Shown here: in pieces, positions 1 to 64,000 of the stretch | How positions within the stretch are numbered: the first letter of the stretch is position 1 | How the letters are laid out: each line of letters begins with the position of its first letter | Source: Naegleria gruberi | Lineage: Eukaryota | Length of the DNA stretch: 64,000 bases | Strand: one strand, 5' to 3' | NCBI GenBank assembly: GCA_000004985.1 | Contig: GG738853.1 | Notes under the pieces: model-generated | Told to the model about the DNA's origin: nothing | Database searches by the model: none | What the model saw: only the letters and a program-made list of their open reading frames with translations | Made by a program: the position numbers and the translations under genes

Positions 1-113
1 GTTTAGATTCAATTCGAACAGTTTTTTGCATTCCAATAGAAGATGTTACTAGGAGGATGAGGAAAAGAGGAAGAACCTGAATATTAGTAATCAATTAGTC
101 TTCACAAAGTAAT

Positions 114-2024
114 TTAATTCTTTGCCACGTATGGAGCCTTATCTTTGAGTGTGTCATTAATATACAATTCAATAACGTCCTTTCCTCTCTCACCCTCAAA
201 CTGAACATTCTTTAAGAGAGAGGTCTTTTGAGATTTGGAGATTACATAAGAGTTGTCATTTTCCTTTTCAATGTTGGGAGTGACATCTAATAGTCCAGTG
301 GATGATTTGCTATTTTTCACTTGAAGTTTGAGTGATTTGATAGCTTTTCGTGCCTGGGAATCACATTCGATTTGGATTATTCGCTTAGCATCCACACAAC
401 CATCCTTATGGAGTTTAAATGAATATTTGTGATCTGTTTGTTGTGGAGTTAGTTTCTTATTAATTACAGTTGGAGTTGGAGTGGTTGTGATAAAGTTCGT
501 GATCTTAATTGGCTCTGTTTCATTATTGGGCAAGCTCTTTTCCTTAGTGCTTGGAGTTTTTCTTGGTTTGGATTTGGTGTCACTCATTGACATGGCATCC
601 ACAGTTTTAGGGCAGCTACTGCTGGATAAATAACGTGTTTCTCCATTAATCTCATAGACCTTGCTTTTCTTTGAGTTTGAGATGGACATTCTGGAGAGAC
701 TTTCTTCTAAATCATCGGTCATAAATAATTTAGATTCGTTAGAAGAAATTTTTGGAAGTGGGGTGTTACTTTCCAACGACGATTTGTCAAGTTTGAATTT
801 GGTGAAATATCTCTTTCCATTCAACAACTTCAGTTCTTTCAGACATATTTCTTGTATTTCCCTTGTAGAAGGTCTACAATGGGGTTTTTTGTCCATCATT
901 CTATTCAGAAGATCGGTGAGAGAATCTCTAGGCTTGAACTTGATAAATCCAGGAATTAATTCCCCAAGACACATTGTACTCACTGTTTTTCCAAGAGAAA
1001 AGATGTCAGTCTCATCGCTTGCAACTTCTCCTGATTCCAATAATTCTGGAGGAACATATCCATCGGTACCTGCAGCTCCAGAACTGCAAGAATCCATATT
1101 TCTGGACAATCCAAAATCTGACAAGACCACCTTGATATTCTCATATTCATCAATTTCCTCAATTAGTACATTATCCAATTTAATATCTCTGTGAACAATA
1201 TTGTTGTGGTGTAAATGTTCCAATCCATTTGCTAATTGCCAAATAACTTTCCAAATTTGAGTGAGTGTGAACTCCCTATTCCTCAATGTGCCATGTTTCA
1301 TGAATGGATATACCAACAACACTAAACCTCCTCCAGGATACATAAAAGCTTCTTTCAATTCCAACAGATGAGGATGACAAAACCTTTTCAGGGCCTCCTT
1401 CCAACCACTATTGTTTTTATCGTCAACAATCTTGAGAACCCTATCTTGACTAATTCTATACACAAATCCAAAACCACCTTTTCCAATTTTTCTAAAATTA
1501 CCAACTGGCATTTGAAGAGTTGGAATTCCCATTCTACGTATTACTGTATGAATACACCAAGCATGAAGATAATGAAAATCCTTCAAAGGTACATGAATAA
1601 CACCTTCCATGGCAACTCCATCAAGAATAGTTGGCTCAATATACTTGAACATGTCAGTTGGAAAAATAGGATATTGGCTTCCTTCTTTCAATTCATCAAA
1701 CTTCACAATACATTGGCACGACATGTTATAATATTGATCATGATGATGAAGTGATATCTGTGTCGAGGCATGTGGTGATGCAAATAAATAAACCGGTTGT
1801 GATCCTTGTGTAGGAAGCATTCCATAACCTGAATTTGGTAATACTGGTGATGAAGAAAATCCCGTAGGACTATTCAAACCTAAAGAAAAAGTATTATTAT
1901 TATGCGACAATAAATTATCAACAAAAAATTGATTTAAAGTCATGGGTTGTTGCTGTTGTGGTTGCAATTGTTGCTGGTTATTATTACTAATGAAAAAGGG
2001 AATGCCTTGCTGACGATTTGCCAT
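114..2024 (-). CDS. Ser/Thr protein kinase with Q/N-rich N-terminal region and S/K-rich C-terminal tail
   Basis: Long minus-strand ORF (track 114..2066). The first in-frame ATG is at 2024-2022 because the track 'M' at 2066 is a TTG. Kinase motifs are GKGGFGFV (Gly loop), HRDIKLDNVLI (catalytic loop), DFGLS (DFG) and GTDGYVPPE (activation segment). A poly-Q/N run lies near the N-terminus. No intron is needed. Confidence 0.8.
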   Translation of the reverse strand: MANRQQGIPFFISNNNQQQLQPQQQQPMTLNQFFVDNLLSHNNNTFSLGLNSPTGFSSSPVLPNSGYGMLPTQGSQPVYLFASPHASTQISLHHHDQYYNMSCQCIVKFDELKEGSQYPIFPTDMFKYIEPTILDGVAMEGVIHVPLKDFHYLHAWCIHTVIRRMGIPTLQMPVGNFRKIGKGGFGFVYRISQDRVLKIVDDKNNSGWKEALKRFCHPHLLELKEAFMYPGGGLVLLVYPFMKHGTLRNREFTLTQIWKVIWQLANGLEHLHHNNIVHRDIKLDNVLIEEIDEYENIKVVLSDFGLSRNMDSCSSGAAGTDGYVPPELLESGEVASDETDIFSLGKTVSTMCLGELIPGFIKFKPRDSLTDLLNRMMDKKPHCRPSTREIQEICLKELKLLNGKRYFTKFKLDKSSLESNTPLPKISSNESKLFMTDDLEESLSRMSISNSKKSKVYEINGETRYLSSSSCPKTVDAMSMSDTKSKPRKTPSTKEKSLPNNETEPIKITNFITTTPTPTVINKKLTPQQTDHKYSFKLHKDGCVDAKRIIQIECDSQARKAIKSLKLQVKNSKSSTGLLDVTPNIEKENDNSYVISKSQKTSLLKNVQFEGERGKDVIELYINDTLKDKAPYVAKN

Positions 2025-2121
2025 TTTTTTTTTGGTGTTTGGAAATGCAAATTCCGATCCCGCCAAAAATTCTAGGAATTCAACCGCCTCTTGTGCATGT
2101 AAGGAAATGGGATATTTATTA

Positions 2122-3775
2122 CTATTCCTTCTTCTTTCTTCTGACGTATTTTTTTATGAATCTTCCCATGTAGTCTAAGTGTTCAATGTAAATGTCACCC
2201 ATTTTGTTGTTTTCAATTGAATTGTTGGTGAGCTTGACGAGAAGATCATCTTGTGAGAAACCACGAGCTGGATAATTGGCAAATAAGATGCCAAATTCTG
2301 AGGCATTGGAAATGGAACAGGAAACTATCTTTTTCACTCTTCCTTCATTTTGAACTCGAATATTGTCAGATATATTTTGATTAAAATTGCAATGACTGAT
2401 GAGAGTTGACAGAGATCGATCACATATACATAATCCACTCAGTCCACATCCTAATATATCAACCTCTTTGAGTTTGTGGAGGGAAGATTCACCACTCACT
2501 CTAATACCATCGAGTTTACAACTAACAATACGAGATCTAGTGACTGTACACTGAGATCTGTCCATTAACCATATTCCCATATCTCTACATTGTGAAATTA
2601 TGGATTCCATCATGATGAGAATACTCTTATTCATCAAAATTATTCCAGATCCATATTCTGAAGAAGATATTGTTACTCCTTTCAAAGTCAACCCACCATT
2701 ATCTAATTCCAAACAACTCACAACAGGTTTTTCCTCCTCTGATGCATACTTGTAGGTATGTGTTCGCACCCTGAATGTAATATTTGAAATGACACCTCCA
2801 TTAGCTTTGTAAACTAAACAACTTTCATTTTCGTCTGCATTCTCAATGACAATATTATTGGTTGAACCCATTATTTTGGTCTTTATCCTCTCCTCCTCAA
2901 TTTTCTTCTTCATCTCAGATCCAACTGCAACTGCATTTGTATTTTTCACACGACGAGATGATGCTGTCTTTCTCAATTCAGATTCACTCATTCTTGTAAC
3001 ATCATTGGCATTGGTCATTGCGTTACTGTCCATAGATGCTGTCTTTCTCAAATCCTTTTGAGCATTGACAGAAACTGCCTCCTCTTCTCCATCATGACCC
3101 TCCTCATTGTACTGTTTTGAAAGAATTTGCTTCATGGCTTCGGTTTTTTGTTTAATTTCCAACTCTGACATGTATCCAACAAGTTGAATTGGTTTTTCAA
3201 TCCACAAATTTTCTCTATAAATTCCAGGATAAATCAAAATCTTTTCTCCTCCTCTTGCAGCATCAATGGCCGTTTGAATGCTTCCAAATATTTGACAATT
3301 TCTGTGTTGTTTTTCCAAAGGTGTTGGATCTTGAGCAGATTTTACTACCAGATGATATCCAGATTGTTCAATCAGTGCAATTAACTAAATATATTTAACA
3401 ACATTATTTTAAATATTATTCAATATTAAATGGAGATGAATTAACACATACCCATTCATTGGCATCTTGTTCCGAATTGGCTGCCAAATAATAAGTTCTC
3501 GTCTTGGTAACAATTTTTAAAGTGTGTCTCATTGAATTTGTCACTTCATTCGGATCACATCTCAAAATTGGACAACCCAAAATATTGATGGCTCCTGTGT
3601 AGTGTTTATCATCAATTGTTTTATAATACAACAGATTGGTTTTCAGTAGGATGAATATACGTGATTTCCAGTTTTTTACTTTTTCTCCGAGTTTGTTGAG
3701 TGAGCCAACTTTTAGTCCTTGTTTGAGAGCAAGTTGTGCTGGGAGACGAAAGTTACTGGCCGAGCGTGATGACAT
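2122..3775 (-). CDS. PH-domain protein fused to right-handed parallel beta-helix (PbH1-like) repeats, two exons: 3775..3442 and 3384..2122
   Basis: Exon 1 starts at ATG 3775-3773 (MSSRSASNFRL...) and encodes a pleckstrin-homology-like fold (...KSRIFILLKTNLLYYK...HTLKIVTKTRTYYLAANSEQDANEW). The GTATGT donor follows the AATGAATGG (N-E-W) codons. The acceptor is ...ATTTAG, so the apparent stop TAG in the downstream ORF is the 3' splice site. Exon 2 continues in phase 0 (LIALIEQSGYHLVVKSAQDPTPLEKQHRNCQIFGSIQTAIDAARGGEKILIYPG...) into a repetitive beta-helix-like body with NNSIENN-type repeats. The ORF-track start of the 2122..3318 ORF is a TTG. An extra upstream exon is possible. Confidence 0.65.
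3385..3441 (-). other. spliceosomal intron (57 nt, GTATGT...TAG) of the PH/beta-helix gene
   Basis: On the minus strand the sequence reads GTATGTGTTAATTCATC...AAATATATTTAG. Both exons stay in frame (phase 0). The intron is AT-rich and contains in-frame stops if read through. Confidence 0.6.
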
Positions 3776-3899
3776 TTTTTTGATGTGACTTTTGATTTTT
3801 ATTGGTTTGATAGTGTTGCACAAGATGATGAATGTCCACAATTGTTCTTATTAAATCCTACTGCCGTTGTTTGTGTTCTATTGTTATTGAAATGATTTT

Positions 3900-4334
3900 T
3901 CACACGCAATTCGGCTTTGTAACTTTTGCAATCTTGTAAGAAATTAATGGCAACTGTTGTGGCCACCATTGAAACGTCATTGCTGGTGGCCAACAATGAG
4001 GTGATCCATTGTGATAATATCCTCCCCAATTCTGAGCTGGCCACACTGGAACTGTTGCCACACTAGGAATTGGTTCCAAATAAATGATTATTGGTTCCTT
4101 TTCCTCCCTTGAGGTGTCATATTCGTCAAATTCCTCTTCCTCATCTTCTTCTGGATTGTAGCTACTCATAGAATCAATACTGCATAAATCATCATCACAT
4201 GATTCCTCTCCGAAGTGCATCACTTCTTGATTGTCCTCTTCTTCTTCACTGCTTTGATAATCATAAATATCACATGAACTCTTAATAGACATTTTGTTTG
4301 TATATTTGAATTGTCTCGAGACCATCCTTGCCAT
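3900..4334 (-). CDS. small acidic hypothetical protein (E/D-rich, Trp/Pro-rich C-terminus)
   Basis: ORF with ATG at 4334-4332. It contains an SSEEEEDNQE...EEDEEEEFDEYD acidic block. I recognise no domain. It could instead be an exon of a larger gene. Confidence 0.3.
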   Translation of the reverse strand: MARMVSRQFKYTNKMSIKSSCDIYDYQSSEEEEDNQEVMHFGEESCDDDLCSIDSMSSYNPEEDEEEEFDEYDTSREEKEPIIIYLEPIPSVATVPVWPAQNWGGYYHNGSPHCWPPAMTFQWWPQQLPLISYKIAKVTKPNCV

Positions 4335-4692
4335 CAATTAATTTAATAGATTTTGAAACATCCATCACCACAAGGAAATTACCAAGTTCCTTCATCGGAT
4401 CACTTAATAAAATTAAGATCCCATTTTTTTGATGTGATGATGATTGGATAGGTGAACCTTACTAGAGAACATCATCATCTGATTAATTCATCATCAGACA
4501 GAACAACCTCAGGAAGAGAATAACATCATCAATAAGTAAACGTGAAGCTAAAAACGTGAATTGTTTTTTTGTAAAAAAAGCAATAAATCACGGTTGTTCT
4601 TGTTTTGGAAAATCACGAATGAGTTTACAATAAAAAGACAAGAACGCAAAAATTCAAACAAATAACAATAAGTAAAAAAAGGAACAACACAA

Positions 4693-5259
4693 ATGATTGT
4701 CAGCAATTGCTCATTTCTAGGCGAACAACAAGATTTCACAACATCGATATATGAATACACAGAAAATGATTTCTTCAATTTGGACAACTTTGAATTTCCT
4801 TCTTTTGCAGCAGTTTCCAATAATGCAAATTCGAATCTTTCTAATAAATCAACTCAAGAAGAGTTAGATCCGCAAGAGCTATTTAATGATGACATTTGGA
4901 ATGAGGAAGCGTTGCAATACGAAACTCAATTTATTATGCAACCTTTCTTTCCTCTTAAATACGAAAATTATTATGGATACAATATCTGTATTAATAATGC
5001 TGAAGAATTGGATTTGATTAATTCCCAAAGATTTTTTCCTAATTTCAGAATTAATTGTTCGAGCAATATTTCAGATAAAACAAGAAGAAAACTAATTAAA
5101 AAAACCGATAGAATGAGAGATGAATTGAGACGAAACAAAGTTATTTCTCTTAAAGATATAGAATCACAAATTGTAAATATTAAATATGGTGCATCCAGCA
5201 AGAAAGAAGAAACCTCTAAATCCAATAAGAGAGGACGTCCAGGAAAATCCAATAAATAA
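4693..5259 (+). CDS. hypothetical protein with basic C-terminal tail (AT-hook-like KRGRPGK)
   Basis: ATG at 4693 and a 188-aa ORF. The C-terminus SKSNKRGRPGKSNK resembles an AT-hook (RGRP core). The upstream leader is A/C-rich. Confidence 0.4.
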   Translation: MIVSNCSFLGEQQDFTTSIYEYTENDFFNLDNFEFPSFAAVSNNANSNLSNKSTQEELDPQELFNDDIWNEEALQYETQFIMQPFFPLKYENYYGYNICINNAEELDLINSQRFFPNFRINCSSNISDKTRRKLIKKTDRMRDELRRNKVISLKDIESQIVNIKYGASSKKEETSKSNKRGRPGKSNK

Positions 5260-6251
5260 TTAACTATTTATTGGTGTTTAACATGACATTGAGATGCTAT
5301 TAGAAGGTATTAAAAAGTTTACCTCATGAAAATTACTTCTTTAAAGTATAGAGTTCTAATGTAAAGCAGGCTAATTATTTCAAGAACAATCAAGTTTACA
5401 AATTGTAGAAAATTGGAATAATTTCAAACTTGGGCCTTTATTTAACTTTTGTAGATGATTGTTCTTCCATTCTATTAAGAAAAATTAGAAAGAAATGGAA
5501 TGGTAAAAAGAAAAAGTACTCTTCCATGCAAAGTAATAAAGATAAAAAGAATCCACAGACAGAGATTGGCTCAAAAGGCCAAAGGATCTTTGAGCTTTAA
5601 AATATAATCAGCCTTTCTACCTTTTAGACATTGTTTTACTTGTTTAACATGAGAACAAAAATAAAACAATGTTTCAAATGTCAATTCAAAAAATAGTTGG
5701 ACAGAGGAGATCTCAGACTTGGCCTTTTACATGTTTTTAAGGTTGTAACCTATTAATTAAGTGAGCGATATCAGTGTCCATGTATGACCCCTTTGCCGAC
5801 TAGAACCAAATCATTCCAATAATTTGCAACATAAACTAATCTCAAATCCTCAGAAATATATAATCTCTACAGATGATTTGTTGAGTTTTTTAATACTGCA
5901 ACTCTTGATGTCTTGCAAATAGATATTCGAAATGACAACAAGAGACAACTAGCTGAATAAATCCATAATTATCTTTGAATAAGTTTTTGGTCTGAATAAA
6001 CCTATATTTGTATATGCTGAATCCGCATCCAAGATTATGACATTACTTGACAATGAGGAGATGATTCCAATAATCACTTTCGTATATCTAAAATACCACT
6101 GGCAACTATCATAAAAAAATCAACCAACCAACACCATCCCCATCCAACTAACTTTCCTCTAAAACACCCTCATTCCATTCACTTTTTCAACCCAATAATA
6201 ATAATTCATCCTCTCTAACATACTCCACTTTTTAACTTTCTGAAAATAACA

Positions 6252-8519
6252 ATGTTTTTATCCCGCTCTCCTTATTCTCCCTCAATTCATCGCTTGCAAA
6301 AAAAAATGTCTTTCGGAATGAACGCTTCACACCGCCGCAAATTGGGAGACGACAATGATGATGATCACACTTATTACGGCAGGGTTGAACAACAACAAAT
6401 AACAACACCACCAAAGAATAAGGCAGTCTCTGGATTTGAGTTCTCAGAGTTTAGACAGCAGAGATTGCAGAGCTTGGCTGGTTTGGATGTTGAATCGTCT
6501 CCATCATCAAATGATGAATTTGCCAATAAGGCAAGAGAGAGAGTATCTTTTAGTATTCCGAGAATGGATTTTTCAATGATGGGAGGTGACTATCAATCTT
6601 CATCATTTGGTTCACCTCCACTTTCATCGGAGAGGACAGATTCTGTCAGATCAAATTTTGGTAAAGTATTTGATGAAGATATGTTGCAATTATTGAATCC
6701 AATTGCTTCTCGGGTTCATTCCTTTGAAAATAGAAGCAGTAGGAGGAGAAGTATTAGTAATAGTTCGAAAAACAGTCCTGAGGTTATTTCAGGCATTGTA
6801 GATTGTCAAAAACTTGTACAGAATGAGACTGGGTTATCATCTTTCCTTTGGAAACAAAGTAAGGAATATTTGTATGTTTTGATACCAATGGGAGGAGATA
6901 AGGGTTTCTATAAACAGGATGAAAATATTGAACTTGATGTTCAAATCAAATCAAAGAGAATTTATGCAGCCTTCAATGAGAAGGGTTCGGATATTCCACA
7001 CGAAAAGCTTGTCGATTCAGAGTTGAGCATTGAGGTTCAAGTTGATGAATCAGGTTGGTGTATTAGAAATTCTCATTTACTGTTAGAGTTGAAAAAAAGA
7101 GATTCATCTGATGATGTTCAATTCCCTTTGCAATCGAGATTAAGAGTTAGAGAACTAGAGGAGGAAGCTGAAAATTCTTGTAAATATGTAGTAATGCCAT
7201 CAGATGCTCCACTCCACAAGGAAATGTATCAGAGTTGGTTCAGTTGTATTGAGGATGATATTGCCAATTATTACTCCAAGTTCGAAGCTATGAAGAAAGA
7301 TATGGGCATTGGAGAGATTTCAGATGAAGACATGGATGATGCTGAAGAATTGCACGATGAAGCCCTGGAACATCCAGACTTGGATGAAGCATTCAAAATT
7401 TATAAGGAAGCTGCTGATTTGGGTCACTCTCAATCAAGATTTGCCTTTGCCAATTTGTGTTTGATAGAGGAAGACAATCCATTCAAAATCAAAAGATCAG
7501 AAGCCATGGCTCTCAAATATCTAGAGATGGCATCTCTTCAAAATGGGTATGGAAAGGCAAGTTTCAAAGCTGCAATGATGTATTCAAAAGGAACTGGAGT
7601 TGAAAAGAGTTACGAAATGGCCAAGATGTATTTCATGGCTGCTACTATCCAAGAAGGTGAGCCAAAAGCAATGTTACAATTGGGAGCACTCTATGAAGAA
7701 ATAGCCAACCAGAAATCAGATGAATCAATCAAGCAAGAAAAGTTACAAAAGGCTATGGCTTGGTATAGGTTGGCCATCAACAGAGGTTTCTCAAATGCTT
7801 GCTACAGTGCCTCTCTTCTCATGCATAAAAAGAAGGATAAGAGTAAGAACTTTGAGTCATCAATGGCTTTTTTCAACTTGGGAAGAGCCTTTTCTTCGAA
7901 ACTTGATGATAATGCCTACTTGACGACAAAGGAAAAGTTAGAACCAATTGAAGATTCTGATGAATTAATTATTCCTCATTGGTCTCCAAGAAAGAGTACT
8001 GTCAAGCCAAGAAGTTCTATAAACTCTGCCAGAAACTCAATAAGTAGTGGTAGAAGAAGGACTATCGACCCTGTAGATACAATTGGTTTCAAACCATTAG
8101 AAAAGTTTAGTCTCCCAAATGAAACTCAGCTCTTGAAGAAACAAATTGAAAAGCTCCAATCTGAAAAGTTTGCACTCGAAGAAACTGTTGAAAGATTAAA
8201 ACTTGAACATGATAGACAAGTGCTCAACATGACCACAGATATTAACAACCTGAAATCAGAGTTGCAAAAGTACAAGTTTGAAGAAAAATCTAGAATTGAA
8301 GAAATGTCAAATGTTACCAAACTGAGAGAAACATTGACACAATTCCAAGAACAAGAATTAAGACTTGCCATTCACCATGCCCTCTTGAGTTTGAAATTAA
8401 GAGCAAACACCAACTTGGAATTGCCACCATTGGTTGAAAAGGCTGTAGATGAAAAGATTCCTATGGACAAGTTAGGTAGTTGGTTTCAAAGTCAGTGCGA
8501 AAATTATGAAGGAGGTTGA
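6252..8519 (+). CDS. Sel1-like (TPR-like) repeat protein with C-terminal coiled coil
   Basis: ATG at 6252 and a 755-aa ORF. Tandem Sel1-type repeats lie in the middle (...YKEAADLGHSQSRFAFANLCL..., ...LEMASLQNGYGKASFKAAMMYSKGTGVEKSYEMAKMYFMAATIQEGEPKAMLQLGALYEE...). A heptad-rich C-terminus follows (LKKQIEKLQSEKFALEETVERLKLEHDRQ...). A 125-nt G-free leader lies upstream. Confidence 0.7.
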   Translation: MFLSRSPYSPSIHRLQKKMSFGMNASHRRKLGDDNDDDHTYYGRVEQQQITTPPKNKAVSGFEFSEFRQQRLQSLAGLDVESSPSSNDEFANKARERVSFSIPRMDFSMMGGDYQSSSFGSPPLSSERTDSVRSNFGKVFDEDMLQLLNPIASRVHSFENRSSRRRSISNSSKNSPEVISGIVDCQKLVQNETGLSSFLWKQSKEYLYVLIPMGGDKGFYKQDENIELDVQIKSKRIYAAFNEKGSDIPHEKLVDSELSIEVQVDESGWCIRNSHLLLELKKRDSSDDVQFPLQSRLRVRELEEEAENSCKYVVMPSDAPLHKEMYQSWFSCIEDDIANYYSKFEAMKKDMGIGEISDEDMDDAEELHDEALEHPDLDEAFKIYKEAADLGHSQSRFAFANLCLIEEDNPFKIKRSEAMALKYLEMASLQNGYGKASFKAAMMYSKGTGVEKSYEMAKMYFMAATIQEGEPKAMLQLGALYEEIANQKSDESIKQEKLQKAMAWYRLAINRGFSNACYSASLLMHKKKDKSKNFESSMAFFNLGRAFSSKLDDNAYLTTKEKLEPIEDSDELIIPHWSPRKSTVKPRSSINSARNSISSGRRRTIDPVDTIGFKPLEKFSLPNETQLLKKQIEKLQSEKFALEETVERLKLEHDRQVLNMTTDINNLKSELQKYKFEEKSRIEEMSNVTKLRETLTQFQEQELRLAIHHALLSLKLRANTNLELPPLVEKAVDEKIPMDKLGSWFQSQCENYEGG

Positions 8520-8671
8520 TCGTTCTCCTACTATAATATTCACTTCTCTATCTAAATTATCAATATTTACGGGAGCTGTGATGATGAAGGAAGTTGTAAA
8601 TGAAACCAATCGAATATTCTTTGACTCGAAAAAACAATGAAAATTTCTCTAAGTAAACCCAAACAAAAGAT

Positions 8672-11536
8672 TTAATAATTATTAGTTCTCTTCTTTTGTT
8701 GATTGGAATTTGATTGAAAATTTTTCTTTCCACTATTGTTACCATTAGGGGTATTTTGAGGAACTGAGCCATGTCTTGGTTTTGAGAAAGACCCTTCATC
8801 ATAAGAATTTTTAGGCGAATACTCCTTATTGGTATTAGTAGGGATTTGCTTTGGTGGTGAACCAAAGTTGGCCCCTTTTCCATTACTAGATTTTGGTGAG
8901 CCTTGGTAATCAGATGACACACCAGAATTATTCTTCTTTGAATAGTAAGGATTGAATCCAGTGCTAGAGGCACTATCGTCATCCAAATCACTTGGAAAGA
9001 ATGGATTCCAATTATCATCTGAACTTTCTCCTTCGATGTCTGTAGATCTTCCCTTTCTACTATGTTTTCCTCCATTTGGTGAGTTTTTGTATCCCTTGTT
9101 TGATTTTGTGTTATTGTTGCTCGTATTGACATGAATGTTACCATTACCAGTGTTTCCGTTATTGTTGTTATTTTGGTGGTAAGGATTATTCTTATTTGGA
9201 TGTCCTCCAGAAGAATTGTTTCTTACACCTCCATTATTGGAATTCCACGATGATGGAGTACCATTATTATTGTGATATTTAGCATTGGAGAATGAGCGAG
9301 GTCTTTCTCTGGAGAAGGTAATGTTTGGAGGATTTGCATTGTTATTTCCATCCTCCAATGTCATTTCACCCATAGCAAAACTCAAATTATCAACATTATT
9401 ACTATTAGTGTGGTGGTGATGATGATGATGATGATATGGATTCTTTCCTGAGAGTGTGCTGCTTCTACCTCTTGATCCACTTGGAGTTCCAGCAGCTGAT
9501 GGAGTTGTTCCAAGAAGAGAAGAACTGTATGCTCCAGGAGAGGCTCCCAAATTACTTCCACTCGGTGATGCTTGATACATGCCATTATAAAATTGAGGTG
9601 GATAATTGTGAACACCTGGACTAACTCCAAATGTCATGTTGGCATTTGATCCAAAAGATGATCCGTAGGTAAAACTTCCAACACTACTTCCATAACTTCC
9701 TACAGGCATTTGATTGTTGTGAGAATTGCTGATTGGAATACCAGGTTTAAGATATGGACTTGTGCCCAGAGGAATCTGTTGATCAAAAGAGCCAACATAT
9801 GAGGATTGTTTTGGATAAACATTATTATTGGCAACAGGTGATATTCCCAAAAGAGAAGATCCCCCCATATAATTGCCTGCAACAGGAGAAAGTCCAAACG
9901 GTAAGAAGGATTGATTTGGTGTAGAACCATAGTATTGAGGATTTGCATACGGTTGTTGTTGTTGCTGTCCTTGTTGAGGAGCAAATCTCTCAGCATGCAA
10001 TTGTTGAAGATTTTGAATGTGAGCTAAATATTGAGATGTTTGTGGAGGAATGAAAGGTTCAACAAAGTCTTTTCCTGTAACAAATGGATGCAATTTAGCT
10101 TGGTCAGGTGTCCATCGCTTGTAAGGATCCAACTGCAGTAAACCATTAAGAAAATCAATAAAAGATGCTCTAGTTCTCATTTCCTTCTCATCAACCTTGG
10201 AAATATCTCCATAATGTTTCACAAGATCAGGAAGTTTTGTATAGTTGAAATATCTTTTCCATTCCATAGGAGCTTGATTAGGATTTTCTGCCAAAAATTG
10301 TCTTTCAGTCTTCAATTCATACATGCTAGGAGTGCCATCTTGATGAAGTGGTAAATCTGGATCATTAGGATTCATTCTATTGGGAGGAAGTATTTTGAAA
10401 TATTTGGCCGAGTATTTTCCATATTCGATCATGTATGGTGGTGGAATACCAAACATTTCAATCATTCTACCAACTTGATTGTACTGGCTTACACCAGGAA
10501 GTAATGGTAATCCTAGAAATAGTTCAGCACAAATGCATCCAAGAGACCACATGTCAATAGCCTTATTGTATCTTAGTCCGAAAATAACCTCTGGAGCTCT
10601 ATAAAATCTTGATTGAATGTAAAATGGTCCTATTTCATTTTCATGACATGCAGAACCAAAATCTATCAATCTTACTAGATCTTTAGGATGAGAAAGATCT
10701 GTCAGCAGAATATTTTCTGGTTTCAAATCACAATGGATTATATTGGCCTCTGACAAGATGCATAAAGCATCCAGTAATTGTGATAAAAAGACCGATAAAA
10801 CATTCAAAGAAAGGCCTTTGAATCTGTTTTGTTTGATTAACTCGAAAAGATTCATTCCTAATATTTCAATCACAATACATAGATGGTTTTGGTGATTGAA
10901 TTCTCCTAATTTTGTAATGATATGATGAGACCCATTGGAGCCATACTTTGCCAGCTCATCAAGAATAGCAATTTCAATACGTGCTTGTCTCAAATAAGAT
11001 GGTTTGTTCTTTACCACTTTGACAGCAACAATTTGCTTTGATGTCAAGTCCTCACATTTGACAACTTGTCCAAAAGTACCTTGCCCAAGCATTTCCTTAA
11101 CGTAGTAACGTTCTCCAAGTATTGAACCAGCATAAATGATCAAATTGCCATCTGCATTATCAAGTCCGCCATTATGAACCCCTATTGAAGGATCTGTCAA
11201 TGGTTGCTTTCTGTTAAAGTCTTTGTGAAGAGCAAGACCAATGGTCATTAACTTGAGTGCACTTTGAGAAGAGTAGTATTTGGTAAAAGGGTTTTCTTGT
11301 GTTGAATTATTTCCTTGATTGTTGTTGTTGTTTTGATGGGCTTCATTGTTTGCAGTAGAGGTAGTAAGAGAGGCTTGATTGGTTAATGGGATGTTGTTGT
11401 TGGATCTTGAAAAAGTAGTAAAAGCTGATCTGGATGAAGGAAAGGCAAAGGTAGTATTCTTGGAAGGAGAGTTGGACATTAGATCAGTAGTAGAGTTTGT
11501 GTTGGTAGTATTGTTTGAAGGACTCGAGGAAAGCAT
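8672..11536 (-). CDS. DYRK-family dual-specificity protein kinase (YakA/Yak1-like) with poly-His and N/Q/S/G-rich tails
   Basis: ATG at 11536-11534 and a 954-aa single exon. A DYRK-homology-box-like segment lies upstream of the kinase domain. Kinase motifs are GQGTFGQVVKC (Gly loop), HCDLKPENILL (catalytic loop), DFGSAC (DFG) and YIQSRFYRAPE with the activation-loop Tyr typical of DYRKs. The C-terminal half is low-complexity (N, Q, S, G, Y runs) and includes HHHHHHHHH. Confidence 0.85.
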   Translation of the reverse strand: MLSSSPSNNTTNTNSTTDLMSNSPSKNTTFAFPSSRSAFTTFSRSNNNIPLTNQASLTTSTANNEAHQNNNNNQGNNSTQENPFTKYYSSQSALKLMTIGLALHKDFNRKQPLTDPSIGVHNGGLDNADGNLIIYAGSILGERYYVKEMLGQGTFGQVVKCEDLTSKQIVAVKVVKNKPSYLRQARIEIAILDELAKYGSNGSHHIITKLGEFNHQNHLCIVIEILGMNLFELIKQNRFKGLSLNVLSVFLSQLLDALCILSEANIIHCDLKPENILLTDLSHPKDLVRLIDFGSACHENEIGPFYIQSRFYRAPEVIFGLRYNKAIDMWSLGCICAELFLGLPLLPGVSQYNQVGRMIEMFGIPPPYMIEYGKYSAKYFKILPPNRMNPNDPDLPLHQDGTPSMYELKTERQFLAENPNQAPMEWKRYFNYTKLPDLVKHYGDISKVDEKEMRTRASFIDFLNGLLQLDPYKRWTPDQAKLHPFVTGKDFVEPFIPPQTSQYLAHIQNLQQLHAERFAPQQGQQQQQPYANPQYYGSTPNQSFLPFGLSPVAGNYMGGSSLLGISPVANNNVYPKQSSYVGSFDQQIPLGTSPYLKPGIPISNSHNNQMPVGSYGSSVGSFTYGSSFGSNANMTFGVSPGVHNYPPQFYNGMYQASPSGSNLGASPGAYSSSLLGTTPSAAGTPSGSRGRSSTLSGKNPYHHHHHHHHTNSNNVDNLSFAMGEMTLEDGNNNANPPNITFSRERPRSFSNAKYHNNNGTPSSWNSNNGGVRNNSSGGHPNKNNPYHQNNNNNGNTGNGNIHVNTSNNNTKSNKGYKNSPNGGKHSRKGRSTDIEGESSDDNWNPFFPSDLDDDSASSTGFNPYYSKKNNSGVSSDYQGSPKSSNGKGANFGSPPKQIPTNTNKEYSPKNSYDEGSFSKPRHGSVPQNTPNGNNSGKKNFQSNSNQQKKRTNNY
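9408..9437 (-). repeat. (CAT/CAC)n codon microsatellite encoding a 9-His tract inside the DYRK kinase
   Basis: Plus strand reads gtggtggtgatgatgatgatgatgat. The minus-strand reading frame gives P-Y-H9-T-N-S. Confidence 0.8.
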
Positions 11537-12721
11537 GGTTGTTTAAAGGAATACGAAGGAAAAGGAGTGGTTTTAGAAAACTTGTGCTTTAAACGCTTGA
11601 AAATTGATGATGATCGAGAATGGAGTAGTGGAGGGTTAACAAAATTTTAGATATTGATGGATATCTAATACAAATATTATCTGCTGTTCAATATAAATTA
11701 AAGAGAGTGGTATGTTTTTGTTGATATATGCCGATAATCCCAGTACTGTGGTGCTGTCTCGTCGTCCAGTAGTAGTACTGTGATGATGATGATTACGGTG
11801 GAAAAAGGGAAAGGAAAAAAACAACAACTTGAATGATATATTAGCAAACGGAAAATGTCCAAGTTGAATTGTTGTTGAGCAATAGCCAATGTTGAGCAAG
11901 TAAGTAGTAGTAGTAGATGTGTATATGTTTTGAGAAGAACAACTACAATAACCCACTCTTCAATTAGCCAATAGAGGTAGAAGAAGATTTTGCGAGAGGT
12001 GAGGTGAACGGGAAAGTTTTAAATTTTTTTTAATAATAGAAATCATCATTTGTTTTTCCCTCCAAATTTTCTGAATGTGGAAGTGCTTGGTTGTTTACAG
12101 AGATGGGAAAAAATTGTGCCACTCACATTTGTGGTGTGATTTGAGCGCTAGTATTGAAATAAGGATATTGTTTGCTATTTTACTGCAAAGATTTTTGTTC
12201 TTATTAATTCTATTCTCATCTCTCTCTTATTATTGTTGGTATTTAATAATGGACAGTATAGGTGGCCAAAGTAATTGTGTCTGAGGAGAGTGAACAGGTA
12301 GTTATCTGTTCCTTGTTATTAAACAAGTCATTAATCATTGGCTGGAAAGGATGACTTGTGTGAAATATTGAAAATATTAGGATGAGACCTAATAAGGTTG
12401 TGTGGAAAGTTAGTTTGTGAGGACTGTAGATGGTGGTTGTTGCATCAACACATCAACAGAATTGTGCTTTCCATAGGCTGCTTGAAAGTCCTTTTTGCAT
12501 TTGTCAATAATAATTTGGAGATCCAATCGAAAGGGAAGAAAGCAATTGAACGCGTTATGCATCAAATTGGATCCACTCAACTGTTTACAAAACGTAACGG
12601 TTGCGACTTGTTTGTCATAGTTGCTGTGACGGAGCACTTAAAAATGCCAAGGCTCAAAAACCAATCTAAAAAAAAGTAACAACAACAAACACTAGGATTA
12701 TCAATCTAAAATACAACAGAA

Positions 12722-13219
12722 ATGACTGAATCAGCTCCAGCCCAAAACGTCGAAACCAAGAAGACTGCCACAAAGAAAGATAAGAAGGACAAGGCCAAGC
12801 CAGTTTCTAGATCAAGCAAGGCCGGTTTGCAATTCCCAGTTGGTAGAATCCATCGTCACTTGAAGCAACGTGTTCACTCAGGATCAAGAGTTTCTGCTAC
12901 TTCATCTGTCTACGTTGCTGCTATTCTTGAATATTTGTGTGCTGAAGTCCTCGAATTGGCTGGTAATGCCTCAAAGGATTTGAAGGTCAAGAGAATTACT
13001 CCAAGACATTTGCAATTGGCCATTAGAGGTGACGAAGAATTGGACAAGTTGATTAAGGGTACTATTGCCGGAGGTGGTGTTATTCCACACATTCACAAGT
13101 CTTTGATTAATGCTGGTGTTACCAAGCCAGCCACAAAGGCTTCTTCTAAGGCTTCATCATCAACTCCTGCTGCCGAAAGCAAGGAAGCTGCTGAACCAGT
13201 TCAATCCCAAGATTATTAA
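12722..13219 (+). CDS. H2AX: histone H2A variant of H2AX type (C-terminal SQDY) with N- and C-terminal extensions
   Basis: ATG at 12722 and a 165-aa ORF. The histone-fold core matches the H2A signatures [36 protein letters not shown] and [19 protein letters not shown]. The extreme C-terminus ...AEPVQSQDY fits the SQ[E/D]-hydrophobic H2AX phosphorylation motif. Compared with canonical H2A it has a ~25-aa K-rich N-terminal extension and a ~35-aa S/A/K-rich C-terminal linker. Confidence 0.9.
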
Positions 13220-13327
13220 TCTACTCCCATAACACATCTTTCAAATAACATCAACAACAAAACCAACCTAGATATGAATTACCACTAATTCCTTTTTGCC
13301 CTGTATATATAAAACAGTCCACGAGAC

Positions 13328-13333
13328 AATAAA
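13328..13333 (+). promoter_or_regulatory. AATAAA candidate polyadenylation signal ~110 nt downstream of the H2AX stop
   Basis: An AATAAA hexamer lies downstream of the H2AX stop. No metazoan-type histone 3' stem-loop is visible after the stop. This fits the polyadenylated histone mRNAs known outside animals. Confidence 0.3.
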
Positions 13334-13557
13334 ACTCTAAATTAAATATTTATGATTAAATGTGAATAGTTTTCTTCTTTCGATTACTGCTACATGAATA
13401 AGTACTTTTTGATTCGATAGCATCCTATCCCAATGTCATCAAAGTCATTTGAAGACATTATTACAGTTGATTTTCAAGATTAAAAAAATCCTACACATTG
13501 AAATAGTTGTTGCATTGCAGGAAATATTGGAAACAATATGAAAAGTAGTTGATAATT

Positions 13558-14670
13558 TTAGAGTTTACTAACAGTTGTTGCAGCAGCATCATCTTGTTCA
13601 TCACTATTAGCTTGTGGATTCAACTCCATAATTTCAAAATCAAATCTATACTCATATCCGAGCTTATCGTAAATAGGAAGACCATCAAGAGAGGCTTGAA
13701 TAACAATGTATTCATACTTGTCCTTTCTGGTCTTGGCCAATTCAAGCATGGCAATCATCATGACAGTGGCAAATCCCTTTCCTCTATACTTTGGTTTAGT
13801 ACACAAATTACTTCCATAGCAAGTTCTTGGTCCAAAGAAGACTTGTCCAGTGGTTGCAATCTCATTGGTAGCCAAATCCTTGATACAAATCCATGAGAAT
13901 TCATCAGAGTGGAGAGGATAGGTATTATTCATTACTTCAGCAGTCAGTGGACCAGATTTAAAGTCAGTAAAGGTCTCTTGCATACAATCAATGACTTGAA
14001 TTAATTCTTCACGAGTCTCTACAATTTTCATCACAAAATCATTACCCAATTGACATACAACATTCTCACCATTGCTGATTTGGAAAGGTTGGAGTATTCC
14101 CTTATATCCCATAGTATTCTGCATCATTTCCTTCTTACTCTTCATGTAGGAAGTTTCCTCTTCACGTAAATAATAGATCATTCCATGATAGACACTATAA
14201 TCGGTAACATATTGTCCAAGTCTTTCATAGAGAGGTTGATATTTGGTGAGTCTACCTTCGGAATCTAACAAACCCTCCTGAACCATCTTTTCAGTTTGTT
14301 GTTCAACTCTTCCATTCTCAACTAACAAGGTTTTACATTTGGTATCGGGCAGGAAGAGGTAAACCAATGAACGTTTAGCTTGTTTTTCAACAAGGTCAAT
14401 CAATTCAAAATTAGTAATATCATCCCTGCAGGTGTAAGTTGGATTTGGCTCATCCAATTCCTCATATCCAGGTTTAATGCAATTGATGGACTCTTTTTCT
14501 GTTTCTTGTAAATCGGAGAGAGTAGGAATGGCTCTTACCATAATTTGATTCATTTCAAAAATTGAATAGCTAATATCGGCATTCTCCTGTTCTAATTTCT
14601 TCTGTTGTTGGTTAATGATGCTATTAAGAGAATAAGTAGTGTTGGTGGTACATGATGTTGTTTCACTCAT
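13558..14670 (-). CDS. protein with C-terminal GNAT-family N-acetyltransferase domain
   Basis: ATG at 14670-14668 and 370 aa. The C-terminal region carries the GNAT acetyl-CoA-binding signature ...KPKYRGKGFATVMMIAMLELAKTR... in a ~150-aa acetyltransferase-like fold. I do not recognise the N-terminal two thirds. Confidence 0.6.
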   Translation of the reverse strand: MSETTSCTTNTTYSLNSIINQQQKKLEQENADISYSIFEMNQIMVRAIPTLSDLQETEKESINCIKPGYEELDEPNPTYTCRDDITNFELIDLVEKQAKRSLVYLFLPDTKCKTLLVENGRVEQQTEKMVQEGLLDSEGRLTKYQPLYERLGQYVTDYSVYHGMIYYLREEETSYMKSKKEMMQNTMGYKGILQPFQISNGENVVCQLGNDFVMKIVETREELIQVIDCMQETFTDFKSGPLTAEVMNNTYPLHSDEFSWICIKDLATNEIATTGQVFFGPRTCYGSNLCTKPKYRGKGFATVMMIAMLELAKTRKDKYEYIVIQASLDGLPIYDKLGYEYRFDFEIMELNPQANSDEQDDAAATTVSKL

Positions 14671-15159
14671 TTTTTGATTCTCAGCTGAATTATTGGATGG
14701 TGGATAATATGCAACTTGTGAAATACGGTGAGTGTTGTGTGAAAAAAGTGTCCGATAATTAGAGAGATTGAATAGGTTGTGTGAATAATATTTGTTTTCT
14801 CAGTGAGTGGTGATGCTTCACAAAGATGACAAAATTGTTGAGATGGTTGCTGTTTGGGTATTGAGTATGGATGATAGTAGGTGGATTGGGATTGGAAATT
14901 AGGATGTCGTTTTGATGTTATTGGAAGAGTTTGCTTTCTGGGATAATTGAAAATGTTCCGAACATGTTGTTGAAGAATCCAGAATAAATTTGCTTACAAT
15001 AAACTTGTTTTCAGTCATCTACAGATATTCACTTAACATTTCTGTATTGAGGAAGATTGAATTATTGTGTACATGATCATCCATAAACATTCGAATAGTT
15101 TGCACTTCTTTTATCAATTTCAATAATAATATATTAATAATTTTATTTAATTAAAAAAA

Positions 15160-16578
15160 ATGATTGAAGTTGAACCAATGAAACCCGTTCGCATTATTTG
15201 TGAACTCAAGGCTACACCAAATGATGCTGTTGATGATGATCAGAACAATAACACAGAGCAGAAAAATCCAAAGGATGAATTTGGTTATCCAAAGACAAGC
15301 CTTGAATATATTACAAAATATTATCAAGATCATCCGGAGGAGAGCAGCAATCCAGAGAATTTTGCAATTATTGTCGGATCCGATAATTATGATGGTACTC
15401 ATGTCAAGGCGATGATATTTGATCTTGAAAAGTATAACATTAAAGATGTTATTGCTATGGAAACTACAGTAATATTTCTGGCAAAGAATGGAGTTTGCTA
15501 TTGTTTATTATATGAAGAAAGCAATTATTGGACTCATAGATTGAACAATGCTAACGAGATTAATGGAGAAATTGCATATGCAGCTACATTTTCGTTGGAA
15601 GATCCTGTAGAGAGAGTCATAGCAAGAGAAGGTGTCATGTTTATTACAAAATCAGGAAGATTGATTTATTGGAATAGGAGTGACAATTTGGAGTTTGAAC
15701 CGGCCCAGTTTGATTATGAAAAAATTGTTGACATTGCATTAGGTGATGGTCACACTTTATTCCTATCAGAAAATGGTAACTTATATGGATATGGAAGCAA
15801 TAGTAGGTTTTTATTATTGATTTAAAATTATTAATCTATTGAAATAGCTGCTGGTCAATTAGGTAATGACATCTCTCACAAATCACATCATGTAAAATTT
15901 AATATTTCACACATACCTGACCGTATTGTAAAGGTTTACGCTACCTACAATACAACTCTAGTTTTAACTGAATCAGGTCATGTATACTCATGTGGAGATA
16001 GCTCATATGGAGCTCACGGACATGCTAATTATACTGAAGGAGGAGGACTTTGCAAAATTGATTTTCCACACAGGGTTGTGGATATTTTCCCTGGTCTGTT
16101 CTTTGTGGCACTAAAAACTATTCAAGACGAGTATTATGTATTTGGCTATAACAACATGTCACAATTTGGACAGTCACATACTATTGAAGAAAGAATTAAT
16201 GGACCTCATTATTTAGATACATTCCAACAAGAAAATATAGAAAGATTGTCATGTGGAGGTTATCATTCATTAATTGTTACAAAGGATCAGAGAGTATACA
16301 TTGCTGGATGGCCAATCGCACATGATTGTTTTCCTTCCAAGGAAAAAACATATCATTTTGTCGATGTGAATGCAATTCTTGGAAGAAAAATACCACTTCC
16401 TTCATATACCGAATTATATGCCACAACTGGACTATACTATATATTGATACAATCAAAGTCAAAATCTACAAATAGGTTTAATTTCAAAAAGAGTTACAAA
16501 ATTTGTGACATTTCATTCAATTTTGAAACAAATACCATAGAACCATATCCTGCATTCATGAACGATGAATATCATTAG
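15160..16578 (+). CDS. RCC1-like repeat (beta-propeller) protein, two exons: 15160..15802 and 15848..16578
   Basis: ATG at 15160. Exon 1 ends ...GSN+A (phase 1) at a GTAGGT donor (15803). A 45-nt AT-rich intron ends ...GAAATAG (15847). Exon 2 continues TAGQLGNDISHKS... in frame with the track ORF 16078..16578, whose 'M' is GTG. RCC1-type blades are recognisable: GDGHTLFLSENGNLYGYGSN-TAGQLGND, TYNTTLVLTESGHVYSCGDSSYGAHGH, GGYHSLIVTKDQRVYIAGW. Confidence 0.7.
15803..15847 (+). other. spliceosomal intron (45 nt, GTAGGT...TAG) in RCC1-like gene
   Basis: Reading through gives an immediate stop (RFLLLI*). Splicing restores the conserved GQLG motif in frame. Confidence 0.6.
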
Positions 16579-16919
16579 AAATGTGATGAATGCTGGTCGA
16601 TGATTGTTAAGAATTTAGTGAGTGATTTTATTTACATTAGAAAGTATGAGATAGTTCTACTCTTGGGATTTAAACTTGCTCCTCCCAAAATCTGATTCCT
16701 TCCCCAATCTGAAAACATTATACGTTATGTATATTCAAGGAAAAGTTCCAAGTTTCCTAACAACTTTGGGAAAGAATGAAAATTTCTTCCAAATTACAAG
16801 ATTTTACAATAGGAATGTTGATTCTTTGGATTTACAGTTGAAAATATCATAAAGCAAGGTCAAATCTTTAGAAAATGAAGATGAAGGACAGTGAATCATA
16901 AATAAATTGAGATTTCAAT

Positions 16920-19097
16920 TTACTCAACTGTAATATTTGAAGAAACAACCTTGCCATCAACCAATTTTCTAAGTTCCATATTGTAAGGTCTCTTTGCAAG
17001 GATATTCTGAACAGTTTGTCTCAAATTTGTAAAGATTTTCCACTCATTACATGCATTATCATCTGGTAATTGGATTACAACATCAAACACTGGATCTGCC
17101 TTCAATTGAAGTCTCATCTTTTCTCCATCTCTTGATGCATTCCTATCACCCATAATCACGCTCTCAACACCTCCTAATAAATCACACAAAATTGGGTTTT
17201 TAAGAATTGATTTCATATCACCGTGAGCACTTCCACACAAAATGACACCCCTTTGGGAAATGGTTCTTGCTGTGCTTACCTCATCTTTTGTTCCAATCTC
17301 ATCAATGACAATTACTTCTGGGGTGTGATTTTGAACTGCTTGAATCATGACTTCTTGTTGTCTTCTAATGTCAGCAACTTGCATTCTTCTCGCCTTTCCT
17401 ATAGCAACATGGGGTATATCACCAAATCCTCCAATTTCACACGAAGTGTCTACAACCACAACTCTTCTCGATTCTGAAAGTGTCTTGGCAAAATCTCTGA
17501 TAAAAGTAGTCTTTCCTGCTCCTGGTTTACCTAACAACAAAATACTCTTTCCTTCTTCTATCAAATCTGAGAACACTTTAGCTCTTCCCATCACTGCTCT
17601 TCCCACTCTCAAGGTTAGTCCAATAATTTTTGCCTCTCTATTGAGCATGGCACTAATTCTGTGCAGTGATCCATCCATACCAGCTCTATTGTCAGTTCCA
17701 AATGATAGCTTGTTAACAATTTCATCAATTTCTTCCTGTTTCACAATGAAGGTTGGATTACTGTATGGTTCCTTTTTGTGGTAGAAGAATAATTCATAAG
17801 GCCTACCTTTGTCCATGGCCACTTCTATTAAATTGTTAACGTCTTCTCCTGATATGGTTGATAATTGTTCCTGAATCTTCTTTGGAAACAAATCCAAGAA
17901 ACTATAAATTTGATTGATTATTGTTACGTTAAAATCAGAGTGTTGCGTCAATATGGCGACATCTTGTTGGGCTGGCTCTTCAAGTGTTGATTTAACCTTA
18001 ATAGTCTCTTGTTTGATGGTTGGGTTTTGCAGTTGATTGTAAATTCCATTCCACAACTTTTTGACTTCTTCATCAACCATAGACAAGATTAATTTAGCTT
18101 CGTCGTTTACAGAATCAGTCATGGCTTGATACAATTGTACAAGTGTTCTAACATCTCCTGAAGCATAATTCAACATTTCTTTAGTAAATATCTTATTGCC
18201 CCAACTTCCAGTACTATGCAGCTTTTTTCCCAAATGTTTGTAACTATTTCCAGGCACCTCATACAATTCACACAGATCATTGAATGAAATATTTCTTTGA
18301 GTATCACTTATTATTTGATAGAGTATTGAAGTGTCAACAATTGATGTTACAATTATTCCAAAATCCTTAAATAATCCACATAAATCATTTTCACAATCAT
18401 GAATTACTTTCAAAATAGTTTCATCACCAAGTACTGTCTTTACAGCATTAACAATAGTTGGATCTTTAAGTTTCATATCAAATAAATATTGAACACCATG
18501 TGCTGAAATCTGAACTAGTGTCAATTTTCCATTTCTTCCCAAATTCACACCTTCACAATCAACACCAATCATCTTTGTAGAATGCTTTGACATGTTAGAT
18601 AGAAATTCATTAGCAAAACTTGGAGTATTCACCAAAACTATATCACCATTATCAACACTCTTCTCAATAGGCATTTCCTTTCCTTTACTCTTCTCAATCA
18701 ATGCATTCAATTTTGATAGAATATTCTTGATTGACTTTTTACCAAAATGTTGAAAAGCACTTGCCAATTCTAAAGCACTACATTGTTGCAATAGTTCCAT
18801 TCCACTTCCAAATGTTTTTTGGGATTTAATTTGTAGTTTTGGAATTTTAATTTGTAAAGTTAGAGTATCTGCCTTTTCATCATATCGGAACCATCCACTA
18901 CTCTCACCACTAAACATTACATCGTAGACATCTTGCCACGATGGTAAATCATCGAATTGCTTTTGATAGGGTTCATAGGAATATTGACATTCGAGAGTGC
19001 CTTCAAATTGATTACTGGTTGCTGGTTTTCCATTGGACAGGACACAAACTGCATAGGCACGGATTAGTTTATCAAGGAGAGTATGATTGTCGGTCAT
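16920..19097 (-). CDS. fusion protein with N-terminal DEDDy-type 3'-5' exonuclease domain and C-terminal SpoIIIAA/Ycf45-like P-loop ATPase
   Basis: First ATG at 19097-19095 (track 'M' at 19127 is TTG). Exonuclease motifs: Exo I IGVDCEG, Exo II KVIHDCENDLCGLF, Exo III SIVDTSILYQI (Tyr-containing, DEDDy). The C-terminal ~300 aa carry Walker A LLLGKPGAGKTTFIRDFA and Walker B VIVIDEIG. The surrounding sequence resembles the Ycf45/SpoIIIAA-type ATPases of cyanobacteria and plant plastids. Confidence 0.7.
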   Translation of the reverse strand: MTDNHTLLDKLIRAYAVCVLSNGKPATSNQFEGTLECQYSYEPYQKQFDDLPSWQDVYDVMFSGESSGWFRYDEKADTLTLQIKIPKLQIKSQKTFGSGMELLQQCSALELASAFQHFGKKSIKNILSKLNALIEKSKGKEMPIEKSVDNGDIVLVNTPSFANEFLSNMSKHSTKMIGVDCEGVNLGRNGKLTLVQISAHGVQYLFDMKLKDPTIVNAVKTVLGDETILKVIHDCENDLCGLFKDFGIIVTSIVDTSILYQIISDTQRNISFNDLCELYEVPGNSYKHLGKKLHSTGSWGNKIFTKEMLNYASGDVRTLVQLYQAMTDSVNDEAKLILSMVDEEVKKLWNGIYNQLQNPTIKQETIKVKSTLEEPAQQDVAILTQHSDFNVTIINQIYSFLDLFPKKIQEQLSTISGEDVNNLIEVAMDKGRPYELFFYHKKEPYSNPTFIVKQEEIDEIVNKLSFGTDNRAGMDGSLHRISAMLNREAKIIGLTLRVGRAVMGRAKVFSDLIEEGKSILLLGKPGAGKTTFIRDFAKTLSESRRVVVVDTSCEIGGFGDIPHVAIGKARRMQVADIRRQQEVMIQAVQNHTPEVIVIDEIGTKDEVSTARTISQRGVILCGSAHGDMKSILKNPILCDLLGGVESVIMGDRNASRDGEKMRLQLKADPVFDVVIQLPDDNACNEWKIFTNLRQTVQNILAKRPYNMELRKLVDGKVVSSNITVE

Positions 19098-19407
19098 GTT
19101 GTTGATGTTTTTTAATTGTATGTACAATAATTATTTGAATCGTGATGGTTGATGACTAAAGAGTTCCTCATTCCTCAGTTTAGCCCATAACTCACACACT
19201 GATACTCACAAGTGAATCCATCATCCAGGGACCAATTGATTCATTGGTTTGTTTTTTTTTAAAGTGGACAGAGCAGTTGATGCATCTTTTTATTCGGTCG
19301 CTTACTAAGGAACCAACAACGGAAGAGTCTTTCCATCCTGTTCCTTATCACAAATTTACAACTCTATTAAGGCGCGGAATTCATCTTCTTCGTCTCTTTG
19401 TTTCTCC

Positions 19408-20508
19408 ATGGTTGTAGGAAATGATGAGGAAAAGTATAAGAGTTTGATATTCAACGCTTTCTGCAAATTCTTCACTCACCATTCTTTTCAAGAATTTAAT
19501 CTTCAAGGAAGAAGGAACTCGACTTCAATTCAACAACATTCATCTTTCCTGATCAACAATTACAACAACAATCAAAAAAAATACCTCACCTTCGCACAAC
19601 CTTTTGCTTGTTCGCCATCTGGTACTATTTTTTTTCACATGGAATTTATAGAACTTTCGGATGATAATTGTTTCGAAATAATTAGTTATTTGGATAATTG
19701 GTTTGTTTTGAAAAATTGCACACTCATTTCCAAGCAATGGTATGACGTGATTCGGTATCGTGTTTCGAATCTTTCCATTTCTTTTAGAAAGAAAATGGAC
19801 GAGGAAAGAGTTTCGAATATATGGAAGAGTGAATTTTTGAATTGCATTAGCAAGGTTCATGTCGGATGTTATGTTGGAAAGAGTTTCTTATTAGCCCTCC
19901 AGAAAATGAAAAATTTAACTTGGTTGGATATTCATTCGAATCAGATTGATTCTGAAGGAGCTCGATTAATTAGTCAAATTCAACAATTGAAATATCTGGA
20001 TATTGGATGCAATCAAATTGGGACGAAAGGAGCCGAATTTATGAGTGAAATGAAACAATTAACTTGCCTAAAAGTCAATAATAATCAACTGAAAGATGAG
20101 GCAATGCAATCAATTGGTCAATTGGAAAATTTAACACATCTTAATGTGAATGGAAATGAAATTCACTCAAATGGTGTTGAACACATTGTGAATTTGAAAC
20201 AATTGACTCGACTTGAAATGAATTGTAATGAAATTAGAAATCTTAATCCTGATTCGATTAGTCAACTTTCGAATTTGACCTATCTTGATATTTACAATAA
20301 TAATACAGGAAATTCGGCTGTGCAAGCAATTACAAGTCTGAAACAATTAACTTTCCTAAATATTGGTTACAATGGAGTTACTTGGTTTGGAGCTTTCTCA
20401 TTGAGCGAAATGAAACAATTGAAAAATCTTAAAATGAAAAGCAATTCAATTGGAAACGATGGACTAGAAGCTTTAAAAAGTTTAATATTTACACAAATTG
20501 AATTGTAA
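19408..20508 (+). CDS. F-box-like / RNI-type leucine-rich-repeat protein
   Basis: ATG at 19408 and a 366-aa ORF. An F-box-like segment (...FIELSDDNCFEIISYLDNWFVLKNCTLISKQWYDVIRY...) is followed by at least eight ~28-aa LRRs (LxxLxxLdIxxNqIgxeGaxxIsxmkqLtxLxvnxNxi). Confidence 0.7.
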   Translation: MVVGNDEEKYKSLIFNAFCKFFTHHSFQEFNLQGRRNSTSIQQHSSFLINNYNNNQKKYLTFAQPFACSPSGTIFFHMEFIELSDDNCFEIISYLDNWFVLKNCTLISKQWYDVIRYRVSNLSISFRKKMDEERVSNIWKSEFLNCISKVHVGCYVGKSFLLALQKMKNLTWLDIHSNQIDSEGARLISQIQQLKYLDIGCNQIGTKGAEFMSEMKQLTCLKVNNNQLKDEAMQSIGQLENLTHLNVNGNEIHSNGVEHIVNLKQLTRLEMNCNEIRNLNPDSISQLSNLTYLDIYNNNTGNSAVQAITSLKQLTFLNIGYNGVTWFGAFSLSEMKQLKNLKMKSNSIGNDGLEALKSLIFTQIEL

Positions 20509-20602
20509 TAATTATAAAATCAAACAAAATTGACAAGAAAAAAAGAAGAAACGTATTTGCACCTAAAATGGAAATTCTAAATTTTTAAATTTCTAAAAAA
20601 AA

Positions 20603-21637
20603 ATGCTAAAATCAATCACCACGTTTATCAAGAATAAAATTTCATATGATGATGATAATCAGCCCACTCGGAATGAAATTAAAGAAATTATTTTATTAGA
20701 AAAGAATTTAGAATTTGATTTTCTCCGATCGAATAATTCAAATGGTGATGATCAAGAAGTATCGTCATCATTAGTGAACATGAGGAATAATTCTGTTGAT
20801 AATCTATTGGAGAGTTATCTTCCCGATGAAATGATAATTCACATTTTACAATTTCTTCCAATTACTTGTTTGATAAATCTGGAACGAATTTCACAGAATT
20901 TCAGAAATTATTGGTGTCAATTACCTGAATTGTGGAAGAATCAATTGAATGGAAGGAATATAATGCCCTTCTTACCAATGAATTATGGATCAACAAGAAA
21001 ATACTACCAGAATCAGTTATATTTCGAACAGTTTTTTAAACCAAAATTGGTTAATTCATTTACAATTTTGAAAAAGAATGAAGTATCTTCAAATTTTGCC
21101 ACTCGTTGTTCTTTAATCCTGTTGGGGGATGGATTTTTACAAAAAAGATTCTTGCTACGTATCTGCTCTCTATTTAATTTATCAGCTAGTAAGGGAACAG
21201 TCAGATTTAAGGTAGATCCATATACGGATAATCATTGCATTGATATAATTACAAGTAATCCATGGGTTATCCATACTGCAAGACAGCAGCAAGCAAAAAT
21301 TGCTTGTTTTTGTTTCAATCTCAATGATTATGAATCATTTGTTCAATTTTTTAAATTTAGCTTTTTAAGTTGGAAAAAATCAAATGAACTAGAGGATGAA
21401 GTAATGGAACATTTAGAAAGGAATGAGAAATTTGTATTGATATTTGGATTTTTATCAGATAATGAGGAGGAAAAGGTTCCTCATGGAGAAATTTGTAAAT
21501 TCATTGAGGATAACTTTGGAAAATCATCAATTTCTCAATTACACTCTAACAGAGTGCAATATTTCAAAATCAATCCAGTCAGTGCTTCGATTGAGAATTT
21601 ACTATTTCCAATATTGTATGCCAGATGCTTACTCTAA
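20603..21637 (+). CDS. F-box protein, C-terminal region of unknown fold
   Basis: ATG at 20603 and a 344-aa ORF. An F-box motif is present (LPDEMIIHILQFLPITCLINLERISQNFRNYWCQLPELW). The rest is not recognised. It lies immediately downstream of the F-box/LRR gene on the same strand. Confidence 0.55.
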   Translation: MLKSITTFIKNKISYDDDNQPTRNEIKEIILLEKNLEFDFLRSNNSNGDDQEVSSSLVNMRNNSVDNLLESYLPDEMIIHILQFLPITCLINLERISQNFRNYWCQLPELWKNQLNGRNIMPFLPMNYGSTRKYYQNQLYFEQFFKPKLVNSFTILKKNEVSSNFATRCSLILLGDGFLQKRFLLRICSLFNLSASKGTVRFKVDPYTDNHCIDIITSNPWVIHTARQQQAKIACFCFNLNDYESFVQFFKFSFLSWKKSNELEDEVMEHLERNEKFVLIFGFLSDNEEEKVPHGEICKFIEDNFGKSSISQLHSNRVQYFKINPVSASIENLLFPILYARCLL

Positions 21638-22033
21638 ACATTTCACAGAGAGTACGATTCAATTTAAGGGATGGGAAAATTTCTACAATTATTATTCCTT
21701 TCTGTAGATAATTTATTAGAAAGTCTATTTGAAATAGTGAAAACCACTAATAAAAATGTCAACGAATGTGTACTTTTCAATTCGAAACTCAATTTTCTTT
21801 CAAATTCCAATCAAAAGATTTAATATTGAGCTATAAGGAAATCTGATCACGATTTCATCATATTTTATGATACTTTCTCATACGTATCCAGTTACCTATT
21901 CTTTTGTGCTTCCTGCGGAGCATTGAGTGGAAAGAAAGCTACTTGAAAAAATATCCATTTCCCAATCTGGAAAAACTACTCCGCAAACTATTTATGAAAA
22001 GAAATAACCAGTACTATTAATAATATTGAAAAA

Positions 22034-23470
22034 ATGTCTCGTTCATATGGTAAACTGTTGGTTATTAACAGTGTCTTGTCATTTCTACTTGTATTCATTT
22101 TGACAGAATTCTGTCATGCCTTGCCAAAAATCAGAGGTTTCAAACAACAATCAAATTCTATTGTAAGACCTTGGTCACAAACGTTTGGAGATTATCGTTT
22201 CTCGAACTTGGTCAATTTCACTCTATCCCATTCTGATTGGTCAACTGAACTTGGTGGCTCAATTGACGAAAACAGTGTAGCCTTTGCTTCTCTTACTAAC
22301 AACAAGGAAGGTTACCTGTACATGATAATTGACTATCCATATACCAATCTGAATTCTACCTTCATCAAATTAGATGCCACCAGTGGTAAAATTGTCCAAA
22401 CTTTAGTTAACATTATTCCACAAGATTCTCAACCAGTCATTATAGAAATTGCAGCACTTTTGGATTCGAATGGAAACTATTACGTAATTAGAAAAAGCAA
22501 AAACGATCACAATGGAGTACTTTTAATGAAAATATCAACAAGTAATTTCCAGGTGCTAACAATTTCAATTTCCACAAGTTTCTTCACTGGAATGGTCATT
22601 TCAGAAAGGAATAATTTGCTAATTGTCCATGGAAATGAATTCGTTTCTGCTTTCAATTTGGATACTTTGAAAACGGTATGGACAACCCAATTGAAAAAGG
22701 ATGATACAATCTCAGAGTCAACCATTGTCCTCGTTGAGAATGAATTCAACGATGGAATTGACATTGTGTACTGTTCTTTCAGAAGTTTCGTATTCAGAAT
22801 TAGAGCAAGAGACGGAGCTGTATTGTCAACAATGGATGTGCACGATGACAGATACTTTGTTGAGATATATCTTTTGCAAATTAGTTATAGTGGAATTCCT
22901 GGTTTAATTGGAGTTCAGTTTGGTTCATATTTCATGTCAATTGAAACAACCACACAAACTTTAGGTCCTAGAACTAAATTGGTATCATTAGAATATTGTA
23001 GTCCTCCAATGTCCACACAAATCAAGAGTGGAGAATCAGAATTCCATTTTGAAACTGTTTTTACCTGTTCCAACATTTCATCTTACATGCAATGGACATT
23101 TGGTTCCAATTATTTGTTAAATTACAAAACTCTCGCTCATCACCAGGGAAATGGAAGAATTGTAATTGAAAATCCCAAATTGAAATATGAATTGGATGTT
23201 GGAAGAGGGCAGGAATCTCATCTTCTTCCAACAAATTCATTGGATTCGTCTGGGTTGACTATTTTGGTTGGATCCAATTCTCAAGAATTTCCACAACCAT
23301 TCAAGTATGATCTTTCAAGAAATGGCATTTCAAAGGTTCAACTTTCGAATAGGAAGAGTGGTGTTTTGAATTCGAAATTTTTGACCTATACAGCAAGTAA
23401 TTCTAGAATGTATGTCTGTAACAATAATGAGAAGAAAAACTATTGCTACTCATCATTGATTCAACAATAA
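22034..23470 (+). CDS. secreted hypothetical protein with N-terminal signal peptide (possible beta-propeller)
   Basis: ATG at 22034. The hydrophobic N-terminus MSRSYGKLLVINSVLSFLLVFILTEFCHA fits a signal peptide. It is a 478-aa single ORF. No confident domain. Segments such as LLIVHGNEFVSAFNLDTLKTVWTTQL are reminiscent of propeller blades. Confidence 0.5.
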   Translation: MSRSYGKLLVINSVLSFLLVFILTEFCHALPKIRGFKQQSNSIVRPWSQTFGDYRFSNLVNFTLSHSDWSTELGGSIDENSVAFASLTNNKEGYLYMIIDYPYTNLNSTFIKLDATSGKIVQTLVNIIPQDSQPVIIEIAALLDSNGNYYVIRKSKNDHNGVLLMKISTSNFQVLTISISTSFFTGMVISERNNLLIVHGNEFVSAFNLDTLKTVWTTQLKKDDTISESTIVLVENEFNDGIDIVYCSFRSFVFRIRARDGAVLSTMDVHDDRYFVEIYLLQISYSGIPGLIGVQFGSYFMSIETTTQTLGPRTKLVSLEYCSPPMSTQIKSGESEFHFETVFTCSNISSYMQWTFGSNYLLNYKTLAHHQGNGRIVIENPKLKYELDVGRGQESHLLPTNSLDSSGLTILVGSNSQEFPQPFKYDLSRNGISKVQLSNRKSGVLNSKFLTYTASNSRMYVCNNNEKKNYCYSSLIQQ

Positions 23471-23595
23471 ATTTGGTATTCCACACAAAAAAGAATTTAT
23501 TCGAAAGATTTTAAATAAAAAATGTGTCATCTTTGAATTATTCGAAAGTAGGAGTTCATCATATTCCGAAATATATTGAGTTTCTAACTAAAAAA

Positions 23596-25020
23596 ATGAG
23601 CAAGATTTTCAAACTCATAATAGCATGCACAACATTATTGGTGTTTAGTTTCGTTTTCTTTCGTCTACTGACCAAGTCACCAATTAATTCAGATAATAAC
23701 ATTTTCGATAGAAATTCCAATACAAAACAAGAAACACCCACCATTCCACACAAGAACAACCTACCAAGAGTCGTAATAGTCCTGGGAACAAGACCAGAGG
23801 CCATCAAATGTGCCCCACTAATCTCACACCTCAAATCAAACTATTCCTCCGAATTGGAATTGATTGTTCTAAGTACTGGCCAGCACAGTGAAATTCTGAA
23901 ACAAACATTGGCAGTATTTGATCAACATGTGGACATTGATTTGGAATTAATGGAACCCAATCAAAGTATTTCCTCATTCTTTACACTTGCTTATCAAAGG
24001 ATTAGTTTAGAATTTGAGAGACAGGGACCTATTTCTATAGTGTTGGTTCAGGGTGATACGACCACATCTCTTGCTGCTGCCCTTGCTGCCAGTTATTTAA
24101 AGATACCTGTTGGACATGTAGAAGCTGGATTGAGATCGTACGATTTCAATAGTCCATTTCCAGAAGAATTGAATTGTAAAATGATTGATTCATTTGCTAG
24201 ACTCTTGTTTGCTCCAACTGATTTCTCTAAGGCAGCTCTTGTTAGAGAAGGTATTTGTCCACAGCATGTGCATGTCACTGGTAATACTGGCATTGATTCG
24301 TTCTATTCCTTAATGTCTGTTCCACCAAAGATAATTCCAGAATTTCTGAAAAATATCAAAAGTTTTAAAGGCAGCAATGATCATGCAGCAGAAACATTGG
24401 CAATTGAGTCACATCATCGAATAGTAATTCTTGTTACAATGCACAGAAGAGAAAACATTCCACACTTTAAGGAAATGTGTAATGCCATCAAAACAATTTC
24501 CAATACATTTGGAAAGAATGTCATGATCATTCTACCTGTACATCCAAATCCCAATGCTAAGAGTGTAGTTAATGAAGTGTTGTCAGCATTGGATAACGTA
24601 CAACTCGTTGATCCAATTGCCTATGACATCTTTCCACATGTGATTAGTGAAGCTGACATTATTGTTACTGACTCTGGAGGTATTCAGGAGGAATCAGCAA
24701 GTATTGGAAAGCCAGTTATTCTCATGAGAGATACGACTGAGAGACCAGAGGGAATTTATATTGGAACTATTAAAAAGATTGGAGTCAATTATTTTCACAT
24801 TGTGAAAGCCATGACAGATGCAATTAAGGATTCACAAAATTCGAAACAAATTCTTTCGAAACACATATTTGGAGATGGGAAAGCTAGCATGAGAATTTCA
24901 AAAATTGTTCGTGATTTTGTCACCTCCAAATTACCAGATTCTATAGAATGTTCTACTCAATTCATCCAAGATTCAATTGCAGAAAGTGTTTACTCTCAAA
25001 ATTTTACCATTCGAAAGTAG
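23596..25020 (+). CDS. bacterial-type (WecB/MnaA-like) UDP-N-acetylglucosamine 2-epimerase with N-terminal transmembrane anchor
   Basis: The track ORF starts at GTG 23524 and the first ATG is 23596 (MSKIFKLIIACTTLLVFSFVFFRLL..., one hydrophobic helix). The remainder aligns along its whole length with E. coli WecB. Matching blocks are VLGTRPEAIKCAPL, VLVQGDTTTSLAAALAASYLKIPVGHVEAGLRSYD...PFPEE, VTGNTGIDS, HRREN, PVHPNPN, TDSGGIQEE and KPVILMRDTTERPEG. Confidence 0.85.
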   Translation: MSKIFKLIIACTTLLVFSFVFFRLLTKSPINSDNNIFDRNSNTKQETPTIPHKNNLPRVVIVLGTRPEAIKCAPLISHLKSNYSSELELIVLSTGQHSEILKQTLAVFDQHVDIDLELMEPNQSISSFFTLAYQRISLEFERQGPISIVLVQGDTTTSLAAALAASYLKIPVGHVEAGLRSYDFNSPFPEELNCKMIDSFARLLFAPTDFSKAALVREGICPQHVHVTGNTGIDSFYSLMSVPPKIIPEFLKNIKSFKGSNDHAAETLAIESHHRIVILVTMHRRENIPHFKEMCNAIKTISNTFGKNVMIILPVHPNPNAKSVVNEVLSALDNVQLVDPIAYDIFPHVISEADIIVTDSGGIQEESASIGKPVILMRDTTERPEGIYIGTIKKIGVNYFHIVKAMTDAIKDSQNSKQILSKHIFGDGKASMRISKIVRDFVTSKLPDSIECSTQFIQDSIAESVYSQNFTIRK

Positions 25021-25220
25021 AAAGAAGGAATTATTGGAAAGATCAACAGATAACTCCCCATACAAGAGTTATTCTCATTACCAAGAACAGAACTTGAAGA
25101 GATGGATTCCCCTCTCGATCAACTCTATACTTTCTGAAAAATCAAACAAATTAGTTGAAATGAATCATGTCCATCATACATGTTTATTACAACTTTCTTT
25201 AAGATATTTGTGAAACTGAG

Positions 25221-26252
25221 TTATTCGAAAGAAAAGTCAATATCATGATAATTTCCTGCCTTTTTAAACTCAAAATAAGTTGGCATGGCCTTTCGTTTCA
25301 TGGTGAGTGCATTCCACATGGAAATTTGATTTTCCTTCTTTTTAAATCTGAAAATAATTTGATATTCTTTAGAATTGATTTGAATCTCATCTTTTCCATA
25401 AAACAATCGAATACGTTTCATATCTCTAATATCAACAACCTTTTCCAATTCTCTCTCATAATTGCCCAATTCTGCATCTGAATTAATGTTAACTTTTAAG
25501 AAGTGTTGATAAATTATCTCATTACTATTTGGTTTGAATAAAAGCAATTCACCCAATTTGGAAATTGCAATCGATCCATTCTCAATCAATTGATTCCCAA
25601 TCTCCTTACTGTTAATAATTTCAAATTCCAACCCAACCAAAAGATAATCGAACATGTACAATTCTATTGATTGCAGAAATTCAGTATTCTTCTTCACATC
25701 CTTCAGAAATGTACTCTGTTCTGAGAAAAACACAATTTTTTCAGTTAATTTCTTTAAGAGCAAATCAGTTTTCTCTTTTTGATCAGTATCCTCGAGATAT
25801 TTCTGTAAATCTCGATATAAAAGGATATATCTGGATAATCTTGAAAGGAAATAAAAATTAATCATCATTTCATTAGTAAATATCTTGTTATAAATTCCTT
25901 TCCAAACATTGCAATCAAAGGTAATGGAATTGACAATGAAAGTTTCCATAAACAAATCATTATCCAAAAATTTAGACAAGTTTCCAACACACAATTCGAA
26001 ACATGCCTCATAATTTGATGAATCCACAACAACATTCAGCCTATCGTAATATTCCTTCATCACCCAATAAATTTGATCAAGTTTTTTATATTGAAATCTC
26101 AAGTAAATTTGCTGATCCAATGTAAAACAATCCAAATTATTAGTCAACCAGAAATTAAACATTTCGGAAGTTTCTTTAAATTTGCTTATGGTTGTTTGAT
26201 CGGTTTGGATAATTTCTTGCAAGACACGACATGCTCTTTCAATGTTATTCAT
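25221..26252 (-). CDS. hypothetical protein (343 aa), no confident domain
   Basis: ATG at 26252-26250 and an uninterrupted ORF. There is weak resemblance to a DH-like helical bundle followed by a PH-like C-terminus (...IRLFYGKDEIQINSKEYQIIFRFKKKENQISMWNALTMKRK...). I would not call it a domain. Confidence 0.4.
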   Translation of the reverse strand: MNNIERACRVLQEIIQTDQTTISKFKETSEMFNFWLTNNLDCFTLDQQIYLRFQYKKLDQIYWVMKEYYDRLNVVVDSSNYEACFELCVGNLSKFLDNDLFMETFIVNSITFDCNVWKGIYNKIFTNEMMINFYFLSRLSRYILLYRDLQKYLEDTDQKEKTDLLLKKLTEKIVFFSEQSTFLKDVKKNTEFLQSIELYMFDYLLVGLEFEIINSKEIGNQLIENGSIAISKLGELLLFKPNSNEIIYQHFLKVNINSDAELGNYERELEKVVDIRDMKRIRLFYGKDEIQINSKEYQIIFRFKKKENQISMWNALTMKRKAMPTYFEFKKAGNYHDIDFSFE

Positions 26253-26925
26253 TTTTTTTTATATTTAAAGTTCTCTATTCGAAATGAGACTATTTATATT
26301 GAAAAATGTAAGGTTGCATGGTTACTGACTTGTTGTAATGATGACTCAACTTGACATTTAAAGAAAAAATATGAACAAAAGAACTTGGCTTTTTTTGTAA
26401 TTTTTGACACTTTTGATTCTAATTAGCTTCAAAATAATTCATCCATGCAACAACACATTCTATTTATTTACAATAACTTTAGTCAATCACTTACTCACAT
26501 CTACACAGATATCATTAATATCTTCATCACTTTACAATTCTCTTAAAACAAGCAAAGTATTTAAATTGTTCAATAAGGCAGAAACCGATCGAATTGTTGG
26601 CGAAGAAGAAGCTAGAAAAATAGCATTGGAGAATGGAAATCTTTATACTGTGAAATTTCCAAAGATATCGAATCTATTAAGTAACTAGTTGTTGTTACTT
26701 TGGAACTAGAAGTTTTAGCAGAATAAATTGCATGGTCAACTGCTTATCAAGACTTTGGGAATATTTTCATCTTGATTCCTTTGAAATGTTGAAAGAAACA
26801 GCAGAATTACATGAAAACAAAGAGTTGGAAGTTATCAAAAACTGAATCCTTCACACATCCATAAGTAGTCATGCCTCCGACCAAACTTCGGAGTTTCACA
26901 CCAAAAAAAAATACGCGTACACACA

Positions 26926-27714
26926 ATGCAAGCATTCATTAACATGGCCACTCTCTGGTTGGACTTATCCTTTCTCTTTGGATCCATAGCCTACACTGCA
27001 GGTTGCATTGTGTTGATACTAAAGGTTTCGTATTTTGTCGAAGGAGTTATCCTATTCATTATCGGTTCTGCTTTTTTCATGGTTGGACCAATCGGAAAAA
27101 CACTTGTGGATTTGATGAATTTGGTTCGATATTACATGTGGAAGAGGAGAAGAAGGAAATTCACACAACTTATTGATGATTATCAAAGTGTGAATAGAAA
27201 TCGCTTGGTTGACTATGAAGATTCGAATATTTGGGAAAGACCAAAAGATGTACCATCTATTGGAATGATTAGTTTGGAATTATTTAATGATTTTACTCAA
27301 TTGATTGGAGGAGTTGCATTGACTATTGGATCGAGTCTATATATGGTAAAACCAGAACCTTTATATTTAGTTTATACTGCAGTTTCGAATTGGTTAGGTG
27401 GCTCTTTATTATTCCTTTTAGTTGCATGCATTCAATTTGGAATGAAACAATATGATATTTTAAAGAACCATTCCACCAATCAAAAACTGTCATGCTCATG
27501 TTGCATTCATCATTCTTTTGACATTTCGTCCTATGTGTTCAATATCATTGCTTGTTTGCTATTCTCAATGGGTTCGACATGTTTTTATTTTGTAAATAAC
27601 AGATCTTTAGAAATTAGTGGTGAAGTAATTTGGTCGATGGGATGTGTGTCATGTGTCATGGCAATTGCATGTAGTAGAGTTGTTTGGATTGAGAATTGTT
27701 TTACAAAAGCATAA
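26926..27714 (+). CDS. multi-pass membrane protein (hypothetical)
   Basis: ATG at 26926 and 262 aa. There are at least five hydrophobic helices (e.g. LWLDLSFLFGSIAYTAGCIVLIL, VILFIIGSAFFMVGPIG, LIGGVALTIGSSLYMV, LGGSLLFLLVACIQFG, IIACLLFSMGSTCFYFV) and a basic loop KRRRRK. Confidence 0.5.
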   Translation: MQAFINMATLWLDLSFLFGSIAYTAGCIVLILKVSYFVEGVILFIIGSAFFMVGPIGKTLVDLMNLVRYYMWKRRRRKFTQLIDDYQSVNRNRLVDYEDSNIWERPKDVPSIGMISLELFNDFTQLIGGVALTIGSSLYMVKPEPLYLVYTAVSNWLGGSLLFLLVACIQFGMKQYDILKNHSTNQKLSCSCCIHHSFDISSYVFNIIACLLFSMGSTCFYFVNNRSLEISGEVIWSMGCVSCVMAIACSRVVWIENCFTKA

Positions 27715-27861
27715 ATGCTCCTCTTCTGGAACAGATTAGTTCAAATAACATTAAAAAAAATTGATTCTTCTTTAAACAATTGTCATTTATTAGCTTGTGA
27801 TTGCCGAAACTAAACATCTGAAAATATTTCCACCAATAATAAGAAAAAAGTTTCAAAAAAA

Positions 27862-28677
27862 ATGGCGCGAACAAAACAAACCAAAAGAAAAACATGCCCA
27901 AAAACCGAAGAAGAACAAATCGAAAAGATCAAACAACGTAAAATCCTTCTTGGCCATGAAAATCGCTCATGGAAAAGAACCTCTCCTTCCTTCATTCTCT
28001 ACCCGACCGATATTTCCATCCTCACGAGTACCAACTCTGATCCGAATTCTAATCAATTATTATTATTGGGAAATAAGTTTGTAGAACATGCATGTTCTGA
28101 TTCAACTTGTCATTATGATCTTCCACGAATTAGTTGGAAAAATACTGGATTGAATACACAAGTATTTAGTGATGTTTTGGTTAACAATTATGGAATTCCA
28201 AGAAATGATTGTACGCTCATATGTGATGAAGGAGCTGGTGAAGAGTATTCAGAAATAGCAATGAATATTCTTGAAAAAGTGTTAAATAATGTTCAAGCTT
28301 ATGAAATGAATACGAAACTGATCGAATGTGAAAGAGAACAAGACGAAAGTATCAACAGCATTACCATTGAATATTCAACATGTGGATCAAAGTGTTATTA
28401 CAAATCAAATTGTGATTATGAATATGAATTTGTAGTCTTACTTGTGAGCCAGGATGAATATCTTGCATTTGGACATATTGGATGTCATGCTTTCTATTTA
28501 TTACCTGGATTGGATTATTCGAATTCAGATGGAAGTTCACCTAATGTCTGCTCTGATTCCATTGTAATATATGATGAGGAGAATGATATGTCCTATCCAA
28601 ATATTATTCCACTTTCTAAGGTTTTGCAAAAATCGAAAGAATTTTTAAGAAATGTTTTAGATAACAGATATCACTAG
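27862..28677 (+). CDS. hypothetical protein whose N-terminus mimics the histone H3 tail (MARTKQTKRKT...)
   Basis: ATG at 27862 and 271 aa. The first seven residues after Met (ARTKQT) are identical to the histone H3 N-terminus. The rest is Cys-rich and unrelated to histones. Confidence 0.5.
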   Translation: MARTKQTKRKTCPKTEEEQIEKIKQRKILLGHENRSWKRTSPSFILYPTDISILTSTNSDPNSNQLLLLGNKFVEHACSDSTCHYDLPRISWKNTGLNTQVFSDVLVNNYGIPRNDCTLICDEGAGEEYSEIAMNILEKVLNNVQAYEMNTKLIECEREQDESINSITIEYSTCGSKCYYKSNCDYEYEFVVLLVSQDEYLAFGHIGCHAFYLLPGLDYSNSDGSSPNVCSDSIVIYDEENDMSYPNIIPLSKVLQKSKEFLRNVLDNRYH

Positions 28678-28800
28678 AGAGGTCACTGAGAAAACCAATG
28701 CACAACTCAGTAATATAATAATAAATTTAAAATCATTTCTATGAAAGATAGTAATAGTAGAAAATTTAAACAAACTCCCGCCTTAATTTGAGTAAAAAAA

Positions 28801-29904
28801 ATGCAAGAGCCAACAAGGGTCGGAATGGTTGATGTAAGCAATCCTGTTTCCTTCTTTACAAGATTTGCTCCTTCTTCTCAATTTTTGCGACCTAGGTATT
28901 GTAGAGATAAACCTGCTATGGAAATTGAATTATTAGAAAAATTTGGCTTTTCAAAAGTGATTGATTATAATTACATCACAAAGGATTTTGAATTATTAGA
29001 TGAATTACTAACATTAATTTTATCTGGTAATGATCGTGTTATTAAGAGTTTCGGATATTTGTTTAAGGCAATTCACAAACCACGGCAAGGTGAAATATGT
29101 GATGATTTATTCAGTATTCTTCATTTATTGAAGAAATGCACAACCGAAAGTGATTATCCAAGTAAATTGAAATGGATCAATGAGAAATTACAAAGTTATG
29201 GTCATGCAGATATCAAAAGCAAACCTTCAACATTTAAATATCACGGCATTGAGTTTAAACTTCCACCAAATTGTTTGTTAACATGTGAATCAGCTAATTT
29301 AATTGGGTTCTATAATGAGCAAGAAGAACTCAATGATGAATTGATTGCTAATTTGATAATGTTATTTCCATCAATGTTCGTTCATGCAATGACTGAAAGT
29401 GGAATTACAATACGTGAGAATTGCTTTTGTTTTCTAATAGATTCAAAAGGAAATATGAAATTAATCGTGTCCTATATGGGGTGTCTCGAGGATGAAAAAT
29501 TTTCTTTAAATCAAAATACCAAACTGTTAGATTTGAACTCTATCAAGGGCATTAGTTCAACCTATTCATATTTTGATTTGTTTTATGATAGGTTTAGAAG
29601 GAAGGGTAAATATGGAATGTTTAATCACGAACTAGTTTTCGATTCTTTTAGATGTGGATCTTTGGGCCAATACTGTGGAAATTATGAGACAATATTGAGT
29701 GAATTCTATCAATTTTTAATGAAGAGGTATGCTGAAAGGAAACCAAGGCAGAAAAAGAAATTAGAAATTAAGGAAACACCCAATAACCAAAAGAATAATT
29801 CTAATGAAAATTTGGCGGCATCCAATTTAACTAAAAAACAATTAGAAATGAAGAAGAATAGTGAAAATATTTTGAGAGATGTAACAAATTTTATTAAGAG
29901 ATGA
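28801..29904 (+). CDS. hypothetical protein (367 aa)
   Basis: ATG at 28801 and an uninterrupted ORF with a K/N-rich C-terminal tail. No domain recognised. Confidence 0.45.
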   Translation: MQEPTRVGMVDVSNPVSFFTRFAPSSQFLRPRYCRDKPAMEIELLEKFGFSKVIDYNYITKDFELLDELLTLILSGNDRVIKSFGYLFKAIHKPRQGEICDDLFSILHLLKKCTTESDYPSKLKWINEKLQSYGHADIKSKPSTFKYHGIEFKLPPNCLLTCESANLIGFYNEQEELNDELIANLIMLFPSMFVHAMTESGITIRENCFCFLIDSKGNMKLIVSYMGCLEDEKFSLNQNTKLLDLNSIKGISSTYSYFDLFYDRFRRKGKYGMFNHELVFDSFRCGSLGQYCGNYETILSEFYQFLMKRYAERKPRQKKKLEIKETPNNQKNNSNENLAASNLTKKQLEMKKNSENILRDVTNFIKR

Positions 29905-30035
29905 TTCGGCTTAAATTTTAAGGACTGTTCGAAGGCTAAAATTTTGGTTTGTTTCAACTAAAATACAGCACAAACTATATCAACTACAGTTTTTTAGCTT
30001 GATTTGTTGTGAAAATCTTTTTGAATGATTTACTG

Positions 30036-31379
30036 TTAAACTTGTTGTTGATATGGAATGTAATCATTTCCTCCATATGGATAAGGTTGTTGACCTTGTT
30101 GTGGTGGCAAAACAAGTCTTGGTGGTTGATACTCTGTTTGATTGAGTCCATAAACACTCTGTAACATTCCTTGTCCATATACTGAGCTATATCCAGCATT
30201 GTAGATTGGTTGTTGGGTGAATGCAATTTGTTCTGGGAATGGAGTTACAGAAATTTCCTTTACAAACAAGTGTTCTTGAGTATCACACATTCTATTGAAT
30301 ATTACTCTATAGAGTGAATTTAATCCAAACAAGGAGAATAAGAGATAACAAGGCATGGAAACAAAGAATGATGATTCTTCTGGTTTGATTTTAGCCAACA
30401 TGTTTGTTTTGAATGCTGTATCCAGAGACCAATTTTCAGAATAATCCATATAAGTATCTCTCCAACGATTTTCCATTTGAATTCTTCTTCTTGCATCATC
30501 AAGAGCTGTTTTGGTTTCCGGATTACTCATAAATGTCACTTGTTTTAATTTCAATTTCATATATTTCTTGTCAGTTCCTTCCAATCTAAAATAAATGATT
30601 AAGGTTAAATACTTGATTAAGAAAACTTACAAAAATGGTTTGGAAACATCTCTAAAATAATTATAATTGAATGCTCTAGTTTCTGAATAGGTTGTAACTC
30701 TTTCTTCATATGTTCTAGTTTTAGTATTTCCCTCACTATCAGTATAGGTTTCAATTCTTGTTTCGTAATGGTAACAAGAAACATAGAGTGAAATTGTTGG
30801 TCTAGCTCTAGTCAACTTGTCAACATTATCATAAATACTCGAAGCATCTTTGTTATTGAAAAGATACTTGGCAGTGCTACAAGTAAAAACCAGAATAATA
30901 TAGTACAAAATAGACAATCCCAATGGTACATAAACTAGTACACGTGGTAAGATTTGAACAAGTGTATTCTCATAATAATTTGGATAAACAACAATCTCAC
31001 AAATGATTTGAGAAATACTGGCAGAAACAATAAACAATACAAGAAACAAGCTCACCCCACTCGAACAACACAAATCTAGGCACGATGTATCAGTCACCCT
31101 CGATGAATAGTAGGGATCAATTTTTTGTTCTCTTATTTGTAAATTACTTGTCCGAAGAGGCTGTTGTTGTTGACCATTCCAAGCAGCAGCAGCAACATCA
31201 TAATTAGGATTGATCTCATGATGTTGTCGTTGTCGATTATTATTATCTGTTAACAAGGCTGAATTGGATGAAGGAATAATTTGTGTGTTGGAGGCTGTCT
31301 TTTTATCAGAGCCATACAGCAGAGATTGTTGCTCCGATGAGTTATAAGAGGGTGATGAACCATTACCTGTTACTACCAT
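30036..31379 (-). CDS. membrane protein with Q/N-rich N-terminus and Q/P/Y-rich C-terminal tail, two exons: 31379..30631 and 30585..30036
   Basis: ATG at 31379-31377. Exon 1 ends ...KPF+TT (phase 2) at a GTAAGT donor. A 45-nt intron ends TTTTAG. Exon 2 begins A|TTGGAAGGAACT, giving ...SKPFLLEGTDKKYMKL... in frame with the second track ORF (whose 'M' is TTG). There are two or three hydrophobic helices (VSLFLVLFIVSASISQIICEIVV, LVYVPLGLSILYYIILVF, plus one in exon 2). The C-terminus PPQQGQQPYPYGGNDYIPYQQQV is prion-like. Confidence 0.55.
30586..30630 (-). other. spliceosomal intron (45 nt, GTAAGT...TAG)
   Basis: The donor GTAAGT (reverse complement ACTTAC at 30625-30630) and the acceptor TTTTAG (CTAAAA at 30586-30591) join two track ORFs in frame. 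Confidence 0.55.
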
Positions 31380-31822
31380 ATATTATCGTGGTGTTGTATT
31401 TAGGTGAATTTTTTCTGTATTGTAGTTGGTTGCAGCCTCATTCAAATTTCAATATATTTGTCTGAGGTTCTACTTGAAATCCAGTATGAAATAGTAAGAA
31501 GTAACCCAACAAGTTGTGAATGGAAACTAGTTGGATGGTTTTATACAGCTATGAGCTATGGGATGGAAATAATCATTGAATATCATGTAATTATTAATAA
31601 GAAGAGAAAACATAAAGGATTGCAATTGAGAATTTATAATGTGAGTTTAAACTTTTTTGTACATCACAGATGAAGAATGACGAATCTGTCCTTACTTTCT
31701 ATAGGAGAATCTGATGATGATGAATAATAATTATTCACATGGTGATGATGCTGATAATGTGAAGAGAATAATAATAATATCGAATATCACCAAATTGTTA
31801 TTGGAAAATCAAGACACAATAA

Positions 31823-32287
31823 TTAATTACTCTTCCCCATTGCTCTTCTCTTTCTAATCTTCATAATAATTGGCCAAACATAAACCTTTCCGATGGAAGC
31901 AACAATCAGGGAAAAAATCCAAATAAACACAATAATGATAATGATCTGTGAGACGACATCATTCTTTTGAATACATTGTGCTCGGTACAATGTTGTCTTA
32001 CAAGGATAATCCAAAGCATCACACACATACTTGGTACATTCAAAACAAGAGGCCACAGCAAAGGTAGCATTAGGAATATTACTACACATGGTATCGGAGC
32101 AACACTGACAAGTACAAAATGTTGTCTTGTGTCTATCCTTTGGATCCAAATCAATATTAGATGGTTCTTCCCTTCCTTCAACAAGACCAATAGAAAGAAT
32201 CAATGCATAGGAGATGAGCAATGCTGTAATCACCAGCAAAAAACATGATGATCGAATATTTTTCATGGGCAGCAGATTTAATGCCAT
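31823..32287 (-). CDS. small Cys-rich type-I membrane protein (hypothetical)
   Basis: ATG at 32287-32285 and 154 aa. It has an N-terminal hydrophobic signal/anchor, an extracellular Cys-rich module (CTCQCCSDTMCSN...CFECTKYVCDALDYPCK...), a second hydrophobic helix (IIIIIVFIWIFSLIVASIG) and a basic tail (KIRKRRAMGKSN). Confidence 0.45.
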   Translation of the reverse strand: MALNLLPMKNIRSSCFLLVITALLISYALILSIGLVEGREEPSNIDLDPKDRHKTTFCTCQCCSDTMCSNIPNATFAVASCFECTKYVCDALDYPCKTTLYRAQCIQKNDVVSQIIIIIVFIWIFSLIVASIGKVYVWPIIMKIRKRRAMGKSN

Positions 32288-32694
32288 TTTTTAAATTGGA
32301 GTTTCAAAGCTCCTGCCAACTATTAAATTAGCTCCATGACTTTAATTGTTATGTGGATTGCCTTACATAAAATTCCAATAAAATCCGAAGATGACCTACT
32401 AGTAGTGATTAGTGTCATTCAAAGGTCTTTCTTCATTAATAATGAAAGAATGGTTCACAGAAGTGTTTTCAAGACAATTTGAAACCAATGACTTAAGTAC
32501 AAACAACATGGCTCCTTTTGCAACCAATGATACAATTCAATTTATTTGTGAATCATATACGTTTGCATCTGATCAAGCAATCTTGAAATTGTGTTTTCAA
32601 CAAACACAAAACCAGAATTTTTGTTTTTTCAATTTTAAAAATAAATTTAAAGGCCAAATCTGCTCGGTCTTGCTAAAACACAAACACAAAACAA

Positions 32695-34272
32695 ATGAGT
32701 CAACAAGGATTACCTACCAGATCAAAGAGAATTCGTAACGATAAAGAAGAAAAAGCCGTTGATCAAAGTGACGAAAATGATGCTCAAGAGGAGAAAGATG
32801 TTACACTACTGGATCGAGAGGAGAAAGAAGGTCTATTTGAAACGGTTGGAGGTTTAGCCATTGAAAAATTGGAAGAGAAGGATTGCAACATTCAATCACA
32901 TTTTTCAATGTCAAACGACACAGGATCAGTTGTGGTCATCGATCAGGGATCTTCCTTTTCGAAAGGAATGATATTTACCAAAGATTCTAATGGAAAATTC
33001 AAAGAAGAATCGATCAGATTTAATGTTACTCCAAGAGCGATAGCTTCAGAGTTTGCACGAACCATTCTATATTACACACCATCAACTGATGAATATTTCC
33101 TATATAAGAACCCAAACTCTGATTCCATTCCTATCCATTCCCTCAAGAAACTTTTCACTGTATTGGAAGCCAATACCTACATTGTAAAGGATGAAAATGG
33201 CACTAGTTTTCCATTGAATGTATCCCTTTTAATGTTTAAATTCATTGAGAAGCTTCTCAGTGCAATTACATGGAGGAAGAAACAAACGAAATTCACCAGA
33301 AAAGTTGATACCTTCATTTTTACAGTTCCTACTGGTACACCACAACATGTGAAAGCTCTCTACAAATTGAACATTTTCAAAGCTATTCAGAAATGTTTTG
33401 AACATGGTTCAGCATTAAGGTTGAACAATATTTACGTCATTGAAGAGTATTTGCTATTGTACTATGCTAATATCAATGAGCAGTCAACAGATCAGATCCT
33501 TATGATTATTGATTTTGGTCACTTGACTGCAGATGTCACGGTAATTGACAAACTCCAAACTATTATTTATGCCAATGGTGAAGTTGGAGGTGTTTCAATG
33601 TTTCATAAAGTCATTGAAGAACTCACAAATGAAAATCCATTTGACGTCATGAGAAATATATTCGAAAGTCAAGATTCTGTCCTTCCAGAGAAGTACCAAT
33701 GGTTAGACAAGCCTTTCAGAGAGGTATGCAAAGAGATAATCCAACCAATTTTGGATGCCATTCTTCAAACTAACCCAGAACAGGTAGTTCTCTGTGGAGC
33801 TTTCATTTCGAATGGGTATTTTAAGGAACTTGTTAAAAGTATGCTAAACTTTGACAAATTGCAACAATACTATGATGGCAATGACTTCATTAGAAAGGAC
33901 GAATTCAAACCTCAACACTTTGAAATTGTTGAAATTGAAAACCCAGGAAGTGCCTTACTTGTTGGGGCTGCAAACATGTTACAGAGCAATGCACAGAATA
34001 TTTCATTTTCCAATGGTTTACCTGCTATTGTCAATATTCCAATAGATTTTGAAAGAAAATTACTTCCTTTTCAAACAAAAATTGCCTTCTTGTTTGAAGA
34101 TGAATATACCAATCAAGTCATGCTCAAATTGACTAAGAATGATAATTTCCTTTATGTTAAACAAGATGTTGAAATTTTCATTCTCAAAATTAGAAATACC
34201 ATTGATATGGAAAAGTTAGAAAACACCAATATCACCATGGATAACATAACAGATTGGCGTCTCAGAATTTGA
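32695..34272 (+). CDS. divergent actin/Hsp70-fold ATPase-like protein (actin-related?)
   Basis: ATG at 32695 and 525 aa. Phosphate-1-like VVVIDQGSSFSKGMIF, phosphate-2-like LMIIDFGHLTADVTV and adenosine-like VVLCGAFISNGYF motifs are in the order expected for the actin/Hsp70/sugar-kinase fold. The N-terminus is acidic. Confidence 0.5.
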   Translation: MSQQGLPTRSKRIRNDKEEKAVDQSDENDAQEEKDVTLLDREEKEGLFETVGGLAIEKLEEKDCNIQSHFSMSNDTGSVVVIDQGSSFSKGMIFTKDSNGKFKEESIRFNVTPRAIASEFARTILYYTPSTDEYFLYKNPNSDSIPIHSLKKLFTVLEANTYIVKDENGTSFPLNVSLLMFKFIEKLLSAITWRKKQTKFTRKVDTFIFTVPTGTPQHVKALYKLNIFKAIQKCFEHGSALRLNNIYVIEEYLLLYYANINEQSTDQILMIIDFGHLTADVTVIDKLQTIIYANGEVGGVSMFHKVIEELTNENPFDVMRNIFESQDSVLPEKYQWLDKPFREVCKEIIQPILDAILQTNPEQVVLCGAFISNGYFKELVKSMLNFDKLQQYYDGNDFIRKDEFKPQHFEIVEIENPGSALLVGAANMLQSNAQNISFSNGLPAIVNIPIDFERKLLPFQTKIAFLFEDEYTNQVMLKLTKNDNFLYVKQDVEIFILKIRNTIDMEKLENTNITMDNITDWRLRI

Positions 34273-34306
34273 AAGATTCACAACTGCAAATATATGGTTT
34301 GATCCA

Positions 34307-34921
34307 ATGTTAAAACTTCATCATGCAGCTTTTTTCATTGTTGGTGAGGTTCTCCAAGATCATGTTTTTGTTTCTATTATTTTCAAATCAGTTGGTCACT
34401 ACATTAGAAAGAGATTCAAAATTCCAAGAATTGGAAGAATGGAAAGAATTCCAATAACTGATGTTCTTGAAATTTTCACCACAGAAGAAGAAGAGGATAC
34501 CACTTGGTACGGAACCAAATATGATTTAAATATGGTTGTCACTGATTCTCGTGTTCACAGAGTTGATAAAAGTCAACTTTCAGAATTGGATGAAAACGAT
34601 TTCAAAATATTACTTTCTAAAGAAAATGTAATAACCAAAGAAGATCGTACTGAATATATTGAGAATTATGAGAGTAACATTCCAGCTCAAGAGAAAGGCG
34701 ATGCGAACAAGTACTGTGAACAGGTCAACTTTAAATGTATCTGTTGTGGAAAGGCCATTCAGAATGGCGATCAGAAACACAAATTTACCAGTCGTACTGT
34801 TTACCGTTTTAGAGAAGCATTTGGTGATAACAATATTCATCCTGGTTCTAGTTGTCATGACTGTTTCAAAATTCAAAGAAATTATTTCGACAGGAAAAGA
34901 GGTTCAAAGAAGAGAAAATAA
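34307..34921 (+). CDS. hypothetical Cys/His-containing protein (possible zinc-binding C-terminus)
   Basis: ATG at 34307 (alternative internal ATG MERIPITD...). The C-terminus has CEQVNFKCICCGK...SSCHDCF and a basic tail RKRGSKKRK. Confidence 0.4.
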   Translation: MLKLHHAAFFIVGEVLQDHVFVSIIFKSVGHYIRKRFKIPRIGRMERIPITDVLEIFTTEEEEDTTWYGTKYDLNMVVTDSRVHRVDKSQLSELDENDFKILLSKENVITKEDRTEYIENYESNIPAQEKGDANKYCEQVNFKCICCGKAIQNGDQKHKFTSRTVYRFREAFGDNNIHPGSSCHDCFKIQRNYFDRKRGSKKRK

Positions 34922-35328
34922 TTCAAATTTCTCTAACATAACAATGATATTTATTCTATATTTCATTCTTGTTTCCAATAGAGAATCTTTCACTTTGACA
35001 CTGGTTTCAAATGGACTTTCTTCATCAAATTTATTTTGAGTTGACAAGATATTGTACATTATCTACAATATTGTACAGATGGAGTTTGAAGAATGAGTAG
35101 CATACTGCATTGAACAATACGATAGAAATTTTGTTGACGTCATTTGTAGCTGTTGAAGGAATTTGTTTTCCATGTTCTCTCAACAGGGTTCACCTCAATG
35201 GAAGAATGAACTTCAATTTATTTTCGAAATTTGAATAAAAATGAAGCTGAAATAATAATGAATTCAACAACAAAAACAAACGAACTAATTAACTTGTATA
35301 TAAACAAGACAAAACAATTGTTTGAAAA

Positions 35329-36477
35329 ATGTCATTCCTTAGATCATTCTTCACAAAGAAAACTGAAAAGAAAGTTGAAAGCGGTGGCTATGATGATTAT
35401 TCAGCAGACGAATCCTATGGAACTAGTTATTCTAGTAGTAGTGGTGGAAAAATTATTAAAGCAGACCATAAATCACAAGCAGGATATGATCAAGAACTAA
35501 TTGACCATAGTGAAAATATTGTTGATTTGGTTATTGTAATGGATTGTACTGGATCAATGTCAGGTGAAATTGATGCTGCCAAGAAAACAGTGCAAACAAT
35601 TTTGTCTAGCTTGAAAGATCACTTTAAAACAGATTTGAGATTCTCTGCCATTAGTTACAGAGACCACTCTGATGATTATGCAGTGAGAGAATTCCCATTT
35701 ACTAAAGACATTCAGAAAGCTAAAAGTTATATTGACACCATGTCAGCTCAAGGTGGAGGTGACCATCCAGAAGCTTTGGCATCTGCGCTCAAGGTTGTCA
35801 ATGAAATGCCATTCAATAAGAAGGGTAAAAAGATTTGTATTTGGATTGCAGATGCTCCACCTCATGGAATGAATTCCAATCAAGGTGCTGATAGCTATCC
35901 AGAAGGTTGTAAAGATGAAAATGGAAAGGTCATCGATTGGGTTAGATTGGGATCTGATTTACAAGAAAAGAATGTTTGCTTTTATTCATTGATTTGTGAA
36001 AGAGCTCAAGGAGATCAACAATTAGCTCTATTCATGGATTTCTTAGCAACCAAAACAGATGGTAAATGCATGTTATTGAAGAATGCTAACAAACTTCCTA
36101 ACTTGATTATCAATGGTTCAATTGAAAATGATGAAATGGATCAATTGGTTGCCAAGAAAATTGCAGAACTAGGTGAAGAAACTGTCAAACATATGAAAGA
36201 AGAAGAACTTGTTGAAAAGATTCAACAACTTTCCAAAGATGCCAAAATTAATCAAGTTCAAACATTTGAAATTTGTTCGACCAATACCAAGGAATTATTG
36301 AATTGTGATTCACTTTCAAAGGTCAACAAGGCATGGCTCAATACTGGTACTAATAATATTTCAATGAAAGGAGCTGAATCGGAGGAATGTTTCGAATATG
36401 CTTCTCAATGTTATACTGCTCCAAAATTGGAACACTACTCAAAAGCTTGTTCAAGAGCCATGAAATCCAAAAGATAA
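35329..36477 (+). CDS. von Willebrand factor type A (vWA) domain protein
   Basis: ATG at 35329 and 382 aa. A MIDAS-containing vWA domain is present (DLVIVMDCTGSMSGEIDAAKKTV...ISYRDHSDDY...GGGDHPEALASAL...ICIWIADAPPHG). The C-terminal half is helical and acidic. Confidence 0.75.
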   Translation: MSFLRSFFTKKTEKKVESGGYDDYSADESYGTSYSSSSGGKIIKADHKSQAGYDQELIDHSENIVDLVIVMDCTGSMSGEIDAAKKTVQTILSSLKDHFKTDLRFSAISYRDHSDDYAVREFPFTKDIQKAKSYIDTMSAQGGGDHPEALASALKVVNEMPFNKKGKKICIWIADAPPHGMNSNQGADSYPEGCKDENGKVIDWVRLGSDLQEKNVCFYSLICERAQGDQQLALFMDFLATKTDGKCMLLKNANKLPNLIINGSIENDEMDQLVAKKIAELGEETVKHMKEEELVEKIQQLSKDAKINQVQTFEICSTNTKELLNCDSLSKVNKAWLNTGTNNISMKGAESEECFEYASQCYTAPKLEHYSKACSRAMKSKR

Positions 36478-36554
36478 AAATTTTATAATGTAAATACTAT
36501 TTAATAAATAATGTAAATAAATTTTAAATTAAATTTAAAAATTAATTAAAAAAA

Positions 36555-39500
36555 ATGAGTGGAGTGCTTCATCATCAATCTCTATTAAAAGTCTTTCACG
36601 TAAAGGCTAAAAAAACAGGCAATATTGTGCGAGTGACCCGAGAGGTTTATACTCGTGATGATATTTATTGTCAATCTAGATCTTGTAAATTATGTAATCA
36701 TACAAATCCAGTGTTGGATGAACAGATAGAATCTTTATTAAAGTCATCCGATAAACAACAACAAGAACAACAATCGGACGATTCATCACCACCATCAAAT
36801 GAAACTCTGAATAAGAAACAACAACAACAACAAAAAAAGAAACAAGCAACAACAAAAAAGACTCTGATTAATAATGGCACTCTTGTGCATTATCTAGTAC
36901 CAACTTGTGAAGTAATTTTGAAATATTTGGAAATATTTGAAGTGAATGTCTTGAAGAATGTTGTTTTTTGTGAAACACTTTTTGAATATATTCACGATAA
37001 TGTAAAACATAGTAACAAAATGACGGGTAGTATTAAAGCTATTATTGCTGATAAGAATAATAGAAAGAGTATTCTTTATAGTAATGAACACTCTAATAGA
37101 ACATTGATCACTCCTAGAACTGAGAGCGAAACTATTGAAATGAGAAATGAAAGAGCAATTTTGAAAACAGCTGATTGGTATGCATCCCACTTGAAGGAAT
37201 CCAAAATAATTATTTGTCTTTTAGCAATTGATGAGGAACAATGTAAACGGTTGAATGAATTAAAAGATCAATCATTGGAAAATTTGAAAATAATGACATT
37301 AAAGGAATATTTGGCAAATAAGGAATATTACAAGCAGGATGCCAGTCGTATTGATTTGGAACAGCTCTATGAAAATGTTACCATAACAAAAGAACATGAA
37401 ACAGTGGATGATAATGAGTTTGGCTATCAAGACTACTTGACTCTTGATGTTATTGAACCTGGGTTGAACAGTGGAAAGTACTATAAGGGTGTTTTAAGAG
37501 TGAATCAATACAATTCTAGAAATGCTCATATCAAGACGACAATGAAACAAAACAATGGTATTATTGAAGAGGATGTATCTGTGAGAGTATTAGTGGAAGG
37601 ATCCGCAGACAGAAATAGAGCTGTTCATGGTGACATGGTAGTCATTGAATTAAAGCCAAAATCAGAATGGAAAAAGATAGGATCTGACGAATCTAGAACT
37701 GAACCAGTCGGTAGAGTTGTTGCAGTTTTGGAAAGAAATTGGAGAGAATATGTGGCATGTTTGGAGGAGAGCAAAAATAATACTGGAGACTATCTTTTGG
37801 CCATTCCTATCGATTCTAGGATTCCAAAAATCAGAATCAAGACTAAACAAAAGAATGTACTGGAAAATATGAGACTCATTGTAAGAATTAGTGATTGGGA
37901 AAAGAAATCAAAATATCCAAGTGGATACTATGTAAGAACTTTGGGACCAATTGGAGATTTGGATACAGAAACAGAAGGATTACTTGTTGAAAATCAACTC
38001 TTCACAAGTACATTGCCATTCAGTGATTTGGCACTTAGTGAGCTTCCTCCAGTTAGTAGTGGAGCAGAGTTCAAAATACCACAAGCCGAAATTCAAAAGA
38101 GAAGAGACATTAGAAAGACTCACCTTGTCTGTTCTATTGATCCTATTGGATGTGAAGACATTGACGACGCTTTATCAGTTAAAAAACTTAGTAATGGTAA
38201 TATTGAAGTTGGTGTGCATATTGCAGATGTTTCATATTACATCAAATATGATGGCTATCTTGATTTAGAGGCAAGGAGAAGATCCACAACAGTCTATTTG
38301 ATCGATAGAAGATTAGATATGATTCCTACATTGCTTAGTGCTGATTTATGTTCTATTCGACAGGGACAAGACAGATTATGTGTTTCTGTGTTTTGGGAAT
38401 TTAACAAAGAGGGCGAAGTGGTAGATACTTGGTATGGAAGAACAATCCTCAATTCCAAGTATGCATTGCACTACGAACAAGCAGACGAGCTTGTAAACGG
38501 AAAGTATCCAAACAAGGATAGAAAGCCAGCCATTGTAGAAAGAAATGGAAAAGTTGTTTGGAAAGAAAATGATGTTCATCCAGACGATATTCAAAAGCTC
38601 AAGAAGGATATTGGAGCATTACAACAGCTAGGTACTTTGATTCAAAAGAAACGTTTGAAGGATGGTGCATTGGAATTAAATGATTTGGAGGCTGTTTCCT
38701 TCAAATTGGATAATGCCAAGAACCCTGTTAAAATTGAAACAAAGGATGATTTATTAATTCATCATACTGTAGCTGAGTGGATGATTTTAGCTAACGCCTA
38801 TGTTGCAAAGAAGATTTACGATTCCTTCCCAGTTGCTGCTTGTTTAAGAAGACACCCTTATCCTATGAAGGATAAATTCCAACAAGTTATCAAAGTGGCT
38901 GGAAGTAGAGGATTCGAAATTGATTTGGAATCAGGAAATTCATTATCTAATTCTCTTGACAGAGCAGAGGATCCAGAAGACAAATATGTTAATTTATTAA
39001 TTCGTTCCTTGACAACTAGAGCCATGTCAGAAGCTGAATATTTCTCTACTGGTACCTTACCTGTTGATGACTTTGTTCACTACGGTCTTGCTTTACAATT
39101 TTATACCCACTTTACTTCACCTATTAGAAGATATGCCGATATTGTTGTACATAGATTATTATTATGGGCTATTAACAATGAACCAAATCCATTTTCAACA
39201 AGTAAATTGGATGAAATGAGCAAATATATGAATAATGTAAATAGAGCAAGTAAGCTAGCTCAAATGGAAAGCTCTGAATGGTTTAAAGCCAATTACTTTA
39301 GGGAACACAAAGATACTATCGAGGATGCAATTATTTTCAATATCAAATCAAATGCTATTTATATATTCATTCCTACCTTTAGAATTAAAGGTATTATTTA
39401 TTTCACTACAAAGGAAGGAGAATTTATAATTCCAGAAACTGAACAAAAGAAGTATCAACTTCCAACACTATCGCCAAATAATCAAGCACACAATGGCTAC

Positions 39501-40106
39501 AAGGTAGATCTCCAATTCTTAGAGGAAAACATTAGAAATATTTATTTGAATGTACTTGTTAAAGGAAAGGATACAGACTGTTACACTTTCCACATTTTCG
39601 ACCATGTCAGAGTCAAAATTAATATTAATGAGTCTAGGTCACATCTTCCAAAAGTCCAATTAGATCTAGTTACCCTTAAGGCCAGCAAGACAATTTCAAT
39701 CAATCAAGCATCTTCTAATAGCGACAAGAAATCTGTGGAAAAGATGATGCTTCAGAACTATAAGGATAAGAAGCAAAAAGAAAAGCAAAGTCAAGCTCTT
39801 GCTACCACTACTTCTGCTGATGATATTGAGTATCTTCAAAGAGGAGGACTCTACAATTACTTCCAAACCACTCAAAAAATGCATCCAAATATTAAGGTAA
39901 CGTCTACAGAATTGGAACAGGAGGAAATCAAGGAATTACATAAGAAAAAGAAAGCCATCCAAAAACGTCTCTCTGACATTCAAGATATCAAAAAGAAGGA
40001 AGAACAAACTGAGGAAGAAAAGGAAAAGCTTACCACTCAGGAAAAGTATGAAAAGAACTTGCTTAAAATCGAAAAGAAATTGTCAAAGCTCAATCTTAGT
40101 AAATAA
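36555..40106 (+). CDS. DIS3/RRP44-family exoribonuclease (CR3 motif, PIN-like N-terminus, RNB domain, S1-like C-terminus)
   Basis: ATG at 36555 and a single 3552-nt ORF. The N-terminal VREVYTRDDIYCQSRSCKLC matches the Rrp44 CR3 motif. The RNB core includes SIDPIGCEDIDDALSV, HIADVSYYI, TVYLIDRRLDMIPTLLSADLCSI, YFSTGT and FTSPIRRYADIVVHR. A Q/K-rich insertion (QQQEQQSDD...KKQQQQQKKKQ) follows the CR3 motif. The C-terminal ~150 aa are lysine/glutamate-rich coiled coil. Confidence 0.9.
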   Translation: MSGVLHHQSLLKVFHVKAKKTGNIVRVTREVYTRDDIYCQSRSCKLCNHTNPVLDEQIESLLKSSDKQQQEQQSDDSSPPSNETLNKKQQQQQKKKQATTKKTLINNGTLVHYLVPTCEVILKYLEIFEVNVLKNVVFCETLFEYIHDNVKHSNKMTGSIKAIIADKNNRKSILYSNEHSNRTLITPRTESETIEMRNERAILKTADWYASHLKESKIIICLLAIDEEQCKRLNELKDQSLENLKIMTLKEYLANKEYYKQDASRIDLEQLYENVTITKEHETVDDNEFGYQDYLTLDVIEPGLNSGKYYKGVLRVNQYNSRNAHIKTTMKQNNGIIEEDVSVRVLVEGSADRNRAVHGDMVVIELKPKSEWKKIGSDESRTEPVGRVVAVLERNWREYVACLEESKNNTGDYLLAIPIDSRIPKIRIKTKQKNVLENMRLIVRISDWEKKSKYPSGYYVRTLGPIGDLDTETEGLLVENQLFTSTLPFSDLALSELPPVSSGAEFKIPQAEIQKRRDIRKTHLVCSIDPIGCEDIDDALSVKKLSNGNIEVGVHIADVSYYIKYDGYLDLEARRRSTTVYLIDRRLDMIPTLLSADLCSIRQGQDRLCVSVFWEFNKEGEVVDTWYGRTILNSKYALHYEQADELVNGKYPNKDRKPAIVERNGKVVWKENDVHPDDIQKLKKDIGALQQLGTLIQKKRLKDGALELNDLEAVSFKLDNAKNPVKIETKDDLLIHHTVAEWMILANAYVAKKIYDSFPVAACLRRHPYPMKDKFQQVIKVAGSRGFEIDLESGNSLSNSLDRAEDPEDKYVNLLIRSLTTRAMSEAEYFSTGTLPVDDFVHYGLALQFYTHFTSPIRRYADIVVHRLLLWAINNEPNPFSTSKLDEMSKYMNNVNRASKLAQMESSEWFKANYFREHKDTIEDAIIFNIKSNAIYIFIPTFRIKGIIYFTTKEGEFIIPETEQKKYQLPTLSPNNQAHNGYKVDLQFLEENIRNIYLNVLVKGKDTDCYTFHIFDHVRVKININESRSHLPKVQLDLVTLKASKTISINQASSNSDKKSVEKMMLQNYKDKKQKEKQSQALATTTSADDIEYLQRGGLYNYFQTTQKMHPNIKVTSTELEQEEIKELHKKKKAIQKRLSDIQDIKKKEEQTEEEKEKLTTQEKYEKNLLKIEKKLSKLNLSK
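36814..36850 (+). repeat. (CAA)n/(AAA)n codon repeat encoding a poly-Q/K stretch
   Basis: The sequence aacaacaacaacaacaaaaaaagaaacaagcaacaacaaaaaag lies inside the DIS3-family gene. Confidence 0.7.
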
Positions 40107-40112
40107 ATTAAT

Positions 40113-42047
40113 TTATTTGAATAATCGCTTGATAGCTTGGAAATAATTTCCATTTTCATATTCGCATTTTGCTAATAGTTTTTCAATATCCTTGCTCTTG
40201 TTGCTCATGGCAGAAAAGTCTGAATAAGCTTTCTCGAAATTTTGGGCCTTATAATTCACTACGCCTCTGTTATACAAGGCATTATCCAACACTCTTAAAT
40301 CATCCAATTCAATTTCTCCCTTTTCCTTGGTTGGTAAAAGAATCTCAATAATTCCAGTAATATCATTCAATGCTTTGGTAGAATAAGTTTCCAGAGATGT
40401 GTGATTAAAAAGAGTTAAATAAATATGATACCTATGATGTAGGGATTCAATCTTGTACTTTGGATCGAACAAGTCAGCCAAAACAATTGAGTCTTGGAGG
40501 ATCTTGAGTGCATCAGAAACTTTGTTGGTATCTGTTTCGATATATAGTAATGCCAATCTACACATTGTTGGAATTTGGAGTGATACTGCAAAATGTCTGT
40601 TAATTTCTTTTTCTTGTGATAAATCTGGTACCATTCTCAAAATTGTTTCATAATCCACAATCGCACTGTACTTGTCTTTTGTCATTTCATAACACTTTGC
40701 TCTGCAGAATAGACAAGTAATTTGATCTTCAGCACGTACAATGTTTTGAACATCAGCATCAAAGCTTTGGAATCTAGAGATGGCAGAGGTAAAATAAAAG
40801 ATAGCTTCTTCATATTGTCTCCTGAATGACATTTTCAATTTGGCAACCTCAAACCATGGTTGTAAATCAGCTCTATTAGACTCCACTGCTGTCATGAAGA
40901 ATTTTTCAGCGTTATCAATATCATTCTTCTCCAAATAGTTATTTCCTTTAAGAAGTAAAATAAAGGAAATATTTTTCTTATGCCTTTTCAATTCAGTTTT
41001 TCCCAAGTCTTCGGTTGAAACCTTTTGTAAAATATTATAACAAGCATCACAAGCTTGAATGGATTTTTCAAATTGACCTATTTTGTTCAGAGTCTTGGCT
41101 AACAATAAATTGGCAGAATAGTTGTCTGGATTGGTTTCTAAAAATTTAGATGTAAACTCTATACTTTTTGCAAAATTTCCAGATTTTTCGTGAGCTCGTG
41201 CAATATTAAAGTAAATTTTTGAAATTTCCTTTTCTGAGGAAAGTTCTGGCTCGCTTAGTCTAATTTCTAAAGATTTTTCGAATATTTCAAGTGCCTCTTC
41301 AGCTGCTGACCTTTCCAATAAAAGGAACCCCAAATTATTGAGTGATTCAGAATAAACTTTCTTCACTTTGACATTCTTTTGTTCAATGGCATCGTAAAAT
41401 CCAACAGATTCATAGTAATTTTTCTCTGCATCACTATATTTCTCATGTTCAAAATAATACACAGCTCTATTATGTAAAATATCAATCTTTGATTGTTTTG
41501 TCATGTCATTATCTGGATATTCATTCAAAATTTCCATACATTTATCCATATCGTTAAGAGCAAGAGCATGTTCACCCTTTAACAGATAAGTCTTCGATCG
41601 TTGTAAATATGGCAAATAATTATTTGGTTTCATTTCAATACAATCCGAAAAGGCTTCTGAAGCCTTGTGTAATACTCGTTTTTCTAAATAATCCTCTCCT
41701 TCATTAAACATTTCATCAAAGGATTTATCAAAAACTCTCTGTTTAGTAACAACAGTGGTGGCTTGTGGTTTTTCATCAACAATTAAATTCTTATTTTCCT
41801 CAAATTGTTTAACCAAATCCACTTCCAACTCTTCCTCATCGGAAGCCTTCTTCTTAACCTCCTTCAAAAAACTATTCAATTTAATTTCTCTTGCCTTGAC
41901 CATACAAGTTGAGGAAAATCCTCTTCTCACACTCGAAGGAAGGATATTGTTACTCTTTAACAGAGTTATTCTACTATTGTTGATGTTAGTACGTCCCACC
42001 AATACCGATAAAGATGAGGAGAATACCCTCAAGCTTTGTCTTTTCAT
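40113..42047 (-). CDS. TPR-repeat protein with N-terminal presequence-like region
   Basis: ATG at 42047-42045 and 644 aa. The N-terminal ~60 aa are rich in R/S/L and lack acidic residues, like a mitochondrial presequence. Multiple 34-aa TPR-like repeats run through the body (e.g. AEKNYYESVGFYDAIEQ..., AEEALEIFEKSLEI..., FAKSIEFTSKFLETNPDNYSANLLLAKTL...). Its stop codon lies 6 nt from the DIS3 stop on the opposite strand. Confidence 0.7.
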   Translation of the reverse strand: MKRQSLRVFSSSLSVLVGRTNINNSRITLLKSNNILPSSVRRGFSSTCMVKAREIKLNSFLKEVKKKASDEEELEVDLVKQFEENKNLIVDEKPQATTVVTKQRVFDKSFDEMFNEGEDYLEKRVLHKASEAFSDCIEMKPNNYLPYLQRSKTYLLKGEHALALNDMDKCMEILNEYPDNDMTKQSKIDILHNRAVYYFEHEKYSDAEKNYYESVGFYDAIEQKNVKVKKVYSESLNNLGFLLLERSAAEEALEIFEKSLEIRLSEPELSSEKEISKIYFNIARAHEKSGNFAKSIEFTSKFLETNPDNYSANLLLAKTLNKIGQFEKSIQACDACYNILQKVSTEDLGKTELKRHKKNISFILLLKGNNYLEKNDIDNAEKFFMTAVESNRADLQPWFEVAKLKMSFRRQYEEAIFYFTSAISRFQSFDADVQNIVRAEDQITCLFCRAKCYEMTKDKYSAIVDYETILRMVPDLSQEKEINRHFAVSLQIPTMCRLALLYIETDTNKVSDALKILQDSIVLADLFDPKYKIESLHHRYHIYLTLFNHTSLETYSTKALNDITGIIEILLPTKEKGEIELDDLRVLDNALYNRGVVNYKAQNFEKAYSDFSAMSNKSKDIEKLLAKCEYENGNYFQAIKRLFK

Positions 42048-42537
42048 TTTTTCATCATGAATTTTTTAAAATATTAAATAAAATAATCATGATGCTGTGA
42101 TGATGGTAAAAATTCATCATCGGAATAACAAGGAATATTATCTATTTGCTTATTAATTCAGACTAGACTTAAGTTTTGATTTTGTTTCTGTTGGTGGAAT
42201 AAATTGGTCCGCACTTCCTTCGCTTCTTCTTTCTAACACAATTCGAAAATAGAACAACAAGAAGTTAAAAAAATTTACAAATCCATTCTTGTGCACAGCA
42301 TCAATAGTTCTTCTTTCTGTGTGGTTGATATTGTTTGGCTTGAAAATTCTTCTTCGTTAGTCGTTAGCCATCATCATCATCTTCATTATTTGATTGTTAT
42401 TGATAAAAACAATTAAAAAAATAGTAGAACATCAACTCCATACCACAAGAGAGATAATATTTTGTTTGCTCGGACGATCATCAAAATATTATCATCATCT
42501 TTGATCTTTACATCATCAACAATATTAAAATCGGAAA

Positions 42538-45500
42538 ATGTATAATAGCAATACAACAAATGTTAGACCGATATCTAGCAGTATGGGTCCACCTCCCTTG
42601 AGTGCAAATAGTGCATCAAGAAGAACGATAGCTGCTACAACAGGTCCACCTCCTTTTAATCCTAATAATCGAGTTCCTACTGCTGTAGTAACAACACCAA
42701 TGCCGATGGTTAACGGTGGACAACCTCCTAATCCTTTCTTCAGACCTCCATATCCAAACAATCCACCAATACCTAATGGTATGATTCCGAATAATATGGG
42801 TGGATATATGCCACAACCAATGTGGTCACCAAACGTCCCTGTAACAAGTCCTAGTATGAGAAATCAACCACCTGTACAAAATAATTTTATGCCTGTTAAC
42901 AATAATAATACTTCAATGACACTATCTACTCCAAGTTCATCTGCATCAAGAAATAGAAGTGTATCAATTGGATCAGCACCTGTTCCAACTGGTGATCCGA
43001 ATGAAGCAAAATTATTTGATGAATTACTCACTACTTTCTATAGTGATCCAGTAAGAATTGATGAAATTTCTAGGATGGATTTATTTTGCATTAGAAGTGC
43101 TTTACCAAAAACAACTTTTGAAGAAATAGATATTTTCTCGAGCTATTTTGGACATGGATCTAGTGTGGATGCTTCTTCATTTGGAGCTAATTTATTATTG
43201 AATGATGATAATAATAATAATAACAATACAACACTTGACTATAATAATGGACAAAACTCTGTAATTTCCTCCTTACGACACGCAATTAGAAAATTATATT
43301 TGGAAGCTTTTCGTGATGATGACAAATTTTCTGCCTCTCTTCTTTCCTATCATTTACTTTTATATAAGAGATTGAAAATTTTGGAAAAGGTTCAGGAGTT
43401 TCAACATGGTAAAATGAATTCTACACAATCACTGAAAGTTCAATTTGAACAACTTCCTTCCAATAATGCTCTAAGTATTGCTGTTGATCATAATATTGAC
43501 AAACCAAGTACTTCTGTAATAGCTACATGTGCTCTTTCGAGTGTTCCTGTTAACACAACTGAAATGACCCAAGTTGCTGAGCATCAATATCAACCTCTTA
43601 AAAGGGAAGATTTGGATACTTTTACAAAGAATTTAATCAAAGCAATGCAAAAGAGCGATGTGAAAAAAGGTATTTTTGCCAAACTGAGGAAGTCGAAATC
43701 AGAATCAATTTACAAAATTATTACAAAGTATGCATATCCACTATGCTTACCACTGGAAATTTTAGATATTGAATCACTAAATCCAGTCAAACAATATTTG
43801 GTAGAATATTCATTGGATAAGGAAAATGGTTTGAAACGTAGAACAAAATCAATTCACTCCATGTTGCTTTTGGCTTTGAGTACTGGCTCTTTATTAGACA
43901 TGCTCCAAGTGTTACAATGCCTTCTTTCACTTTCCGAGAATCCTGACGATCCTCTCATTGATGCAGAGACTGAAGACGAAGGAAGCTTTGTAATGCGTGC
44001 CGAAACTCTAAAGCCACTACAACAATTCCAATATTTGATTAAGATGCATTTGGATCAATTAGAAAAGGACTCGAGTCATACACCTGGGAAAAACAATGAC
44101 TTACCTACGTATCTATTACCTCAACATATTTGGAACGACCCTAACTATTCTTTAATATCCTTCTCATCAAATGGTGTATCATTGAACTTTAATTGGAAGA
44201 AACCTTACCTGACCGCAAAGCGACTTTTCCTTTTTTTGCTTAACCAAATAGACATGTTAGCGACCCATTACTTGTACTGTGAATCATATAGCACAATTAA
44301 TTCTCAGGGAGATCTAGTCATAGAGCTGGGAGATTCAAAGAATATTAACTCACTTCTCAATCATAGAGAGAAGTTTTTGAAAAATAAGATTAGTGCAAAT
44401 ATCAAATTTTCTATCGAGTTGGGATCACCGAGAACCTTTTCGTCATTACTAGATATCATTGATAGCATGTTACAAATTCAAAATACCTCTAACAGTGAGC
44501 TTAATGGAGTTAAAAACTATTCCATTGCGGCACTTTTCAGAATATTGCACTTGAATGTGAAAGCATTGAGTTTGTGGAAAAAAGGAAGAGAGAACGTTAA
44601 TCAACTTGTGCAGCATCGTATGTCTAGCAGTACAGGTTATTCTAATGTAAATTTCATCGAGTCTATGAAGGGCTATTTCCTTGGGTTCCTCAAAGAAATT
44701 GACACTGATTTGGAAACTAATCAAGATGGACTCAAAAGTTTTGAAACCATCCACGAGGCCAAACCTAGTTCTCAATCAAGGTCAAAAGATCCAAACATCA
44801 AGGAACAACCAAAGAATCAACAAAAAACAACACAAGACCAAAAGAAGGATGTTACAACTAATCCTTTTATTCTGAACTTGTTCGGATCTACAGCAAAAGA
44901 GCCTGTTCAAGAAGAACAACAAACCAATTTTGACATCGAAGAGAATGACGATTTTGTTGTAATTTCAACAACACCTGGTCATCCAAATAATAGGGAACAA
45001 CCACCAACACCGGAGGAAGTTAAAAATGTTTCAAAGTATAGATCAATACTGGCAGCCTTGGCACCTCAAACTTTCATGTCTAAATTTATTTCTGAAAAGA
45101 TGTTGGACATACTAGTTACTGGATTTTCTATTTTCTACCCATCTCCCGAAGAGCAAAGATTTTTCTTAGAAGATTCAATAAGTATATTATCGAATGGTGG
45201 AAAATCGAACAGCACAAGCTTACTCTCTTCTTCTACAGAAGTTCCTTTAAGAAGAAACTTTTTAAAGAAGTTATTAGAACGATTGGTTAATGATTTTACT
45301 CTATTTGAAAAGTTGATTGCTAATGGTATTGGCATGTCTGATGTGAGTGTGGTGATCCCATTCACAGAAAAATTATTAGAATTTATCAAACGTCAAGAAC
45401 AATTCAAAATGGCAGAAGTTTTATCTAAACTCTCCAAGTTTACACCAGAAAAAGATATCAAACCAAATGATATTTACATGCATGAGGATTTGGAAATTAT

Positions 45501-48500
45501 TGCAAATCTTGTCAAACAACTGATGATAATGTGGCAAAACTTTTTATTCCATTATGTTCACTCAATTTTTAGTAAGAGTTCTGTTTCAAACAACAATGGT
45601 GTTGTAAATTCAATCTTGGGAACAAACACTGGAAAAGTCCTGTTTGAATACTCTAGACTTATTCTTAATCAAAGTGAAGAAGTTTTAAATGAAATGTGTA
45701 AAATCTCAGCTGAAATTATTGAAGTGAAATCAAAAGTTGACAAATCATCTGTTGATGAAGTTAATTCCCTATTAACGATTGGAATTTGTGAAGGTATTCT
45801 GCAAAAAGGCGCCACAGGGTGGTTATGTTTCCCTCTCTTGCTTAACTTTGCTAAATTCTTGTGGAAGGGTAGTATTCTTAGTAATTCTAAATCTGCAGCT
45901 GGAAATGTTGTTATAGAATCTCAATTAGAAAAGTTAACTCAATTTTTATATCCTCCTGTGGTTAATCTCTTGAGAATGATAGATTTGCTTTGTCAATTCT
46001 GTGATGTTCAAGAATTCAAATCTGAGGCCGAAAGGTTATTAATTGACTGGACTATTGTAGAAACTGAACATCCATATGATGGTAATGTTACTGATTGGAA
46101 AGAAGTTAATTTTATAGATCCTAACAATAACATTATCAATGTGGGTATCAAATTTGATCCTAGATGTATTACCTCTGGTCCTGAAGATCACCTTAGAATT
46201 AACTCTTTACAAAAAATTGCCAATCTTCAAGCTTTACAATTCTCAGGACATGGAACAACAATTCCAGTTAATCCTTTATTAACATGGGGAGCTGGCATGT
46301 CTTGCAGTTTCAAGAGCGGTAATTTTGCTCTTAATTCAAGTGAAGGAGGAAAACAAGGAAGCATGTGGGGAATGAGATGTCTTGTAGTACCAGTTAGAAG
46401 TTTCTCTGCACCTCCATTGTTTATGTACGAATTTTCTAAGTTATTAGGTCACATTGGTGGAAGATGCAGTACTTATTTGCTTTCAACCTATCCATACAGT
46501 AGTGATGAAGACAAGTACGTAGAATGGTTGGAAAGCAAGATATTTGCCAATGGAATCAAAGGAGAAATTGGACAACCTACAGAGCAAAACACAGAAAAAC
46601 AATCAAATAACAATAATAATGGTCTTTTGCTTCTAAGAATGGAGGAAGACTTCTCCAAGAATTCAATGATGTACCAACAAGCAAAGACAATAGCACCAGG
46701 CAAATTCGGTTCAAATCCATATGATCTCATCGAAAAAGTTGACGTAGATAGCTCTTCGAGTGACGTATTAGATGTTGCTGACAAATTCTTATTGGAAATG
46801 ATCGAACCAACATCAAATACCTCTGCTCCAATCAACTATTGCAATTACATGTATCAAAGAATTCTCAACAAGGAATCATTTACACAAATGATGCAACAAG
46901 TACCTGATGTTGTCTCTGCTGAAAGAGCAGTTATTGCAGCAGTTTTAAAGCATACAGGTTTGGACTCTCTAGCAAGAAAAGTTTCAGATGCTGTTGCTGA
47001 AAGCCCATTCCTTCTTTCTGAGAATGTTGATAAGGATTCATACGAAAAATCCATGTCCCTCTTGGATATTATGTTCAAGAATGGAGATTATGAAAAGTTG
47101 AAATTAATGTGGAGAAAAGTTGGAAGAACTCTAAGAGAGTGGATGATCAAAACCAAACAACAAAAGCAACTGTCTTACCGTGATATGAGAGACTTTATTG
47201 TTCAAAAGTGCAAATTCTTGATTTCTCTTGAGAGTGCATTTATGAGTACGGTCCCATTAGATGCCAGGGATATTGGTACTACAGAGAAGTCTTCTTTATT
47301 CAAGAAAGTACAAAGTCCAAGAGCTGTGGAGAAATCTTCATTATTTTCTCAACAACTTACACATAATTTTGTATTCAATCGTTTTAAGAAAGGAAATATT
47401 GGCGGTTTTACAAATATACTACCAAGTGATGATTTTGTTGGAGATATTTCTTCACAGATTGTCAAATTCATTCAAAGTGATATCATACCAGTAAGAATTC
47501 AAAACTTGATGAGAATGAGAAGTGAAAGAGCATTGAATAGAGCAACATCTCTTCAAATGTTTAGTGAACTTTTGCAAAGCACTCAATTTGCTAGTGTTAA
47601 AGCTGAAATTGTTCATGGTATTAAAGCTGTTAGACAAAACAGATCCATGAAGAAGATAGACTCACCAAACTTCCACTACTTCAACAATGTAGAGGGAAGT
47701 GGCCCAATGTATTCAGATATTTTGAGCTCAAGTCTTAGCGATTTCTTAAAGCAATTGTTCTACCCTCTGGATTCTTGCATTTCTACATCTTCACAAGAAG
47801 AAAAGGAAAAGCAACTAAGAGTCTTGGTTCAAAGTGGCTTGTTAAGAGAAATATTAGATATTTGCTTGATATCTTTCAAGCACAATGATATCAAATGGAT
47901 TATGCAATTTGATTTCTTAGAAAAGCTCTCCTACCTGATGTATAATACCATCTCAACTCCTGAACAGAACACTGATAAATTTAAAAGAAGGGATGGATTC
48001 ACAGAGGAACAGAAAGAAATCAATAAGAAATCTTGGAAGATATTCAGACTTTTATCTATCAGATGTGTGGAAATGTTGGAAGAAAATGCAATCACTGATC
48101 CAGTTGTAGAATCTCAGCTGAATGATTTGAGAGATACTGTCTTTAACTTGTTGTTCAAGGATTTGAAGAGAGTAATCGGCGATATGAATTCTGAAATTTC
48201 TTCAGAAGTTTTAGAAGAAATGCTTTCTCTCATGGTTTCTCTTTCTAACACACCATCAGCACAATCTTGTTTATCAAGCGAAAGATTCCAACAATTATTA
48301 TTACCACTGTTGAGATTAGAAAGCTATCCAAAGGTTCAAGAGTTATCGCTCAAATTATGTGGACAACTTATCACAAGCTATGGAGAGCTTTCTACTGATA
48401 ATAACTATAGTGAAGGTTTGAAAGAATTACTAACAATATTATTCGAGTTCTTGGGAGCCTATGAGACTAAACAAGTAACTGGCGACGCTTCTCTTGTCAA

Positions 48501-51500
48501 TGACAAAGATGGTAGTGGTTCTATTGGTATGAAAATGGCCAAAGATATCTTCAACTTGATAAGAAAATTATTCAGGGATATACCTGTTGATGATCATTCA
48601 TCTGCACCTTACTTTGTAGGAGTACTTACTTCATTAATGGATCAAGCTATTAATCTCTCAACACAAAATATAATACAGAGTATCAGGAAGGGAAAAACCT
48701 CTGTTTTGAAGGATATTCAATTGGTTTACTCCACTTTGACAGTCCTTAACGGATTTAATTGTGTTCCCCAAATTGGAGAAATTGTTAATGTAGATATGAA
48801 TGGCAGAGTTGAAAAAGCTAAAGTTAAAGAAATTGAGGAAACCTATCACTTGATCAAAATTGAACTATGTGACAAGACAGTCATTCACAGAGAACACTTT
48901 GTCTCTGCTGAGAATGTTAAGGTTGAAACCAACCAACCAATTGAAAAGTTTGACTTACAAAAGCAACATGTACACTCCTTATTCAAATTTATAACTGAGT
49001 TGGGAGTTATGGTGAATGGTACTGATTTAAGTTTAGATGACAAGATTCTATACTCTAATTTGTGGATGAGATCATTACGTTGGTTATTGGATGCTATTTC
49101 CATTCAAAATAACTATTCAACTATTGTTACAGAAACTTTACTTGGTGCCGATTCTGATTATGCTAATATGCTTGAAAAACTTGTTGGCCTTGGAGAAAAA
49201 TCAACTATTTACCAAACACTTGCTAATGAAACAAACAAGTCACTCATAACCTATGGTAAAGATCTTAAATTGGATTCTTGCAGTTTTACATTTACAGGAA
49301 AGAAATTCCACAAACAATACTACTATAGTTGCCAAACTTGCAGTATGAACACTAACCAAGCTGTTTGTGCATTCTGTGCCAGAACTTGCCATAGAGGACA
49401 TCGCTTGGGTACTTTGGAAGTTGGTGATTTCTATTGTGATTGCGGAGCTGGAGAAGCTGCAGCAAAGACACACGGAACATCTAATTGTAAGAGTTTAAGA
49501 AATGCATCCCCAGATCCAATTCTTACAACCGAAAGAATGGAAAGTGTAATGCTTCGTTTACAAAAATTAATGCCAATATCTTCCAAACGAAATCAAGCAG
49601 ATACACTTGATTTGGTACCGAACAGTCCAAATAGTAGTACTGCTTCACAAAACAATCAACCAGTTCAAAAAGGACCTTCCAAATTTGTGGTAACCAACAC
49701 TCTTGTACAAGATGGGGTACCATACACAATTAATAATGCTCCAGGAGAACTTCCACTCATCACTTTCAATCCAATGCGTTTGTACTCTCCAAAGCATTCT
49801 ATAATTGCTACAGACTTTTCAGTTCCAATGAGCTGGCCTGGTTTTTACTTTGAAGTAGAACTTGTGGATTGTGGAGAAAGTTTTGCAATTGGTTTTTCAT
49901 TACCATTTAATCCAACTAGTGCCATTACCTACAAGACAATCTTCTCTCAAACACAAAATATGTACACATGGCATACAGAAGCTGGTACTTTATACAAAGG
50001 AAATACTATTGTTAAAAACTCTTATCCAACTGCTTCAACAAAGGATGTCATTGGTTGTGGATTTATTAGAGAACAAAAAACTATTTTCTTTACTAAGAAT
50101 GGTGTAAATTTAGGACCTTCTTTCCAAAATGTTGATTTAATAACACTCAGTCCAATTATTGCTATGAAGGGAAAGAACGTACAAGCAAGAGTTAATGTTT
50201 CTATGATTAAGCCATTCCAATTTAACTTGCCAAGAAATTTCAAGTTGCTTGTTCCTGTATATTATGCTATTAACAATCCTACATCAGAAATTGTAGAAAC
50301 CAATCAACCACTGGGTAAGCCTTCTCAACCAGTTGTTCAAAATGAACTATCTGTCTTTGAAACCAGAGTCAAAGAATTGAAATCAGTTGTTAATGGACTT
50401 TACACTGAAGATGATATCAGAAGAGTGTTAACCTCTCTCAATAATATGGAAGGAAGTAATTTGAACATTCTTAACTTTGCTTTATCCATTTTACACAGAA
50501 ATATGCAACCTCAAGTTCAAGTCATTTCTAAAACAAATGCACCAACACAACCAGAGGCTGTTCCTGTTCTAAGATTACAATTGGTAGAACAAATGAAGTT
50601 GATGGGCTTTACTAATGATAAGGTTTGCTTGAAAGCTCTTCAACTTGCCAATGACGATATTAACTTGGCTTTGAACTATGTTTTCGAAGGTGTTGTTGTT
50701 GAAGATACACCTCCACTTATTCCTAATATGGCTTCTAGCAGCAGTATTAGCATTCCTTCTTCTATTGCTCCTCCTGCCAATCCTTTTGTTGATAGAGAAG
50801 AATTCATAAAGAAGAATGAAAAGAGTGTAAATGACATTTTACTCTTTGAAAATTCTGGTGTACCATTGCTTGGATCAGAATGTAACAACTCTGATATGAA
50901 ACAAAGATTATTGAAAGCTATGCTTCAAAACCCAGACATGAAAATTAACGAAAATAACTTTTGTGATTCTAATAATTTGAGAGAGGGCGATTTGGTTGTT
51001 GTTTCACCAAGAATTGTTGCTGTTGCTGATAATAACAGTGATTCTGGATATGATCTTTCTAGAAATAAGAAGACTGCTGCCCTGTCTAAACTTCGTGGTA
51101 AACTTGGCGTTGTATCTCGTAAGGTAACCTATGGCCCATACGTTATGGTAGCAGAGGAACAAGGTGCTGGATCTATTGTTACAGATTTGGTTGAATCCAA
51201 GAATGTCTACACAGCTCCACACGAGCTCAAAGGAATTACCATCAATGATGTTCCTGCAAAATGTTTAGAATTCTATATGGCTTTATCATCAACCTATATC
51301 AGAACAACAATTTTGAAAGCTTTGATAAAGGCATCAGAGATGAAAAATTTCAAAATGGATCTACCAAAGACCTTTTCAACAAAGAAGAATCTCATGAAAG
51401 GATTGAAGCTAACTTTGATAGATTCCTATCACCACTTGGATACCGATTATAACTTTATTTCTTCATATACCAATAATGTTATTCTTGAAAAGTCCGTAGA

Positions 51501-54500
51501 CTATGATAATAATTATACATTTGCCAATAAGACATTACCTGCTATAGAACATTTTGAATCTTGGAAGAATATGGAAATTACTAATTCTGAAAACAAAGCT
51601 TCTGACATTTTCTTGGAAATTGAAGAAGAAGCACTCAATGATCTAAATGCTTATACTCTTGGACTTAATAACTATAGAAAATATGATTATAGAAAAGATA
51701 TGAATGTATTGCACCAACAACCTACACCTTACAAGCAACATTTTATTCAATTTTATGGTGCCACTTCTATTGCTATTATTTTGGGAGAAAAATTTGAATT
51801 ACCAACAACATTGGACTGTCTTACATTCTATTTTGATAGAAATGGTAAGAAAGTTGCATTGCAAATCAAGGGAGGTACTCCAGTTCAAGACAGATGTCTC
51901 ATCATCACAACAAATAATTACAATTATTTCAACCAAACAGAACCTTTTGCCAATCAAGCACAACTATACTTTGAATTTACTGGACCAAGCGTAAGAGAAA
52001 ACAATGGTGTTACCTTCTATGCAGCTCCTTACACTACAAAATTATCTCAAAGGGATGCCTTCCTTCAACCAAATATGCTCCTCTCTTCTTTAGTATTGAA
52101 GTACTCAGCCATCAGTAGAAAATCAAGAAAAGTTGATTTTACTGCAGCTCTTTACTTCCCAATCATGGGAAGATACCTGTTAACACCATTTGCTCCTTTC
52201 AAGGGTATTGTAGCTGATGCTCTTTGTCAATTAGACTATAGCAGTCCAGTTATTTTCAATTCTCACATAGATCCAATGTCTCACACTGGTATAAGGGATA
52301 GTATTGTTAAAAGTGGTCCAGCTTATGCTCACTTGTCATTATTGAAGAGGTTTAGAGTTGAATTGGAAGATTTATACAGAAAATATTTGAGATATAATGA
52401 AACTTCACCTCATGCCCTCCATAATTTCCACGCTCTGACTGAATTTATGACTGTCGTAAGAAAATACCTTGTTAGTGACTTGTGTCAATCCATGTTCCCA
52501 AGTGCCTCAAGCAGTTTATCTAATTTACCAACTAACCTTGCAAATATATTAGACAAACATCACATGTACAGTTGTAAGTTAGATCAACAACATTATGGAA
52601 GAACAGTTGAAAGAGAAACCCTGGCATGTACCAGTTGTACTCATAGTGTTGCTAAGCAGTTATCCATGTACGAAACAAAACCTTCCTCTTCTTTTGCCAA
52701 ATATTTTGCTAATGAATCCACCAAATGTCAATCCCAGGTTGCTATGGAGTTCCAAATCAAGTATGATCACGAAAACTCATGTAATGTAGCAACAAGTATT
52801 GTTCCAATAGGAACTACAAGTGAATCCGTTTCAAAACTTTTCTCTAAGGAAGATAACTTGTTACAAGTTAACCCATCAGATTGGTTTGAACATGTATCTT
52901 GGGTTGACCAACTCACAATTATTAGAGAATTTTTGGAAACATTCACATCTAATAATGGTAGAACCTTCCCAGAATGGACCTTGTTTGAATCGATTCTTGA
53001 GAAGAGAAAGAAGGTCTGTTACAAGGAAAGCAAACATCCATACTCTGTTGTTAATGACTCTGATAAGATTAAGATTCCTGGAGCCAAGACCCTCTACATT
53101 ACCTTTGATAAACACAGTAAGACTCACAAGTGTGATCGACTGCTCTTTAGTACTAAGAAGGCAGGCTCTGACGACTTGGGATCTTTCGGTGGAGATGAGT
53201 TGAAAGACAAAACTATTGTTGTACATGGTACAGACTCTGTTTACTATGATTTCACTTGTGGTGGAGGTGATCATGACGTTAAATGCTCTGGATGTAGATC
53301 TAATATTTCTGGAGTTCGTTATCACTGTGTCGAATGTGAGGAGTATGACCTTTGTGAAAAATGTGTTTCCAAGCAAGGAAGAGTTCACTCTGATTTGCAC
53401 TTGTTCCTTAAAATTAGAAGGCCAGTTGATTGTATGCCTGCTATGATTCCTTCACTTTATACTCCAAGATGGAGGTCTACCTCTCAATTCAAAGGAAATA
53501 TTCACGTTGGAGTTAAATGTGACAATTGTGGTGTAAATCCAATCAAGGGTATTCGTTATTGGTGTGAAAATTGTGAAAACTTCAACCTTTGTGAAAAGTG
53601 CGCTGACACTGAGTTCAAATACCATGATAGAATGCACATTTTCTTGCGTGTTGTTAGACCTTTACCACCAAAGAATCAAATGCCTGCCAATGCTCTTCCA
53701 TATGGTCTCGTTTATGAGAAAGATATGGATTCTCACTGGGGTTATATGTTTAGCGTTTCTTCCTCTATTGAAGCTTGCCCTAGAATATCACAAGTCCAAA
53801 ATGAGATTGATGAAATAAGATCTTTAATGAAGATTGGAAAGGATAATCAACCTATTGGGGAAGACGATGTAGATCCTGTCGAGTTTGACAAGCAACTACT
53901 CGAATATGTTGAAACATATAGCAACGGATGGCAATCATTAGAATGGAATCAACTCTCACCAAAGAAAGAAGAATTAACTAATTTACCGCTACTTGATAGA
54001 GTCCCTCTCAACAGACTTAGATATAGATTCGTTCTTCTCAAACTTTTCAACAGAAGAATTTCACGAGTTATCAATATTTTAGATTTTACAAATACTTCAA
54101 ATATTGAGAGAATGAATGACTCAAGAGCTGTAACTATTACAGACATGATTAGTCAACAATTGAGAGATAGAATTTTCTATTCTGTAAAGATGGATGCTTG
54201 GCAACATACTATCATGAAGTCTCATGTAACAGTTGATCCTATCCATTTGAAGCTCAATAGACATTTGGCCTCTGAAATGCACCCAACAGATAGACAAAGA
54301 AATGCCTTCAATTCTCTCTTTATTCAAGCTTTCAACCAAGTTAAATCTATGCATCCAAAGATTTTGAGCAGAAAACAAGCCTCATGGAAGGTAACATTGA
54401 TTGGCGAAGCAGCTGATGACTATGGTGGACCTTTCAGAGAGTCTTTATCAAACATGTGCCAAGAATTGATTGCTAATGATCCTTCTGTTTTGGATTTATT

Positions 54501-55479
54501 CATCCCAACTCCTAACAAGGTTTCTGGACAAGGTGATAACAGGGACAAGTTTGTTCCAACTCCAAAGAGCACAAGTGATCAACATCTCAAGTGGTATGAA
54601 TTTGTAGGAATGTTAATGGGTATTGGTATTCTTACGAAGAACGTTTTGCCATTCGATTATCCTTCCTTAATTTGGAAAAGTCTTGTTAATGAAAAGATTG
54701 GTTGGACTGATTTGAGATCCTTTGATGAAGAAATTTACAATGCCATGAAATCAATACTTGAACTTGGAGATGTAGACGATTCAGATTATGAATTGAAATC
54801 AATTATGGAAGACAGTTTCTCTCAGACCTACTATGGAAGAATGCTTACCACAATGGGAAGCGACGGCAAAGAAGTAGAGCTTGTACCAAATGGTACTAAT
54901 ATTGAACTTTCCTATAATAATAGAAAACAATATGCAAACTTGATCTATGATTACCGATTAACTAAAGAGTTTAATTCCCAATTGAATGCCATCAGAAAAG
55001 GACTGTTCAACATGCTCACTAACAGATACTTTAGTCTCTTCTCTTGGCATGAACTGGAAAGAAACGTGTGTGGTATTCCTGATGTAGATGTTGAAAAATT
55101 GAAGCAACACACAATTTATGAAGGATACACAATCCAAAGTAGAGAAATCAAGCACTTCTGGGAAATTATGCAAGCATTCAGTCCAGAACAGCGCTCACTT
55201 TTCCTCAAATTCGTCTGGGGTAGAGGTAGAATGCCTTACAATGAGAGTGAGGCCTTCTCCAATCCAATGAAGATTCAAAAACTTGATAGACCAAATCCTG
55301 ACATTGTCTTGCCACTTTCGCACACTTGTTTCTTCTCTATTGAGTTGCCATCCTACTCTACAAAGGAAATTATGAAAGAAAAACTCTTGTATGCCATCAT
55401 CAACTGTAAAGCTATTGATATTGATTTTACTACAAGCGCAATAGAAGCTCAGAATTATTCTATTGCTGTAAGAAGATAA
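42538..55479 (+). CDS. giant HECT-domain E3 ubiquitin ligase (4313 aa) with UBR-box, SPRY-like, UBA and two ZZ zinc-finger modules
   Basis: Single uninterrupted 12,942-nt ORF from ATG 42538. The N-terminus is P/N-rich low complexity. A UBR-box-type finger lies at ~49.28-49.47 kb (CSFTFTGKKFHKQYYYSCQTCS...CAFCARTCHRGHRL...FYCDCG). A SPRY/B30.2-like segment lies at ~49.8-50.2 kb (WPGFYFEVELV...IGCGFI...TIFFTKNG). A UBA domain lies at ~50.57-50.69 kb (LVEQMKLMGFTNDKVCLKALQLANDDINLALNYVFEG). Two ZZ fingers are present (CSGCRSNISGVRYHCVECEEYDLCEKC at ~53.28-53.42 kb and CDNCGVNPIKGIRYWCENCENFNLCEKC at ~53.51-53.65 kb). The C-terminal HECT domain has the catalytic Cys in ...LPLSHTCFFSIELPSY... (~54.4-55.48 kb). 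Confidence 0.9.
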   Translation: MYNSNTTNVRPISSSMGPPPLSANSASRRTIAATTGPPPFNPNNRVPTAVVTTPMPMVNGGQPPNPFFRPPYPNNPPIPNGMIPNNMGGYMPQPMWSPNVPVTSPSMRNQPPVQNNFMPVNNNNTSMTLSTPSSSASRNRSVSIGSAPVPTGDPNEAKLFDELLTTFYSDPVRIDEISRMDLFCIRSALPKTTFEEIDIFSSYFGHGSSVDASSFGANLLLNDDNNNNNNTTLDYNNGQNSVISSLRHAIRKLYLEAFRDDDKFSASLLSYHLLLYKRLKILEKVQEFQHGKMNSTQSLKVQFEQLPSNNALSIAVDHNIDKPSTSVIATCALSSVPVNTTEMTQVAEHQYQPLKREDLDTFTKNLIKAMQKSDVKKGIFAKLRKSKSESIYKIITKYAYPLCLPLEILDIESLNPVKQYLVEYSLDKENGLKRRTKSIHSMLLLALSTGSLLDMLQVLQCLLSLSENPDDPLIDAETEDEGSFVMRAETLKPLQQFQYLIKMHLDQLEKDSSHTPGKNNDLPTYLLPQHIWNDPNYSLISFSSNGVSLNFNWKKPYLTAKRLFLFLLNQIDMLATHYLYCESYSTINSQGDLVIELGDSKNINSLLNHREKFLKNKISANIKFSIELGSPRTFSSLLDIIDSMLQIQNTSNSELNGVKNYSIAALFRILHLNVKALSLWKKGRENVNQLVQHRMSSSTGYSNVNFIESMKGYFLGFLKEIDTDLETNQDGLKSFETIHEAKPSSQSRSKDPNIKEQPKNQQKTTQDQKKDVTTNPFILNLFGSTAKEPVQEEQQTNFDIEENDDFVVISTTPGHPNNREQPPTPEEVKNVSKYRSILAALAPQTFMSKFISEKMLDILVTGFSIFYPSPEEQRFFLEDSISILSNGGKSNSTSLLSSSTEVPLRRNFLKKLLERLVNDFTLFEKLIANGIGMSDVSVVIPFTEKLLEFIKRQEQFKMAEVLSKLSKFTPEKDIKPNDIYMHEDLEIIANLVKQLMIMWQNFLFHYVHSIFSKSSVSNNNGVVNSILGTNTGKVLFEYSRLILNQSEEVLNEMCKISAEIIEVKSKVDKSSVDEVNSLLTIGICEGILQKGATGWLCFPLLLNFAKFLWKGSILSNSKSAAGNVVIESQLEKLTQFLYPPVVNLLRMIDLLCQFCDVQEFKSEAERLLIDWTIVETEHPYDGNVTDWKEVNFIDPNNNIINVGIKFDPRCITSGPEDHLRINSLQKIANLQALQFSGHGTTIPVNPLLTWGAGMSCSFKSGNFALNSSEGGKQGSMWGMRCLVVPVRSFSAPPLFMYEFSKLLGHIGGRCSTYLLSTYPYSSDEDKYVEWLESKIFANGIKGEIGQPTEQNTEKQSNNNNNGLLLLRMEEDFSKNSMMYQQAKTIAPGKFGSNPYDLIEKVDVDSSSSDVLDVADKFLLEMIEPTSNTSAPINYCNYMYQRILNKESFTQMMQQVPDVVSAERAVIAAVLKHTGLDSLARKVSDAVAESPFLLSENVDKDSYEKSMSLLDIMFKNGDYEKLKLMWRKVGRTLREWMIKTKQQKQLSYRDMRDFIVQKCKFLISLESAFMSTVPLDARDIGTTEKSSLFKKVQSPRAVEKSSLFSQQLTHNFVFNRFKKGNIGGFTNILPSDDFVGDISSQIVKFIQSDIIPVRIQNLMRMRSERALNRATSLQMFSELLQSTQFASVKAEIVHGIKAVRQNRSMKKIDSPNFHYFNNVEGSGPMYSDILSSSLSDFLKQLFYPLDSCISTSSQEEKEKQLRVLVQSGLLREILDICLISFKHNDIKWIMQFDFLEKLSYLMYNTISTPEQNTDKFKRRDGFTEEQKEINKKSWKIFRLLSIRCVEMLEENAITDPVVESQLNDLRDTVFNLLFKDLKRVIGDMNSEISSEVLEEMLSLMVSLSNTPSAQSCLSSERFQQLLLPLLRLESYPKVQELSLKLCGQLITSYGELSTDNNYSEGLKELLTILFEFLGAYETKQVTGDASLVNDKDGSGSIGMKMAKDIFNLIRKLFRDIPVDDHSSAPYFVGVLTSLMDQAINLSTQNIIQSIRKGKTSVLKDIQLVYSTLTVLNGFNCVPQIGEIVNVDMNGRVEKAKVKEIEETYHLIKIELCDKTVIHREHFVSAENVKVETNQPIEKFDLQKQHVHSLFKFITELGVMVNGTDLSLDDKILYSNLWMRSLRWLLDAISIQNNYSTIVTETLLGADSDYANMLEKLVGLGEKSTIYQTLANETNKSLITYGKDLKLDSCSFTFTGKKFHKQYYYSCQTCSMNTNQAVCAFCARTCHRGHRLGTLEVGDFYCDCGAGEAAAKTHGTSNCKSLRNASPDPILTTERMESVMLRLQKLMPISSKRNQADTLDLVPNSPNSSTASQNNQPVQKGPSKFVVTNTLVQDGVPYTINNAPGELPLITFNPMRLYSPKHSIIATDFSVPMSWPGFYFEVELVDCGESFAIGFSLPFNPTSAITYKTIFSQTQNMYTWHTEAGTLYKGNTIVKNSYPTASTKDVIGCGFIREQKTIFFTKNGVNLGPSFQNVDLITLSPIIAMKGKNVQARVNVSMIKPFQFNLPRNFKLLVPVYYAINNPTSEIVETNQPLGKPSQPVVQNELSVFETRVKELKSVVNGLYTEDDIRRVLTSLNNMEGSNLNILNFALSILHRNMQPQVQVISKTNAPTQPEAVPVLRLQLVEQMKLMGFTNDKVCLKALQLANDDINLALNYVFEGVVVEDTPPLIPNMASSSSISIPSSIAPPANPFVDREEFIKKNEKSVNDILLFENSGVPLLGSECNNSDMKQRLLKAMLQNPDMKINENNFCDSNNLREGDLVVVSPRIVAVADNNSDSGYDLSRNKKTAALSKLRGKLGVVSRKVTYGPYVMVAEEQGAGSIVTDLVESKNVYTAPHELKGITINDVPAKCLEFYMALSSTYIRTTILKALIKASEMKNFKMDLPKTFSTKKNLMKGLKLTLIDSYHHLDTDYNFISSYTNNVILEKSVDYDNNYTFANKTLPAIEHFESWKNMEITNSENKASDIFLEIEEEALNDLNAYTLGLNNYRKYDYRKDMNVLHQQPTPYKQHFIQFYGATSIAIILGEKFELPTTLDCLTFYFDRNGKKVALQIKGGTPVQDRCLIITTNNYNYFNQTEPFANQAQLYFEFTGPSVRENNGVTFYAAPYTTKLSQRDAFLQPNMLLSSLVLKYSAISRKSRKVDFTAALYFPIMGRYLLTPFAPFKGIVADALCQLDYSSPVIFNSHIDPMSHTGIRDSIVKSGPAYAHLSLLKRFRVELEDLYRKYLRYNETSPHALHNFHALTEFMTVVRKYLVSDLCQSMFPSASSSLSNLPTNLANILDKHHMYSCKLDQQHYGRTVERETLACTSCTHSVAKQLSMYETKPSSSFAKYFANESTKCQSQVAMEFQIKYDHENSCNVATSIVPIGTTSESVSKLFSKEDNLLQVNPSDWFEHVSWVDQLTIIREFLETFTSNNGRTFPEWTLFESILEKRKKVCYKESKHPYSVVNDSDKIKIPGAKTLYITFDKHSKTHKCDRLLFSTKKAGSDDLGSFGGDELKDKTIVVHGTDSVYYDFTCGGGDHDVKCSGCRSNISGVRYHCVECEEYDLCEKCVSKQGRVHSDLHLFLKIRRPVDCMPAMIPSLYTPRWRSTSQFKGNIHVGVKCDNCGVNPIKGIRYWCENCENFNLCEKCADTEFKYHDRMHIFLRVVRPLPPKNQMPANALPYGLVYEKDMDSHWGYMFSVSSSIEACPRISQVQNEIDEIRSLMKIGKDNQPIGEDDVDPVEFDKQLLEYVETYSNGWQSLEWNQLSPKKEELTNLPLLDRVPLNRLRYRFVLLKLFNRRISRVINILDFTNTSNIERMNDSRAVTITDMISQQLRDRIFYSVKMDAWQHTIMKSHVTVDPIHLKLNRHLASEMHPTDRQRNAFNSLFIQAFNQVKSMHPKILSRKQASWKVTLIGEAADDYGGPFRESLSNMCQELIANDPSVLDLFIPTPNKVSGQGDNRDKFVPTPKSTSDQHLKWYEFVGMLMGIGILTKNVLPFDYPSLIWKSLVNEKIGWTDLRSFDEEIYNAMKSILELGDVDDSDYELKSIMEDSFSQTYYGRMLTTMGSDGKEVELVPNGTNIELSYNNRKQYANLIYDYRLTKEFNSQLNAIRKGLFNMLTNRYFSLFSWHELERNVCGIPDVDVEKLKQHTIYEGYTIQSREIKHFWEIMQAFSPEQRSLFLKFVWGRGRMPYNESEAFSNPMKIQKLDRPNPDIVLPLSHTCFFSIELPSYSTKEIMKEKLLYAIINCKAIDIDFTTSAIEAQNYSIAVRR

Positions 55480-55734
55480 TTATTTCAATAAAACTGAATA
55501 ATCTTCAAAGCAATTAATGCCAATTCATTATTTTGTTTATATCAAAGAAGGAAAACTGAAAGGAAACCTCAGTGCTTGCTTTGAAGACTTAAAACTCACC
55601 AGTAATGCTACTGGAATGACAAAAACCTCCTTGAAATATTAGAATTGTTACAAATAAGTGATTCTATTTTTTCACATTTCCAAATTGGTATTCACCAAAG
55701 CATAAATTTTTTCAATCAAAAAAAATACGCGAAA

Positions 55735-56220
55735 ATGAGCAGCAAGAATACTGTCTTTAAGAAAATTATTATTGGTTGTGACCACGGAGCAGTTGATTTG
55801 AAGAATCAAACTGTGAATTATATTAAATCGGTTTACGGAAGTAAGCTTGACAATTTTTTCGATTTTGGTGTTCATACTGAAGATAGAGTTGACTATCCAG
55901 ATATTGCTCATGAAGTTTGCAAACGTATTCAATCAAATGAATATGATGGAGGTATTTTGTTGTGCGGAACTGGTGTTGGTATTTCAATTGCTGCTAACAA
56001 ACATGAAGGAATTAGAGCAGGACTTTGTCACGATGATTACACTGCTGAAATGATTAGAAAACACAATAATTGTAATATTCTCGCTTTCGGAGGTAGAACA
56101 ACAGGTATTGAAATTGCTAAAAGAATGGTTGATATTTTCCTTACCACTGAATTTGAAGGTGGAAGACATGCTGAAAGAGTTGACAAGTTGAAAATTACTT
56201 CATGTTGCGAAAGTAAATAA
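55735..56220 (+). CDS. rpiB: ribose-5-phosphate isomerase B (RpiB/LacAB family)
   Basis: The track ORF starts at TTG 55645 and the first ATG is 55735 (MSSKNTVFKKIIIGCDHGAVDLK...). It aligns throughout with E. coli RpiB: IGCDHGA, VDYPDIAHEV, DGGILLCGTGVGISIAANKHEGIRAGLCHDDYTAEMIRKHNNCNILAFGGRTTGIEIAKRMVDIFLTTEFEGGRHAERV. Confidence 0.9.
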   Translation: MSSKNTVFKKIIIGCDHGAVDLKNQTVNYIKSVYGSKLDNFFDFGVHTEDRVDYPDIAHEVCKRIQSNEYDGGILLCGTGVGISIAANKHEGIRAGLCHDDYTAEMIRKHNNCNILAFGGRTTGIEIAKRMVDIFLTTEFEGGRHAERVDKLKITSCCESK

Positions 56221-56243
56221 ATATTAAATAATATTATATTATT

Positions 56244-57545
56244 TTACAAAACTGGTGTATCGTGTAAGGCACAACAAACTACTGCTTTTGCATGTCCCTT
56301 ATATTCTTTGATATATTCTCCTCTATTACAATCCCAAAGTTTAGCTGTCAAATCTGAGCTTGCTGTCACTAAATATGAAGAATCAGAATTGTAAGTACAA
56401 TCCCAAACCCATTTCTTATGTCCATTAAGAGTCTTTTGAAGTCTACATTGACTAGATAAATCCCACAATCTAACAGTGGAATCTGAACTACAAGTAGCAA
56501 GTTGTGTACAGTTTGGAGCAATTTTACATTTAAGAATATAATGATTAAAGTGAGCATTGAATTGATAGATCAATCGTATGACACCATCTTCAGTAATTGT
56601 ACAAGTTTGCTCATTATTGGTTGTTGTCTTTGGAGTTGGGAATATTGATGGTGTTGCTGGTTGTACCATATCATGTAATTGGGCTCCAATATTGATACCA
56701 CTCATTGATGAGGTCAATGGTGTTGTACTACCAAAGTCAGAGAATGATTTTGAAGAAGATAAAAGTGGCTTTGATGATGTAACAAAATTCTTCTCAGCAC
56801 TAAAACCATATGATTCCCAAATACTATTCTCTGTTTCTTCATAGCACTTGTAGTGATAAATATATACATTTCCCTTTTGATTGGCAACAGCAATTGTTCT
56901 TCCATCTTGACTAACATCTACACTTCTAATAGGAGTTCCTTTACATACACAAATCTTGTAGGCACACTTGTCTTCGGTCAAGTCCCAAATTCGCAAATAT
57001 CCCTTCTGATCACCAGCAATTAATTCTACTTGATTTGGATGTAAAACAACAGAATTAACGTGATTATTACTTGCTCTAATACCTTTAGAACTCTTCTTTT
57101 TACGTTGTTGTTTACCTGATGATCCACATACTGAATATTCTCTCTGACAAGTAAAAGTACGTAAATCCCAAACTCTCACCGTTCCATCTTCTCCAGCACT
57201 GTACATCCACTTGTCTTCCTGTTGAAATCCAATAGCTAGAATATTTGCAGTGTGTCCTTCTAAACTACCAACAAGTGGTAATTGTTGTTGCTGTTGTTGT
57301 TGTGGTTGGGATCTACTACTCGACTTCATGGTTCTTCCTCTTGGTGGATCACTTGTAGCCAATTGAAAGAGACGAATATGATTGTGAGAGGCAGCAGCCA
57401 ATAAATGTTTGTTGTGGGAAATACAGAGAGCATTTACTTGTGGATCCGTATAATTGATGGTGTGAGAGCAAACATTTGTGGTTGGTTCCCACAAGCGAAT
57501 GGTCTTATCGTAGGAGGCTGTACAGAGAATAACTCCTTGTGGCAT
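56244..57545 (-). CDS. lst8: LST8 (GbetaL) WD40-repeat subunit of TOR complexes, with lineage-specific insertions
   Basis: ATG at 57545-57543 and 433 aa. It is collinear with LST8 from N- to C-terminus (VILCTASYDKTIRLWEPTTNVCSHTI...QVNALCI vs [26 protein letters not shown]...QVNALEV; C-terminal ...EYKGHAKAVVCCALHD vs ...EYGGHQKAVVCLAFND). There are seven WD40 blades. Inserted are a poly-Q tract (QPQQQQQQQLP), a basic KQQRKKKSSK insert and a ~60-aa S/T-rich loop. Confidence 0.9.
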   Translation of the reverse strand: MPQGVILCTASYDKTIRLWEPTTNVCSHTINYTDPQVNALCISHNKHLLAAASHNHIRLFQLATSDPPRGRTMKSSSRSQPQQQQQQQLPLVGSLEGHTANILAIGFQQEDKWMYSAGEDGTVRVWDLRTFTCQREYSVCGSSGKQQRKKKSSKGIRASNNHVNSVVLHPNQVELIAGDQKGYLRIWDLTEDKCAYKICVCKGTPIRSVDVSQDGRTIAVANQKGNVYIYHYKCYEETENSIWESYGFSAEKNFVTSSKPLLSSSKSFSDFGSTTPLTSSMSGINIGAQLHDMVQPATPSIFPTPKTTTNNEQTCTITEDGVIRLIYQFNAHFNHYILKCKIAPNCTQLATCSSDSTVRLWDLSSQCRLQKTLNGHKKWVWDCTYNSDSSYLVTASSDLTAKLWDCNRGEYIKEYKGHAKAVVCCALHDTPVL

Positions 57546-57738
57546 TTTTCTAATAATTTATAATCTTTTATTTTTTTTATTATTAATTGATGATGTTGAT
57601 GAGGTGTGGATTGACCTCAATTCAGATTGTGTGATTTCCTCAATCAAGTTTTTACTGTAAAAATAACTTTCCCTCCAAAATATTGAAATGTTTTATGTAT
57701 TGGCGCGAACACTTTGAAAAAAAAATAGTCAACTTGTG

Positions 57739-60007
57739 ATGGAGGCACCAGTATTTACCAACGTCAAACAAGCCTTAATCACATCGGCTGAAGCTCTTCT
57801 GATTGATCATAGCGCTATCAAAACTGAAGAGGATGTGATTGTAAGTAATTATTTATTCTCATAATTAAATCATTGATAATTATTCGAATAGTCAATTAAA
57901 ATCAATCAGCACGGTTCGAAAAGAGAACAATTAGAATTTAAGGCTAACTCCTTGAATGAAAGTATGAAGTCGATCAAATCATCTCTGGATGAAACTTGGA
58001 AGAACACCACTTCTCTTCAATATGGAACGGTTGTTCATGTTGCCTCTTTGAAGAAATATTCCGAAAGTACTGATGAATACAAGAAGGATTTCACCATGTT
58101 CGATCAAGAATTTCAATCTGTGAGAGAAAGAATGGATCAGTTGAATAGTCAATTCATAGAATTTAGTTCGAAAATGTCTCTTGAGGAGAAGAAGAAATCC
58201 GACTTATCAAAGGCTGTTAAGACCGCTGTTCTATCAAAGCAATCTCTGGAAAAGGCCATTGAAGCAAGCAGTCAAAGGATATTAGATACAGAGAAGGCTC
58301 TTTCTGAAATGAATATCAACCTTTCCTCCACACTAAGCGAGTTGCAAAACAAGGAGAGACTTTTGCAATCCACTTTGTTCGAAACCAAACAGCAAGAAGA
58401 GAATGAAAAGGCAGCCAAGTCAGAGCTCGAATCAGCCACAGAAAGGAGGGAGAAGAAAGCTCAATCATTGAATGACCTTGTGCAAAAGATAGAACATTCA
58501 AAGACAGAGAAGGAGGAAGCAATCTCAAATTTAGATTTGAAGGGAAAGGAGGTATTCAATGAAGTGACAAAGAGTATTGACATGGAAATTGAGCAAATCA
58601 ACCAAGATGTAGAGCAACGTAAGGGCAGCCTTTCATGTATGCAAGAAGATTTGAAGAATTTGGAAGGCGTAACAGTCCAACAAAAGTAAGTAATTGATTA
58701 TTCTTTGGATCATTCACCGATTAACAGAAAGTTATTGTTTGAAAAGCAAAAGTCAGTAGTTGAAAAAAGAAAAGAATTGTGTCTGTTGGAAAGAAATTTA
58801 GAGACCAAGAAGCAAGAAACAATTCAATACCATAGGCATGTAGAGTCAATCAAAAAAGATTTAGCCAACATCTCCAAGTCAATTGAAAAATCTAATGCCG
58901 AGTTGTCCTCAAAGATTGATCTTCTCAAAGAAGTTTCAGAACCAAGCTCTGAATTGATGACTGTGAAGAAAGACCATGAAGATATTTGTCAAGCATTGGG
59001 AAAGGTTAAAGAAACGATCCAGTCTAAGAAAATTCACATTGAAAATGGTTTACACAAGCTGAAGGATCACAAGGTTAGTATCTATGATTTTTGTTTTAAC
59101 GAGCTTTTTAGGTTTTGATTCAAGAAAATATGAACAAGTCATCCTCACTTCAGAGTGAAATCTCTCAATATGACATACATCTTTCAGAGATTTCAAGATT
59201 AGAACCAGATCTCCAAAAACAAATTAAGAAATATGAGCAAGCAAGCTCTGAATACGAAACACGGTTGGCAAAGGCAGAGGAGAAGTGTAGCATGTCCTCC
59301 AAATATTCTGAAGGAAAGAAGAAGTTTGACGAGCAAGTGGCCCAAAAGAAAAATGAAGTCGAACAAAAGAAGAAGCAAGTGGAAGAGGATCTTAAGAAAC
59401 AATTCGAATCAGATATCCAAAAGATTCAAATAGAAATGGAGAATGAAGAAGATAAGGCTGAGGAAAATCTCAGATTGTTATTGATCAGGCATGAGAAGGA
59501 GAGAAAGAAGAGGGTAAGTATTCTCCTTTTCTTTATGAATGACTCATTACAAATGTAGGCCGAAACAATTGAGGAACTTAAGCTTAAGGCTGAAAAGGCA
59601 AAGAAACGTAAAGCACGTAATCTAGAAGAGACTCCAAAGAAGAAGAAAAAGAAGAGTGTCACAGATGATATTGATGAAGACATTTTCTCTGTGGTAAGTT
59701 TTCAAAATTCTAATTTCCAATCACCTTGCACCTTTAGTCATCACAAAGTTCAGACATAACAAGAACTTTTGTCAAAACCACATCAAAGAAGGATAAGCAA
59801 CCCAAACCAAAGAAAACCAAGGAAACAAATCTATCTCCACCAAGTAGCACTAAGGGAAGAAGAAAAAGTCAAACAGAAACCAAATCAAAGAAGGCAGAAC
59901 AGGTTGAGTCCACTGGAAAGAAAAGCAAGACACCTACAAGCAAAACAAGTAAGAAGAAAGATAGCTTGAATAATTCTCAAATGTCTGTCTTTGATTTTAC
60001 AGACTAG
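57739..60007 (+). CDS. coiled-coil protein with K-rich C-terminal tail, six exons: 57739..57840, 57892..58685, 58728..59073, 59112..59513, 59559..59693, 59738..60007
   Basis: ATG at 57739. The donors are GTAAGT (57841), GTAAGT (58686), GTTAGT (59074), GTAAGT (59514) and GTAAGT (59694). Every intron ends in TAG and the introns are 51, 42, 38, 45 and 44 nt long. Phases are 0, 2, 0, 0, 0. Splicing joins three track ORFs (57952.., 58705.., 59115..) and two short exons into one ~683-aa frame ending at TAG 60005-60007. The protein is almost entirely heptad-repeat coiled coil with a basic KKKKKK...SKKKD tail. Unspliced, each junction hits a stop within a few codons. Confidence 0.65.
57841..57891 (+). 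other. intron 1 of coiled-coil gene (51 nt)
   Basis: GTAAGTAATT...CGAATAG. Phase 0. Confidence 0.55.
58686..58727 (+). other. intron 2 of coiled-coil gene (42 nt)
   Basis: GTAAGTAATTG...TTAACAG. Phase 2 (AA|A). Confidence 0.55.
59074..59111 (+). other. intron 3 of coiled-coil gene (38 nt)
   Basis: GTTAGTATC...TTTTTAG. Phase 0. This is the shortest intron in the window and has a non-consensus position-3 T. Confidence 0.45.
59514..59558 (+). other. intron 4 of coiled-coil gene (45 nt)
   Basis: GTAAGTATTC...AAATGTAG. Phase 0. Confidence 0.55.
59694..59737 (+). other. intron 5 of coiled-coil gene (44 nt)
   Basis: GTAAGTTTTC...CCTTTAG. Phase 0. Confidence 0.55.
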
Positions 60008-60058
60008 AGAACTTCCAACTGTACATATTATAAATATTAATAATGGTTGTCTGAACGT

Positions 60059-60583
60059 TTACTGATTCCTCAGTTCTTGTTTGACTTCAGTTAGTAACTT
60101 TCCAAGTAGATTTAAACCAGGCCATTTTGAAGGGTGGGTCTCTATTGCTTCGTGTTCTCTCATTCCTATTCCCCAAATTGCATCATTTGGAGATGCTTCC
60201 GCTAATATCTTATCGCCAGTACTTAATAGAGTTTGTTTGATATCCTCATTCTGTGAAAATTTTGCATAAAGATGTCTCTTCATAATTAGCTCTCTATTTT
60301 GATTCCACATGTCGTCAGTGAAATTCGACACCATTCTTCCAAGCTGTTTAGCATTTGATGGACTTGTATTGGCCAAAATATCTTTTGCCACCTCATCATC
60401 TCCGAATAATTTAGCTTTCCCATACATCATTCCTTGTTCTGTATTTGCAAATTGAATTCCATCTAATACATAACTAGCTGCATGCCAATTACTAAACACT
60501 GATTTATCCTTCCAAAAGAACTCGTATTTTTGAGTATTGCCGAACTTGTCGTATGGTTTCTTTGATTGTTGTTGGGATGGCAT
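60059..60583 (-). CDS. NADAR-domain protein (YbiA-like, DUF1768)
   Basis: ATG at 60583-60581 and 174 aa. It matches the E. coli YbiA/NADAR family along its full length (...YEFFWKDKSVFSNWHAASYVLDGIQFANTEQGMMYGKAKLFGDD...ILANTSPSNAKQLGR...). The domain is predicted to process NAD-derived or ADP-ribose-type metabolites. Confidence 0.8.
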   Translation of the reverse strand: MPSQQQSKKPYDKFGNTQKYEFFWKDKSVFSNWHAASYVLDGIQFANTEQGMMYGKAKLFGDDEVAKDILANTSPSNAKQLGRMVSNFTDDMWNQNRELIMKRHLYAKFSQNEDIKQTLLSTGDKILAEASPNDAIWGIGMREHEAIETHPSKWPGLNLLGKLLTEVKQELRNQ

Positions 60584-60902
60584 TTTTTTATAGTTTTTTC
60601 AAAAACTTTCATGTTGGAAATTGATGTTGTAAACAATTATTTTTAAAACTGTTTACAATAAATACAATTAAAAAACAATATTTAATCAACTACCGACAAC
60701 ATTCTAAGTGTAACTATGCTCAATATGTTAAATAATTTAAATTCTTGTTAACATTCTTAAGACAACATTTGAATAAGAAATAAGAAACAAACTTAATATT
60801 GTTAATTTGCCCTCCCGCGGAGTTCTATTCCTTTCTTCTATTTTCTTAAATGATCTATCAACATCTGCCAACTGTAACATCTGTCGCATTTGTTAAAAAA
60901 AA

Positions 60903-62504
60903 ATGCAACAAGTTAATTCATCATTAACAATGAAGTTAATTACGTTCATTGCCATATTTTTAATGATCATTAACATGGCAACATGTGTATCATTAAATAA
61001 TCATCATCCTGTCACTTCTCATGTCAATAATGACATTAATTATCATCAAGTAATTTTTGACTATATGAAAGATCGTTCTAATGAAAATTTTAAATATCAA
61101 CTTTTAAATTCGGTTGACATTCCAAACACTGCTAAATTTTATGTATTTAACATGACAAGTGTCAAATGGTTAACTAACAAGGAAGTGTCACGTAGTGAGT
61201 GGTATCATTTTGTTGAAATTGTTGTTCCCTATCAAATAACTCAAACTAAACAAGCACTCATGTTAATTGCAGGTGGATCATCAAATTCACAAGTTCCAAC
61301 ACTTGACAAGGAATTAATTCAAATGGGTGTTTTAACAAAATCAATTGTTTGTACCATTCATCAAATTCCAAATCAACCACTCACTTTCTTATCAGATCCA
61401 GAAAAGAAGAGTCGAGTTGAAGATGCAATTTTAGCATTTGCTTGGGCAAGATTTATGAATTTAACACAGGAAAATGATGAATTGAAAAGTAATACTGAAT
61501 GGATTCCAAGACTTCCAATGGTCAAGTCAACTCTATTTGCTATGGATTTAGTTCAAGAATATTTATTGAAAAATCTTAATATTAAGGTTGAAGATTTTCA
61601 TGTTGCTGGTGCTTCAAAGAGAGGTTGGACGACAAATCTTGTTGGTGTTGTTGATCAGAGAGTTAAGAGTATTATTCCTATTGTTATTCCAATTTGGAAA
61701 ACAAGAGAAGTATTGGGTATGTTTTTTTTTCTTTTTATTGAACTAGTTGTATATTGAACTATGAAATTCTTATTGACTGGATTGTAACTTATTGTAACTT
61801 ATTGTAAAAATATAGAACATACATATAATTCACTTTGTTTTTGGCCTGAAGCAATGGGTGATTATGTAAGGGAAGGAATTATCAATCGATTGAATTCAAA
61901 GGAATTTAAATTATTAGCAGATGTTATTGATCCATTCGAATATAATGATATTCTTGCTGGTAAATTTAAATATTTTGTTAATGCAGTTGGTGATCAATTC
62001 TTTGTACCTGAATTGAGTCAATTCTCCTATCCATTTATTAAGGGAAGTGATGAACGTAAACATTTGAGATATATTCCAAATGCAGATCACTCAATGGCTG
62101 GTTCTGATGCTGAACTTACAATTTTGGCCTATTACTATTGTTTAATTAACAATATTTCACTTCCAATTTATAATTTCAATTTGAAATCTGATTCATTATT
62201 GACTGTCAATATTGTAAAGAATATTTTACCAATTAAGAGTATTTTATTATGGGAAGCTTTTGCTCCAAATAGAGATTTTAGACAACAAACTATTGGAAAT
62301 GTTTGGAAATCAAGAGATATTTCTACTAATTACAATGCTCAAACTTGTCAAATTAGTGTTAATTTAAATAATCCACCAAGTGGTCAATTTTATGCTGCAT
62401 TTGTTGAATTGACATTTGATCTTGGAGGTGCTATCTATCTCAAATTCACAACTTCAGTTTATATTCTTCCAAATGTTTTACCATGTCATTATAGTGACAT
62501 TTAG
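60903..62504 (+). CDS. PhoPQ-activated pathogenicity-related (PqaA) family protein with signal peptide, two exons: 60903..61716 and 61816..62504
   Basis: ATG at 60903. The N-terminus is hydrophobic (LITFIAIFLMIINMATCVSL). The family motif ...VAGASKRGWTTNLVGVVDQRVKSIIPIV... is present. Exon 1 ends phase 1 at a GTATGT donor (61717). The acceptor is TATAG at 61815, with an alternative in-phase acceptor GAAG at 61851. Exon 2 is in frame with track ORF 61854..62504. Confidence 0.7.
61717..61815 (+). other. intron (99 nt, GTATGT...TAG) with an alternative in-phase acceptor 36 nt downstream (61851)
   Basis: Reading through gives a stop after MFFFLFIELVVY. The intron contains a tandem attgtaactt duplication. 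Confidence 0.55.
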
Positions 62505-62682
62505 TTTGGAATAGAATATGGATTTAGTATGAATGAGATATTCCAATAAAAAAGTATTTCATTGATTTCAATTGTAGTATGCTTTGTGCTTTGAGAATTT
62601 TCACTTATACTAACTCGAATTCCATCTTTAAATATTTAAATATTAATATTGTTGAATATTTAAAAAGTTTTACAAAAAAAAA

Positions 62683-64000
62683 ATGATGAAAAAGGCCATC
62701 AAACAATTTTCCTGTAATATTCATAACAATAACAACAACAAAACTAGAAAGGAAGCACTCTCCATCCTCTCTAGAAAACACAATTATTTAAATAATAATC
62801 AACAAAGAAATACATCTTTCGGACAAGAACAAATTAAATGTTTTTCATCAAGCCTTTTATCTTTAACATCATCTAATAGTAATACAACAACATCAACAAC
62901 AGCAACAACTCAAGCAAGTTCTAAATTTCCAACTCGTCCAGTTCCTGCCGTATCTGTTACTCTATTAAAATTAATAACAAGAGGTTCCGAAGTGGATGGA
63001 TTTAAAGTTTTAATGATTAGGAGAGGAAAGGCTCCTGGAAAGGATTTGTTGGCTCTTCCTGGTGGACATTTAAATCTCGGAGAACGAATGATTGAAGGAG
63101 CAAAGAGAGAATTGCAAGAGGAGACTGGAATTAATGCTGATTTAATTCATTTCACTAATGCTCCACTCTTAACTGTTGAATCAATTTATTATCATCAGGA
63201 GGGAGATGATGGGAATGAGACAACTTCTCACAATGAAGAGGAGGATATTAGAACTATGAAGATTTCAACAAAATCGAATGAAATTAATTTTAGAAAGGAA
63301 CTTGGTGAGGAGTTGACTAGAAGAAAGAGAGAAGGAGATGATTCTATTCAAATTCAATATCATTTCATTATTTCAAGTGTTTTGGGTATTGTTCCACCAG
63401 AATTAAATCATCAAATTGAAGGAGAACCTTCAGATGATGCTTCACAAATTCAATGGATTAAAATTATGAAAAATGGAAAGAGTAGAAATTCTGTGGAATT
63501 GGATGAAGAGGGATGTATTACTACTCACATGAGTGAATGGATGGATGAAAGAAATCATAGAGGATTGTGTGAAAAGTTAAAGACTATTTACACTATGCCA
63601 ATTGTTGTACGTCATGCTATTATGAGACTCATTTCTTGTTATCCAGAAATTCAATCGCAAGCTCTTGTTACACCAACAGATTTATCCCTCTTGTATCAAT
63701 TGAATGACATGATGGTATTCTATCCAATAAGAGATAAGGTTTTGGAATTTTGGTTCCAAGGTGACATGGCTCCTCAACAATGGTGGTTCAAGTCAAGTCC
63801 AACCATTGATCAAGGTATTAAGAAATTATTCGAATCTCATGTTGCTGCTCTTTCCAATAAGCTTGAACTTCTCTTTGAAAAGTCATTCGAAGAAATTGAT
63901 GCAGTTTTGAAGAAGCAATCTAAGGAAACCTTGTTATCTGCCATGATCATGTTGGATCAATTCCCAAGAAATATGTACAGAAATAGTGCAAAGAGTTTTG
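62683..64000 (+). CDS. Nudix hydrolase fused to a C-terminal DUF924-family domain (3' end truncated by window edge)
   Basis: ATG at 62683 (MMKKAIKQF...). The track does not list it because the ORF runs off the window. The N/S/T-rich N-terminus is presequence-like. It carries the Nudix box GGHLNLGERMIEGAKRELQEETGI. Then, in the same frame with no intervening stop, comes a region ending ...LSAMIMLDQFPRNMYRNSAKSF that matches the hallmark LDQFPRN motif of DUF924 proteins. Confidence 0.7.
   Translation, partial: MMKKAIKQFSCNIHNNNNNKTRKEALSILSRKHNYLNNNQQRNTSFGQEQIKCFSSSLLSLTSSNSNTTTSTTATTQASSKFPTRPVPAVSVTLLKLITRGSEVDGFKVLMIRRGKAPGKDLLALPGGHLNLGERMIEGAKRELQEETGINADLIHFTNAPLLTVESIYYHQEGDDGNETTSHNEEEDIRTMKISTKSNEINFRKELGEELTRRKREGDDSIQIQYHFIISSVLGIVPPELNHQIEGEPSDDASQIQWIKIMKNGKSRNSVELDEEGCITTHMSEWMDERNHRGLCEKLKTIYTMPIVVRHAIMRLISCYPEIQSQALVTPTDLSLLYQLNDMMVFYPIRDKVLEFWFQGDMAPQQWWFKSSPTIDQGIKKLFESHVAALSNKLELLFEKSFEEIDAVLKKQSKETLLSAMIMLDQFPRNMYRNSAKSF

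Follow-up and report, generated by a model that had tools for sequence, protein, structure and literature searches.

We have identified in Naegleria gruberi a protein in which a DEDDy 3′-5′ exonuclease domain and a P-loop ATPase module of the Ycf45/SpoIIIAA type are fused in a single chain. The identities of these domains are established, their catalytic and ATP-binding motifs are intact, the fusion is conserved across eukaryotic supergroups, and the protein is kin to both Egalitarian and Ycf45. The fusion family has no characterised member.

Gene structure and public annotation

The gene was analysed within a stretch of 64,000 nucleotides (the window), and its features are listed in Table 1. 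The ORF list gives an entry of 735 residues at 16920..19127 (-) that begins at an upstream TTG, whereas the first ATG lies at 19097 and yields 725 residues, with the stop codon at 16920-16922. These are the limits (16920-19097) assigned to the gene in an earlier note on this DNA. Residues 1-725 correspond to 19097-16923 and are present in one copy only, as judged by tblastn within the window. The Naegleria lovaniensis orthologue (P0001, 778 residues; 55% identity, 100% coverage) can be aligned from the first methionine to the final residue, which indicates that the start and stop of the 725-residue protein are correct. No synteny was seen between the N. gruberi and N. lovaniensis loci.

The public N. 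gruberi model EFC47825.1 (303 residues, partial) corresponds to residues 375-677 at 100% identity and to nothing outside them. It represents part of the ATPase only, so that the fusion is masked in public annotation, and a correction of the N. gruberi reference annotation is due. An exact look-up of the 725-residue protein returned no entry. The AF2 monomer model of the full-length protein has a mean pLDDT of 89.4 and a pTM of 0.54, which is too low to place the halves relative to each other or to show whether they touch.

Table 1. Features of the N. gruberi exonuclease-ATPase gene, in window coordinates
Feature	Residues	Coordinates	Strand	Basis
Complete single-exon CDS, 725 aa plus stop codon (16920-16922)	1-725	16920..19097	-	ORF list, N. 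lovaniensis alignment, tblastn
Winged-helix (wHTH) domain, fold like LOTUS and Egalitarian ED domains	1-90	18828..19097	-	
Basic three-helix bundle (pI 9.7)	95-138	18684..18815	-	AF2 H99-105, H108-118, H123-137
DEDDy 3′-5′ exonuclease domain, Egalitarian-type subfamily	150-330	18108..18650	-	
Exo I VDCEG, catalytic D180 and E182	179-183	18549..18563	-	Invariant, six-protein alignment
Exo II HDCEND, catalytic D238	233-238	18384..18401	-	Alignment
Exo III YASGD, Y311 and D315, 'y' signature of DEDDy	311-315	18153..18167	-	Alignment
Long helix after exonuclease, at position of Egalitarian linker helix	331-357	18027..18107	-	AF2 H331-357, Foldseek
Disordered linker joining the halves	358-391	17925..18026	-	pLDDT < 50 at 360-380
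N-domain of Ycf45/SpoIIIAA module; invariant DNRAG, LHRISA, RVGR	392-503	17589..17924	-	Bacterial Ycf45 alignment begins here; AF2 strands 423-503
P-loop ATPase domain, PilT/GspE/VirB11 class	504-700	16998..17588	-	
Walker A GKPGAGKTT	523-531	17505..17531	-	K529 kept in 98/100 fusion proteins; position confirmed in the DNA
Walker B VIVIDEIG	595-602	17292..17315	-	D599 and E600 kept in 98/98
C-terminal beta-hairpin	701-725	16923..16997	-	AF2 E705-713, E716-724

An Egalitarian-type exonuclease domain

The exonuclease domain matches PF01612 over residues 155-330 (E = 1.8e-27, 96.7 bits, cut-off 23.6), and residues 150-330 adopt an RNase H-like exonuclease fold. The Exo motifs reported in the earlier note do fall on the DEDD residues: D180, E182, D238, Y311 and D315 are intact, without variation among the six fusion proteins aligned, and from these residues the domain is predicted to be catalytically competent. 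The placement of the motifs in the N-terminal half calls for one adjustment. The exonuclease makes up only the second quarter of the chain, and in the AF2 model residues 1-138, on which the note is silent, appear as a separate folded domain region ahead of it, with a disordered stretch (139-149) directly after the three-helix bundle. No sequence match to WH_Egal (PF23713) was found in the N-terminal domain of the 725-residue protein, and Pfam gave no significant match for the first 173 residues, for the linker or for the C-terminal tail.

The description of the domain as RNase D/WRN-type holds insofar as it is a DEDDy enzyme, but the scores make it specifically Egalitarian-type. Drosophila Egalitarian (Egl) is closest to the exonuclease half, with a profile E-value of 2e-54 versus 1e-30 for the next family, and is also the top PDB match (98-188 bits, versus at most 110 for the next family). 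With the fusion-family profile, Egl scores 188 bits, Trypanosoma brucei RNase D 110, Rrp6 85-89, WRN 50 and EXD2 43. In addition, a rough NJ tree places the Egl exonuclease-homology domain (ExoHD) within the clade formed by the ATPase-fused exonucleases, and Foldseek aligns about 440 columns with Egl chains, in which a linker helix following the ExoHD has been described (10.1101/2025.08.03.668247). By sequence, the N. gruberi exonuclease is of the Egl subtype, yet the protein as a whole does not appear to be an Egl orthologue. The nearest relatives of the exonuclease (Egalitarian, T. brucei RNase D and Rrp6) are all RNA proteins, an observation in favour of RNA.

A Ycf45-type ATPase of the PilT/GspE/VirB11 class

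The C-terminal half is matched best by Spore_III_AA (PF19568; E = 7.8e-13, 48.6 bits), above the gathering threshold (cut-off 27), and by TIGR02858 (E = 1e-20, 74.1 bits), and is 45-48% identical to cyanobacterial Ycf45. Together with the PF01612 match, this confirms the fusion of an exonuclease to a SpoIIIAA/Ycf45-like ATPase put forward in the earlier note, as well as its view that this half differs from ordinary helicases and AAA domains. The generic AAA match (PF00004) covers profile positions 1-66 of 131 only, corresponding to the P-loop through Walker B, and a classical AAA+ protein or helicase was ruled out for want of a full-length match to the AAA+/helicase core. A SpoIIIAA orthologue was likewise ruled out, the TIGR02858 score lying below the equivalog cut-off of 281.3. 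Searching PDB sequences with a Ycf45 profile gave matches to P-loop stretches only and found no solved Ycf45/SpoIIIAA structure; its matches of about 40 residues to midasin and dynein were discounted as evidence for AAA+.

Residues 393-720 align to residues 3-327 of bacterial Ycf45, with 70 invariant columns in the alignment. R471, H479, R480, R497 and R500 of the N-domain are invariant. The linker ahead of this module carries a long insertion in the N. lovaniensis protein. Members of the PilT/GspE/VirB11 class are defined by a Walker A motif, Asp box, Walker B motif and His box in that order. The same order is found here, with each motif conserved in at least 95% of the fusion family: the Asp-box-like DTSCEI (550-555; D550 and E554 kept in 100/100) and the His-box-like GSAHG (622-626; H625 kept in 95/98) lie on either side of Walker B. 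The two-domain fold resembles solved members of the class, and the structural neighbours of the C-terminal half are GspE, PilT, CpaF, PilB, PINA, FlaI, DotB and VirB11. Pfam T2SSE (PF00437) is not among the 25 families listed for the 725-residue protein ahead of 11 weaker matches, and relatives score only 15-23 bits against it, under the cut-off of 24.9. R3H and PTPase-like domains are absent, as the protein ends 25 residues past the ATPase in a tail without a Pfam match. Elsewhere, motors of this type are known to serve secretion, pili and sporulation in bacteria, and PINA is an archaeal example. For most of the PilT-class ATPases that have been characterised the target is protein machinery, which speaks against an RNA motor.

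A conserved pan-eukaryotic family

The exonuclease-ATPase fusion belongs to a large, conserved, pan-eukaryotic family. An exhaustive representative search recovered about 95 carriers, each representing a cluster at 50% identity, and local HMM scans found both domains in 101 collected proteins. The earlier note had called the fusion unusual, which is true against characterised proteins but not of eukaryotes at large. All named carriers are eukaryotes. These are diatoms, a chytrid, a choanoflagellate, Corallochytrium, Amoebozoa and Naegleria, and span four eukaryotic supergroups. The same collinear architecture is present in the N. lovaniensis genome model and in transcriptome-derived proteins (MMETSP, EukProt). 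The distribution rests on the exhaustive search and the HMM scans because word-indexed searches with the N-terminal half or the exonuclease-domain profile returned almost only RNase D/EXD1-type proteins and missed the fusions. In a phage protein collection there were only two weak P-loop matches, giving no phage link.

All five DEDDy residues are intact in 48 of the 69 scorable fusion proteins, including that of N. gruberi, and in the N. lovaniensis orthologue. Walker A, Walker B and the His box are conserved at about 97-100%, and such joint conservation speaks for selection acting on the two halves together. In the other 21 they have decayed while the ATPase remains intact, which indicates that nuclease catalysis is not essential to the core role of the family. 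Partner domains of the ATPase and the fusion include R3H (bacterial Ycf45), three OST-HTH/LOTUS domains (P0004), a CCCH zinc finger (P0083) and, in some eukaryotic relatives of the ATPase, SAP (P0052); in Corallochytrium P0225, two WH_Egal domains precede the same exonuclease-ATPase fusion. Going by these assignments, the partner domains probably bind nucleic acid, mostly RNA, though the SAP-fused relatives hint at DNA. The literature found on the fusion family and Ycf45 (also SpoIIIAA with R3H, and SPD1) consists of gene lists, with no functional study.

Discussion

Our analysis leads us to propose, tentatively, that the N. gruberi protein is a modular nucleic-acid enzyme with an RNA substrate, in which an ATP-driven ring motor remodels RNA or feeds it to a tethered 3′-5′ exonuclease. 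The winged-helix domain and the basic three-helix bundle probably bind the substrate, which the wHTH domain would select. The ATPase module would form a ring, as PilT-class ATPases do, and ATP would drive the remodelling or translocation of structured or protein-bound RNA, so that an exposed or fed 3′ end would reach the exonuclease. We infer the ring assembly, the RNA substrate and the coupling of ATP hydrolysis to the nuclease; the ATP-gated nuclease activity suggested in the earlier note is likewise conjectural.

Two alternative functions are each improbable. The first is that of a DNA repair or recombination enzyme, whose ring would translocate or branch-migrate DNA while the DEDDy domain trims 3′ DNA ends, following a WRN-like logic. 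PINA acts on Holliday junctions, SAP, carried by some eukaryotic relatives of the ATPase, is usually a DNA- or chromatin-binding domain, and DNA is the substrate of the DEDDy domains in WRN, EXD2 and Pol I. However, the exonuclease scores much nearer to the RNA-associated Egl, T. brucei RNase D and Rrp6 than to WRN and EXD2, and the LOTUS, WH_Egal and CCCH domains that adjoin it in fusion proteins are RNA-linked.

The second, which we consider equally unlikely, is that of a non-degradative RNP remodeller or adaptor. Here, as in Egalitarian and EXD1, the exonuclease domain would chiefly offer a surface for binding RNA, and the ATPase would load, release or remodel RNA or RNP. Egalitarian uses its wHTH domains and ExoHD to bind dsRNA stem-loops, and its known function does not require the catalytic residues (PMC13186709; 10.1101/2025.08.03.668247). 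The fusion proteins that have lost the DEDDy residues and kept the ATPase motifs are consistent with such a role. Against it, the five residues are kept in both Naegleria species and most scorable members, and their retention over more than a billion years of divergence argues for retained catalysis.

A role in an organelle, where the protein would be the mitochondrial equivalent of Ycf45 in plastids and cyanobacteria and would act on organellar DNA or transcripts, is very improbable. The closeness of the ATPase half to cyanobacterial Ycf45 would fit, and the plant homologue SPD1 affects plastid development. N. gruberi YCF45 has been listed among genes of cyanobacterial ancestry (PMC3087521). 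Naegleria, however, has no plastid, and the wHTH-ExoHD module is otherwise known from a cytoplasmic protein, Egalitarian. Moreover, a folded, acidic wHTH domain stands at the very start of the protein, where a presequence would have no space: pLDDT exceeds 90 from residue 11 on and the first 40 residues hold 3 K/R versus 4 D/E. Finally, although the public model of the ATPase part could be read as a separate gene, we reject two apparently fused neighbours or a chance similarity as an artefact, given a frame of 2,175 nt open without a stop, the same collinear architecture in other species and E-values of 1e-13 to 1e-250.

The proposed RNA enzyme would have wider implications. Ycf45, for all its conservation in cyanobacteria, plastids and many protists, has no assigned function. 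Its joining here to an intact RNase D/Egalitarian-type exonuclease, and elsewhere to R3H, LOTUS, CCCH and SAP domains, points to a role with nucleic acid. In turn, the conserved yet enigmatic ExoHD of Egalitarian may be what is left of a nuclease coupled to an ATPase, one that persists among the unicellular kin of animals. Should the ATPase act on RNA, this would be a eukaryotic case of a PilT-class motor with such a substrate, of which we know of no description. It is more speculative, and on balance doubtful, that the wHTH, DEDDy and Ycf45-ATPase domains constitute an ancient RNA-processing machine, possibly of LECA age, whose PilT-class ring threads or remodels RNA for the tethered exonuclease, with animal Egalitarian as an ATPase-less descendant and cyanobacterial and plastid Ycf45 as an RNA or nucleic-acid motor too.

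Comparison with known systems

Egalitarian (PDB 9uju, 9rvy-9rwb), an adaptor in mRNA localisation in the fly, shares with the N. gruberi protein the succession of one or more winged-helix (LOTUS-like) domains, a DEDDy exonuclease-homology domain and a helix. It has no ATPase, however, whereas the N. gruberi protein continues into one, and its ED domains number three, accompanied by a tetrahelical XAD and by regions that bind BicD and dynein light chain. WRN, RNase D and Rrp6 have the DEDDy fold and catalytic residues in common with the N. gruberi protein. RNase D and Rrp6 have HRDC domains but lack an ATPase, while WRN follows the same logic of a 3′-5′ exonuclease tethered to an ATP motor, although its motor is an SF2 helicase.

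For the ATPase half, cyanobacterial Ycf45 ('R3H domain-containing') is collinear through the N-domain and ATPase core over about 330 residues and shares the invariant DNRAG, LHRISA and RVGR motifs, Walker A and B and the His box. It lacks the winged helix and the exonuclease, and has instead a C-terminal PTPase-like domain (PF25516) and R3H (PF01424), both seen in P0013. We take Arabidopsis SPD1 to belong with this cyanobacterial/plastid group. Bacillus subtilis SpoIIIAA is of the same Pfam family and gives the best TIGRFAM match; it acts together with a membrane channel during sporulation and is devoid of nucleic-acid domains. PilT/PilU/PilB, GspE, VirB11/DotB, CpaF and FlaI have the same motif order at an identity of only 12-16%, and these PilT/GspE/VirB11-class secretion and pilus ATPases dock on membrane platforms.

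Archaeal PINA (PDB 5f4h), a structural match to the C-terminal half, likewise carries a nuclease-fold domain, a PilT-class ATPase and a nucleic-acid-binding domain on one chain. It differs in being archaeal, in having a PIN rather than a DEDDy domain, in its DNA-junction substrates and in its domain order. PINA (PIN, PilT-like ATPase and KH) migrates Holliday junctions (PMC8775617), and therefore this class of ATPase can act directly on nucleic acid beside a nuclease-fold domain.

Gene structure and locus

The window holds a single copy of the gene. An open frame on the minus strand (16920..19127 in the ORF list) has its first ATG at 19097 and its stop codon at 16920-16922, giving a 725-aa product; this ATG-to-stop ORF is exactly the span, 16920-19097, proposed in the earlier note. 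The nearest database protein, Naegleria lovaniensis C9374_012917 (P0001, 778 aa; E 1e-250, 55% identity, 100% coverage), matches it end to end, initial Met through final residue, and so establishes where the gene starts and stops. The orthologous gene of N. lovaniensis (locus L001, 8001-10421) takes 2,421 bp for 778 codons and thus probably contains one small intron, whereas the N. gruberi gene has none. No synteny of flanking genes was found between the window and the N. lovaniensis locus. The products of adjoining ORFs (histone H2A, protein kinase, RCC1 repeats, LRR protein and GNAT acetyltransferase) and a GC content of ~34% indicate a eukaryotic nuclear locus. The H2A ORF exceeds canonical H2A in length and could encode a tail-extended variant, and the two RCC1 ORFs probably belong to one RCC1-like gene as exons on either side of an intron of ~250 bp. 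Pfam gave no match for the ORFs at 20603-21637, 22034-23470 and 25221-26252.

The fusion is not visible in the N. gruberi annotation, because EFC47825.1 / XP_002680569.1 ('predicted protein, partial [Naegleria gruberi]', 303 aa; 100% identity to residues 375-677) covers only part of the ATPase and lacks the first 374 residues, with winged helix and exonuclease, and the last 48. The complete identity of this model over its length shows that the window derives from N. gruberi. A different scaffold carries a further partial N. gruberi model, EFC50045.1 (P0130), whose identity to the ATPase half is 91%; it is a recent paralogue or divergent allele. N. lovaniensis also encodes a Ycf45-type ATPase paralogue (P0210, C9374_012297, 722 aa) whose ATPase half is 49% identical to the window protein; it has no recognisable exonuclease, and its N-terminal 350 residues do not resemble the N-terminal half of the window protein.

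Predicted features of the window protein and other ORFs of the window
Feature	Position	Strand	Remark
Three-helix bundle	residues 95-138		basic, pI 9.7
DEDDy exonuclease	residues 150-330
Long helix	residues 331-357
Disordered linker	residues 358-391
N-domain of Ycf45 module	residues 392-503
P-loop domain	residues 504-700
Walker A	residues 523-531
DTSCEI	residues 550-555
Walker B VIVIDEIG	residues 595-602
GSAHG	residues 622-626
Beta-hairpin	residues 701-725
Protein kinase, 954 aa	8672-11536	-
Histone H2A, 165 aa	12722-13219	+	Histone and Histone_H2A_C matches
GNAT acetyltransferase	13558-14670	-
RCC1 repeat ORF	15160-15825	+	matches RCC1 repeat models
RCC1 repeat ORF	16078-16578	+	matches RCC1 repeat models
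LRR protein	19408-20508	+	divergent from exonuclease-ATPase gene; common intergenic region only ~310 bp
UDP-N-acetylglucosamine 2-epimerase	23524-25020	+

An Egalitarian-type exonuclease tethered to a Ycf45-type ATPase

Our AlphaFold2 model, built from an alignment of 71 sequences, is of high confidence, with a mean pLDDT of 89.4 and values below 50 only at residues 139-149 and 360-380; its pTM of 0.54 makes the relative placement of domains unreliable. The N-terminal domain is of a nucleic-acid type, and a flexible tether joins exonuclease and ATPase.

The exonuclease (PF01612, E 1.8e-27) has an intact active-site signature. The Exo I, II and III motifs reported earlier align at every DEDDy residue (D180/E182, D238 and Y311/D315, respectively), and the set is invariant in six aligned fusion proteins. 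Judged by sequence, the domain clearly belongs to the Egalitarian (Egl) subtype: the phmmer E-value is 5.6e-27 for Egl and 2.4e-09 for the entry that follows. When a profile made from 18 exonuclease domains of the fusion family was compared with the PDB, it matched Egl (E 2.2e-54, 188 bits), T. brucei RNase D (1.4e-30, 110 bits), T. brucei Rrp6 (4e-24, 89 bits), EXD1 (1e-21, 81 bits), E. coli RNase D (2e-15, 60 bits) and WRN (3e-12, 50 bits).

The second half best matches Spore_III_AA (PF19568; 48.6 bits, cut-off 27) and TIGR02858 (E 1e-20), and residues 393-720 share 45-48% identity with residues 3-327 of cyanobacterial and Chloroflexi proteins labelled Ycf45, 'R3H domain-containing nucleic acid-binding protein' or 'SpoIIIAA', which bears out the SpoIIIAA/Ycf45-like ATPase of the earlier note. 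Generic AAA models match only the stretch from P-loop to Walker B. An ordinary helicase or AAA domain, the outcome that would have spoken against that assignment, was rejected. A SpoIIIAA orthologue was likewise ruled out, since the TIGR02858 score of 74 bits lies far below the equivalog cut-off of 281. The bacterial Ycf45-type proteins extend into a PTPase-like domain (PF25516) and R3H, whereas the Naegleria protein ends before both. The ATP-binding and hydrolysis signature is intact: Walker A, DTSCEI, Walker B and GSAHG are each 95-100% conserved over ~100 fusion proteins, and the alignment shows no variation in DNRAG, LHRISA and RVGR, the motifs of the N-domain. A Ycf45 profile found no solved relative among PDB sequences.

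Distribution of the fusion

A profile of six fusion proteins was searched against 1.84 billion cluster representatives, and the retrieved proteins were scanned with separate exonuclease and ATPase HMMs. Both domains occur in the same order in 101 of 243 proteins (~95 distinct 50%-identity representatives), and every source-named member is eukaryotic. Besides N. lovaniensis, these come from diatoms (Nitzschia inconspicua, Seminavis robusta with two genes, Cylindrotheca fusiformis and a Striatella fragment), the chytrid Synchytrium microbalum, the choanoflagellate Didymoeca costata, the amoebozoans Planoprotostelium fungivorum and Amoeba proteus, and, for a protein with the prefix 'Clim_', a source read as Corallochytrium limacisporum. 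Database labels are hypothetical, 'AAA' or 'AAA+ ATPase domain-containing'. A rough NJ tree calculated for the ATPase core, without support values, groups the bacterial R3H-type proteins in a single clade that includes no exonuclease-bearing member. This broad occurrence indicates that the fusion is old and maintained rather than a lineage-specific accident; once described as unusual, it is indeed an uncharacterised fusion, but a widespread one.

All five DEDDy positions are kept in 48 of 69 scorable members and at least one is lost in 21, while the ATPase motifs (Walker A/B, His box) are essentially invariant even where DEDDy residues are lost. The nuclease has decayed repeatedly in the family and the ATPase has been kept.

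Discussion

The original reading is supported with amendments: an N-terminal domain is added, the exonuclease is of Egalitarian subtype, and 'widespread but uncharacterised' replaces 'unusual'. Both enzyme families were already known, and the fusion proteins are in databases but unnamed. The available part of Maruyama et al. 2009 (PMC3087521) lists one N. gruberi 'YCF45' (JGI 2396), which could be either N. gruberi copy, among genes of cyanobacterial ancestry and makes no mention of an exonuclease on it. In the searched literature, neither the conserved wHTH-DEDDy-Ycf45 architecture nor its wide eukaryotic distribution nor its kinship to Egalitarian was described.

Egl combines three LOTUS-like winged-helix 'Egl domains' with an exonuclease-homology domain (ExoHD) and an adjacent helical region, and binds dsRNA localisation signals, a role for which its conserved DEDDy residues are dispensable (PMC13186709; 10.1101/2025.08.03.668247). 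The word 'ATPase' occurs in neither of these structure papers, so neither discusses ATPase-fused relatives. With our whole model, the best Foldseek matches are Egl chains (~440 aligned columns), and the modules upstream in fusion-family members are of the type seen in Egl, with three OST-HTH/LOTUS domains in retrieved protein P0004, a weak OST-HTH match in P0118 and a CCCH zinc finger in P0083. The 'Clim_' protein P0225, read as that of the unicellular holozoan Corallochytrium, carries two WH_Egal (PF23713) domains (44 bits, cut-off 27; residues 47-100 and a second stretch) before the exonuclease and Ycf45 ATPase, and is an 'Egalitarian with a motor'. With the Egl ExoHD as phmmer query, the Naegleria protein scores 98 bits and ranks right behind three ATPase-less proteins and above every other fusion protein. 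When RNase D is used as the root, a rough NJ tree places Egl within the clade of ATPase-fused exonucleases, a placement that is suggestive only. In the simplest reading, a wHTH-ExoHD module ancestral in eukaryotes was joined to a Ycf45 ATPase, which animal Egl later lost.

We tentatively favour, at somewhat under even chances, a motor-nuclease acting on RNA. RNA would be the substrate because the nearest exonuclease relatives and the family's partner domains are RNA-linked. PilT-class ATPases function as hexamers; the ATPase module may assemble into a ring, with the invariant N-domain arginines as candidate inter-subunit fingers, and ATP-driven remodelling or threading would deliver 3' ends to the nuclease. 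A non-degradative RNP remodeller or adaptor, as Egl is, seems unlikely overall and has in its favour that DEDDy residues have decayed in 30% of members. A DNA repair or recombination enzyme is similarly doubtful, a mitochondrial role quite improbable, and an artefact scarcely credible. The motor-nuclease we favour would follow the same general motor-plus-nuclease logic as WRN and HerA-NurA. PINA, which combines PIN, a PilT-like ATPase and KH, acts on Holliday junctions (PMC8775617), showing that this ATPase class is able to act on nucleic acid.

Follow-up and report, generated by a model that had tools for sequence, protein, structure and literature searches.

The closest described systems are the bacterial non-hydrolysing UDP-GlcNAc 2-epimerases, namely WecB of E. 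coli (1F6D) and V. cholerae (3DZC), SacA of N. meningitidis (6VLB) and the MnaA proteins of Bacillus, Staphylococcus and Paenibacillus (3BEO, 5ENZ, 9CM8). Bacterial WecB and MnaA, which are soluble and reside in the cytoplasm, have about 370-390 aa. In P. alvei MnaA, catalysis is assigned to an Asp/Glu/Glu/His set (D99, E121, E135 and H208), substrate binding to R13, K18, E135, R139, H208, S285 and E291, and the allosteric site to Q42, H43, Q/E45, Q69, R209 and H241 (PMC11464976, Table 4). A paper on a Naegleria giant virus mentions a WecB-like gene only within the viral sugar pathway, and our literature searches on the gene identifiers below, and on epimerases of the WecB type from Naegleria, Capsaspora and rotifers, retrieved nothing relevant.

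A WecB/MnaA-family gene in Naegleria gruberi

We analysed a 64,000-nucleotide stretch of N. gruberi contig GG738853.1 (hereafter the window), which carries a eukaryotic gene of this family. The features of the gene and its enzymatic core are:

23471..23595, + strand: 5' intergenic region, reaching from the upstream gene (22034-23470) to the start codon
23596..25020, + strand: complete intronless CDS, 474 codons plus TAG, for a WecB/MnaA-family UDP-GlcNAc 2-epimerase (NAEGRDRAFT_64134 / XP_002680419.1)
23767..24921, + strand: catalytic domain in two Rossmann-like halves (residues 58-442), aligning to E. coli WecB residues 2-370
24175..24177, + strand: codon 194, TGT (Cys), at a substrate-binding Arg position (Arg139 of P. 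alvei MnaA)

The ORF extends from 23524 to 25020 on the + strand and stops at a TAG (25018-25020). Its 474 aa product is 100% identical to XP_002680419.1 of N. gruberi, encoded on a scaffold of 695,587 bp and already databased under the correct automatic family name. A wrong start codon would have removed the N-terminal hydrophobic helix that the preliminary description reported. However, 23596 is the only ATG in the ORF that precedes the conserved domain, the 5' intergenic region contains no further ATG in that frame, and the helix lies inside the CDS, as it does in relatives.

Pfam Epimerase_2 (PF02350) matched residues 84-438 (E = 1.2e-89; 301 bits, cutoff 30.6) over profile positions 6-346 of 347. 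In a PDB search the protein aligned from end to end with WecB of V. cholerae and of E. coli (E about 1e-77), as the preliminary description had claimed for E. coli, and the motifs GHVEAGLR, MHRRE, DSGGIQEE and MRDTTERPE, which cover those it listed, were all present. The AlphaFold model (pLDDT 89.1, pTM 0.85) has the fold of the bacterial enzymes, with two Rossmann-like domains in a GT-B-like arrangement. The top 46 Foldseek matches were all UDP-GlcNAc 2-epimerases, with NmSacA, MnaA and WecB among the best and a TM-score to the target of up to 0.91.

Of the 72 positions with a conservation of 90% or more, the protein retains 71. When the published P. alvei roles were mapped by alignment (PMC11464976), the four catalytic residues were in place as D154, E176, E190 and H283 (D95, E117, E131 and H213 in E. 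coli), as were all of the allosteric-site residues (Q96, H97, E99, Q123, R284 and H316) and six of the seven substrate-binding residues (R66, K71, E190, H283, S360 and E366). The UDP-binding residues likewise match those of the bacterial enzymes. UDP-GlcNAc and UDP-ManNAc are the predicted substrate and product.

The seventh substrate-binding residue is replaced in the reference copy (R194C). This column holds Arg in 154 of 155 homologues. It is also Arg (CGT) in a 97.1%-identical metagenome contig, L017, which represents a sister strain and has the same TAG stop, so the Cys is confined to the reference copy. The substitution may weaken the enzyme in the reference strain or may reflect an error of sequencing.

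Anchor, stem, tail and predicted topology

Compared with the bacterial enzymes, the Naegleria protein has an added anchor and stem (57 residues) and an added Cys-containing C-terminal helix (32 residues):

23596..23673, + strand: short N-terminal tail (MSK) and hydrophobic signal-anchor helix, residues 1-26
23674..23766, + strand: polar stem rich in Ser, Asn, Thr and Pro, residues 27-57, disordered in the model
24256..24258, + strand: codon 221 (Cys), clade-specific, in the motif 'REG.C' and invariant in the core clade
24922..25017, + strand: C-terminal tail, residues 443-474, which bacterial enzymes lack, with the conserved C452 and the motif Q458..I461 A462..V465

The hydrophobic helix noted in the preliminary description is real. 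Residues 4-22 have a Kyte-Doolittle value of 2.39, AlphaFold modelled residues 2-25 as a helix with pLDDT about 87, and relatives have equivalents; the only amino-acid change from L017 in this segment is T26F. The stem has pLDDT below 50 at residues 29-42 and no secondary structure through residue 57, and its length and sequence vary over the clade. Among 147 cluster representatives bearing the GTRPE motif, 15 are extended at the N-terminus by 28 residues or more that include a hydrophobic segment, and in another three the epimerase domain is internal.

The tail was modelled as a helix at residues 450-466 (pLDDT 72-77) and is common to Adineta, Capsaspora, Willaertia and the sequences P0133, P0134, P0284, P0136 and P0137. 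Residues C221, C452, Q458, I461, A462 and V465 are invariant in the clade alignment, where the tail reads 'C....Q..IA..V(Y/F)'. C221 and the tail Cys occurred together in 13 sequences, C221 only in 3, the tail Cys only in 8 and neither in 131, and C221 and C452 may form a disulfide. Because the anchor, stem, C221 and Cys tail are common to the proteins of Adineta, Capsaspora owczarzaki and Willaertia magna (and are found in several further eukaryote-like sequences), these features predate Naegleria.

A location in the secretory pathway is plausible; N. gruberi has a Golgi, which is unstacked (PMC5963838). Three features of the family suggest a type II protein with its catalytic domain in the lumen of a Golgi or ER compartment. 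In most clade members the Lys/Arg count on the N-terminal side of the anchor equals or exceeds that on the C-terminal side, the Cys pair co-occurs, and the domains fused to the rotifer homologues (see below) contain numerous N-x-S/T sites together with a Cys-rich insert.

The hydrophobic segment might instead be a signal peptide that is removed by cleavage, in which case the enzyme would be soluble and either secreted or lysosomal, or it might be a reverse-oriented anchor with the epimerase facing the cytosol, where UDP-GlcNAc is synthesised. The N. gruberi anchor itself leaves room for this, as its uncharged core is only ~16 residues long and its flanking charges are balanced (K3 and K6 on the N-side, R23 and K27 on the C-side), making the positive-inside rule ambiguous. 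However, the hydrophobic segments of homologues span 19-21 residues and their N-flanks are more positive (6 versus 4 charges on the N and C flanks in unk460, 3 versus 1 in Capsaspora), and direct reading of the sequence found no small-x-small cleavage motif after the helix. The Cys pair and the Cys- and sequon-rich fused domains also favour a lumenal, membrane-bound enzyme, and we regard a signal peptide or reversed anchor as unlikely.

A linker relic and selection on the remaining ORF

In rotifers and a protist, the epimerase is followed by a linker and then by a distant GT2-like glycosyltransferase domain, which matched GT2 at about 1e-5 in 6/6 members and carries the motifs DDDC and GED(F/W)(H/Q)L. 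These fusions (Adineta steineri CAF1138864.1, Brachionus calyciflorus CAF1007398.1, P0133, P0134 and P0284) are 51-59% identical to the Naegleria protein and are named in databases as 'unnamed protein product' or automatically; Rotaria, like Brachionus, has the same fusion family. They share with the Naegleria protein the anchor, stem, epimerase subtype, C221 and Cys tail. In a tree built by neighbour joining (NJ) only, from 357 columns, N. gruberi nested with the fusion proteins in a clade of seven members (bootstrap 92.5%), with Willaertia and Capsaspora outside. The Naegleria protein is without the roughly 450-residue GT2-like domain; its ORF ends after the tail, at 'TIRK', and so has neither the linker nor the C-terminal domain that define a fusion protein. 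Downstream of this end lies one further feature:

25018..25083, + strand: TAG stop and decayed epimerase-GT linker relic, 22 codons in frame, with a second stop (TAA) at 25051

Alignments of fusion proteins by tblastn pass through the stop as far as 25083, with the TAG itself opposite a linker residue. Against an independent three-sequence profile, the relic has an ungapped in-register score of 13.0, a value equalled or exceeded at 11 of 127,870 six-frame positions. In L017 the second stop reads AAA instead of TAA and the score climbs to 19.0; the relic is 9.5% diverged between the two strains, like non-coding flank. An hmmsearch of the whole six-frame translations with a linker HMM did not report the locus, a method ill-suited to a relic of 22 residues. 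A continuation in frame +2 (ORF 24977-25213, 'ESRKKELLERS') was rejected, as nothing else supports it and the in-frame match with which it overlaps is better.

Searches of the window and of Naegleria proteins turned up no homologue of the lost GT domain. In the stand-alone loci of Willaertia, Capsaspora and P0136, we saw neither linker read-through after the stop nor an adjoining GT domain. Because N. gruberi groups with the fusions and the linker match continues in frame after its stop, the gene appears to be a 3'-truncated fusion. The preliminary description missed both this probable origin and the relic.

Comparison with L017 indicated that the gene, though truncated, is being maintained. 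Over 1422 nt the CDS differs by 1.76% and is free of indels (dS 0.053, dN 0.0082, dN/dS 0.15; binomial p = 7e-6), whereas the flanks are 9.5-15% diverged with indels (11.2% in the 5' intergenic region, 23471..23595), and the stop is shared. The terminal branch of N. gruberi is not inflated.

It may be that the ORF is a dying remnant, in which the epimerase became useless once the transferase was lost and has merely escaped disruption so far. The partner domain is gone with no homologue found in Naegleria, the linker is decaying, and the reference copy carries R194C at an otherwise invariant substrate-binding residue. However, this would not be expected to give the low dN/dS and the indel-free CDS between diverged flanks, the conserved positions are intact but for one, branch length is normal, and the sister strain keeps Arg194. 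Willaertia, Capsaspora and the P0136 organism also have anchored epimerases with no adjacent GT. A dying remnant is thus quite unlikely.

The best explanation, to which we assign a probability of roughly 0.7, is that the gene is a selected, 3'-truncated derivative of an epimerase-GT fusion that encodes a Golgi type II-like WecB/MnaA epimerase of an anchored eukaryotic clade. From its N-terminus the protein has a three-residue tail, one hydrophobic anchor helix, a polar stem that is disordered, the catalytic domain and an extra Cys-bearing helix. A nonsense codon would have ended the gene directly past this tail, with loss of the transferase domain, leaving 22 linker codons to linger in the 3' flank and the remaining ORF under purifying selection. 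The catalytic domain would face the lumen of the ER or unstacked Golgi, interconverting imported UDP-GlcNAc and UDP-ManNAc there and feeding a lumenal glycosyltransferase. The epimerase equilibrium lies toward UDP-GlcNAc, and a consuming transferase would therefore be required; this would once have been the fused domain and would now be another transferase.

Origin, significance and comparison with known systems

The preliminary description proposed that a bacterial wecB passed directly into the Naegleria lineage and gained its anchor there afterwards. The enzyme is of bacterial type, the best bacterial matches reach 43-44% identity across the whole domain, the eukaryotic distribution is patchy, and a protein similarity search brought up an orthologue from neither N. 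fowleri nor N. lovaniensis. However, the nearest relatives are eukaryotic, at 51-59% identity, and already possess the anchor, stem, C221 and Cys tail. In an exhaustive profile search eight anchored or fusion proteins outranked all else, the named ones being from Rotaria, Capsaspora and Willaertia. The well-supported core clade, and a relic that matches a eukaryotic fusion linker and is missing from the stand-alone relatives examined, point the same way. GC, GC3 and codon usage of the gene are typical of the window, and this host-like composition counts toward long residence in the genome. Direct transfer followed by targeting within the amoeba is very unlikely on these grounds.

The NJ tree, a phylogeny of the kind suggested in that description, placed the gene with the fusion proteins. 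The wider 12-member anchored clade had 55% bootstrap in this tree, and the node linking the clade to its nearest non-clade sequences had 8%, so a donor is not pinned down. A giant-virus origin was rejected, as homologues on viral contigs are at most 34% identical. Further metagenome scans yielded no close relatives, only sequences of at most 43% identity. The window shares no synteny with the Willaertia (L003) or fusion (L002) loci apart from the epimerase gene. In L002 (GCA_016850925.1) a copine gene adjoins the fusion; its best named relative is from Acrasis kona (41%).

We also considered a hydrolysing NeuC- or GNE-like epimerase that would supply free ManNAc to a sialic-acid-type pathway. 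NeuC and GNE have a distantly related fold of the same superfamily, and human GNE (4ZHT) gave a weak match (E = 6e-4), but they are hydrolysing and cytosolic, with GNE joined to a kinase. The NCBIfam wecB equivalog TIGR00236 scored 342 bits (cutoff 210) over positions 2-363 of 366, whereas the NeuC equivalog TIGR03568 reached 71.5 bits (cutoff 235.9). This upholds the earlier view that the protein is closer to WecB than to GNE. The best structural matches are all non-hydrolysing enzymes, and the relatives' epimerase is joined to a glycosyltransferase, which requires a nucleotide sugar. These comparisons support a non-hydrolysing enzyme of the WecB/MnaA type, neither GNE- nor NeuC-type, and make a hydrolysing one highly improbable. 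Contamination of the assembly with bacterial DNA has only the bacterial-type family in its favour and is refuted, in line with the preliminary description's argument from the flanks, by the host-like composition, by the position of the gene within a 695-kb N. gruberi scaffold amid eukaryotic genes (protein kinases, F-box, LRR, Dis3-like RNB, TPR and HECT), and by L017, an independent recovery of the gene that also includes the last 138 bp of its upstream neighbour.

ManNAc-containing polymers are regarded as bacterial, and the one known role of ManNAc in eukaryotes is that of a cytosolic intermediate on the way to sialic acid, produced by GNE. A conserved, selected, anchored WecB-type enzyme that in rotifers and a protist is fused to a GT points to an unrecognised class of eukaryotic glycan and to a new case of nucleotide-sugar conversion within the secretory pathway. 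More tentatively, there may be an undescribed lumenal UDP-ManNAc pathway in scattered eukaryotes (rotifers, Capsaspora and heteroloboseans), in which an anchored WecB-type epimerase, ancestrally fused to a GT2-like transferase, serves secretory ManNAc glycans, and of which N. gruberi, having lost the transferase recently, would retain a functional epimerase half. If so, N. gruberi would have a second ManNAc-using transferase or another use for UDP-ManNAc. The locus also offers a dated example of domain loss, in which a nonsense codon, a decaying linker and a constrained front half can be followed by comparing two strains. Practical consequences are modest, given that the gene is already databased and was not seen in the pathogen N. 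fowleri.

Differences from the bacterial enzymes extend into the catalytic domain. The clade has GNTG(I/V)D in place of GNTVID, a one-residue deletion after TMHRREN, and the variants PVHPNPN, RPEG(I/V)Y and (I/L)FGDG; R194C is a further difference of the Naegleria reference copy. The stand-alone anchored proteins of Capsaspora owczarzaki (XP_004363305.1) and Willaertia magna (KAL9646693.1) are 41-46% identical to that of N. gruberi and fall outside the core clade, and their motifs remain bacterial-like (TSHRRENLGEPL, PVHLNPN). Both combine the anchor and WecB domain with C221 and the Cys tail, whereas the protein of Tritrichomonas foetus (XP_068369464.1) has an anchor and WecB domain but neither tail nor C221, and falls elsewhere in the tree.

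The literature that we searched held no description of a 2-epimerase with a type II anchored design. The design itself is familiar from the Golgi nucleotide-sugar enzymes of plants and animals, such as the UDP-GlcA 4-epimerases (GAE), UDP-xylose synthase (UXS) and the UDP-Xyl 4-epimerase (MUR4), in which a short cytosolic tail, signal anchor and stem hold a lumenal catalytic domain beside the transferases that use its product. Those enzymes have an unrelated short-chain dehydrogenase/reductase fold and other chemistry, and the likeness would be one of design logic acting on an imported nucleotide sugar.

Gene model, host genome and enzyme family

The WecB-homologous domain of the encoded protein begins at residue 58 and the first Met after the start is residue 119, so position 23596 is the only start able to yield a complete enzyme. 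The hydrophobic N-terminus therefore belongs to the coding sequence, as the preliminary description had supposed. The coding sequence needs no intron.

23524-25020 (+): epimerase open reading frame; first ATG at 23596, 474 codons, TAG stop at 25018-25020
25221: end of the convergent gene 3' of the epimerase gene

The protein matches N. gruberi XP_002680419.1 (EFC47675.1; NAEGRDRAFT_64134; UniProt D2V5M6) with 100% identity and is encoded on a scaffold of 695,587 bp. The other genes in the window are clearly those of a eukaryote (kinases, F-box, LRR, Dis3-type RNB, TPR and a 4313-aa HECT ligase), and the GC content (36.5%), GC3 (29.7%) and codon usage of the epimerase gene are those of its neighbors. 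Scaffold length, neighbors and composition together rule out bacterial contamination, which had been thought improbable from the flanks. Other features of the window are as follows.

22034-23470 (+): upstream gene, 125 bp from the epimerase start; 478-aa product with an N-terminal hydrophobic segment and only a faint beta-propeller match, far under the family cutoff; 3' end conserved (1.45% divergence) in L017, a metagenome contig carrying a second copy of the epimerase gene
26926-27714 (+): 1.9 kb downstream of the epimerase gene; 262-aa multi-pass membrane protein with two YrhK-like domains (PF14145, named from a Bacillus protein; E = 6.4e-20)
2122-3318 (-): reading frame with a right-handed beta-helix/NosD-like region (PF13229, E = 3.2e-11), another bacterial-looking domain
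60903-61757 (+): match to positions 3-214, the N-terminal part, of PF10142, the bacterial-type PhoPQ-activated pathogenicity-related protein family (E = 1.4e-56)
61854-62504 (+): adjacent match to PF10142 positions 228-367, the C-terminal part (E = 8.3e-24); the two are probably one gene interrupted by an intron of ~96 bp or by a frameshift

All sequence and fold tests assign the Naegleria protein to the non-hydrolysing WecB/MnaA family. It matches Pfam Epimerase_2 (E = 1.2e-89) and scores 342 bits against the NCBIfam wecB equivalog (cutoff 210), whereas the NeuC model gives 71.5 bits, under its cutoff of 235.9. Among solved structures, V. cholerae and E. coli WecB match at ~1e-77 and human GNE at 6e-4, which bears out the earlier view of a WecB-type enzyme closer to the bacterial proteins than to GNE. 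An AlphaFold model built with a 73-sequence alignment (pLDDT 89.1) comprises a helix (residues 2-25), a two-domain core (58-442) and an extra helix (450-466); residues 29-42 are disordered (pLDDT <50), and the chain lacks secondary structure up to residue 57. The top Foldseek matches were UDP-GlcNAc 2-epimerases only, with target TM-scores of up to 0.91. Judged by the residue functions that PMC11464976 lists for P. alvei MnaA, all four catalytic and all six allosteric-site residues are kept, along with six of seven substrate-binding residues; the seventh, P. alvei Arg139, is Cys194 (TGT) in the window, where 154 of 155 homologues have Arg. The protein retains 71 of the 72 positions with conservation of 90% or more.

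Anchored relatives and fusion proteins

The nearest non-self matches were Adineta steineri proteins (51-55% identity), which have in common with the Naegleria epimerase a hydrophobic N-terminus and a C-terminal tail, 'I.C.T.F.QDSIA..VYS'. When 1.84 billion cluster representatives were searched exhaustively with a profile, eight proteins ranked above all others, among them proteins from Rotaria, Capsaspora owczarzaki (XP_004363305.1) and Willaertia magna (KAL9646693.1), a heterolobosean like Naegleria. More anchored members come from Tritrichomonas foetus and several further sequences, one of which sits on a eukaryotic scaffold adjoining DENN-domain genes. The clade has in common the anchor, a variable stem and cysteines at the C221 column and in the tail (C452), and its core group carries the motifs GNTG(I/V)D, TMHRREN, PVHPNPN, RPEG(I/V)Y and (I/L)FGDG. 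Both cysteines occur in 13 sequences, the first only in 3, the second only in 8 and neither in 131, counts that are confounded by shared ancestry. The best-scoring bacterial homologue, P0006 (Candidatus Scalinduaceae MAG, 405 aa), has the C221-column Cys and a C-terminal extension with cysteines, is without an N-terminal anchor, and falls outside the eukaryotic clade in the neighbor-joining (NJ) tree.

In Adineta, Rotaria, Brachionus and the homologues P0123, P0133, P0134 and P0284, the epimerase tail leads through a linker into a domain of ~450 residues with DDDC and GED(F/W)(H/Q)L motifs. This domain matches GT2 glycosyltransferases weakly (about 1e-5 in six of six members) and no solved structure by sequence; its 14 database relatives include none from Naegleria. 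In two of the six GT-domain sequences, the C-terminal ~50 residues of the matched region weakly match Epimerase_2 (PF02350 positions 47-94, best E = 0.003); a further Rossmann-like segment may follow the GT2-like core.

P0284 (968 aa) is encoded without introns on a 181-kb eukaryotic contig (GCA_016850925.1, JAESGV010000085.1), beside a copine gene whose best named relative is in the heterolobosean Acrasis kona (41%). The contig also carries eukaryotic LIM, PH and CHRD genes; both its NCBI and its JGI/IMG record have genes called in prokaryote style, and it may be a stretch of eukaryotic sequence that ended up in a metagenome bin. At one Adineta steineri locus (CAJNOI010000156.1), an in-frame TGA at 12092-12094 divides the fusion gene into two annotated genes (697 aa and 259 aa); homologues read 'VVGGSW' there, and readthrough would give a ~960-aa fusion protein. 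Either the allele is pseudogenised or the sequence is in error. The monogonont rotifer fusion P0126 (Brachionus calyciflorus CAF1007398.1) has an intact GT domain and a degenerate-looking epimerase half (DSNYEAFA for GTRPEAIK, HIQNGEI for HVEAGLR, much of the C-terminal half absent), which would make it a pseudo-enzyme unless the gene model is poor. Two further fusions lie outside the core clade: P0197 (778 aa), which is anchored and groups with Tritrichomonas, and P0163 (893 aa), which has no anchor and whose downstream domain starts with the rotifer-GT-like motif 'TAVISAYRRP...IWILFFASP'. They suggest multiple origins, or repeated spread, of WecB-GT fusions.

In a tree built by NJ from 155 sequences and 357 columns (200 bootstraps), N. 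gruberi sat with four fusion and two stand-alone proteins in a clade that had 92.5% support; Willaertia (46% identity) and Capsaspora (45%) lay outside it. Support for the 12-member anchored clade was 55%, and the tree resolved no bacterial sister group. Homologues on viral contigs were at most 34% identical. The preliminary description had proposed horizontal acquisition followed by targeting in the amoeba. This reading is borne out only in part: its bacterial-type family stands, but the anchor is common to Adineta, Capsaspora and Willaertia and is no Naegleria invention.

A fusion relic beyond the stop codon

In tblastn searches, fusion-protein alignments pass the Naegleria TAG (25018) and a TAA (25051) in the same frame, up to 25083; Naegleria 'TIRK*KEGIIGKINR*LPIQELFSLP' aligns with Brachionus 'TTRKDKLLNRTKPRERLTMSEIFSLP'. 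With the register preset (in frame and ungapped from the stop codon onward, 22 codons), the segment scored 14.0 against a six-sequence discovery profile, a score reached at 25 of 127,870 six-frame window positions, and 13.0 against three sequences outside discovery (11 of 127,870). Similarity to fusion proteins was absent past 25083, and no GT-domain match was found anywhere in the 64-kb window. At the Willaertia, Capsaspora and P0136 (a further homologue) loci there was no read-through, the alignments ending ahead of the stop codon. As read from these alignments, the Naegleria epimerase gene is a truncated fusion.

The second copy, on ENA metagenome contig ERZ929261 k127_365272 (L017; 1781 bp), matches window 23333-25117 at 97.1% identity.

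Divergence between L017 and the window
5' intergenic: 11.2%
CDS (1422 nt): 1.76%, no indels
Post-stop relic: 9.5%
Further 3' flank: 14.7%, including a 5-bp deletion

For the CDS, dS was 0.053, dN 0.0082 and dN/dS 0.15 (Nei-Gojobori), and neutrality was rejected (p = 7e-6, binomial test). The shortened reading frame has thus been under purifying selection since the two strains split. Both copies have the TAG stop, and the truncation is therefore older than that split. In L017, tblastn likewise continues past the stop; the second in-frame stop is AAA, and the relic, 'KEGIIGKIKRKLPMQELFLLP', scores 19.0, nearer the ancestral linker. Because codon 194 of L017 is CGT (Arg), the reference Cys194 is a strain-specific change or an error.

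Topology and comparison with known systems

The protein joins a WecB-type core with an essentially complete active site to an N-terminal hydrophobic helix, a flexible stem and an added C-terminal helix. Indirect evidence leads us to infer a type II topology, in which the catalytic domain would lie in the lumen. Golgi type II proteins typically have this succession of tail, anchor and stem; in most homologues the N-side flank is as positively charged as the C-side or more so; two cysteines specific to the clade could link the tail with the core; and the rotifer fused domains are rich in Cys and N-x-S/T sites. N. gruberi has a Golgi, though an unstacked one (PMC5963838). Topology is the weakest link, since the anchor of the Naegleria protein, taken alone, has flanking charges that favor neither orientation clearly and an uncharged core of only ~16 residues. 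Such a lumenal enzyme would equilibrate imported UDP-GlcNAc with UDP-ManNAc and serve a transferase, which in the fusion proteins is attached to it.

The protein is already in databases, and the automatic name of D2V5M6, 'UDP-N-acetylglucosamine 2-epimerase (non-hydrolyzing)', is correct; a literature search for it, its eukaryotic relatives and the fusion family found no describing paper. Plants and animals have type II Golgi nucleotide-sugar interconversion enzymes, which the Naegleria enzyme would resemble in its working, although their fold is unrelated to WecB. Compared with all characterised WecB/MnaA members, the Naegleria protein differs in its membrane anchor, stem and Cys tail, and in its descent from an epimerase-GT fusion.

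What the first reader, a model, noticed from the sequence alone, without database searches (positions are those of the whole stretch)
42538..55479. 4313-aa single-exon HECT ligase combining UBR-box, SPRY, UBA and double ZZ modules
I recognise the individual modules, but not this combination. UBR-box plus UBA plus HECT recalls UBR5/EDD. ZZ fingers with HECT recall HERC2. SPRY is typical of other ligase families. A segment around 48.75-48.93 kb (GEIVNVDMNGRVEKAKVKEIEETYHLIKIELCDKTVIHREHF) looks like a small SH3-like barrel such as CPH-type modules, but I cannot confirm that. The 12.9-kb ORF has no intron and an N-terminal ~150-aa P/N-rich low-complexity region.
Basis: partly seen in the sequence, partly recalled or inferred. 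Interest (0 to 1): 0.55.

Follow-up and report, generated by a model that had tools for sequence, protein, structure and literature searches.

The report
Giant multi-reader HECT ligase of Naegleria
The 12.9-kb open reading frame is a real gene of the amoeboflagellate Naegleria gruberi, already deposited as a "ubiquitin protein ligase"; it belongs to an unnamed family of giant ubiquitin ligases in Naegleria's relatives, which is unusual but not a new kind of system.

Summary
The ORF at 42538-55479 (+) is real and encodes 4313 aa. It is residue-for-residue identical to Naegleria gruberi XP_002680426.1 / UniProt D2V5N7, "ubiquitin protein ligase". The organism is therefore a heterolobosean, not an amoebozoan.

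Pfam confirms HECT, two ZZ fingers, SPRY and a UBR box above the curated cut-offs. UBA falls below the cut-off here, but it sits at the same position in every orthologue.

The same colinear architecture occurs in Acrasis kona, Pharyngomonas kirbyi, an N. fowleri fragment and several environmental sequences, so this is a conserved family.

It is not an orthologue of UBR5, HERC2 or HECTD1. The catalytic end is closest to HECTD3, including about 100 residues ahead of the canonical HECT domain. The UBR box is UBR4-type, the SPRY is RanBP9/10-type, and ZZ2 is closest to the HERC2 ZZ.

I add three CUB-like beta-sandwiches. One is supported by fold search. The third appears to carry the ZZ pair as an insertion.

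The CPH/SH3-like suggestion could not be supported.

The likely function is a thioester-forming E3 that reads substrate N-termini and ubiquitin. That function is inferred, not shown.

Verdict: a public gene with an undescribed architecture, and modest interest.

The parts
42538..55479 (+). Complete single-exon gene for the 4313-aa HECT ubiquitin ligase (N. gruberi XP_002680426.1 / D2V5N7); the end coordinate includes the stop codon.
   Evidence: ORF list and translation. Exact identity to P0012 and its accessions.
42538..42987 (+). N-terminal Pro/Asn/Ser-rich low-complexity region, aa 1-150. Not conserved in orthologues.
   Evidence: Composition. Mostly gaps against Acrasis.
42988..46032 (+). 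Conserved N-terminal region with no recognised domain, aa 151-1165. Presumed scaffold (inferred).
   Evidence: No Pfam hit at E<=10. Colinear with Acrasis and P0013, E 8.5e-72 and 1.6e-50.
46045..46413 (+). CUB-like domain 1, aa ~1170-1292 (ETEHPY...FDPRC...WGMRC.V.PV).
   Evidence: Conserved block. Profile-profile match to CUB-like 2 with P 2.9e-5 and to CUB-like 3 with P 5.8e-4. The fold is inferred from domain 2.
46414..48738 (+). Conserved middle region with no recognised domain, aa 1293-2067.
   Evidence: phmmer hits to P0013 (7e-107), Acrasis (4.5e-88) and P0016 (5e-40). No significant Pfam hit: the best hits are far below their cut-offs, E 0.03-0.9.
48739..48933 (+). Small conserved module of unknown fold, aa 2068-2132.
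   Evidence: Conserved across five family members. No Pfam or PDB match. The fold was not tested structurally.
49279..49491 (+). UBR box of the UBR4 subtype, aa 2248-2318.
   Evidence: Pfam zf-UBR. PDB: UBR4 3.4e-15, FBXO11 2.6e-9, UBR5 5.6e-5, UBR1/2 about 3e-3. All Cys/His aligned to Cys/His of UBR4 are kept. F2257 and Y2299 correspond to UBR4 F1671 and F1713.
49843..50193 (+). SPRY domain, aa 2436-2552.
   Evidence: Pfam SPRY, 43.6 bits. Closest solved SPRYs are RanBP10 and RanBP9 at 3e-7, then SPRYD3, Vid30/Gid1 and HERC1.
50581..50688 (+). UBA domain, aa 2682-2717.
   Evidence: Pfam UBA, E 0.002, below the cut-off. Orthologous positions hit UBA or UBA_7 at up to 44 bits.
50980..51207 (+). 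Second small conserved module of unknown fold, aa ~2815-2890.
   Evidence: Family alignment. No Pfam hit. No detectable relation to the first small module.
51733..52041 (+). CUB-like domain 2, aa ~3066-3168.
53020..53271 (+). CUB-like domain 3, N-terminal part, aa ~3495-3578 (ESKHPY...ITFDKHSKTHKCDRLLF...).
   Evidence: 54-62% identical to Acrasis. Profile match to CUB-like 2 with P 1.4e-5, probability 80%.
53272..53433 (+). ZZ finger 1, aa 3579-3632.
   Evidence: Pfam ZZ. PDB hits to p62 and Nbr1 ZZ domains. Pocket residues are S3584, E3602 and D3604, against HERC2 D2709, D2728 and D2730.
53506..53667 (+). ZZ finger 2, aa 3657-3710.
   Evidence: Pfam ZZ. Closest solved domain is the HERC2 ZZ at 8e-10, followed by Nbr1 (S. 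pombe, a two-finger hit), ZZZ3 and PRT1. Pocket residues are D3662, N3681 and N3683.
53701..53760 (+). Putative closing strand of CUB-like domain 3 after the ZZ pair, aa ~3722-3741 (YGLVYEKDMDSHWGYMFSVS).
   Evidence: Nearly invariant in seven sequences. It matches the WG[MY]..V.P end of domains 1 and 2. The insertion topology is inferred, because the direct model was too poor to show it.
53965..54498 (+). Pre-HECT region and start of the N-lobe shared with HECTD3, aa ~3810-3987.
   Evidence: Family profile positions 307-776 align to HECTD3 residues 389-860 of 864, E 1.2e-80.
54499..55410 (+). HECT domain, aa 3988-4291. Catalytic Cys4264 lies in LPLSHTCFF (nt 55327-55329).
   Evidence: Pfam HECT, 1.6e-71. 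The catalytic motif is invariant in the family.
55411..55476 (+). C-terminal tail, aa 4292-4313 (AIDIDFTTSAIEAQNYSIAVRR). The AID.D motif is shared with HECTD3.
   Evidence: Tail alignment. HECTD3 alignment ends at ...AIDTDMS.

Best explanation
This is the Naegleria gruberi gene for a giant, catalytically competent HECT-type E3 ubiquitin ligase. It belongs to a conserved but unnamed heterolobosean family.

Shown here:
- The gene is one unbroken ORF.
- The domain order, conserved in all full-length relatives, is: conserved N-terminal region, CUB-like 1, conserved middle region, small module, UBR box, SPRY, UBA, small module, CUB-like 2, CUB-like 3 with two ZZ fingers, a HECTD3-like pre-HECT segment, and HECT.
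- The catalytic cysteine motif is invariant.

Inferred:
- As in other HECT enzymes, ubiquitin passes from an E2 to Cys4264 as a thioester and then to a substrate lysine.
- Substrates are chosen by the reader modules in the middle and C-terminal part of the protein.
- The UBR4-type UBR box keeps the aromatic pair that binds N-terminal Arg or aromatic residues in UBR4. It probably reads free N-termini.
- ZZ1 keeps two of the three acidic pocket residues, so it may also bind an N-terminus.
- ZZ2 has an invariant Asn at the position of HERC2 D2730, where mutation to alanine abolishes binding. It is probably not a canonical Arg/H3 N-terminus reader.
- The SPRY and CUB-like domains would give further protein contacts.
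- The UBA would bind ubiquitin, which suits chain extension on substrates that are already ubiquitylated.

Evolutionarily it is a class I HECT in the sense of Grau-Bove 2013. Its catalytic module is closest to HECTD3.
For: Identity and reality:
- The translation equals XP_002680426.1 / D2V5N7.
- The Acrasis kona ORF L001:1319-12463 aligns colinearly over 4286 columns at 33% identity.
- A Pharyngomonas transcript-derived protein marked as a complete ORF (P0025), Logan proteins P0013 and P0016, and metagenome ORFs L002 and L003 carry the same Pfam set in the same order.
- An N. fowleri fragment is 87% identical.

Catalysis:
- HECT scores 1.6e-71.
- LP.SHTCFFS.ELP.Y is invariant.

Class:
- HECTD3 is the best solved match: 183 bits against about 130 for the next, and 275 against 206 with the family profile.
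- The profile alignment starts about 100 residues before the canonical HECT domain.
- SPRY is the class I signature domain (PMC3673628).

Readers:
- The UBR box is closest to UBR4, with F2257 and Y2299 at the positions of UBR4 F1671 and F1713 (PMC10687169).
- ZZ2 is closest to the HERC2 ZZ. Pocket residues were compared with D2709, D2728 and D2730 (PMC9001736).
Against: - No biochemical or expression data exist for this protein or any family member. A search for its accessions found no paper.
- N-terminus reading is inferred only from homology of the modules.
- Neither ZZ finger keeps the full acidic triad of HERC2 or p62.
- The UBR4 box itself binds its test peptides weakly: KD 385-626 uM for YIFS and RIFS, though 46 uM is reported for a better peptide.
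- The CUB model has only moderate confidence (pLDDT 62).
- The model of the CUB3/ZZ region failed (pLDDT 43), so the insertion topology is not shown.
- Class I placement rests on score ranking against solved structures. The HERC1, HERC2 and HECTD4 HECT domains were not among the solved-structure matches, and no tree was built.
Confidence: 0.6

Rival explanations
1. It is an orthologue of a well-described animal ligase (UBR5/EDD, HERC2 or HECTD1) that has diverged in a protist.
For: It shares UBA, UBR box and HECT with UBR5, and ZZ and HECT with HERC2. ZZ2 is closest to the HERC2 ZZ.
Against: - The UBR5 HECT scores 98 bits against 183 for HECTD3.
- The UBR5 UBR box scores 5.6e-5 against 3.4e-15 for UBR4.
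- No PABP/MLLE, RCC1, Cyt-b5, MIB_HERC2, APC10, Cul7/CPH or ankyrin hit appears in this protein or any orthologue, at E<=1 for the full protein and E<=10 for the unassigned fragments.
- A genuine RLD-bearing giant HECT, L025, is readily recognised by the same scan.
Confidence: 0.04
2. It is mainly a chain-extending (E4-like) quality-control ligase. The UBA recruits proteins that are already ubiquitylated. The UBR and ZZ zinc modules serve structural or partner-binding roles, not N-degron reading.
For: - The UBA is conserved at the same site in all members and duplicated in P0016 and L002.
- Neither ZZ finger has the complete acidic pocket.
- The closest UBR box belongs to UBR4, which is described as an E4 quality-control ligase (PMC7618180, abstract seen).
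Against: - The aromatic pair and the CDC aspartate of the UBR4 N-degron site are conserved across the family.
- ZZ1 keeps an invariant Asp at the HERC2 D2730 position.
- The two roles do not exclude each other.
Confidence: 0.25
3. The giant ORF is an annotation or assembly artefact that fuses two or more neighbouring genes.
For: The ORF is unusually long (12.9 kb). In Acrasis kona only the last 819 aa are annotated, as a partial protein.
Against: - There are unbroken colinear ORFs of 3513-3795 aa on independent contigs: Acrasis L001, L002 and L003.
- A Pharyngomonas transcriptome ORF marked complete carries all the domains.
- Conservation runs along the whole length with no break.
Confidence: 0.02

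Closest known systems
HECTD3 (human; solved structures 9r85, 9r8t, 9r94)
   Same: It is the best-matching catalytic module. The alignment covers HECTD3 residues 389-860, that is, the helical segment before HECT plus the whole HECT domain. It ends in the shared ...C.AID.D motif. In both proteins a beta-sandwich domain sits immediately upstream of that segment.
   Different: HECTD3 is 864 aa (the solved chain), and Grau-Bove et al. describe the animal HECTD3 proteins as bearing an APC10/DOC domain. No APC10 hit is found here. This protein is five times longer and adds a UBR box, SPRY, UBA, three CUB-like domains and two ZZ fingers.
Class I HECT ligases of Grau-Bove et al. 2013 (HERC1, HERC2, KIAA0614/HECTD4, HECTD3, HECTEx1, and an unclassified Thecamonas trahens clade)
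   Same: It has the SPRY domain said to be exclusive to this class and a HECTD3-like HECT. The Thecamonas clade is reported to carry SPRY, ZZ and zf-UBR (PMC3673628).
   Different: The excavate family named there, HECTEx1, is defined by Laminin_G3 plus SPRY, and no Laminin_G_3 hit is found here. The paper describes excavates as HECT-poor with little domain diversification. Orthology with the Thecamonas proteins could not be tested, and none appeared among the best 150 matches to the middle region.
UBR4 / BIG (with KCMF1: the UBR4 complex)
   Same: The UBR box is of the UBR4 subtype at about 50% identity. The aromatic residues that bind the first residue of the N-degron are kept. As in the UBR4-KCMF1 complex, a UBR box and ZZ fingers are combined in one giant ligase.
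   Different: UBR4 uses a hemiRING module, not HECT (PMC10873205, abstract), and its ZZ finger is supplied by a separate subunit, KCMF1 (named in the PMC7618180 abstract; KCMF1 chains hit by the ZZ region). There is no similarity outside the UBR box. UBR4 K1708 is replaced by Glu (E2294).
HERC2
   Same: ZZ2 is closest to the HERC2 ZZ (8e-10). In both proteins a ZZ finger lies next to a beta-sandwich domain upstream of a class I HECT (PMC9001736).
   Different: It has no RCC1-like, Cyt-b5, MIB/HERC2, CPH or DOC domain. ZZ2 has Asn at both the D2728 and D2730 positions.
UBR5 / EDD
   Same: It contains UBA, a UBR box and HECT in the same order.
   Different: It has no MLLE/PABC domain. Its HECT and UBR box are both much closer to other families. 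UBR5 belongs to class IV in PMC3673628.

Membership tests
HECT E3 ubiquitin ligases | A C-terminal HECT domain above the Pfam cut-off | tested here: met
   PF00632, 241.9 bits against a cut-off of 23.9, aa 3988-4291.
HECT E3 ubiquitin ligases | A catalytic cysteine in the C-lobe motif | tested here: met
   Cys4264 lies in LPLSHTCFFSIELPSY. The motif is invariant in seven family sequences and aligned with the HECTD3 motif.
HECT E3 ubiquitin ligases | Formation of a ubiquitin thioester and transfer to substrate | not testable with these tools
   This needs an in vitro E1/E2/E3 assay.
Class I HECT (Grau-Bove 2013) / HECTD3-like catalytic module | HECT domain groups with HECTD3, HERC1, HERC2 and HECTD4, not with NEDD4, HUWE1, E6AP or UBR5 | tested here: inconclusive
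   HECTD3 is clearly the best solved match (275 against 206 bits, with the alignment extending before HECT). The HERC1, HERC2 and HECTD4 HECT domains were not among the solved-structure matches, and no tree was built.
Class I HECT (Grau-Bove 2013) / HECTD3-like catalytic module | Presence of a SPRY domain (class-specific accessory domain) | tested here: met
   PF00622, 43.6 bits. It is present in all full-length orthologues, though below the Pfam cut-off in P0016 at 20 bits.
HECTD3 family proper | An APC10/DOC domain N-terminal to HECT | tested here: not met
   No PF03256 hit in the full protein at E<=1 or in the fragments at E<=10. The family profile aligns to HECTD3 only from residue 389 onward.
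UBR5/EDD | An MLLE/PABC domain, plus HECT and UBR box closest to UBR5 | tested here: not met
   No PABP hit. UBR5 HECT scores 98 bits against 183 for HECTD3. UBR5 UBR box scores 5.6e-5 against 3.4e-15 for UBR4.
HERC2 / large HERCs | RCC1-like domains (RLD) | tested here: not met
   No RCC1 or WD40_RLD hit in this protein or its orthologues. The same scan finds the RLD in L025.
UBR-box N-recognins | A UBR box with the zinc-binding Cys/His pattern | tested here: met
   PF02207, 33.8 bits. All Cys/His aligned with Cys/His of the UBR4 box are conserved in five family members.
UBR-box N-recognins | Binding of destabilising N-terminal residues | not testable with these tools
   Only indirect evidence is available. 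F2257 and Y2299 occupy the positions of UBR4 F1671 and F1713, and D2301 lies in the CDC motif.
N-terminus-binding ZZ domains (p62, HERC2 type) | An acidic triad equivalent to HERC2 D2709, D2728 and D2730 | tested here: not met
   ZZ1 has S3584, E3602 and D3604. ZZ2 has D3662, N3681 and N3683. Across the family the third position is an invariant Asp in ZZ1; in ZZ2 it is Asn in all members except Pharyngomonas, which has Val. Each finger has only a partial pocket.
CPH domain (CUL7, PARC, HERC2) | Sequence match of aa 2068-2132 to the CPH/Cul7 family | tested here: not met
   No Pfam hit at E<=10. A five-sequence profile gives no PDB hit better than E 0.05, and none to CUL7, PARC or HERC2. The fold itself was not tested.
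CUB domain fold | A beta-sandwich superimposable on solved CUB domains | tested here: met

The most novel reading that the evidence does not exclude
The family could be an ancient 'all-in-one' N-terminus-reading ligase. It joins on one HECT polypeptide a UBR4-type UBR box, ZZ fingers, a RanBP9-type SPRY and a UBA. In animals these readers are spread over separate systems: UBR4-KCMF1, p62/HERC2 and CTLH. If the SPRY/ZZ/zf-UBR class I HECTs of Thecamonas are true orthologues, the architecture would predate the split of Discoba and Apusomonadida. It would then be near-LECA in age and lost in most lineages, not assembled independently as the 2013 survey proposed. The ZZ pair inserted into a CUB-like sandwich would be a reader arrangement I have not seen described elsewhere.
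Probability: 0.2. Interest if true: 0.55.

Novelty: new variant of a known kind. Interest (0 to 1): 0.3.

Why it matters
- HECT ligases and each of the reader modules are well known, and the sequence has long been public. The finding therefore does not open a new category.
- Its value is descriptive. It defines a conserved heterolobosean family of giant class I HECT ligases whose domain set is not that of any named family.
- It adds three intracellular CUB-like domains that sequence scans do not detect.
- It shows that the 2013 picture of excavates as having little HECT domain diversification is incomplete.
- Naegleria fowleri carries an orthologue, so the family is also present in a human pathogen.
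- If the readers do bind N-termini, the protein would be a compact model for how UBR and ZZ readers cooperate on one ligase.

Tried and rejected
- A full-length homologue search timed out.
- The exact-sequence contig look-up found nothing for the protein or for its WD40 neighbour, although the protein is in the collection.
- A word-index search with the middle 1001 aa returned only UBR-box and SPRY hits.
- Pfam on eight unassigned fragments at E<=10 gave nothing meaningful. NCBIfam gave nothing.
- Profile searches of CUB-like 1, the 'SH3-like' module and CUB-like 2 against PDB sequences gave no significant hit.
- Two-sequence hhalign of the internal repeats was not significant. Seven-sequence profiles were needed.
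- The first AlphaFold2 model, aa 3440-3760 with four sequences, was too poor to use (pLDDT 43). The proposed insertion of the ZZ pair into CUB-like 3 therefore rests on sequence pattern only.
- The afdb50 fold library was unavailable, so I could not ask which other eukaryotic proteins carry the same CUB-like domain.
- I recalled from memory that ZZEF1 has CUB domains and two ZZ fingers. I could not check this: the paper search brought nothing usable.
- The UBR5, HERC2 and HECTD1 orthologue readings were rejected because their defining domains are absent.
- The gene-fusion artefact reading was rejected because independent contigs carry unbroken colinear ORFs.
- tRNA and Rfam scans of the window were empty.
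Full report
**Observation.** The window carries one ORF at 42538..55479 on the + strand. It starts with ATG and encodes 4313 aa.

A Pfam scan of the whole protein gives:
- HECT, aa 3988-4291, E 1.6e-71.
- Two ZZ fingers, 51 bits.
- SPRY, aa 2436-2552, 43.6 bits.
- zf-UBR, aa 2248-2318, 33.8 bits.
- UBA, aa 2682-2714, 18.4 bits, below the cut-off of 22.4.

The first 150 residues are 21% Pro, 15% Asn and 13% Ser, against 4.8%, 7.0% and 9.6% overall. The UBA call is weak in this sequence alone but is rescued by orthologues, as described below.

**Identity of the gene and the organism.** An exhaustive HMMER search with aa 2040-3239 returned a 4313-aa protein at 100% identity.

That protein equals my translation residue for residue. 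It is EFC47682.1 / XP_002680426.1 / UniProt D2V5N7, "ubiquitin protein ligase" of Naegleria gruberi NEG-M.

The single-exon reading agrees with the deposited gene model.

The neighbours are ordinary, mostly intronless Naegleria genes:
- a DIS3-like RNB exonuclease at 36555-40106;
- a TPR protein at 40113-42047 (-);
- an RpiB isomerase at 55645-56220;
- a WD40 protein at 56244-57545 (-).

No paper in the held library cites the accessions.

**A conserved family.** The closest named hit to the C-terminal 854 aa was a "partial" 819-aa protein of Acrasis kona. Its genomic locus holds one unbroken ORF of 3714 aa, L001:1319-12463. That ORF aligns colinearly with the Naegleria protein over 4286 columns at 33% identity. 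It carries zf-UBR, SPRY, UBA_7, two ZZ fingers and HECT in the same order.

The same set and order is found in:
- Pharyngomonas kirbyi P0025, 3503 aa, from a transcriptome ORF marked complete;
- two proteins from public sequencing runs, P0013 (3588 aa) and P0016 (3014 aa);
- two metagenome ORFs, L002 (3795 aa) and L003 (3513 aa; L003 was not scanned with Pfam but is near-identical to L002).

A Naegleria fowleri fragment is 87% identical.

UBA or UBA_7 hits lie after SPRY in every full-length member scanned. They reach 44 bits in L002 and 40.6 bits in P0016, where the UBA is duplicated. Conservation runs along the whole length except the N-terminal low-complexity stretch.

This rules out a fused-gene artefact. 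It shows a family that includes Pharyngomonas, which I understand to be the deepest heterolobosean branch (background knowledge, not tested here).

No member from a named organism outside Heterolobosea turned up. However, the word-index searches are of limited sensitivity, and the environmental members have no taxonomy.

**What the modules resemble.**

*HECT.* The best solved relative is HECTD3, at 183 bits against about 130 for ITCH, NEDD4L and HUWE1, and 98 for UBR5. With a seven-sequence family profile the gap widens to 275 against 206 bits. The alignment then runs from HECTD3 residue 389 to 860 of 864. It therefore includes about 100 residues ahead of the canonical HECT domain and the shared C-terminal ...C.AID.D motif. 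The catalytic motif LPLSHTCFF, with Cys4264, is invariant.

*UBR box.* It is closest to UBR4 (3.4e-15), then FBXO11 (2.6e-9), UBR5 (5.6e-5) and UBR1/2 (about 3e-3). I mapped the published UBR4 site (PMC10687169) onto the alignment:
- UBR4 F1671 and F1713, which stack on the first residue of the N-degron, correspond to F2257 and Y2299. These positions are aromatic in all five aligned members.
- The Asp of the CDC motif is kept.
- UBR4 K1708, which sets charge selectivity for the second residue, is Glu here (E2294).

*SPRY.* It is closest to RanBP10 and RanBP9 (3e-7), then SPRYD3, Vid30/Gid1 and HERC1.

*ZZ2.* It is closest to the HERC2 ZZ (8e-10). ZZ1 is closest to the p62 and Nbr1 ZZ domains.

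*The ZZ acidic pocket.* In HERC2 the pocket is D2709, D2728 and D2730. D2709A and D2730A each abolish binding of the histone H3 peptide and of an Arg N-terminal peptide (PMC9001736).
- ZZ1 reads S3584, E3602, D3604. The last position is an invariant Asp in the family.
- ZZ2 reads D3662, N3681, N3683. The last position is Asn in all members except Pharyngomonas, which has Val.

Neither finger has the full triad. From memory, the N-D-D pattern of ZZ1 in the orthologues resembles the p300 ZZ, which binds the H3 N-terminus. I did not verify this here.

Three blocks share one pattern: E[ST]xHPY or its equivalent, then a strand ending in F(D), then D.L.F, a Gly-rich turn, and a final WG[MY]x.x[VA].P. 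They lie at aa ~1170-1292, ~3066-3168 and ~3495-3578.

Pfam finds nothing there, even at E<=10. Profiles find nothing in PDB sequences either.

Seven-sequence profile comparisons link the three blocks:

| Pair | P-value | Probability |
|---|---|---|
| Domain 1 vs domain 2 | 2.9e-5 | 74% |
| Domain 2 vs domain 3 | 1.4e-5 | 80% |
| Domain 1 vs domain 3 | 5.8e-4 | 29% |

I therefore call all three CUB-like. Domain 2 is supported by structure. Domains 1 and 3 are supported by inference.

In domain 3 the closing WGYMFSV strand (aa 3733-3739) comes only after the two ZZ fingers, and the whole segment is the most conserved non-catalytic part of the protein at 54-76% identity to Acrasis. This suggests the ZZ pair is inserted in a loop of the sandwich. 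The direct model of this region was too poor to show it (pLDDT 43).

**The SH3/CPH suggestion.** The quoted peptide lies at aa 2080-2121, inside a module (aa 2068-2132) that is conserved in all five aligned members. It has no Pfam hit at E<=10. A five-sequence profile finds nothing in PDB sequences (best E 0.05, unrelated proteins).

It is therefore not a detectable CPH domain. A second small conserved module at aa ~2815-2890 is equally unassigned and shows no relation to the first.

**How it most likely works.**

Shown:
- a complete HECT domain with its catalytic cysteine;
- a fixed order of reader modules conserved across the family.

Inferred from the established HECT mechanism:
- an E2 charged with ubiquitin docks on the N-lobe;
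- ubiquitin moves to Cys4264 as a thioester and then to a substrate lysine.

Inferred from module homology:
- The UBR box probably binds free N-termini with Arg or aromatic first residues, like UBR4's. A Glu at the K1708 position would tolerate or favour a basic second residue.
- ZZ1 may bind another class of N-terminus.
- ZZ2, whose third pocket position is Asn or Val rather than Asp in every member, is probably not a canonical reader.
- SPRY and the CUB-like domains would add protein contacts.
- The UBA would bind ubiquitin, which suits chain extension on substrates that are already marked.

The main rival is that the protein is chiefly an E4-type quality-control ligase, with the zinc modules serving structural roles. 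The two readings are compatible.

**Comparison with what is known.** It is not UBR5. It has no MLLE domain, and its HECT and UBR box are closer to other families. It is not HERC2, because it has no RLD, Cyt-b5, MIB/HERC2, CPH or DOC domain. It is not HECTD1, because it has no ankyrin or MIB domain. The same scan recognises an RLD readily in L025, a different giant HECT.

It fits class I of Grau-Bove et al. 2013, which comprises HERC1, HERC2, KIAA0614/HECTD4, HECTD3 and lineage-specific families. SPRY is the signature domain of that class (PMC3673628).

That paper reports an unclassified Thecamonas trahens class I clade with SPRY, ZZ and zf-UBR. It interprets these as independent acquisitions and describes excavates as HECT-poor with little domain diversification. 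The excavate family it names, HECTEx1, is defined by Laminin_G3 plus SPRY, which does not match this protein.

The combination is therefore not unprecedented among class I HECTs. The heterolobosean family as such, its CUB-like domains and its HECTD3-type catalytic end appear to be undescribed.

**Verdict.** This is a real, already deposited gene. It is a HECT E3 of an unnamed, conserved heterolobosean family with an unusual but not unprecedented set of readers. I rate it a new variant of a known kind, with modest interest (0.3). The function is inferred only.

Noticed in passing
L001:1319-12463 (Acrasis kona JAOPGA020001632.1): The Acrasis orthologue is annotated only as an 819-aa 'partial' hypothetical protein (AKO1_009425). 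The locus holds one unbroken 3714-aa ORF with the full UBR-SPRY-UBA-ZZ-ZZ-HECT architecture, so the gene is under-annotated.
   Followed up: yes
L025:8-11770 (metagenome contig Ga0105053_10002931): A different giant single-ORF HECT ligase of 3920 aa. It carries an RCC1-like domain, SH3, a Vps62-like region, PDZ, SPRY, UBA and HECT. It matches the family profile from before the HECT domain. It looks like a large-HERC-like class I ligase of an unknown protist.
   Followed up: partly
I do not know of a described poly-UBR-box protein.
   Followed up: partly
P0021 and its cluster (hits): An 1824-aa protein with an N-terminal protein kinase domain followed by eight SPRY domains. One source labels it a serine/threonine protein kinase.
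   Followed up: no
window 16920-19127 (-): A 735-aa ORF that fuses a DNA_pol_A-type 3'-5' exonuclease domain to a SpoIIIAA-like AAA ATPase.
   Followed up: no
window 55645-56220 (+), 60903-61757 (+), 23524-25020 (+): Three genes of types I know mainly from bacteria sit among ordinary eukaryotic genes: an RpiB-type ribose-5-phosphate isomerase immediately downstream of the ligase, a PhoPQ-activated pathogenicity-related protein homologue, and a UDP-GlcNAc 2-epimerase.
   Followed up: no
L002 and L003 (contigs JAESGV010000717.1 and JAESGV010000792.1): Two near-identical full-length family members of 3795 and 3513 aa lie on separate contigs of one assembly. They could be alleles, recent paralogues or two closely related strains.
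   Followed up: partly
window 52876-53400 (-): A 174-aa antisense ORF with a GTG start lies inside the ligase gene, opposite the CUB3/ZZ1 coding region. It is most likely a chance ORF.
   Followed up: no
window 55411-55476 (aa 4292-4313) and orthologues: The family has a conserved extension after the end of the HECT domain (DFTT.A.EARN...). The catalytic Cys therefore lies 49 residues from the C-terminus, further than I recall for HECT enzymes such as NEDD4 or E6AP. Its effect on the C-terminal residues that I recall being important for ubiquitin transfer is unknown.
   Followed up: partly

What the first reader, a model, noticed from the sequence alone, without database searches (positions are those of the whole stretch)
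60059..64000. Three adjacent bacterial-type genes (NADAR, PqaA-like, Nudix-DUF924) form a possible ADP-ribose/NAD-metabolite processing neighbourhood
Within 4 kb lie a YbiA-like NADAR gene (60059-60583, minus), a PqaA-family gene (60903-62504, plus) and a Nudix-DUF924 fusion (62683->64000, plus). NADAR domains are linked by comparative genomics to NAD/ADP-ribose-derived substrates. Nudix enzymes hydrolyse ADP-ribose and related nucleoside diphosphates. In bacteria NADAR and Nudix genes often sit together. A eukaryotic locus keeping this neighbourhood, with both genes prokaryote-like, suggests co-acquisition and a shared pathway. All three families are far commoner in bacteria than in eukaryotes, which makes this an HGT-island candidate in an amoeba.
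Basis: partly seen in the sequence, partly recalled or inferred. Interest (0 to 1): 0.6.

Follow-up and report, generated by a model that had tools for sequence, protein, structure and literature searches.

The report
Three unrelated neighbouring genes in Naegleria
Three real, bacterial-looking genes sit side by side in the amoeboflagellate Naegleria gruberi, but related Naegleria keep them at separate places, so this is most likely an accidental neighbourhood and not a shared pathway or a block of imported DNA.

Summary
The window is Naegleria gruberi (Heterolobosea), not a dictyostelid. It carries a YbiA-type NADAR gene (60059-60583, minus), a secreted PhoPQ-related/AprA-like gene with one 99-nt intron (60903-62504, plus), and the first 439 codons of a 542-aa Nudix-DUF924 fusion (62683 onward, plus). 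All pass curated HMM cut-offs.

In N. lovaniensis, N. fowleri and a third Naegleria-like metagenomic lineage, each gene I could locate sits in a different context, and those contexts are conserved between lineages. None of 80 bacterial NADAR loci carries DUF924 or PhoPQ. Base composition is host-like and the flanking genes are ordinary eukaryotic genes.

Part of the functional theme is real. Bacterial relatives of this NADAR often lie just downstream of NrtR, a Nudix-type ADP-ribose sensor, among NAD and ADP-ribose genes. The Naegleria Nudix domain is closest to that NrtR/NadM group.

Two side results: the Nudix-DUF924 fusion appears only in Naegleria-like organisms, and the nearest NADAR relatives are on giant-virus-like contigs.

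Verdict: ordinary genes, chance adjacency, low interest.

The parts
60059..60583 (-). Single-exon gene for a 174-aa stand-alone YbiA-subfamily NADAR protein (NAEGRDRAFT_31328). Coordinates include the stop codon.
   Evidence: ORF. PF08719 E 4.8e-51 and TIGR02464 153 bits against a cut-off of 73.7. 100% identical to the N. gruberi protein. Closest solved structures are 8bau (E 1e-19) and E. coli YbiA 2b3w. E49, K56, R83, W93, R97, E129, D134 and W137 match the ADP-ribose-contacting and catalytic residues of P. nicotianae NADAR.
60584..60902 (.). 319-bp AT-rich intergenic region between the divergently transcribed NADAR and PhoPQ-related genes. Presumably it holds both promoters.
   Evidence: Sequence. 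GC 0.27 in this stretch. Promoter function is inferred and was not tested.
60903..61716 (+). Exon 1 of the PhoPQ-related (AprA-like) gene. It encodes an N-terminal signal-peptide-like segment (MKLITFIAIFLMIINMATCVS) and the GASKRGW motif.
   Evidence: PF10142 E 1.3e-90. A public gene model, P0125, reads through the intron and stops early.
61717..61815 (+). Spliceosomal intron, 99 nt, GT..AG.
   Evidence: Joining 61716 to 61816 restores the frame and gives a 500-aa product. The junction REVL|EHTY aligns without a gap to N. fowleri P0126 RQVLEHTF.
61816..62504 (+). Exon 2 of the PhoPQ-related gene, stop codon included. It carries the conserved GDQFF and NADHS motifs.
62683..64000 (+). First 439 of 542 codons of the Nudix-DUF924 fusion gene, cut off by the window end. 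Residues 1-85 are a low-complexity, basic, Ser/Thr-rich leader. The Nudix domain follows, with an intact Nudix box at about 63064-63132. The DUF924 domain starts at about 63739.
   Evidence: Open frame. NUDIX and DUF924 Pfam hits. 100% identical to P0121 (542 aa). Nudix box G128-x5-E134-x7-R142-E143-L144-x-E146-E147-x-G149-I150 is invariant in four orthologues. DUF924 matches 2i6h at E 3.7e-22 and TM 0.85-0.88.

Best explanation
The locus is a chance juxtaposition, in the gene-dense Naegleria gruberi genome, of three independently inherited and independently transcribed genes from families that are most abundant in bacteria.

(1) NADAR. This is a stand-alone cytosolic YbiA-subfamily NADAR, an N-glycosidase. 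Its pocket binds an ADP-ribose-like or ribosyl-nucleobase substrate and it cleaves the ribose C1''-N bond. The likely substrates are ADP-ribosyl-guanine on nucleic acids and/or reactive riboflavin-pathway ribosylamines. The fold class and active-site residues are shown here. The substrate in Naegleria is inferred.

(2) PhoPQ-related protein. This is a secreted or lysosomal protein of the Dictyostelium AprA family, with Ser/Asp/His-type motifs. Its location and hydrolase activity are inferred. It has no connection to NAD chemistry.

(3) Nudix-DUF924. This fusion has an intact catalytic Nudix box and is closest to the NadM/NrtR ADP-ribose-binding Nudix group. It most likely hydrolyses ADP-ribose or a close derivative. 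The N-terminal leader suggests organellar, possibly mitochondrial, targeting. The role of DUF924 is unknown.

NADAR and Nudix therefore share a family-level NAD/ADP-ribose theme. Their proximity in N. gruberi is lineage-specific. It is neither a conserved module nor a co-transferred island.
For: - Family assignments pass curated cut-offs.
- The NADAR active-site residues are complete.
- The Nudix box is intact and invariant in four orthologues.
- The Nudix profile is closest to NadM-Nudix 2qjt (E 2e-11), 2qjo (3e-10) and the MutT/nudix protein 2fml (1.8e-7), which I take from memory to be NrtR-like. At least 25 of its 80 best metagenomic relatives carry an NrtR winged helix.
- Adjacency is absent elsewhere. 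In N. lovaniensis NADAR lies among kinase, DEAD-helicase, ubiquilin and ERG2 genes on contig PYSW02000008. Nudix-DUF924 lies between a Zn_clus gene and a Peptidase_C1 gene on PYSW02000031. N. fowleri has the same context for Nudix-DUF924.
- A third lineage, whose NADAR is 64% identical to both N. gruberi and N. lovaniensis, is collinear with N. lovaniensis: DEAD, NADAR, ubiquilin, ERG2. Its PhoPQ orthologue lies between DUF4116 and Ank/PUL genes.
- tblastx of the whole 64-kb window against these loci finds only the NADAR gene and the Nudix-DUF924 gene themselves.
- 0 of 80 bacterial and 0 of 83 viral NADAR loci contain DUF924 or PhoPQ.
- GC content of 27-36% matches the rest of the window.
- The left flank carries ordinary eukaryotic genes: Dis3-like RNB, TPR, giant HECT E3, WD40.
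- The PhoPQ gene has a spliceosomal intron and a signal-peptide-like N-terminus. N. gruberi also has a paralogue.
- Dictyostelium relatives of the PhoPQ protein are secreted or associated with multilamellar bodies (PMC4920372).
Against: - A NADAR gene two genes away from a Nudix gene of the same NrtR/NadM-like group that flanks NADAR in bacteria is a specific coincidence. My rough estimate, from memory of about 15,700 genes and an assumed 20 Nudix and 3 NADAR genes, is about 1-2% for that exact pair. It rises to several percent if any NAD-themed partner counts.
- With N. gruberi on one side and the other lineages on the other, parsimony cannot strictly say which arrangement is ancestral.
- Gene order in the genus is poorly conserved, so loss of an ancestral adjacency cannot be excluded.
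- Co-expression was not tested.
- The region right of 64000 is unseen.
Confidence: 0.75

Rival explanations
1. NADAR and Nudix-DUF924 form a functional two-gene ADP-ribose/NAD-metabolite module, with the PhoPQ gene as a bystander. NADAR releases ADP-ribose, or a ribosyl product, from a modified base or metabolite. The Nudix domain then hydrolyses it. Proximity is maintained in N. gruberi for co-regulation.
For: The bacterial YbiA-type NADARs closest to the Naegleria protein sit in NAD/ADP-ribose neighbourhoods. Their immediate neighbours include NrtR (12), PRPP synthetase (7), ADP_ribosyl_GH (4), Tpt1 (4), PARG (3), Macro (3) and NAPRTase (2). The Naegleria Nudix domain is closest to the NadM/NrtR ADP-ribose group and has an intact catalytic box. 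The NADAR ADP-ribose-binding residues are conserved.
Against: The adjacency is absent in N. lovaniensis, N. fowleri and a third Naegleria-like lineage, each of which keeps a different conserved context. The two genes are on opposite strands, separated by an unrelated gene, and share no promoter. The probable organellar leader on Nudix-DUF924, and the lack of any leader on NADAR, suggest different compartments (inference). The bacterial partner is a transcription factor (NrtR), not a Nudix-DUF924 enzyme.
Confidence: 0.12
2. The locus is an HGT island. The three genes, or at least NADAR and the Nudix domain, entered a Naegleria ancestor together from one bacterial or giant-virus donor. N. gruberi preserves the relic of that block, for example a decayed NrtR-NADAR operon whose Nudix domain later fused to DUF924.
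For: All three families are dominated by prokaryotic or metagenomic sequences in the searches. NrtR-then-NADAR is a recurrent bacterial arrangement. The nearest NADAR relatives are on giant-virus-like contigs: 56% identity and E 7e-55, against at most 49% in the 80 bacterial genome loci (and 50-53% for the named bacterial proteins). The NJ sister grouping has bootstrap 62.
Against: No bacterial or viral locus combines NADAR with DUF924 or PhoPQ. Viral NADAR loci rarely have any Nudix gene nearby (2 of 83) and none has an NrtR winged helix. No viral relative of the fusion or of the PhoPQ gene was found. The best prokaryotic matches to the Nudix domain reach only about 40-45% identity over about 70 residues, so no donor can be named. 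Orthologues of each gene exist across Naegleria at unlinked loci. There is an intron in the PhoPQ gene, host-like GC content and eukaryotic flanking genes. The gene orientation does not match the bacterial operon.
Confidence: 0.05
3. The region is bacterial contamination or an assembly artefact joined onto a eukaryotic scaffold.
For: The families look bacterial. A near-identical copy of PhoPQ exon 1 exists on a second 37.6-kb N. gruberi scaffold.
Against: There is a spliceosomal intron validated by an orthologue. Intergenic regions are AT-rich and GC content is 27-36%, like the rest of the window. Orthologues at 49-64% identity exist in independently sequenced N. lovaniensis and N. fowleri genomes. 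The region is continuous with typical eukaryotic genes.
Confidence: 0.01

Closest known systems
YbiA-subfamily NADAR enzymes (E. coli YbiA, PDB 2B3W; Phytophthora nicotianae NADAR, PDB 8BAU)
   Same: Same Pfam and TIGRFAM family. Stand-alone single domain. The Glu in the last strand that defines the YbiA subfamily is present (E129). All eight ADP-ribose-contacting residues reported for P. nicotianae NADAR are conserved.
   Different: No biochemical data exist for the Naegleria protein. It is about 50% identical to bacterial and giant-virus-like homologues and matches the oomycete protein less strongly (E 1e-19). There is no riboflavin-gene fusion and no toxin partner nearby.
Bacterial NrtR-NADAR NAD/ADP-ribose neighbourhoods (NrtR, the ADP-ribose-responsive Nudix-type repressor)
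   Same: A NADAR gene lies close to a gene whose Nudix domain belongs to the NadM/NrtR ADP-ribose group.
   Different: In bacteria the Nudix gene is a transcription factor with a winged-helix domain, lies immediately upstream on the same strand, and is accompanied by NAD-salvage and ADP-ribose genes. In N. gruberi the Nudix domain has a catalytic box, is fused to DUF924, lies on the opposite strand behind an unrelated gene, and the arrangement is not conserved within the genus.
NadM-Nudix bifunctional enzymes (Synechocystis slr0787, PDB 2QJO; Francisella, PDB 2QJT): the ADP-ribose pyrophosphatase domain
   Same: These are the best solved-structure matches to the Nudix profile (E 2e-11 and 3e-10), including the downstream DDAK-x-(I/V)-x-W strand motif. 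The Nudix box is intact.
   Different: There is no NMN adenylyltransferase domain. A 60-residue low-complexity insertion follows the Nudix box. DUF924 is fused at the C-terminus. The AlphaFold model of the Nudix part was too poor (pLDDT below 50) to compare folds.
DUF924 family (Atu0120, PDB 2I6H)
   Same: The C-terminal roughly 190 residues match at E 3.7e-22 by sequence and TM 0.85-0.88 by fold.
   Different: Nearly all of the best 150 DUF924 proteins listed, of 6207 hits at E up to 0.001, are stand-alone proteins of about 200 aa. Here the domain is fused to Nudix. Other rare fusions are to GNAT, DUF938 methyltransferase and FSH1 hydrolase. The function of the family is unknown.
Dictyostelium AprA and PhoPQ-related proteins (Pfam PF10142)
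   Same: Full-length PF10142 match (304 bits), a signal-peptide-like N-terminus, and conserved GASKRGW / GDQFF / ADHS motifs. The Dictyostelium relatives are secreted or associated with multilamellar bodies (PMC4920372).
   Different: No functional data exist for Naegleria. Dictyostelium AprA itself was not among the 120 best hits listed for this protein.

Membership tests
NADAR superfamily, YbiA subfamily | Match to the Pfam NADAR model (PF08719) and to TIGR02464 above their curated cut-offs | tested here: met
   173.7 bits against a cut-off of 35.1, and 153 bits against 73.7.
NADAR superfamily, YbiA subfamily | Glutamate in the last strand. It is Asp in the BC4488/DarT1-linked subfamily and His in the phage gp30.3 subfamily. 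| tested here: met
   E129 in AEASPND corresponds to E125 of P. nicotianae NADAR. The definition is taken from PMC11125620 and PMC11543638.
NADAR superfamily, YbiA subfamily | Conserved ADP-ribose-contacting residues (E43, K50, R79, W89, R93, D130, W133 in P. nicotianae numbering) | tested here: met
   E49, K56, R83, W93, R97, D134 and W137 in the N. gruberi protein.
NADAR superfamily, YbiA subfamily | N-glycosidase activity on ADP-ribosyl-guanine or on riboflavin intermediates | not testable with these tools
   Needs recombinant enzyme assays.
Nudix hydrolases, ADP-ribose pyrophosphatase-like (NadM/NrtR) group | Nudix box G-x5-E-x7-R-E-U-x-E-E-x-G-U | tested here: met
   GHLNLGERMIEGAKRELQEETGI. 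The key residues are invariant in four orthologues. PF00293 scores 50.2 bits against a cut-off of 21.1.
Nudix hydrolases, ADP-ribose pyrophosphatase-like (NadM/NrtR) group | Closer to ADP-ribose-specific Nudix proteins than to other Nudix subfamilies | tested here: inconclusive
   The best PDB and NCBIfam hits are NadM-Nudix and NrtR, and at least 25 of the 80 best metagenomic relatives are NrtR-type. However, the scores are low (37-47 bits), lie far below the equivalog cut-offs, and cover mainly the Nudix-box region.
DUF924 (PF06041) | Pfam match above the cut-off, and the fold of Atu0120 (2I6H) | tested here: met
   60.2 bits against 27 for the truncated window copy. 2i6h at E 3.7e-22. Foldseek TM 0.85-0.88 on the confident part of the model.
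PhoPQ_related / AprA family (PF10142) | Full-length Pfam match, and a secretory signal | tested here: met
   304.3 bits, profile positions 3-367 of 367. The hydrophobic N-terminal segment was read directly from the sequence; no signal-peptide predictor was available.
Conserved functional gene neighbourhood (operon-like cluster) | The adjacency is retained in related genomes | tested here: not met
   N. lovaniensis, N. fowleri and a Naegleria-like metagenomic lineage place the genes that could be located in different, mutually conserved contexts. The NADAR context in N. fowleri and the PhoPQ context in the two named species could not be retrieved.
Horizontally transferred gene island | The same genes are linked in candidate donor genomes | tested here: not met
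   0 of 80 bacterial and 0 of 83 viral NADAR loci carry DUF924 or PhoPQ. Only NrtR-type Nudix genes co-occur with bacterial NADAR. None of the 80 Nudix-relative loci carries DUF924 or PhoPQ, and 3 carry NADAR.
Horizontally transferred gene island | Compositional or structural discontinuity with the host genome | tested here: not met
   GC content of 27-36% is within the window's range. There is a spliceosomal intron, AT-rich eukaryote-style intergenic regions and eukaryotic neighbouring genes.
Horizontally transferred gene island | Phylogenetic nesting of each gene inside a donor clade | tested here: inconclusive
   Only NADAR was treed (NJ, 159 columns). The Naegleria clade has bootstrap 97 and is sister to a giant-virus-like clade with bootstrap 62. 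Deeper nodes are unresolved, and eukaryote sampling is thin.

The most novel reading that the evidence does not exclude
The N. gruberi arrangement is a surviving relic of a prokaryotic or giant-virus-borne NrtR-NADAR ADP-ribose module. NADAR and an NrtR/NadM-type Nudix domain arrived together. The Nudix domain lost its DNA-binding wing, regained or kept catalysis, and fused to DUF924, giving a Naegleria-specific enzyme. The two genes still cooperate in removing ADP-ribose adducts and degrading the released ADP-ribose. If so, the fusion would also be the first functional clue for DUF924.
Probability: 0.07. Interest if true: 0.6.

Novelty: already known. Interest (0 to 1): 0.2.

Why it matters
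As a neighbourhood it matters little. It shows that thematic adjacency in a gene-dense protist genome can arise without selection, and that a check of related genomes settles such cases quickly.

Two by-products could be useful.
- The Nudix-DUF924 fusion appears confined to Naegleria-like heteroloboseans. It is a rare domain-fusion hint for DUF924, a widespread family with no known function. It also marks a possible organellar ADP-ribose pyrophosphatase in a genus that includes the pathogen N. fowleri.
- The closest NADAR relatives lie on giant-virus-like contigs. This adds a candidate to the known gene traffic between Naegleria and Mimiviridae-type viruses.

Neither changes current understanding.

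Tried and rejected
- **Exact-sequence look-ups.** Look-ups of the N. gruberi NADAR, Nudix-DUF924 (P0121), P0125 and N. fowleri P0126 proteins found no contig on record. I therefore could not see N. gruberi DNA to the right of the window, the second N. gruberi scaffold, or the N. fowleri PhoPQ locus.
- **Structure prediction.** AlphaFold2 on the four-sequence alignment gave pLDDT below 50 for the Nudix half, so I made no fold-based substrate inference. Foldseek recovered only 2i6h for the DUF924 half.
- **DUF924 gene context.** Contexts on four bacterial plasmids or chromids (next to bc1-complex genes, a GNAT gene, LtrA and a YihY/BrkB-family gene) showed no common theme and no NAD link.
- **Literature on DUF924.** One incidental mention only. 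No paper held both NrtR and YbiA.
- **Viral scans.** Scans with the fusion alignment and with the PhoPQ protein found nothing.
- **Contamination or assembly artefact.** Considered and rejected because of the intron, the base composition, the orthologues in other Naegleria and the eukaryotic flanking genes.
- **DarT1-NADAR or YarT-YbiA toxin-antitoxin pair.** Considered and rejected. No ADP-ribosyltransferase-like ORF lies next to NADAR, and the protein has the YbiA-type Glu, not the DarT1-linked Asp.

Full report
**What is in the sequence.**

- 60059-60583 (minus strand) is a 174-aa ORF. It matches Pfam NADAR at E 4.8e-51 and NCBIfam TIGR02464 ('riboflavin biosynthesis intermediates N-glycosidase') at 153 bits against a cut-off of 73.7.
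- 60903-62504 (plus strand) is a two-exon gene. Joining 60903-61716 to 61816-62504 removes a 99-nt GT..AG intron and gives a 500-aa protein. That protein matches PhoPQ_related PF10142 end to end (E 1.3e-90). The junction REVL|EHTY aligns without a gap to the N. fowleri orthologue.
- From 62683 an open frame runs off the window. It carries a NUDIX domain and the start of DUF924. It is identical to the first 439 residues of a 542-aa public protein.

**Which organism.** The NADAR protein is 100% identical to NAEGRDRAFT_31328 of Naegleria gruberi, and the fusion protein is also a N. gruberi protein. The organism is therefore a heterolobosean amoeboflagellate, not a dictyostelid. The relevant comparison genomes are N. 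lovaniensis and N. fowleri.

**Is the neighbourhood conserved?** No.

- The N. lovaniensis NADAR orthologue (64% identity) lies on contig PYSW02000008 among kinase, DEAD-helicase, ubiquilin and ERG2 genes.
- The Nudix-DUF924 orthologue lies on a different contig, PYSW02000031, between a Zn_clus gene and a Peptidase_C1 gene. N. fowleri has the same arrangement.
- A metagenomic contig from a third Naegleria-like organism carries a NADAR that is 64% identical to both the N. gruberi and the N. lovaniensis proteins. It is collinear with N. lovaniensis: DEAD helicase, NADAR, ubiquilin, ERG2.
- A PhoPQ orthologue from the same metagenome sits between DUF4116 and Ank/PUL genes.
- tblastx of the whole 64-kb window against these loci finds only the NADAR gene and the Nudix-DUF924 gene themselves.

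Each gene I could locate thus has its own context, and those contexts are conserved between other lineages. None of them resembles the N. gruberi arrangement. One caveat remains: with N. gruberi on one side and the other lineages on the other, parsimony does not strictly say which state is ancestral.

**Is it an island?**

- GC content across 60-64 kb is 27-36%, within the range of the rest of the window.
- The intergenic regions are AT-rich in the usual eukaryotic style.
- One gene has a spliceosomal intron.
- The genes immediately to the left are ordinary eukaryotic genes: a Dis3-like exonuclease, a TPR protein, a 4313-aa HECT/UBR E3 ligase, a WD40 protein and a coiled-coil protein.
- None of 80 bacterial loci with the closest NADAR homologues (41-49% identity, many phyla) carries DUF924 or PhoPQ_related. 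The same is true of 83 viral NADAR loci and of the 80 best metagenomic relatives of the Nudix domain.

No donor arrangement exists that could have delivered the three genes together.

**What is right in the interpretation.**

- The bacterial NADAR-Nudix link is real. A tblastn search with the Naegleria Nudix domain finds a Nudix gene within 6 kb of NADAR in 25 of 80 bacterial loci, nearly always upstream on the same strand and often immediately adjacent. These loci come from about 11 genera of Bacillota and Bacteroidota.
- These Nudix proteins are NrtR-family ADP-ribose-responsive regulators: NF050029 at 140-182 bits, and NUDIX plus NrtR_WHD in Pfam.
- A census of the immediate neighbours of 72 bacterial NADAR genes gives NrtR 12, PRPP-synthetase-type phosphoribosyltransferase 7, adenylosuccinate synthetase 6, ADP-ribosylglycohydrolase 4, Tpt1/KptA 4, PARG 3, macro 3 and NAPRTase 2. 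That is a clear NAD/ADP-ribose theme, in line with the naming of the family (PMC11543638).
- The Naegleria Nudix domain has an intact, invariant Nudix box.
- As a profile, that domain matches NadM-Nudix ADP-ribose pyrophosphatase domains best (2qjt E 2e-11, 2qjo 3e-10), followed by the Nudix hydrolase 1 structures and then 2fml, which I recall is NrtR-like.
- At least 25 of its 80 best metagenomic relatives are NrtR-type. The scores are low and confined to about 70 residues, so the subfamily assignment is suggestive and not proven.

**The NADAR protein.** All residues reported to contact ADP-ribose or act in catalysis in P. nicotianae NADAR are conserved. E43, K50, R79, W89, R93, E125, D130 and W133 correspond to E49, K56, R83, W93, R97, E129, D134 and W137. 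The Glu in the last strand places the protein in the YbiA subfamily. Every YbiA-family member tested in the cited studies hydrolysed guanine-linked ADP-ribose in vitro, and E. coli YbiA also cleaves riboflavin-pathway intermediates. Which substrate matters in Naegleria cannot be decided here.

**The PhoPQ-related protein.** It starts with a signal-peptide-like hydrophobic segment. It keeps GASKRGW, GDQFF and ADHS motifs that are shared with its orthologues. N. gruberi has at least one paralogue. Dictyostelium members of the family, AprA and 'PhoPQ', are secreted or associated with multilamellar bodies (PMC4920372). Nothing links it to NAD chemistry.

**The Nudix-DUF924 fusion.** A search of 5.8 billion proteins and a search of 1.84 billion cluster representatives found the fusion only in N. 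gruberi, N. lovaniensis, N. fowleri and two unnamed environmental sequences, P0124 and P0245. Nearly all of the best 150 other DUF924 hits listed (6207 in total at E up to 0.001) are stand-alone proteins of about 200 aa. Rare fusions are to GNAT, DUF938 methyltransferase and FSH1 hydrolase, or are tandem DUF924 copies. The DUF924 half matches Atu0120 (2i6h) by sequence and by fold. The Nudix half could not be modelled. The N-terminal 85-100 residues are basic, Ser/Thr-rich and poorly conserved. That is compatible with an organellar presequence, but this is inference.

**Origin of NADAR.** The closest non-Naegleria relatives are not bacterial.

- P0004 and P0012 (51-55% identity) lie on densely packed contigs of 28-29% GC that carry HSP70, ABCE1, ubiquitin E1 and E2, and RING genes.
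- A 203-kb IMG/VR contig syntenic with the P0004 contig has a NADAR at 56% identity (E 7e-55), with HSP70, HD, RFC and R2K ATP-grasp genes.
- The best of the 80 bacterial genome loci reaches 49% identity; the named bacterial proteins reach 50-53%.
- In an NJ tree of 85 sequences and 159 columns, the Naegleria orthologues form a clade with bootstrap 97. That clade is sister to the giant-virus-like group with bootstrap 62. Deeper nodes are unresolved, and a second N. lovaniensis paralogue falls elsewhere.
- Gene sharing between Naegleria and Mimiviridae-type viruses, including HSP70, is already documented (PMC11043551). NADAR would be one more candidate, and the direction of transfer is unknown.
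- These viral loci lack Nudix-DUF924 and PhoPQ.

**Conclusion.** The family-level NAD/ADP-ribose theme holds for two of the three genes. The claims of a kept neighbourhood and of a co-acquired island are not supported.

The most likely account is chance juxtaposition of three independently evolving genes (about 0.75). A N. gruberi-specific or relict functional NADAR-Nudix pairing remains possible (about 0.1-0.15). The genes and their domain content are already in public databases. Interest is low, apart from the two side observations: the lineage-restricted Nudix-DUF924 fusion and the giant-virus affinity of NADAR.

Noticed in passing
L170 6001-6501; L171 6001-6522; L173 5992-6489: The closest non-Naegleria relatives of the N. 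gruberi NADAR (51-56% identity) sit on AT-rich, gene-dense, giant-virus-like contigs. These carry HSP70, ABCE1, ubiquitin E1/E2, RFC and R2K ATP-grasp genes. An NJ tree puts them sister to the Naegleria clade with bootstrap 62. This hints at NADAR exchange between Naegleria and a giant virus.
   Followed up: partly
L006-L085 (for example L027 5096-5983, L013 5035-5730, L025 4368-5060): In many Bacillota and Bacteroidota an NrtR-family (Nudix plus winged-helix) regulator gene lies directly upstream of the YbiA-type NADAR gene. PRPP synthetase, ADP-ribosylglycohydrolase, Tpt1, PARG, macro and NAPRTase genes recur as immediate NADAR neighbours across the 72 bacterial loci surveyed.
   Followed up: partly
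window 62683-64000, and P0121-P0124, P0245: The Nudix-DUF924 domain fusion was found only in Naegleria species and two unnamed environmental sequences among billions of proteins. Other rare DUF924 fusions are to GNAT, DUF938 methyltransferase and FSH1 hydrolase. A GNAT gene also sits next to DUF924 on a Calothrix plasmid (L087).
   Followed up: partly
window 60903-61757, compared with protein P0125: A public N. gruberi gene model (283 aa) on a different 37.6-kb scaffold is nearly identical to exon 1 of the PhoPQ-related gene, differing by one His. It reads through the intron to an early stop. This suggests an allelic or duplicated scaffold in the assembly and a mis-modelled gene.
   Followed up: no
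window 42538-55479 (+): A single uninterrupted ORF of 4313 aa encodes a giant HECT-type E3 ubiquitin ligase with UBR-box, SPRY and ZZ domains.
   Followed up: no
L002 1-10237; L003; L253: Metagenomic contigs (ENA ERZ27315067, JGI 3300002220) appear to come from an unsequenced Naegleria-like organism. Its NADAR is about equally distant from N. gruberi and N. lovaniensis (64% identity to each), while its DEAD helicase is 90% identical to the N. lovaniensis one and the gene order is collinear.
   Followed up: partly
window 57952-59969 (+): A lysine- and glutamate-rich coiled-coil gene just downstream of NADAR is split into several consecutive ORFs, presumably by introns. It has no Pfam match.
   Followed up: no
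P0048 (N. lovaniensis C9374_007531): N. lovaniensis has a second NADAR paralogue, 45-49% identical to the first group. It falls outside the Naegleria/giant-virus clade in the NJ tree, next to a Bacteroidia sequence, so NADAR may have entered the genus more than once.
   Followed up: no
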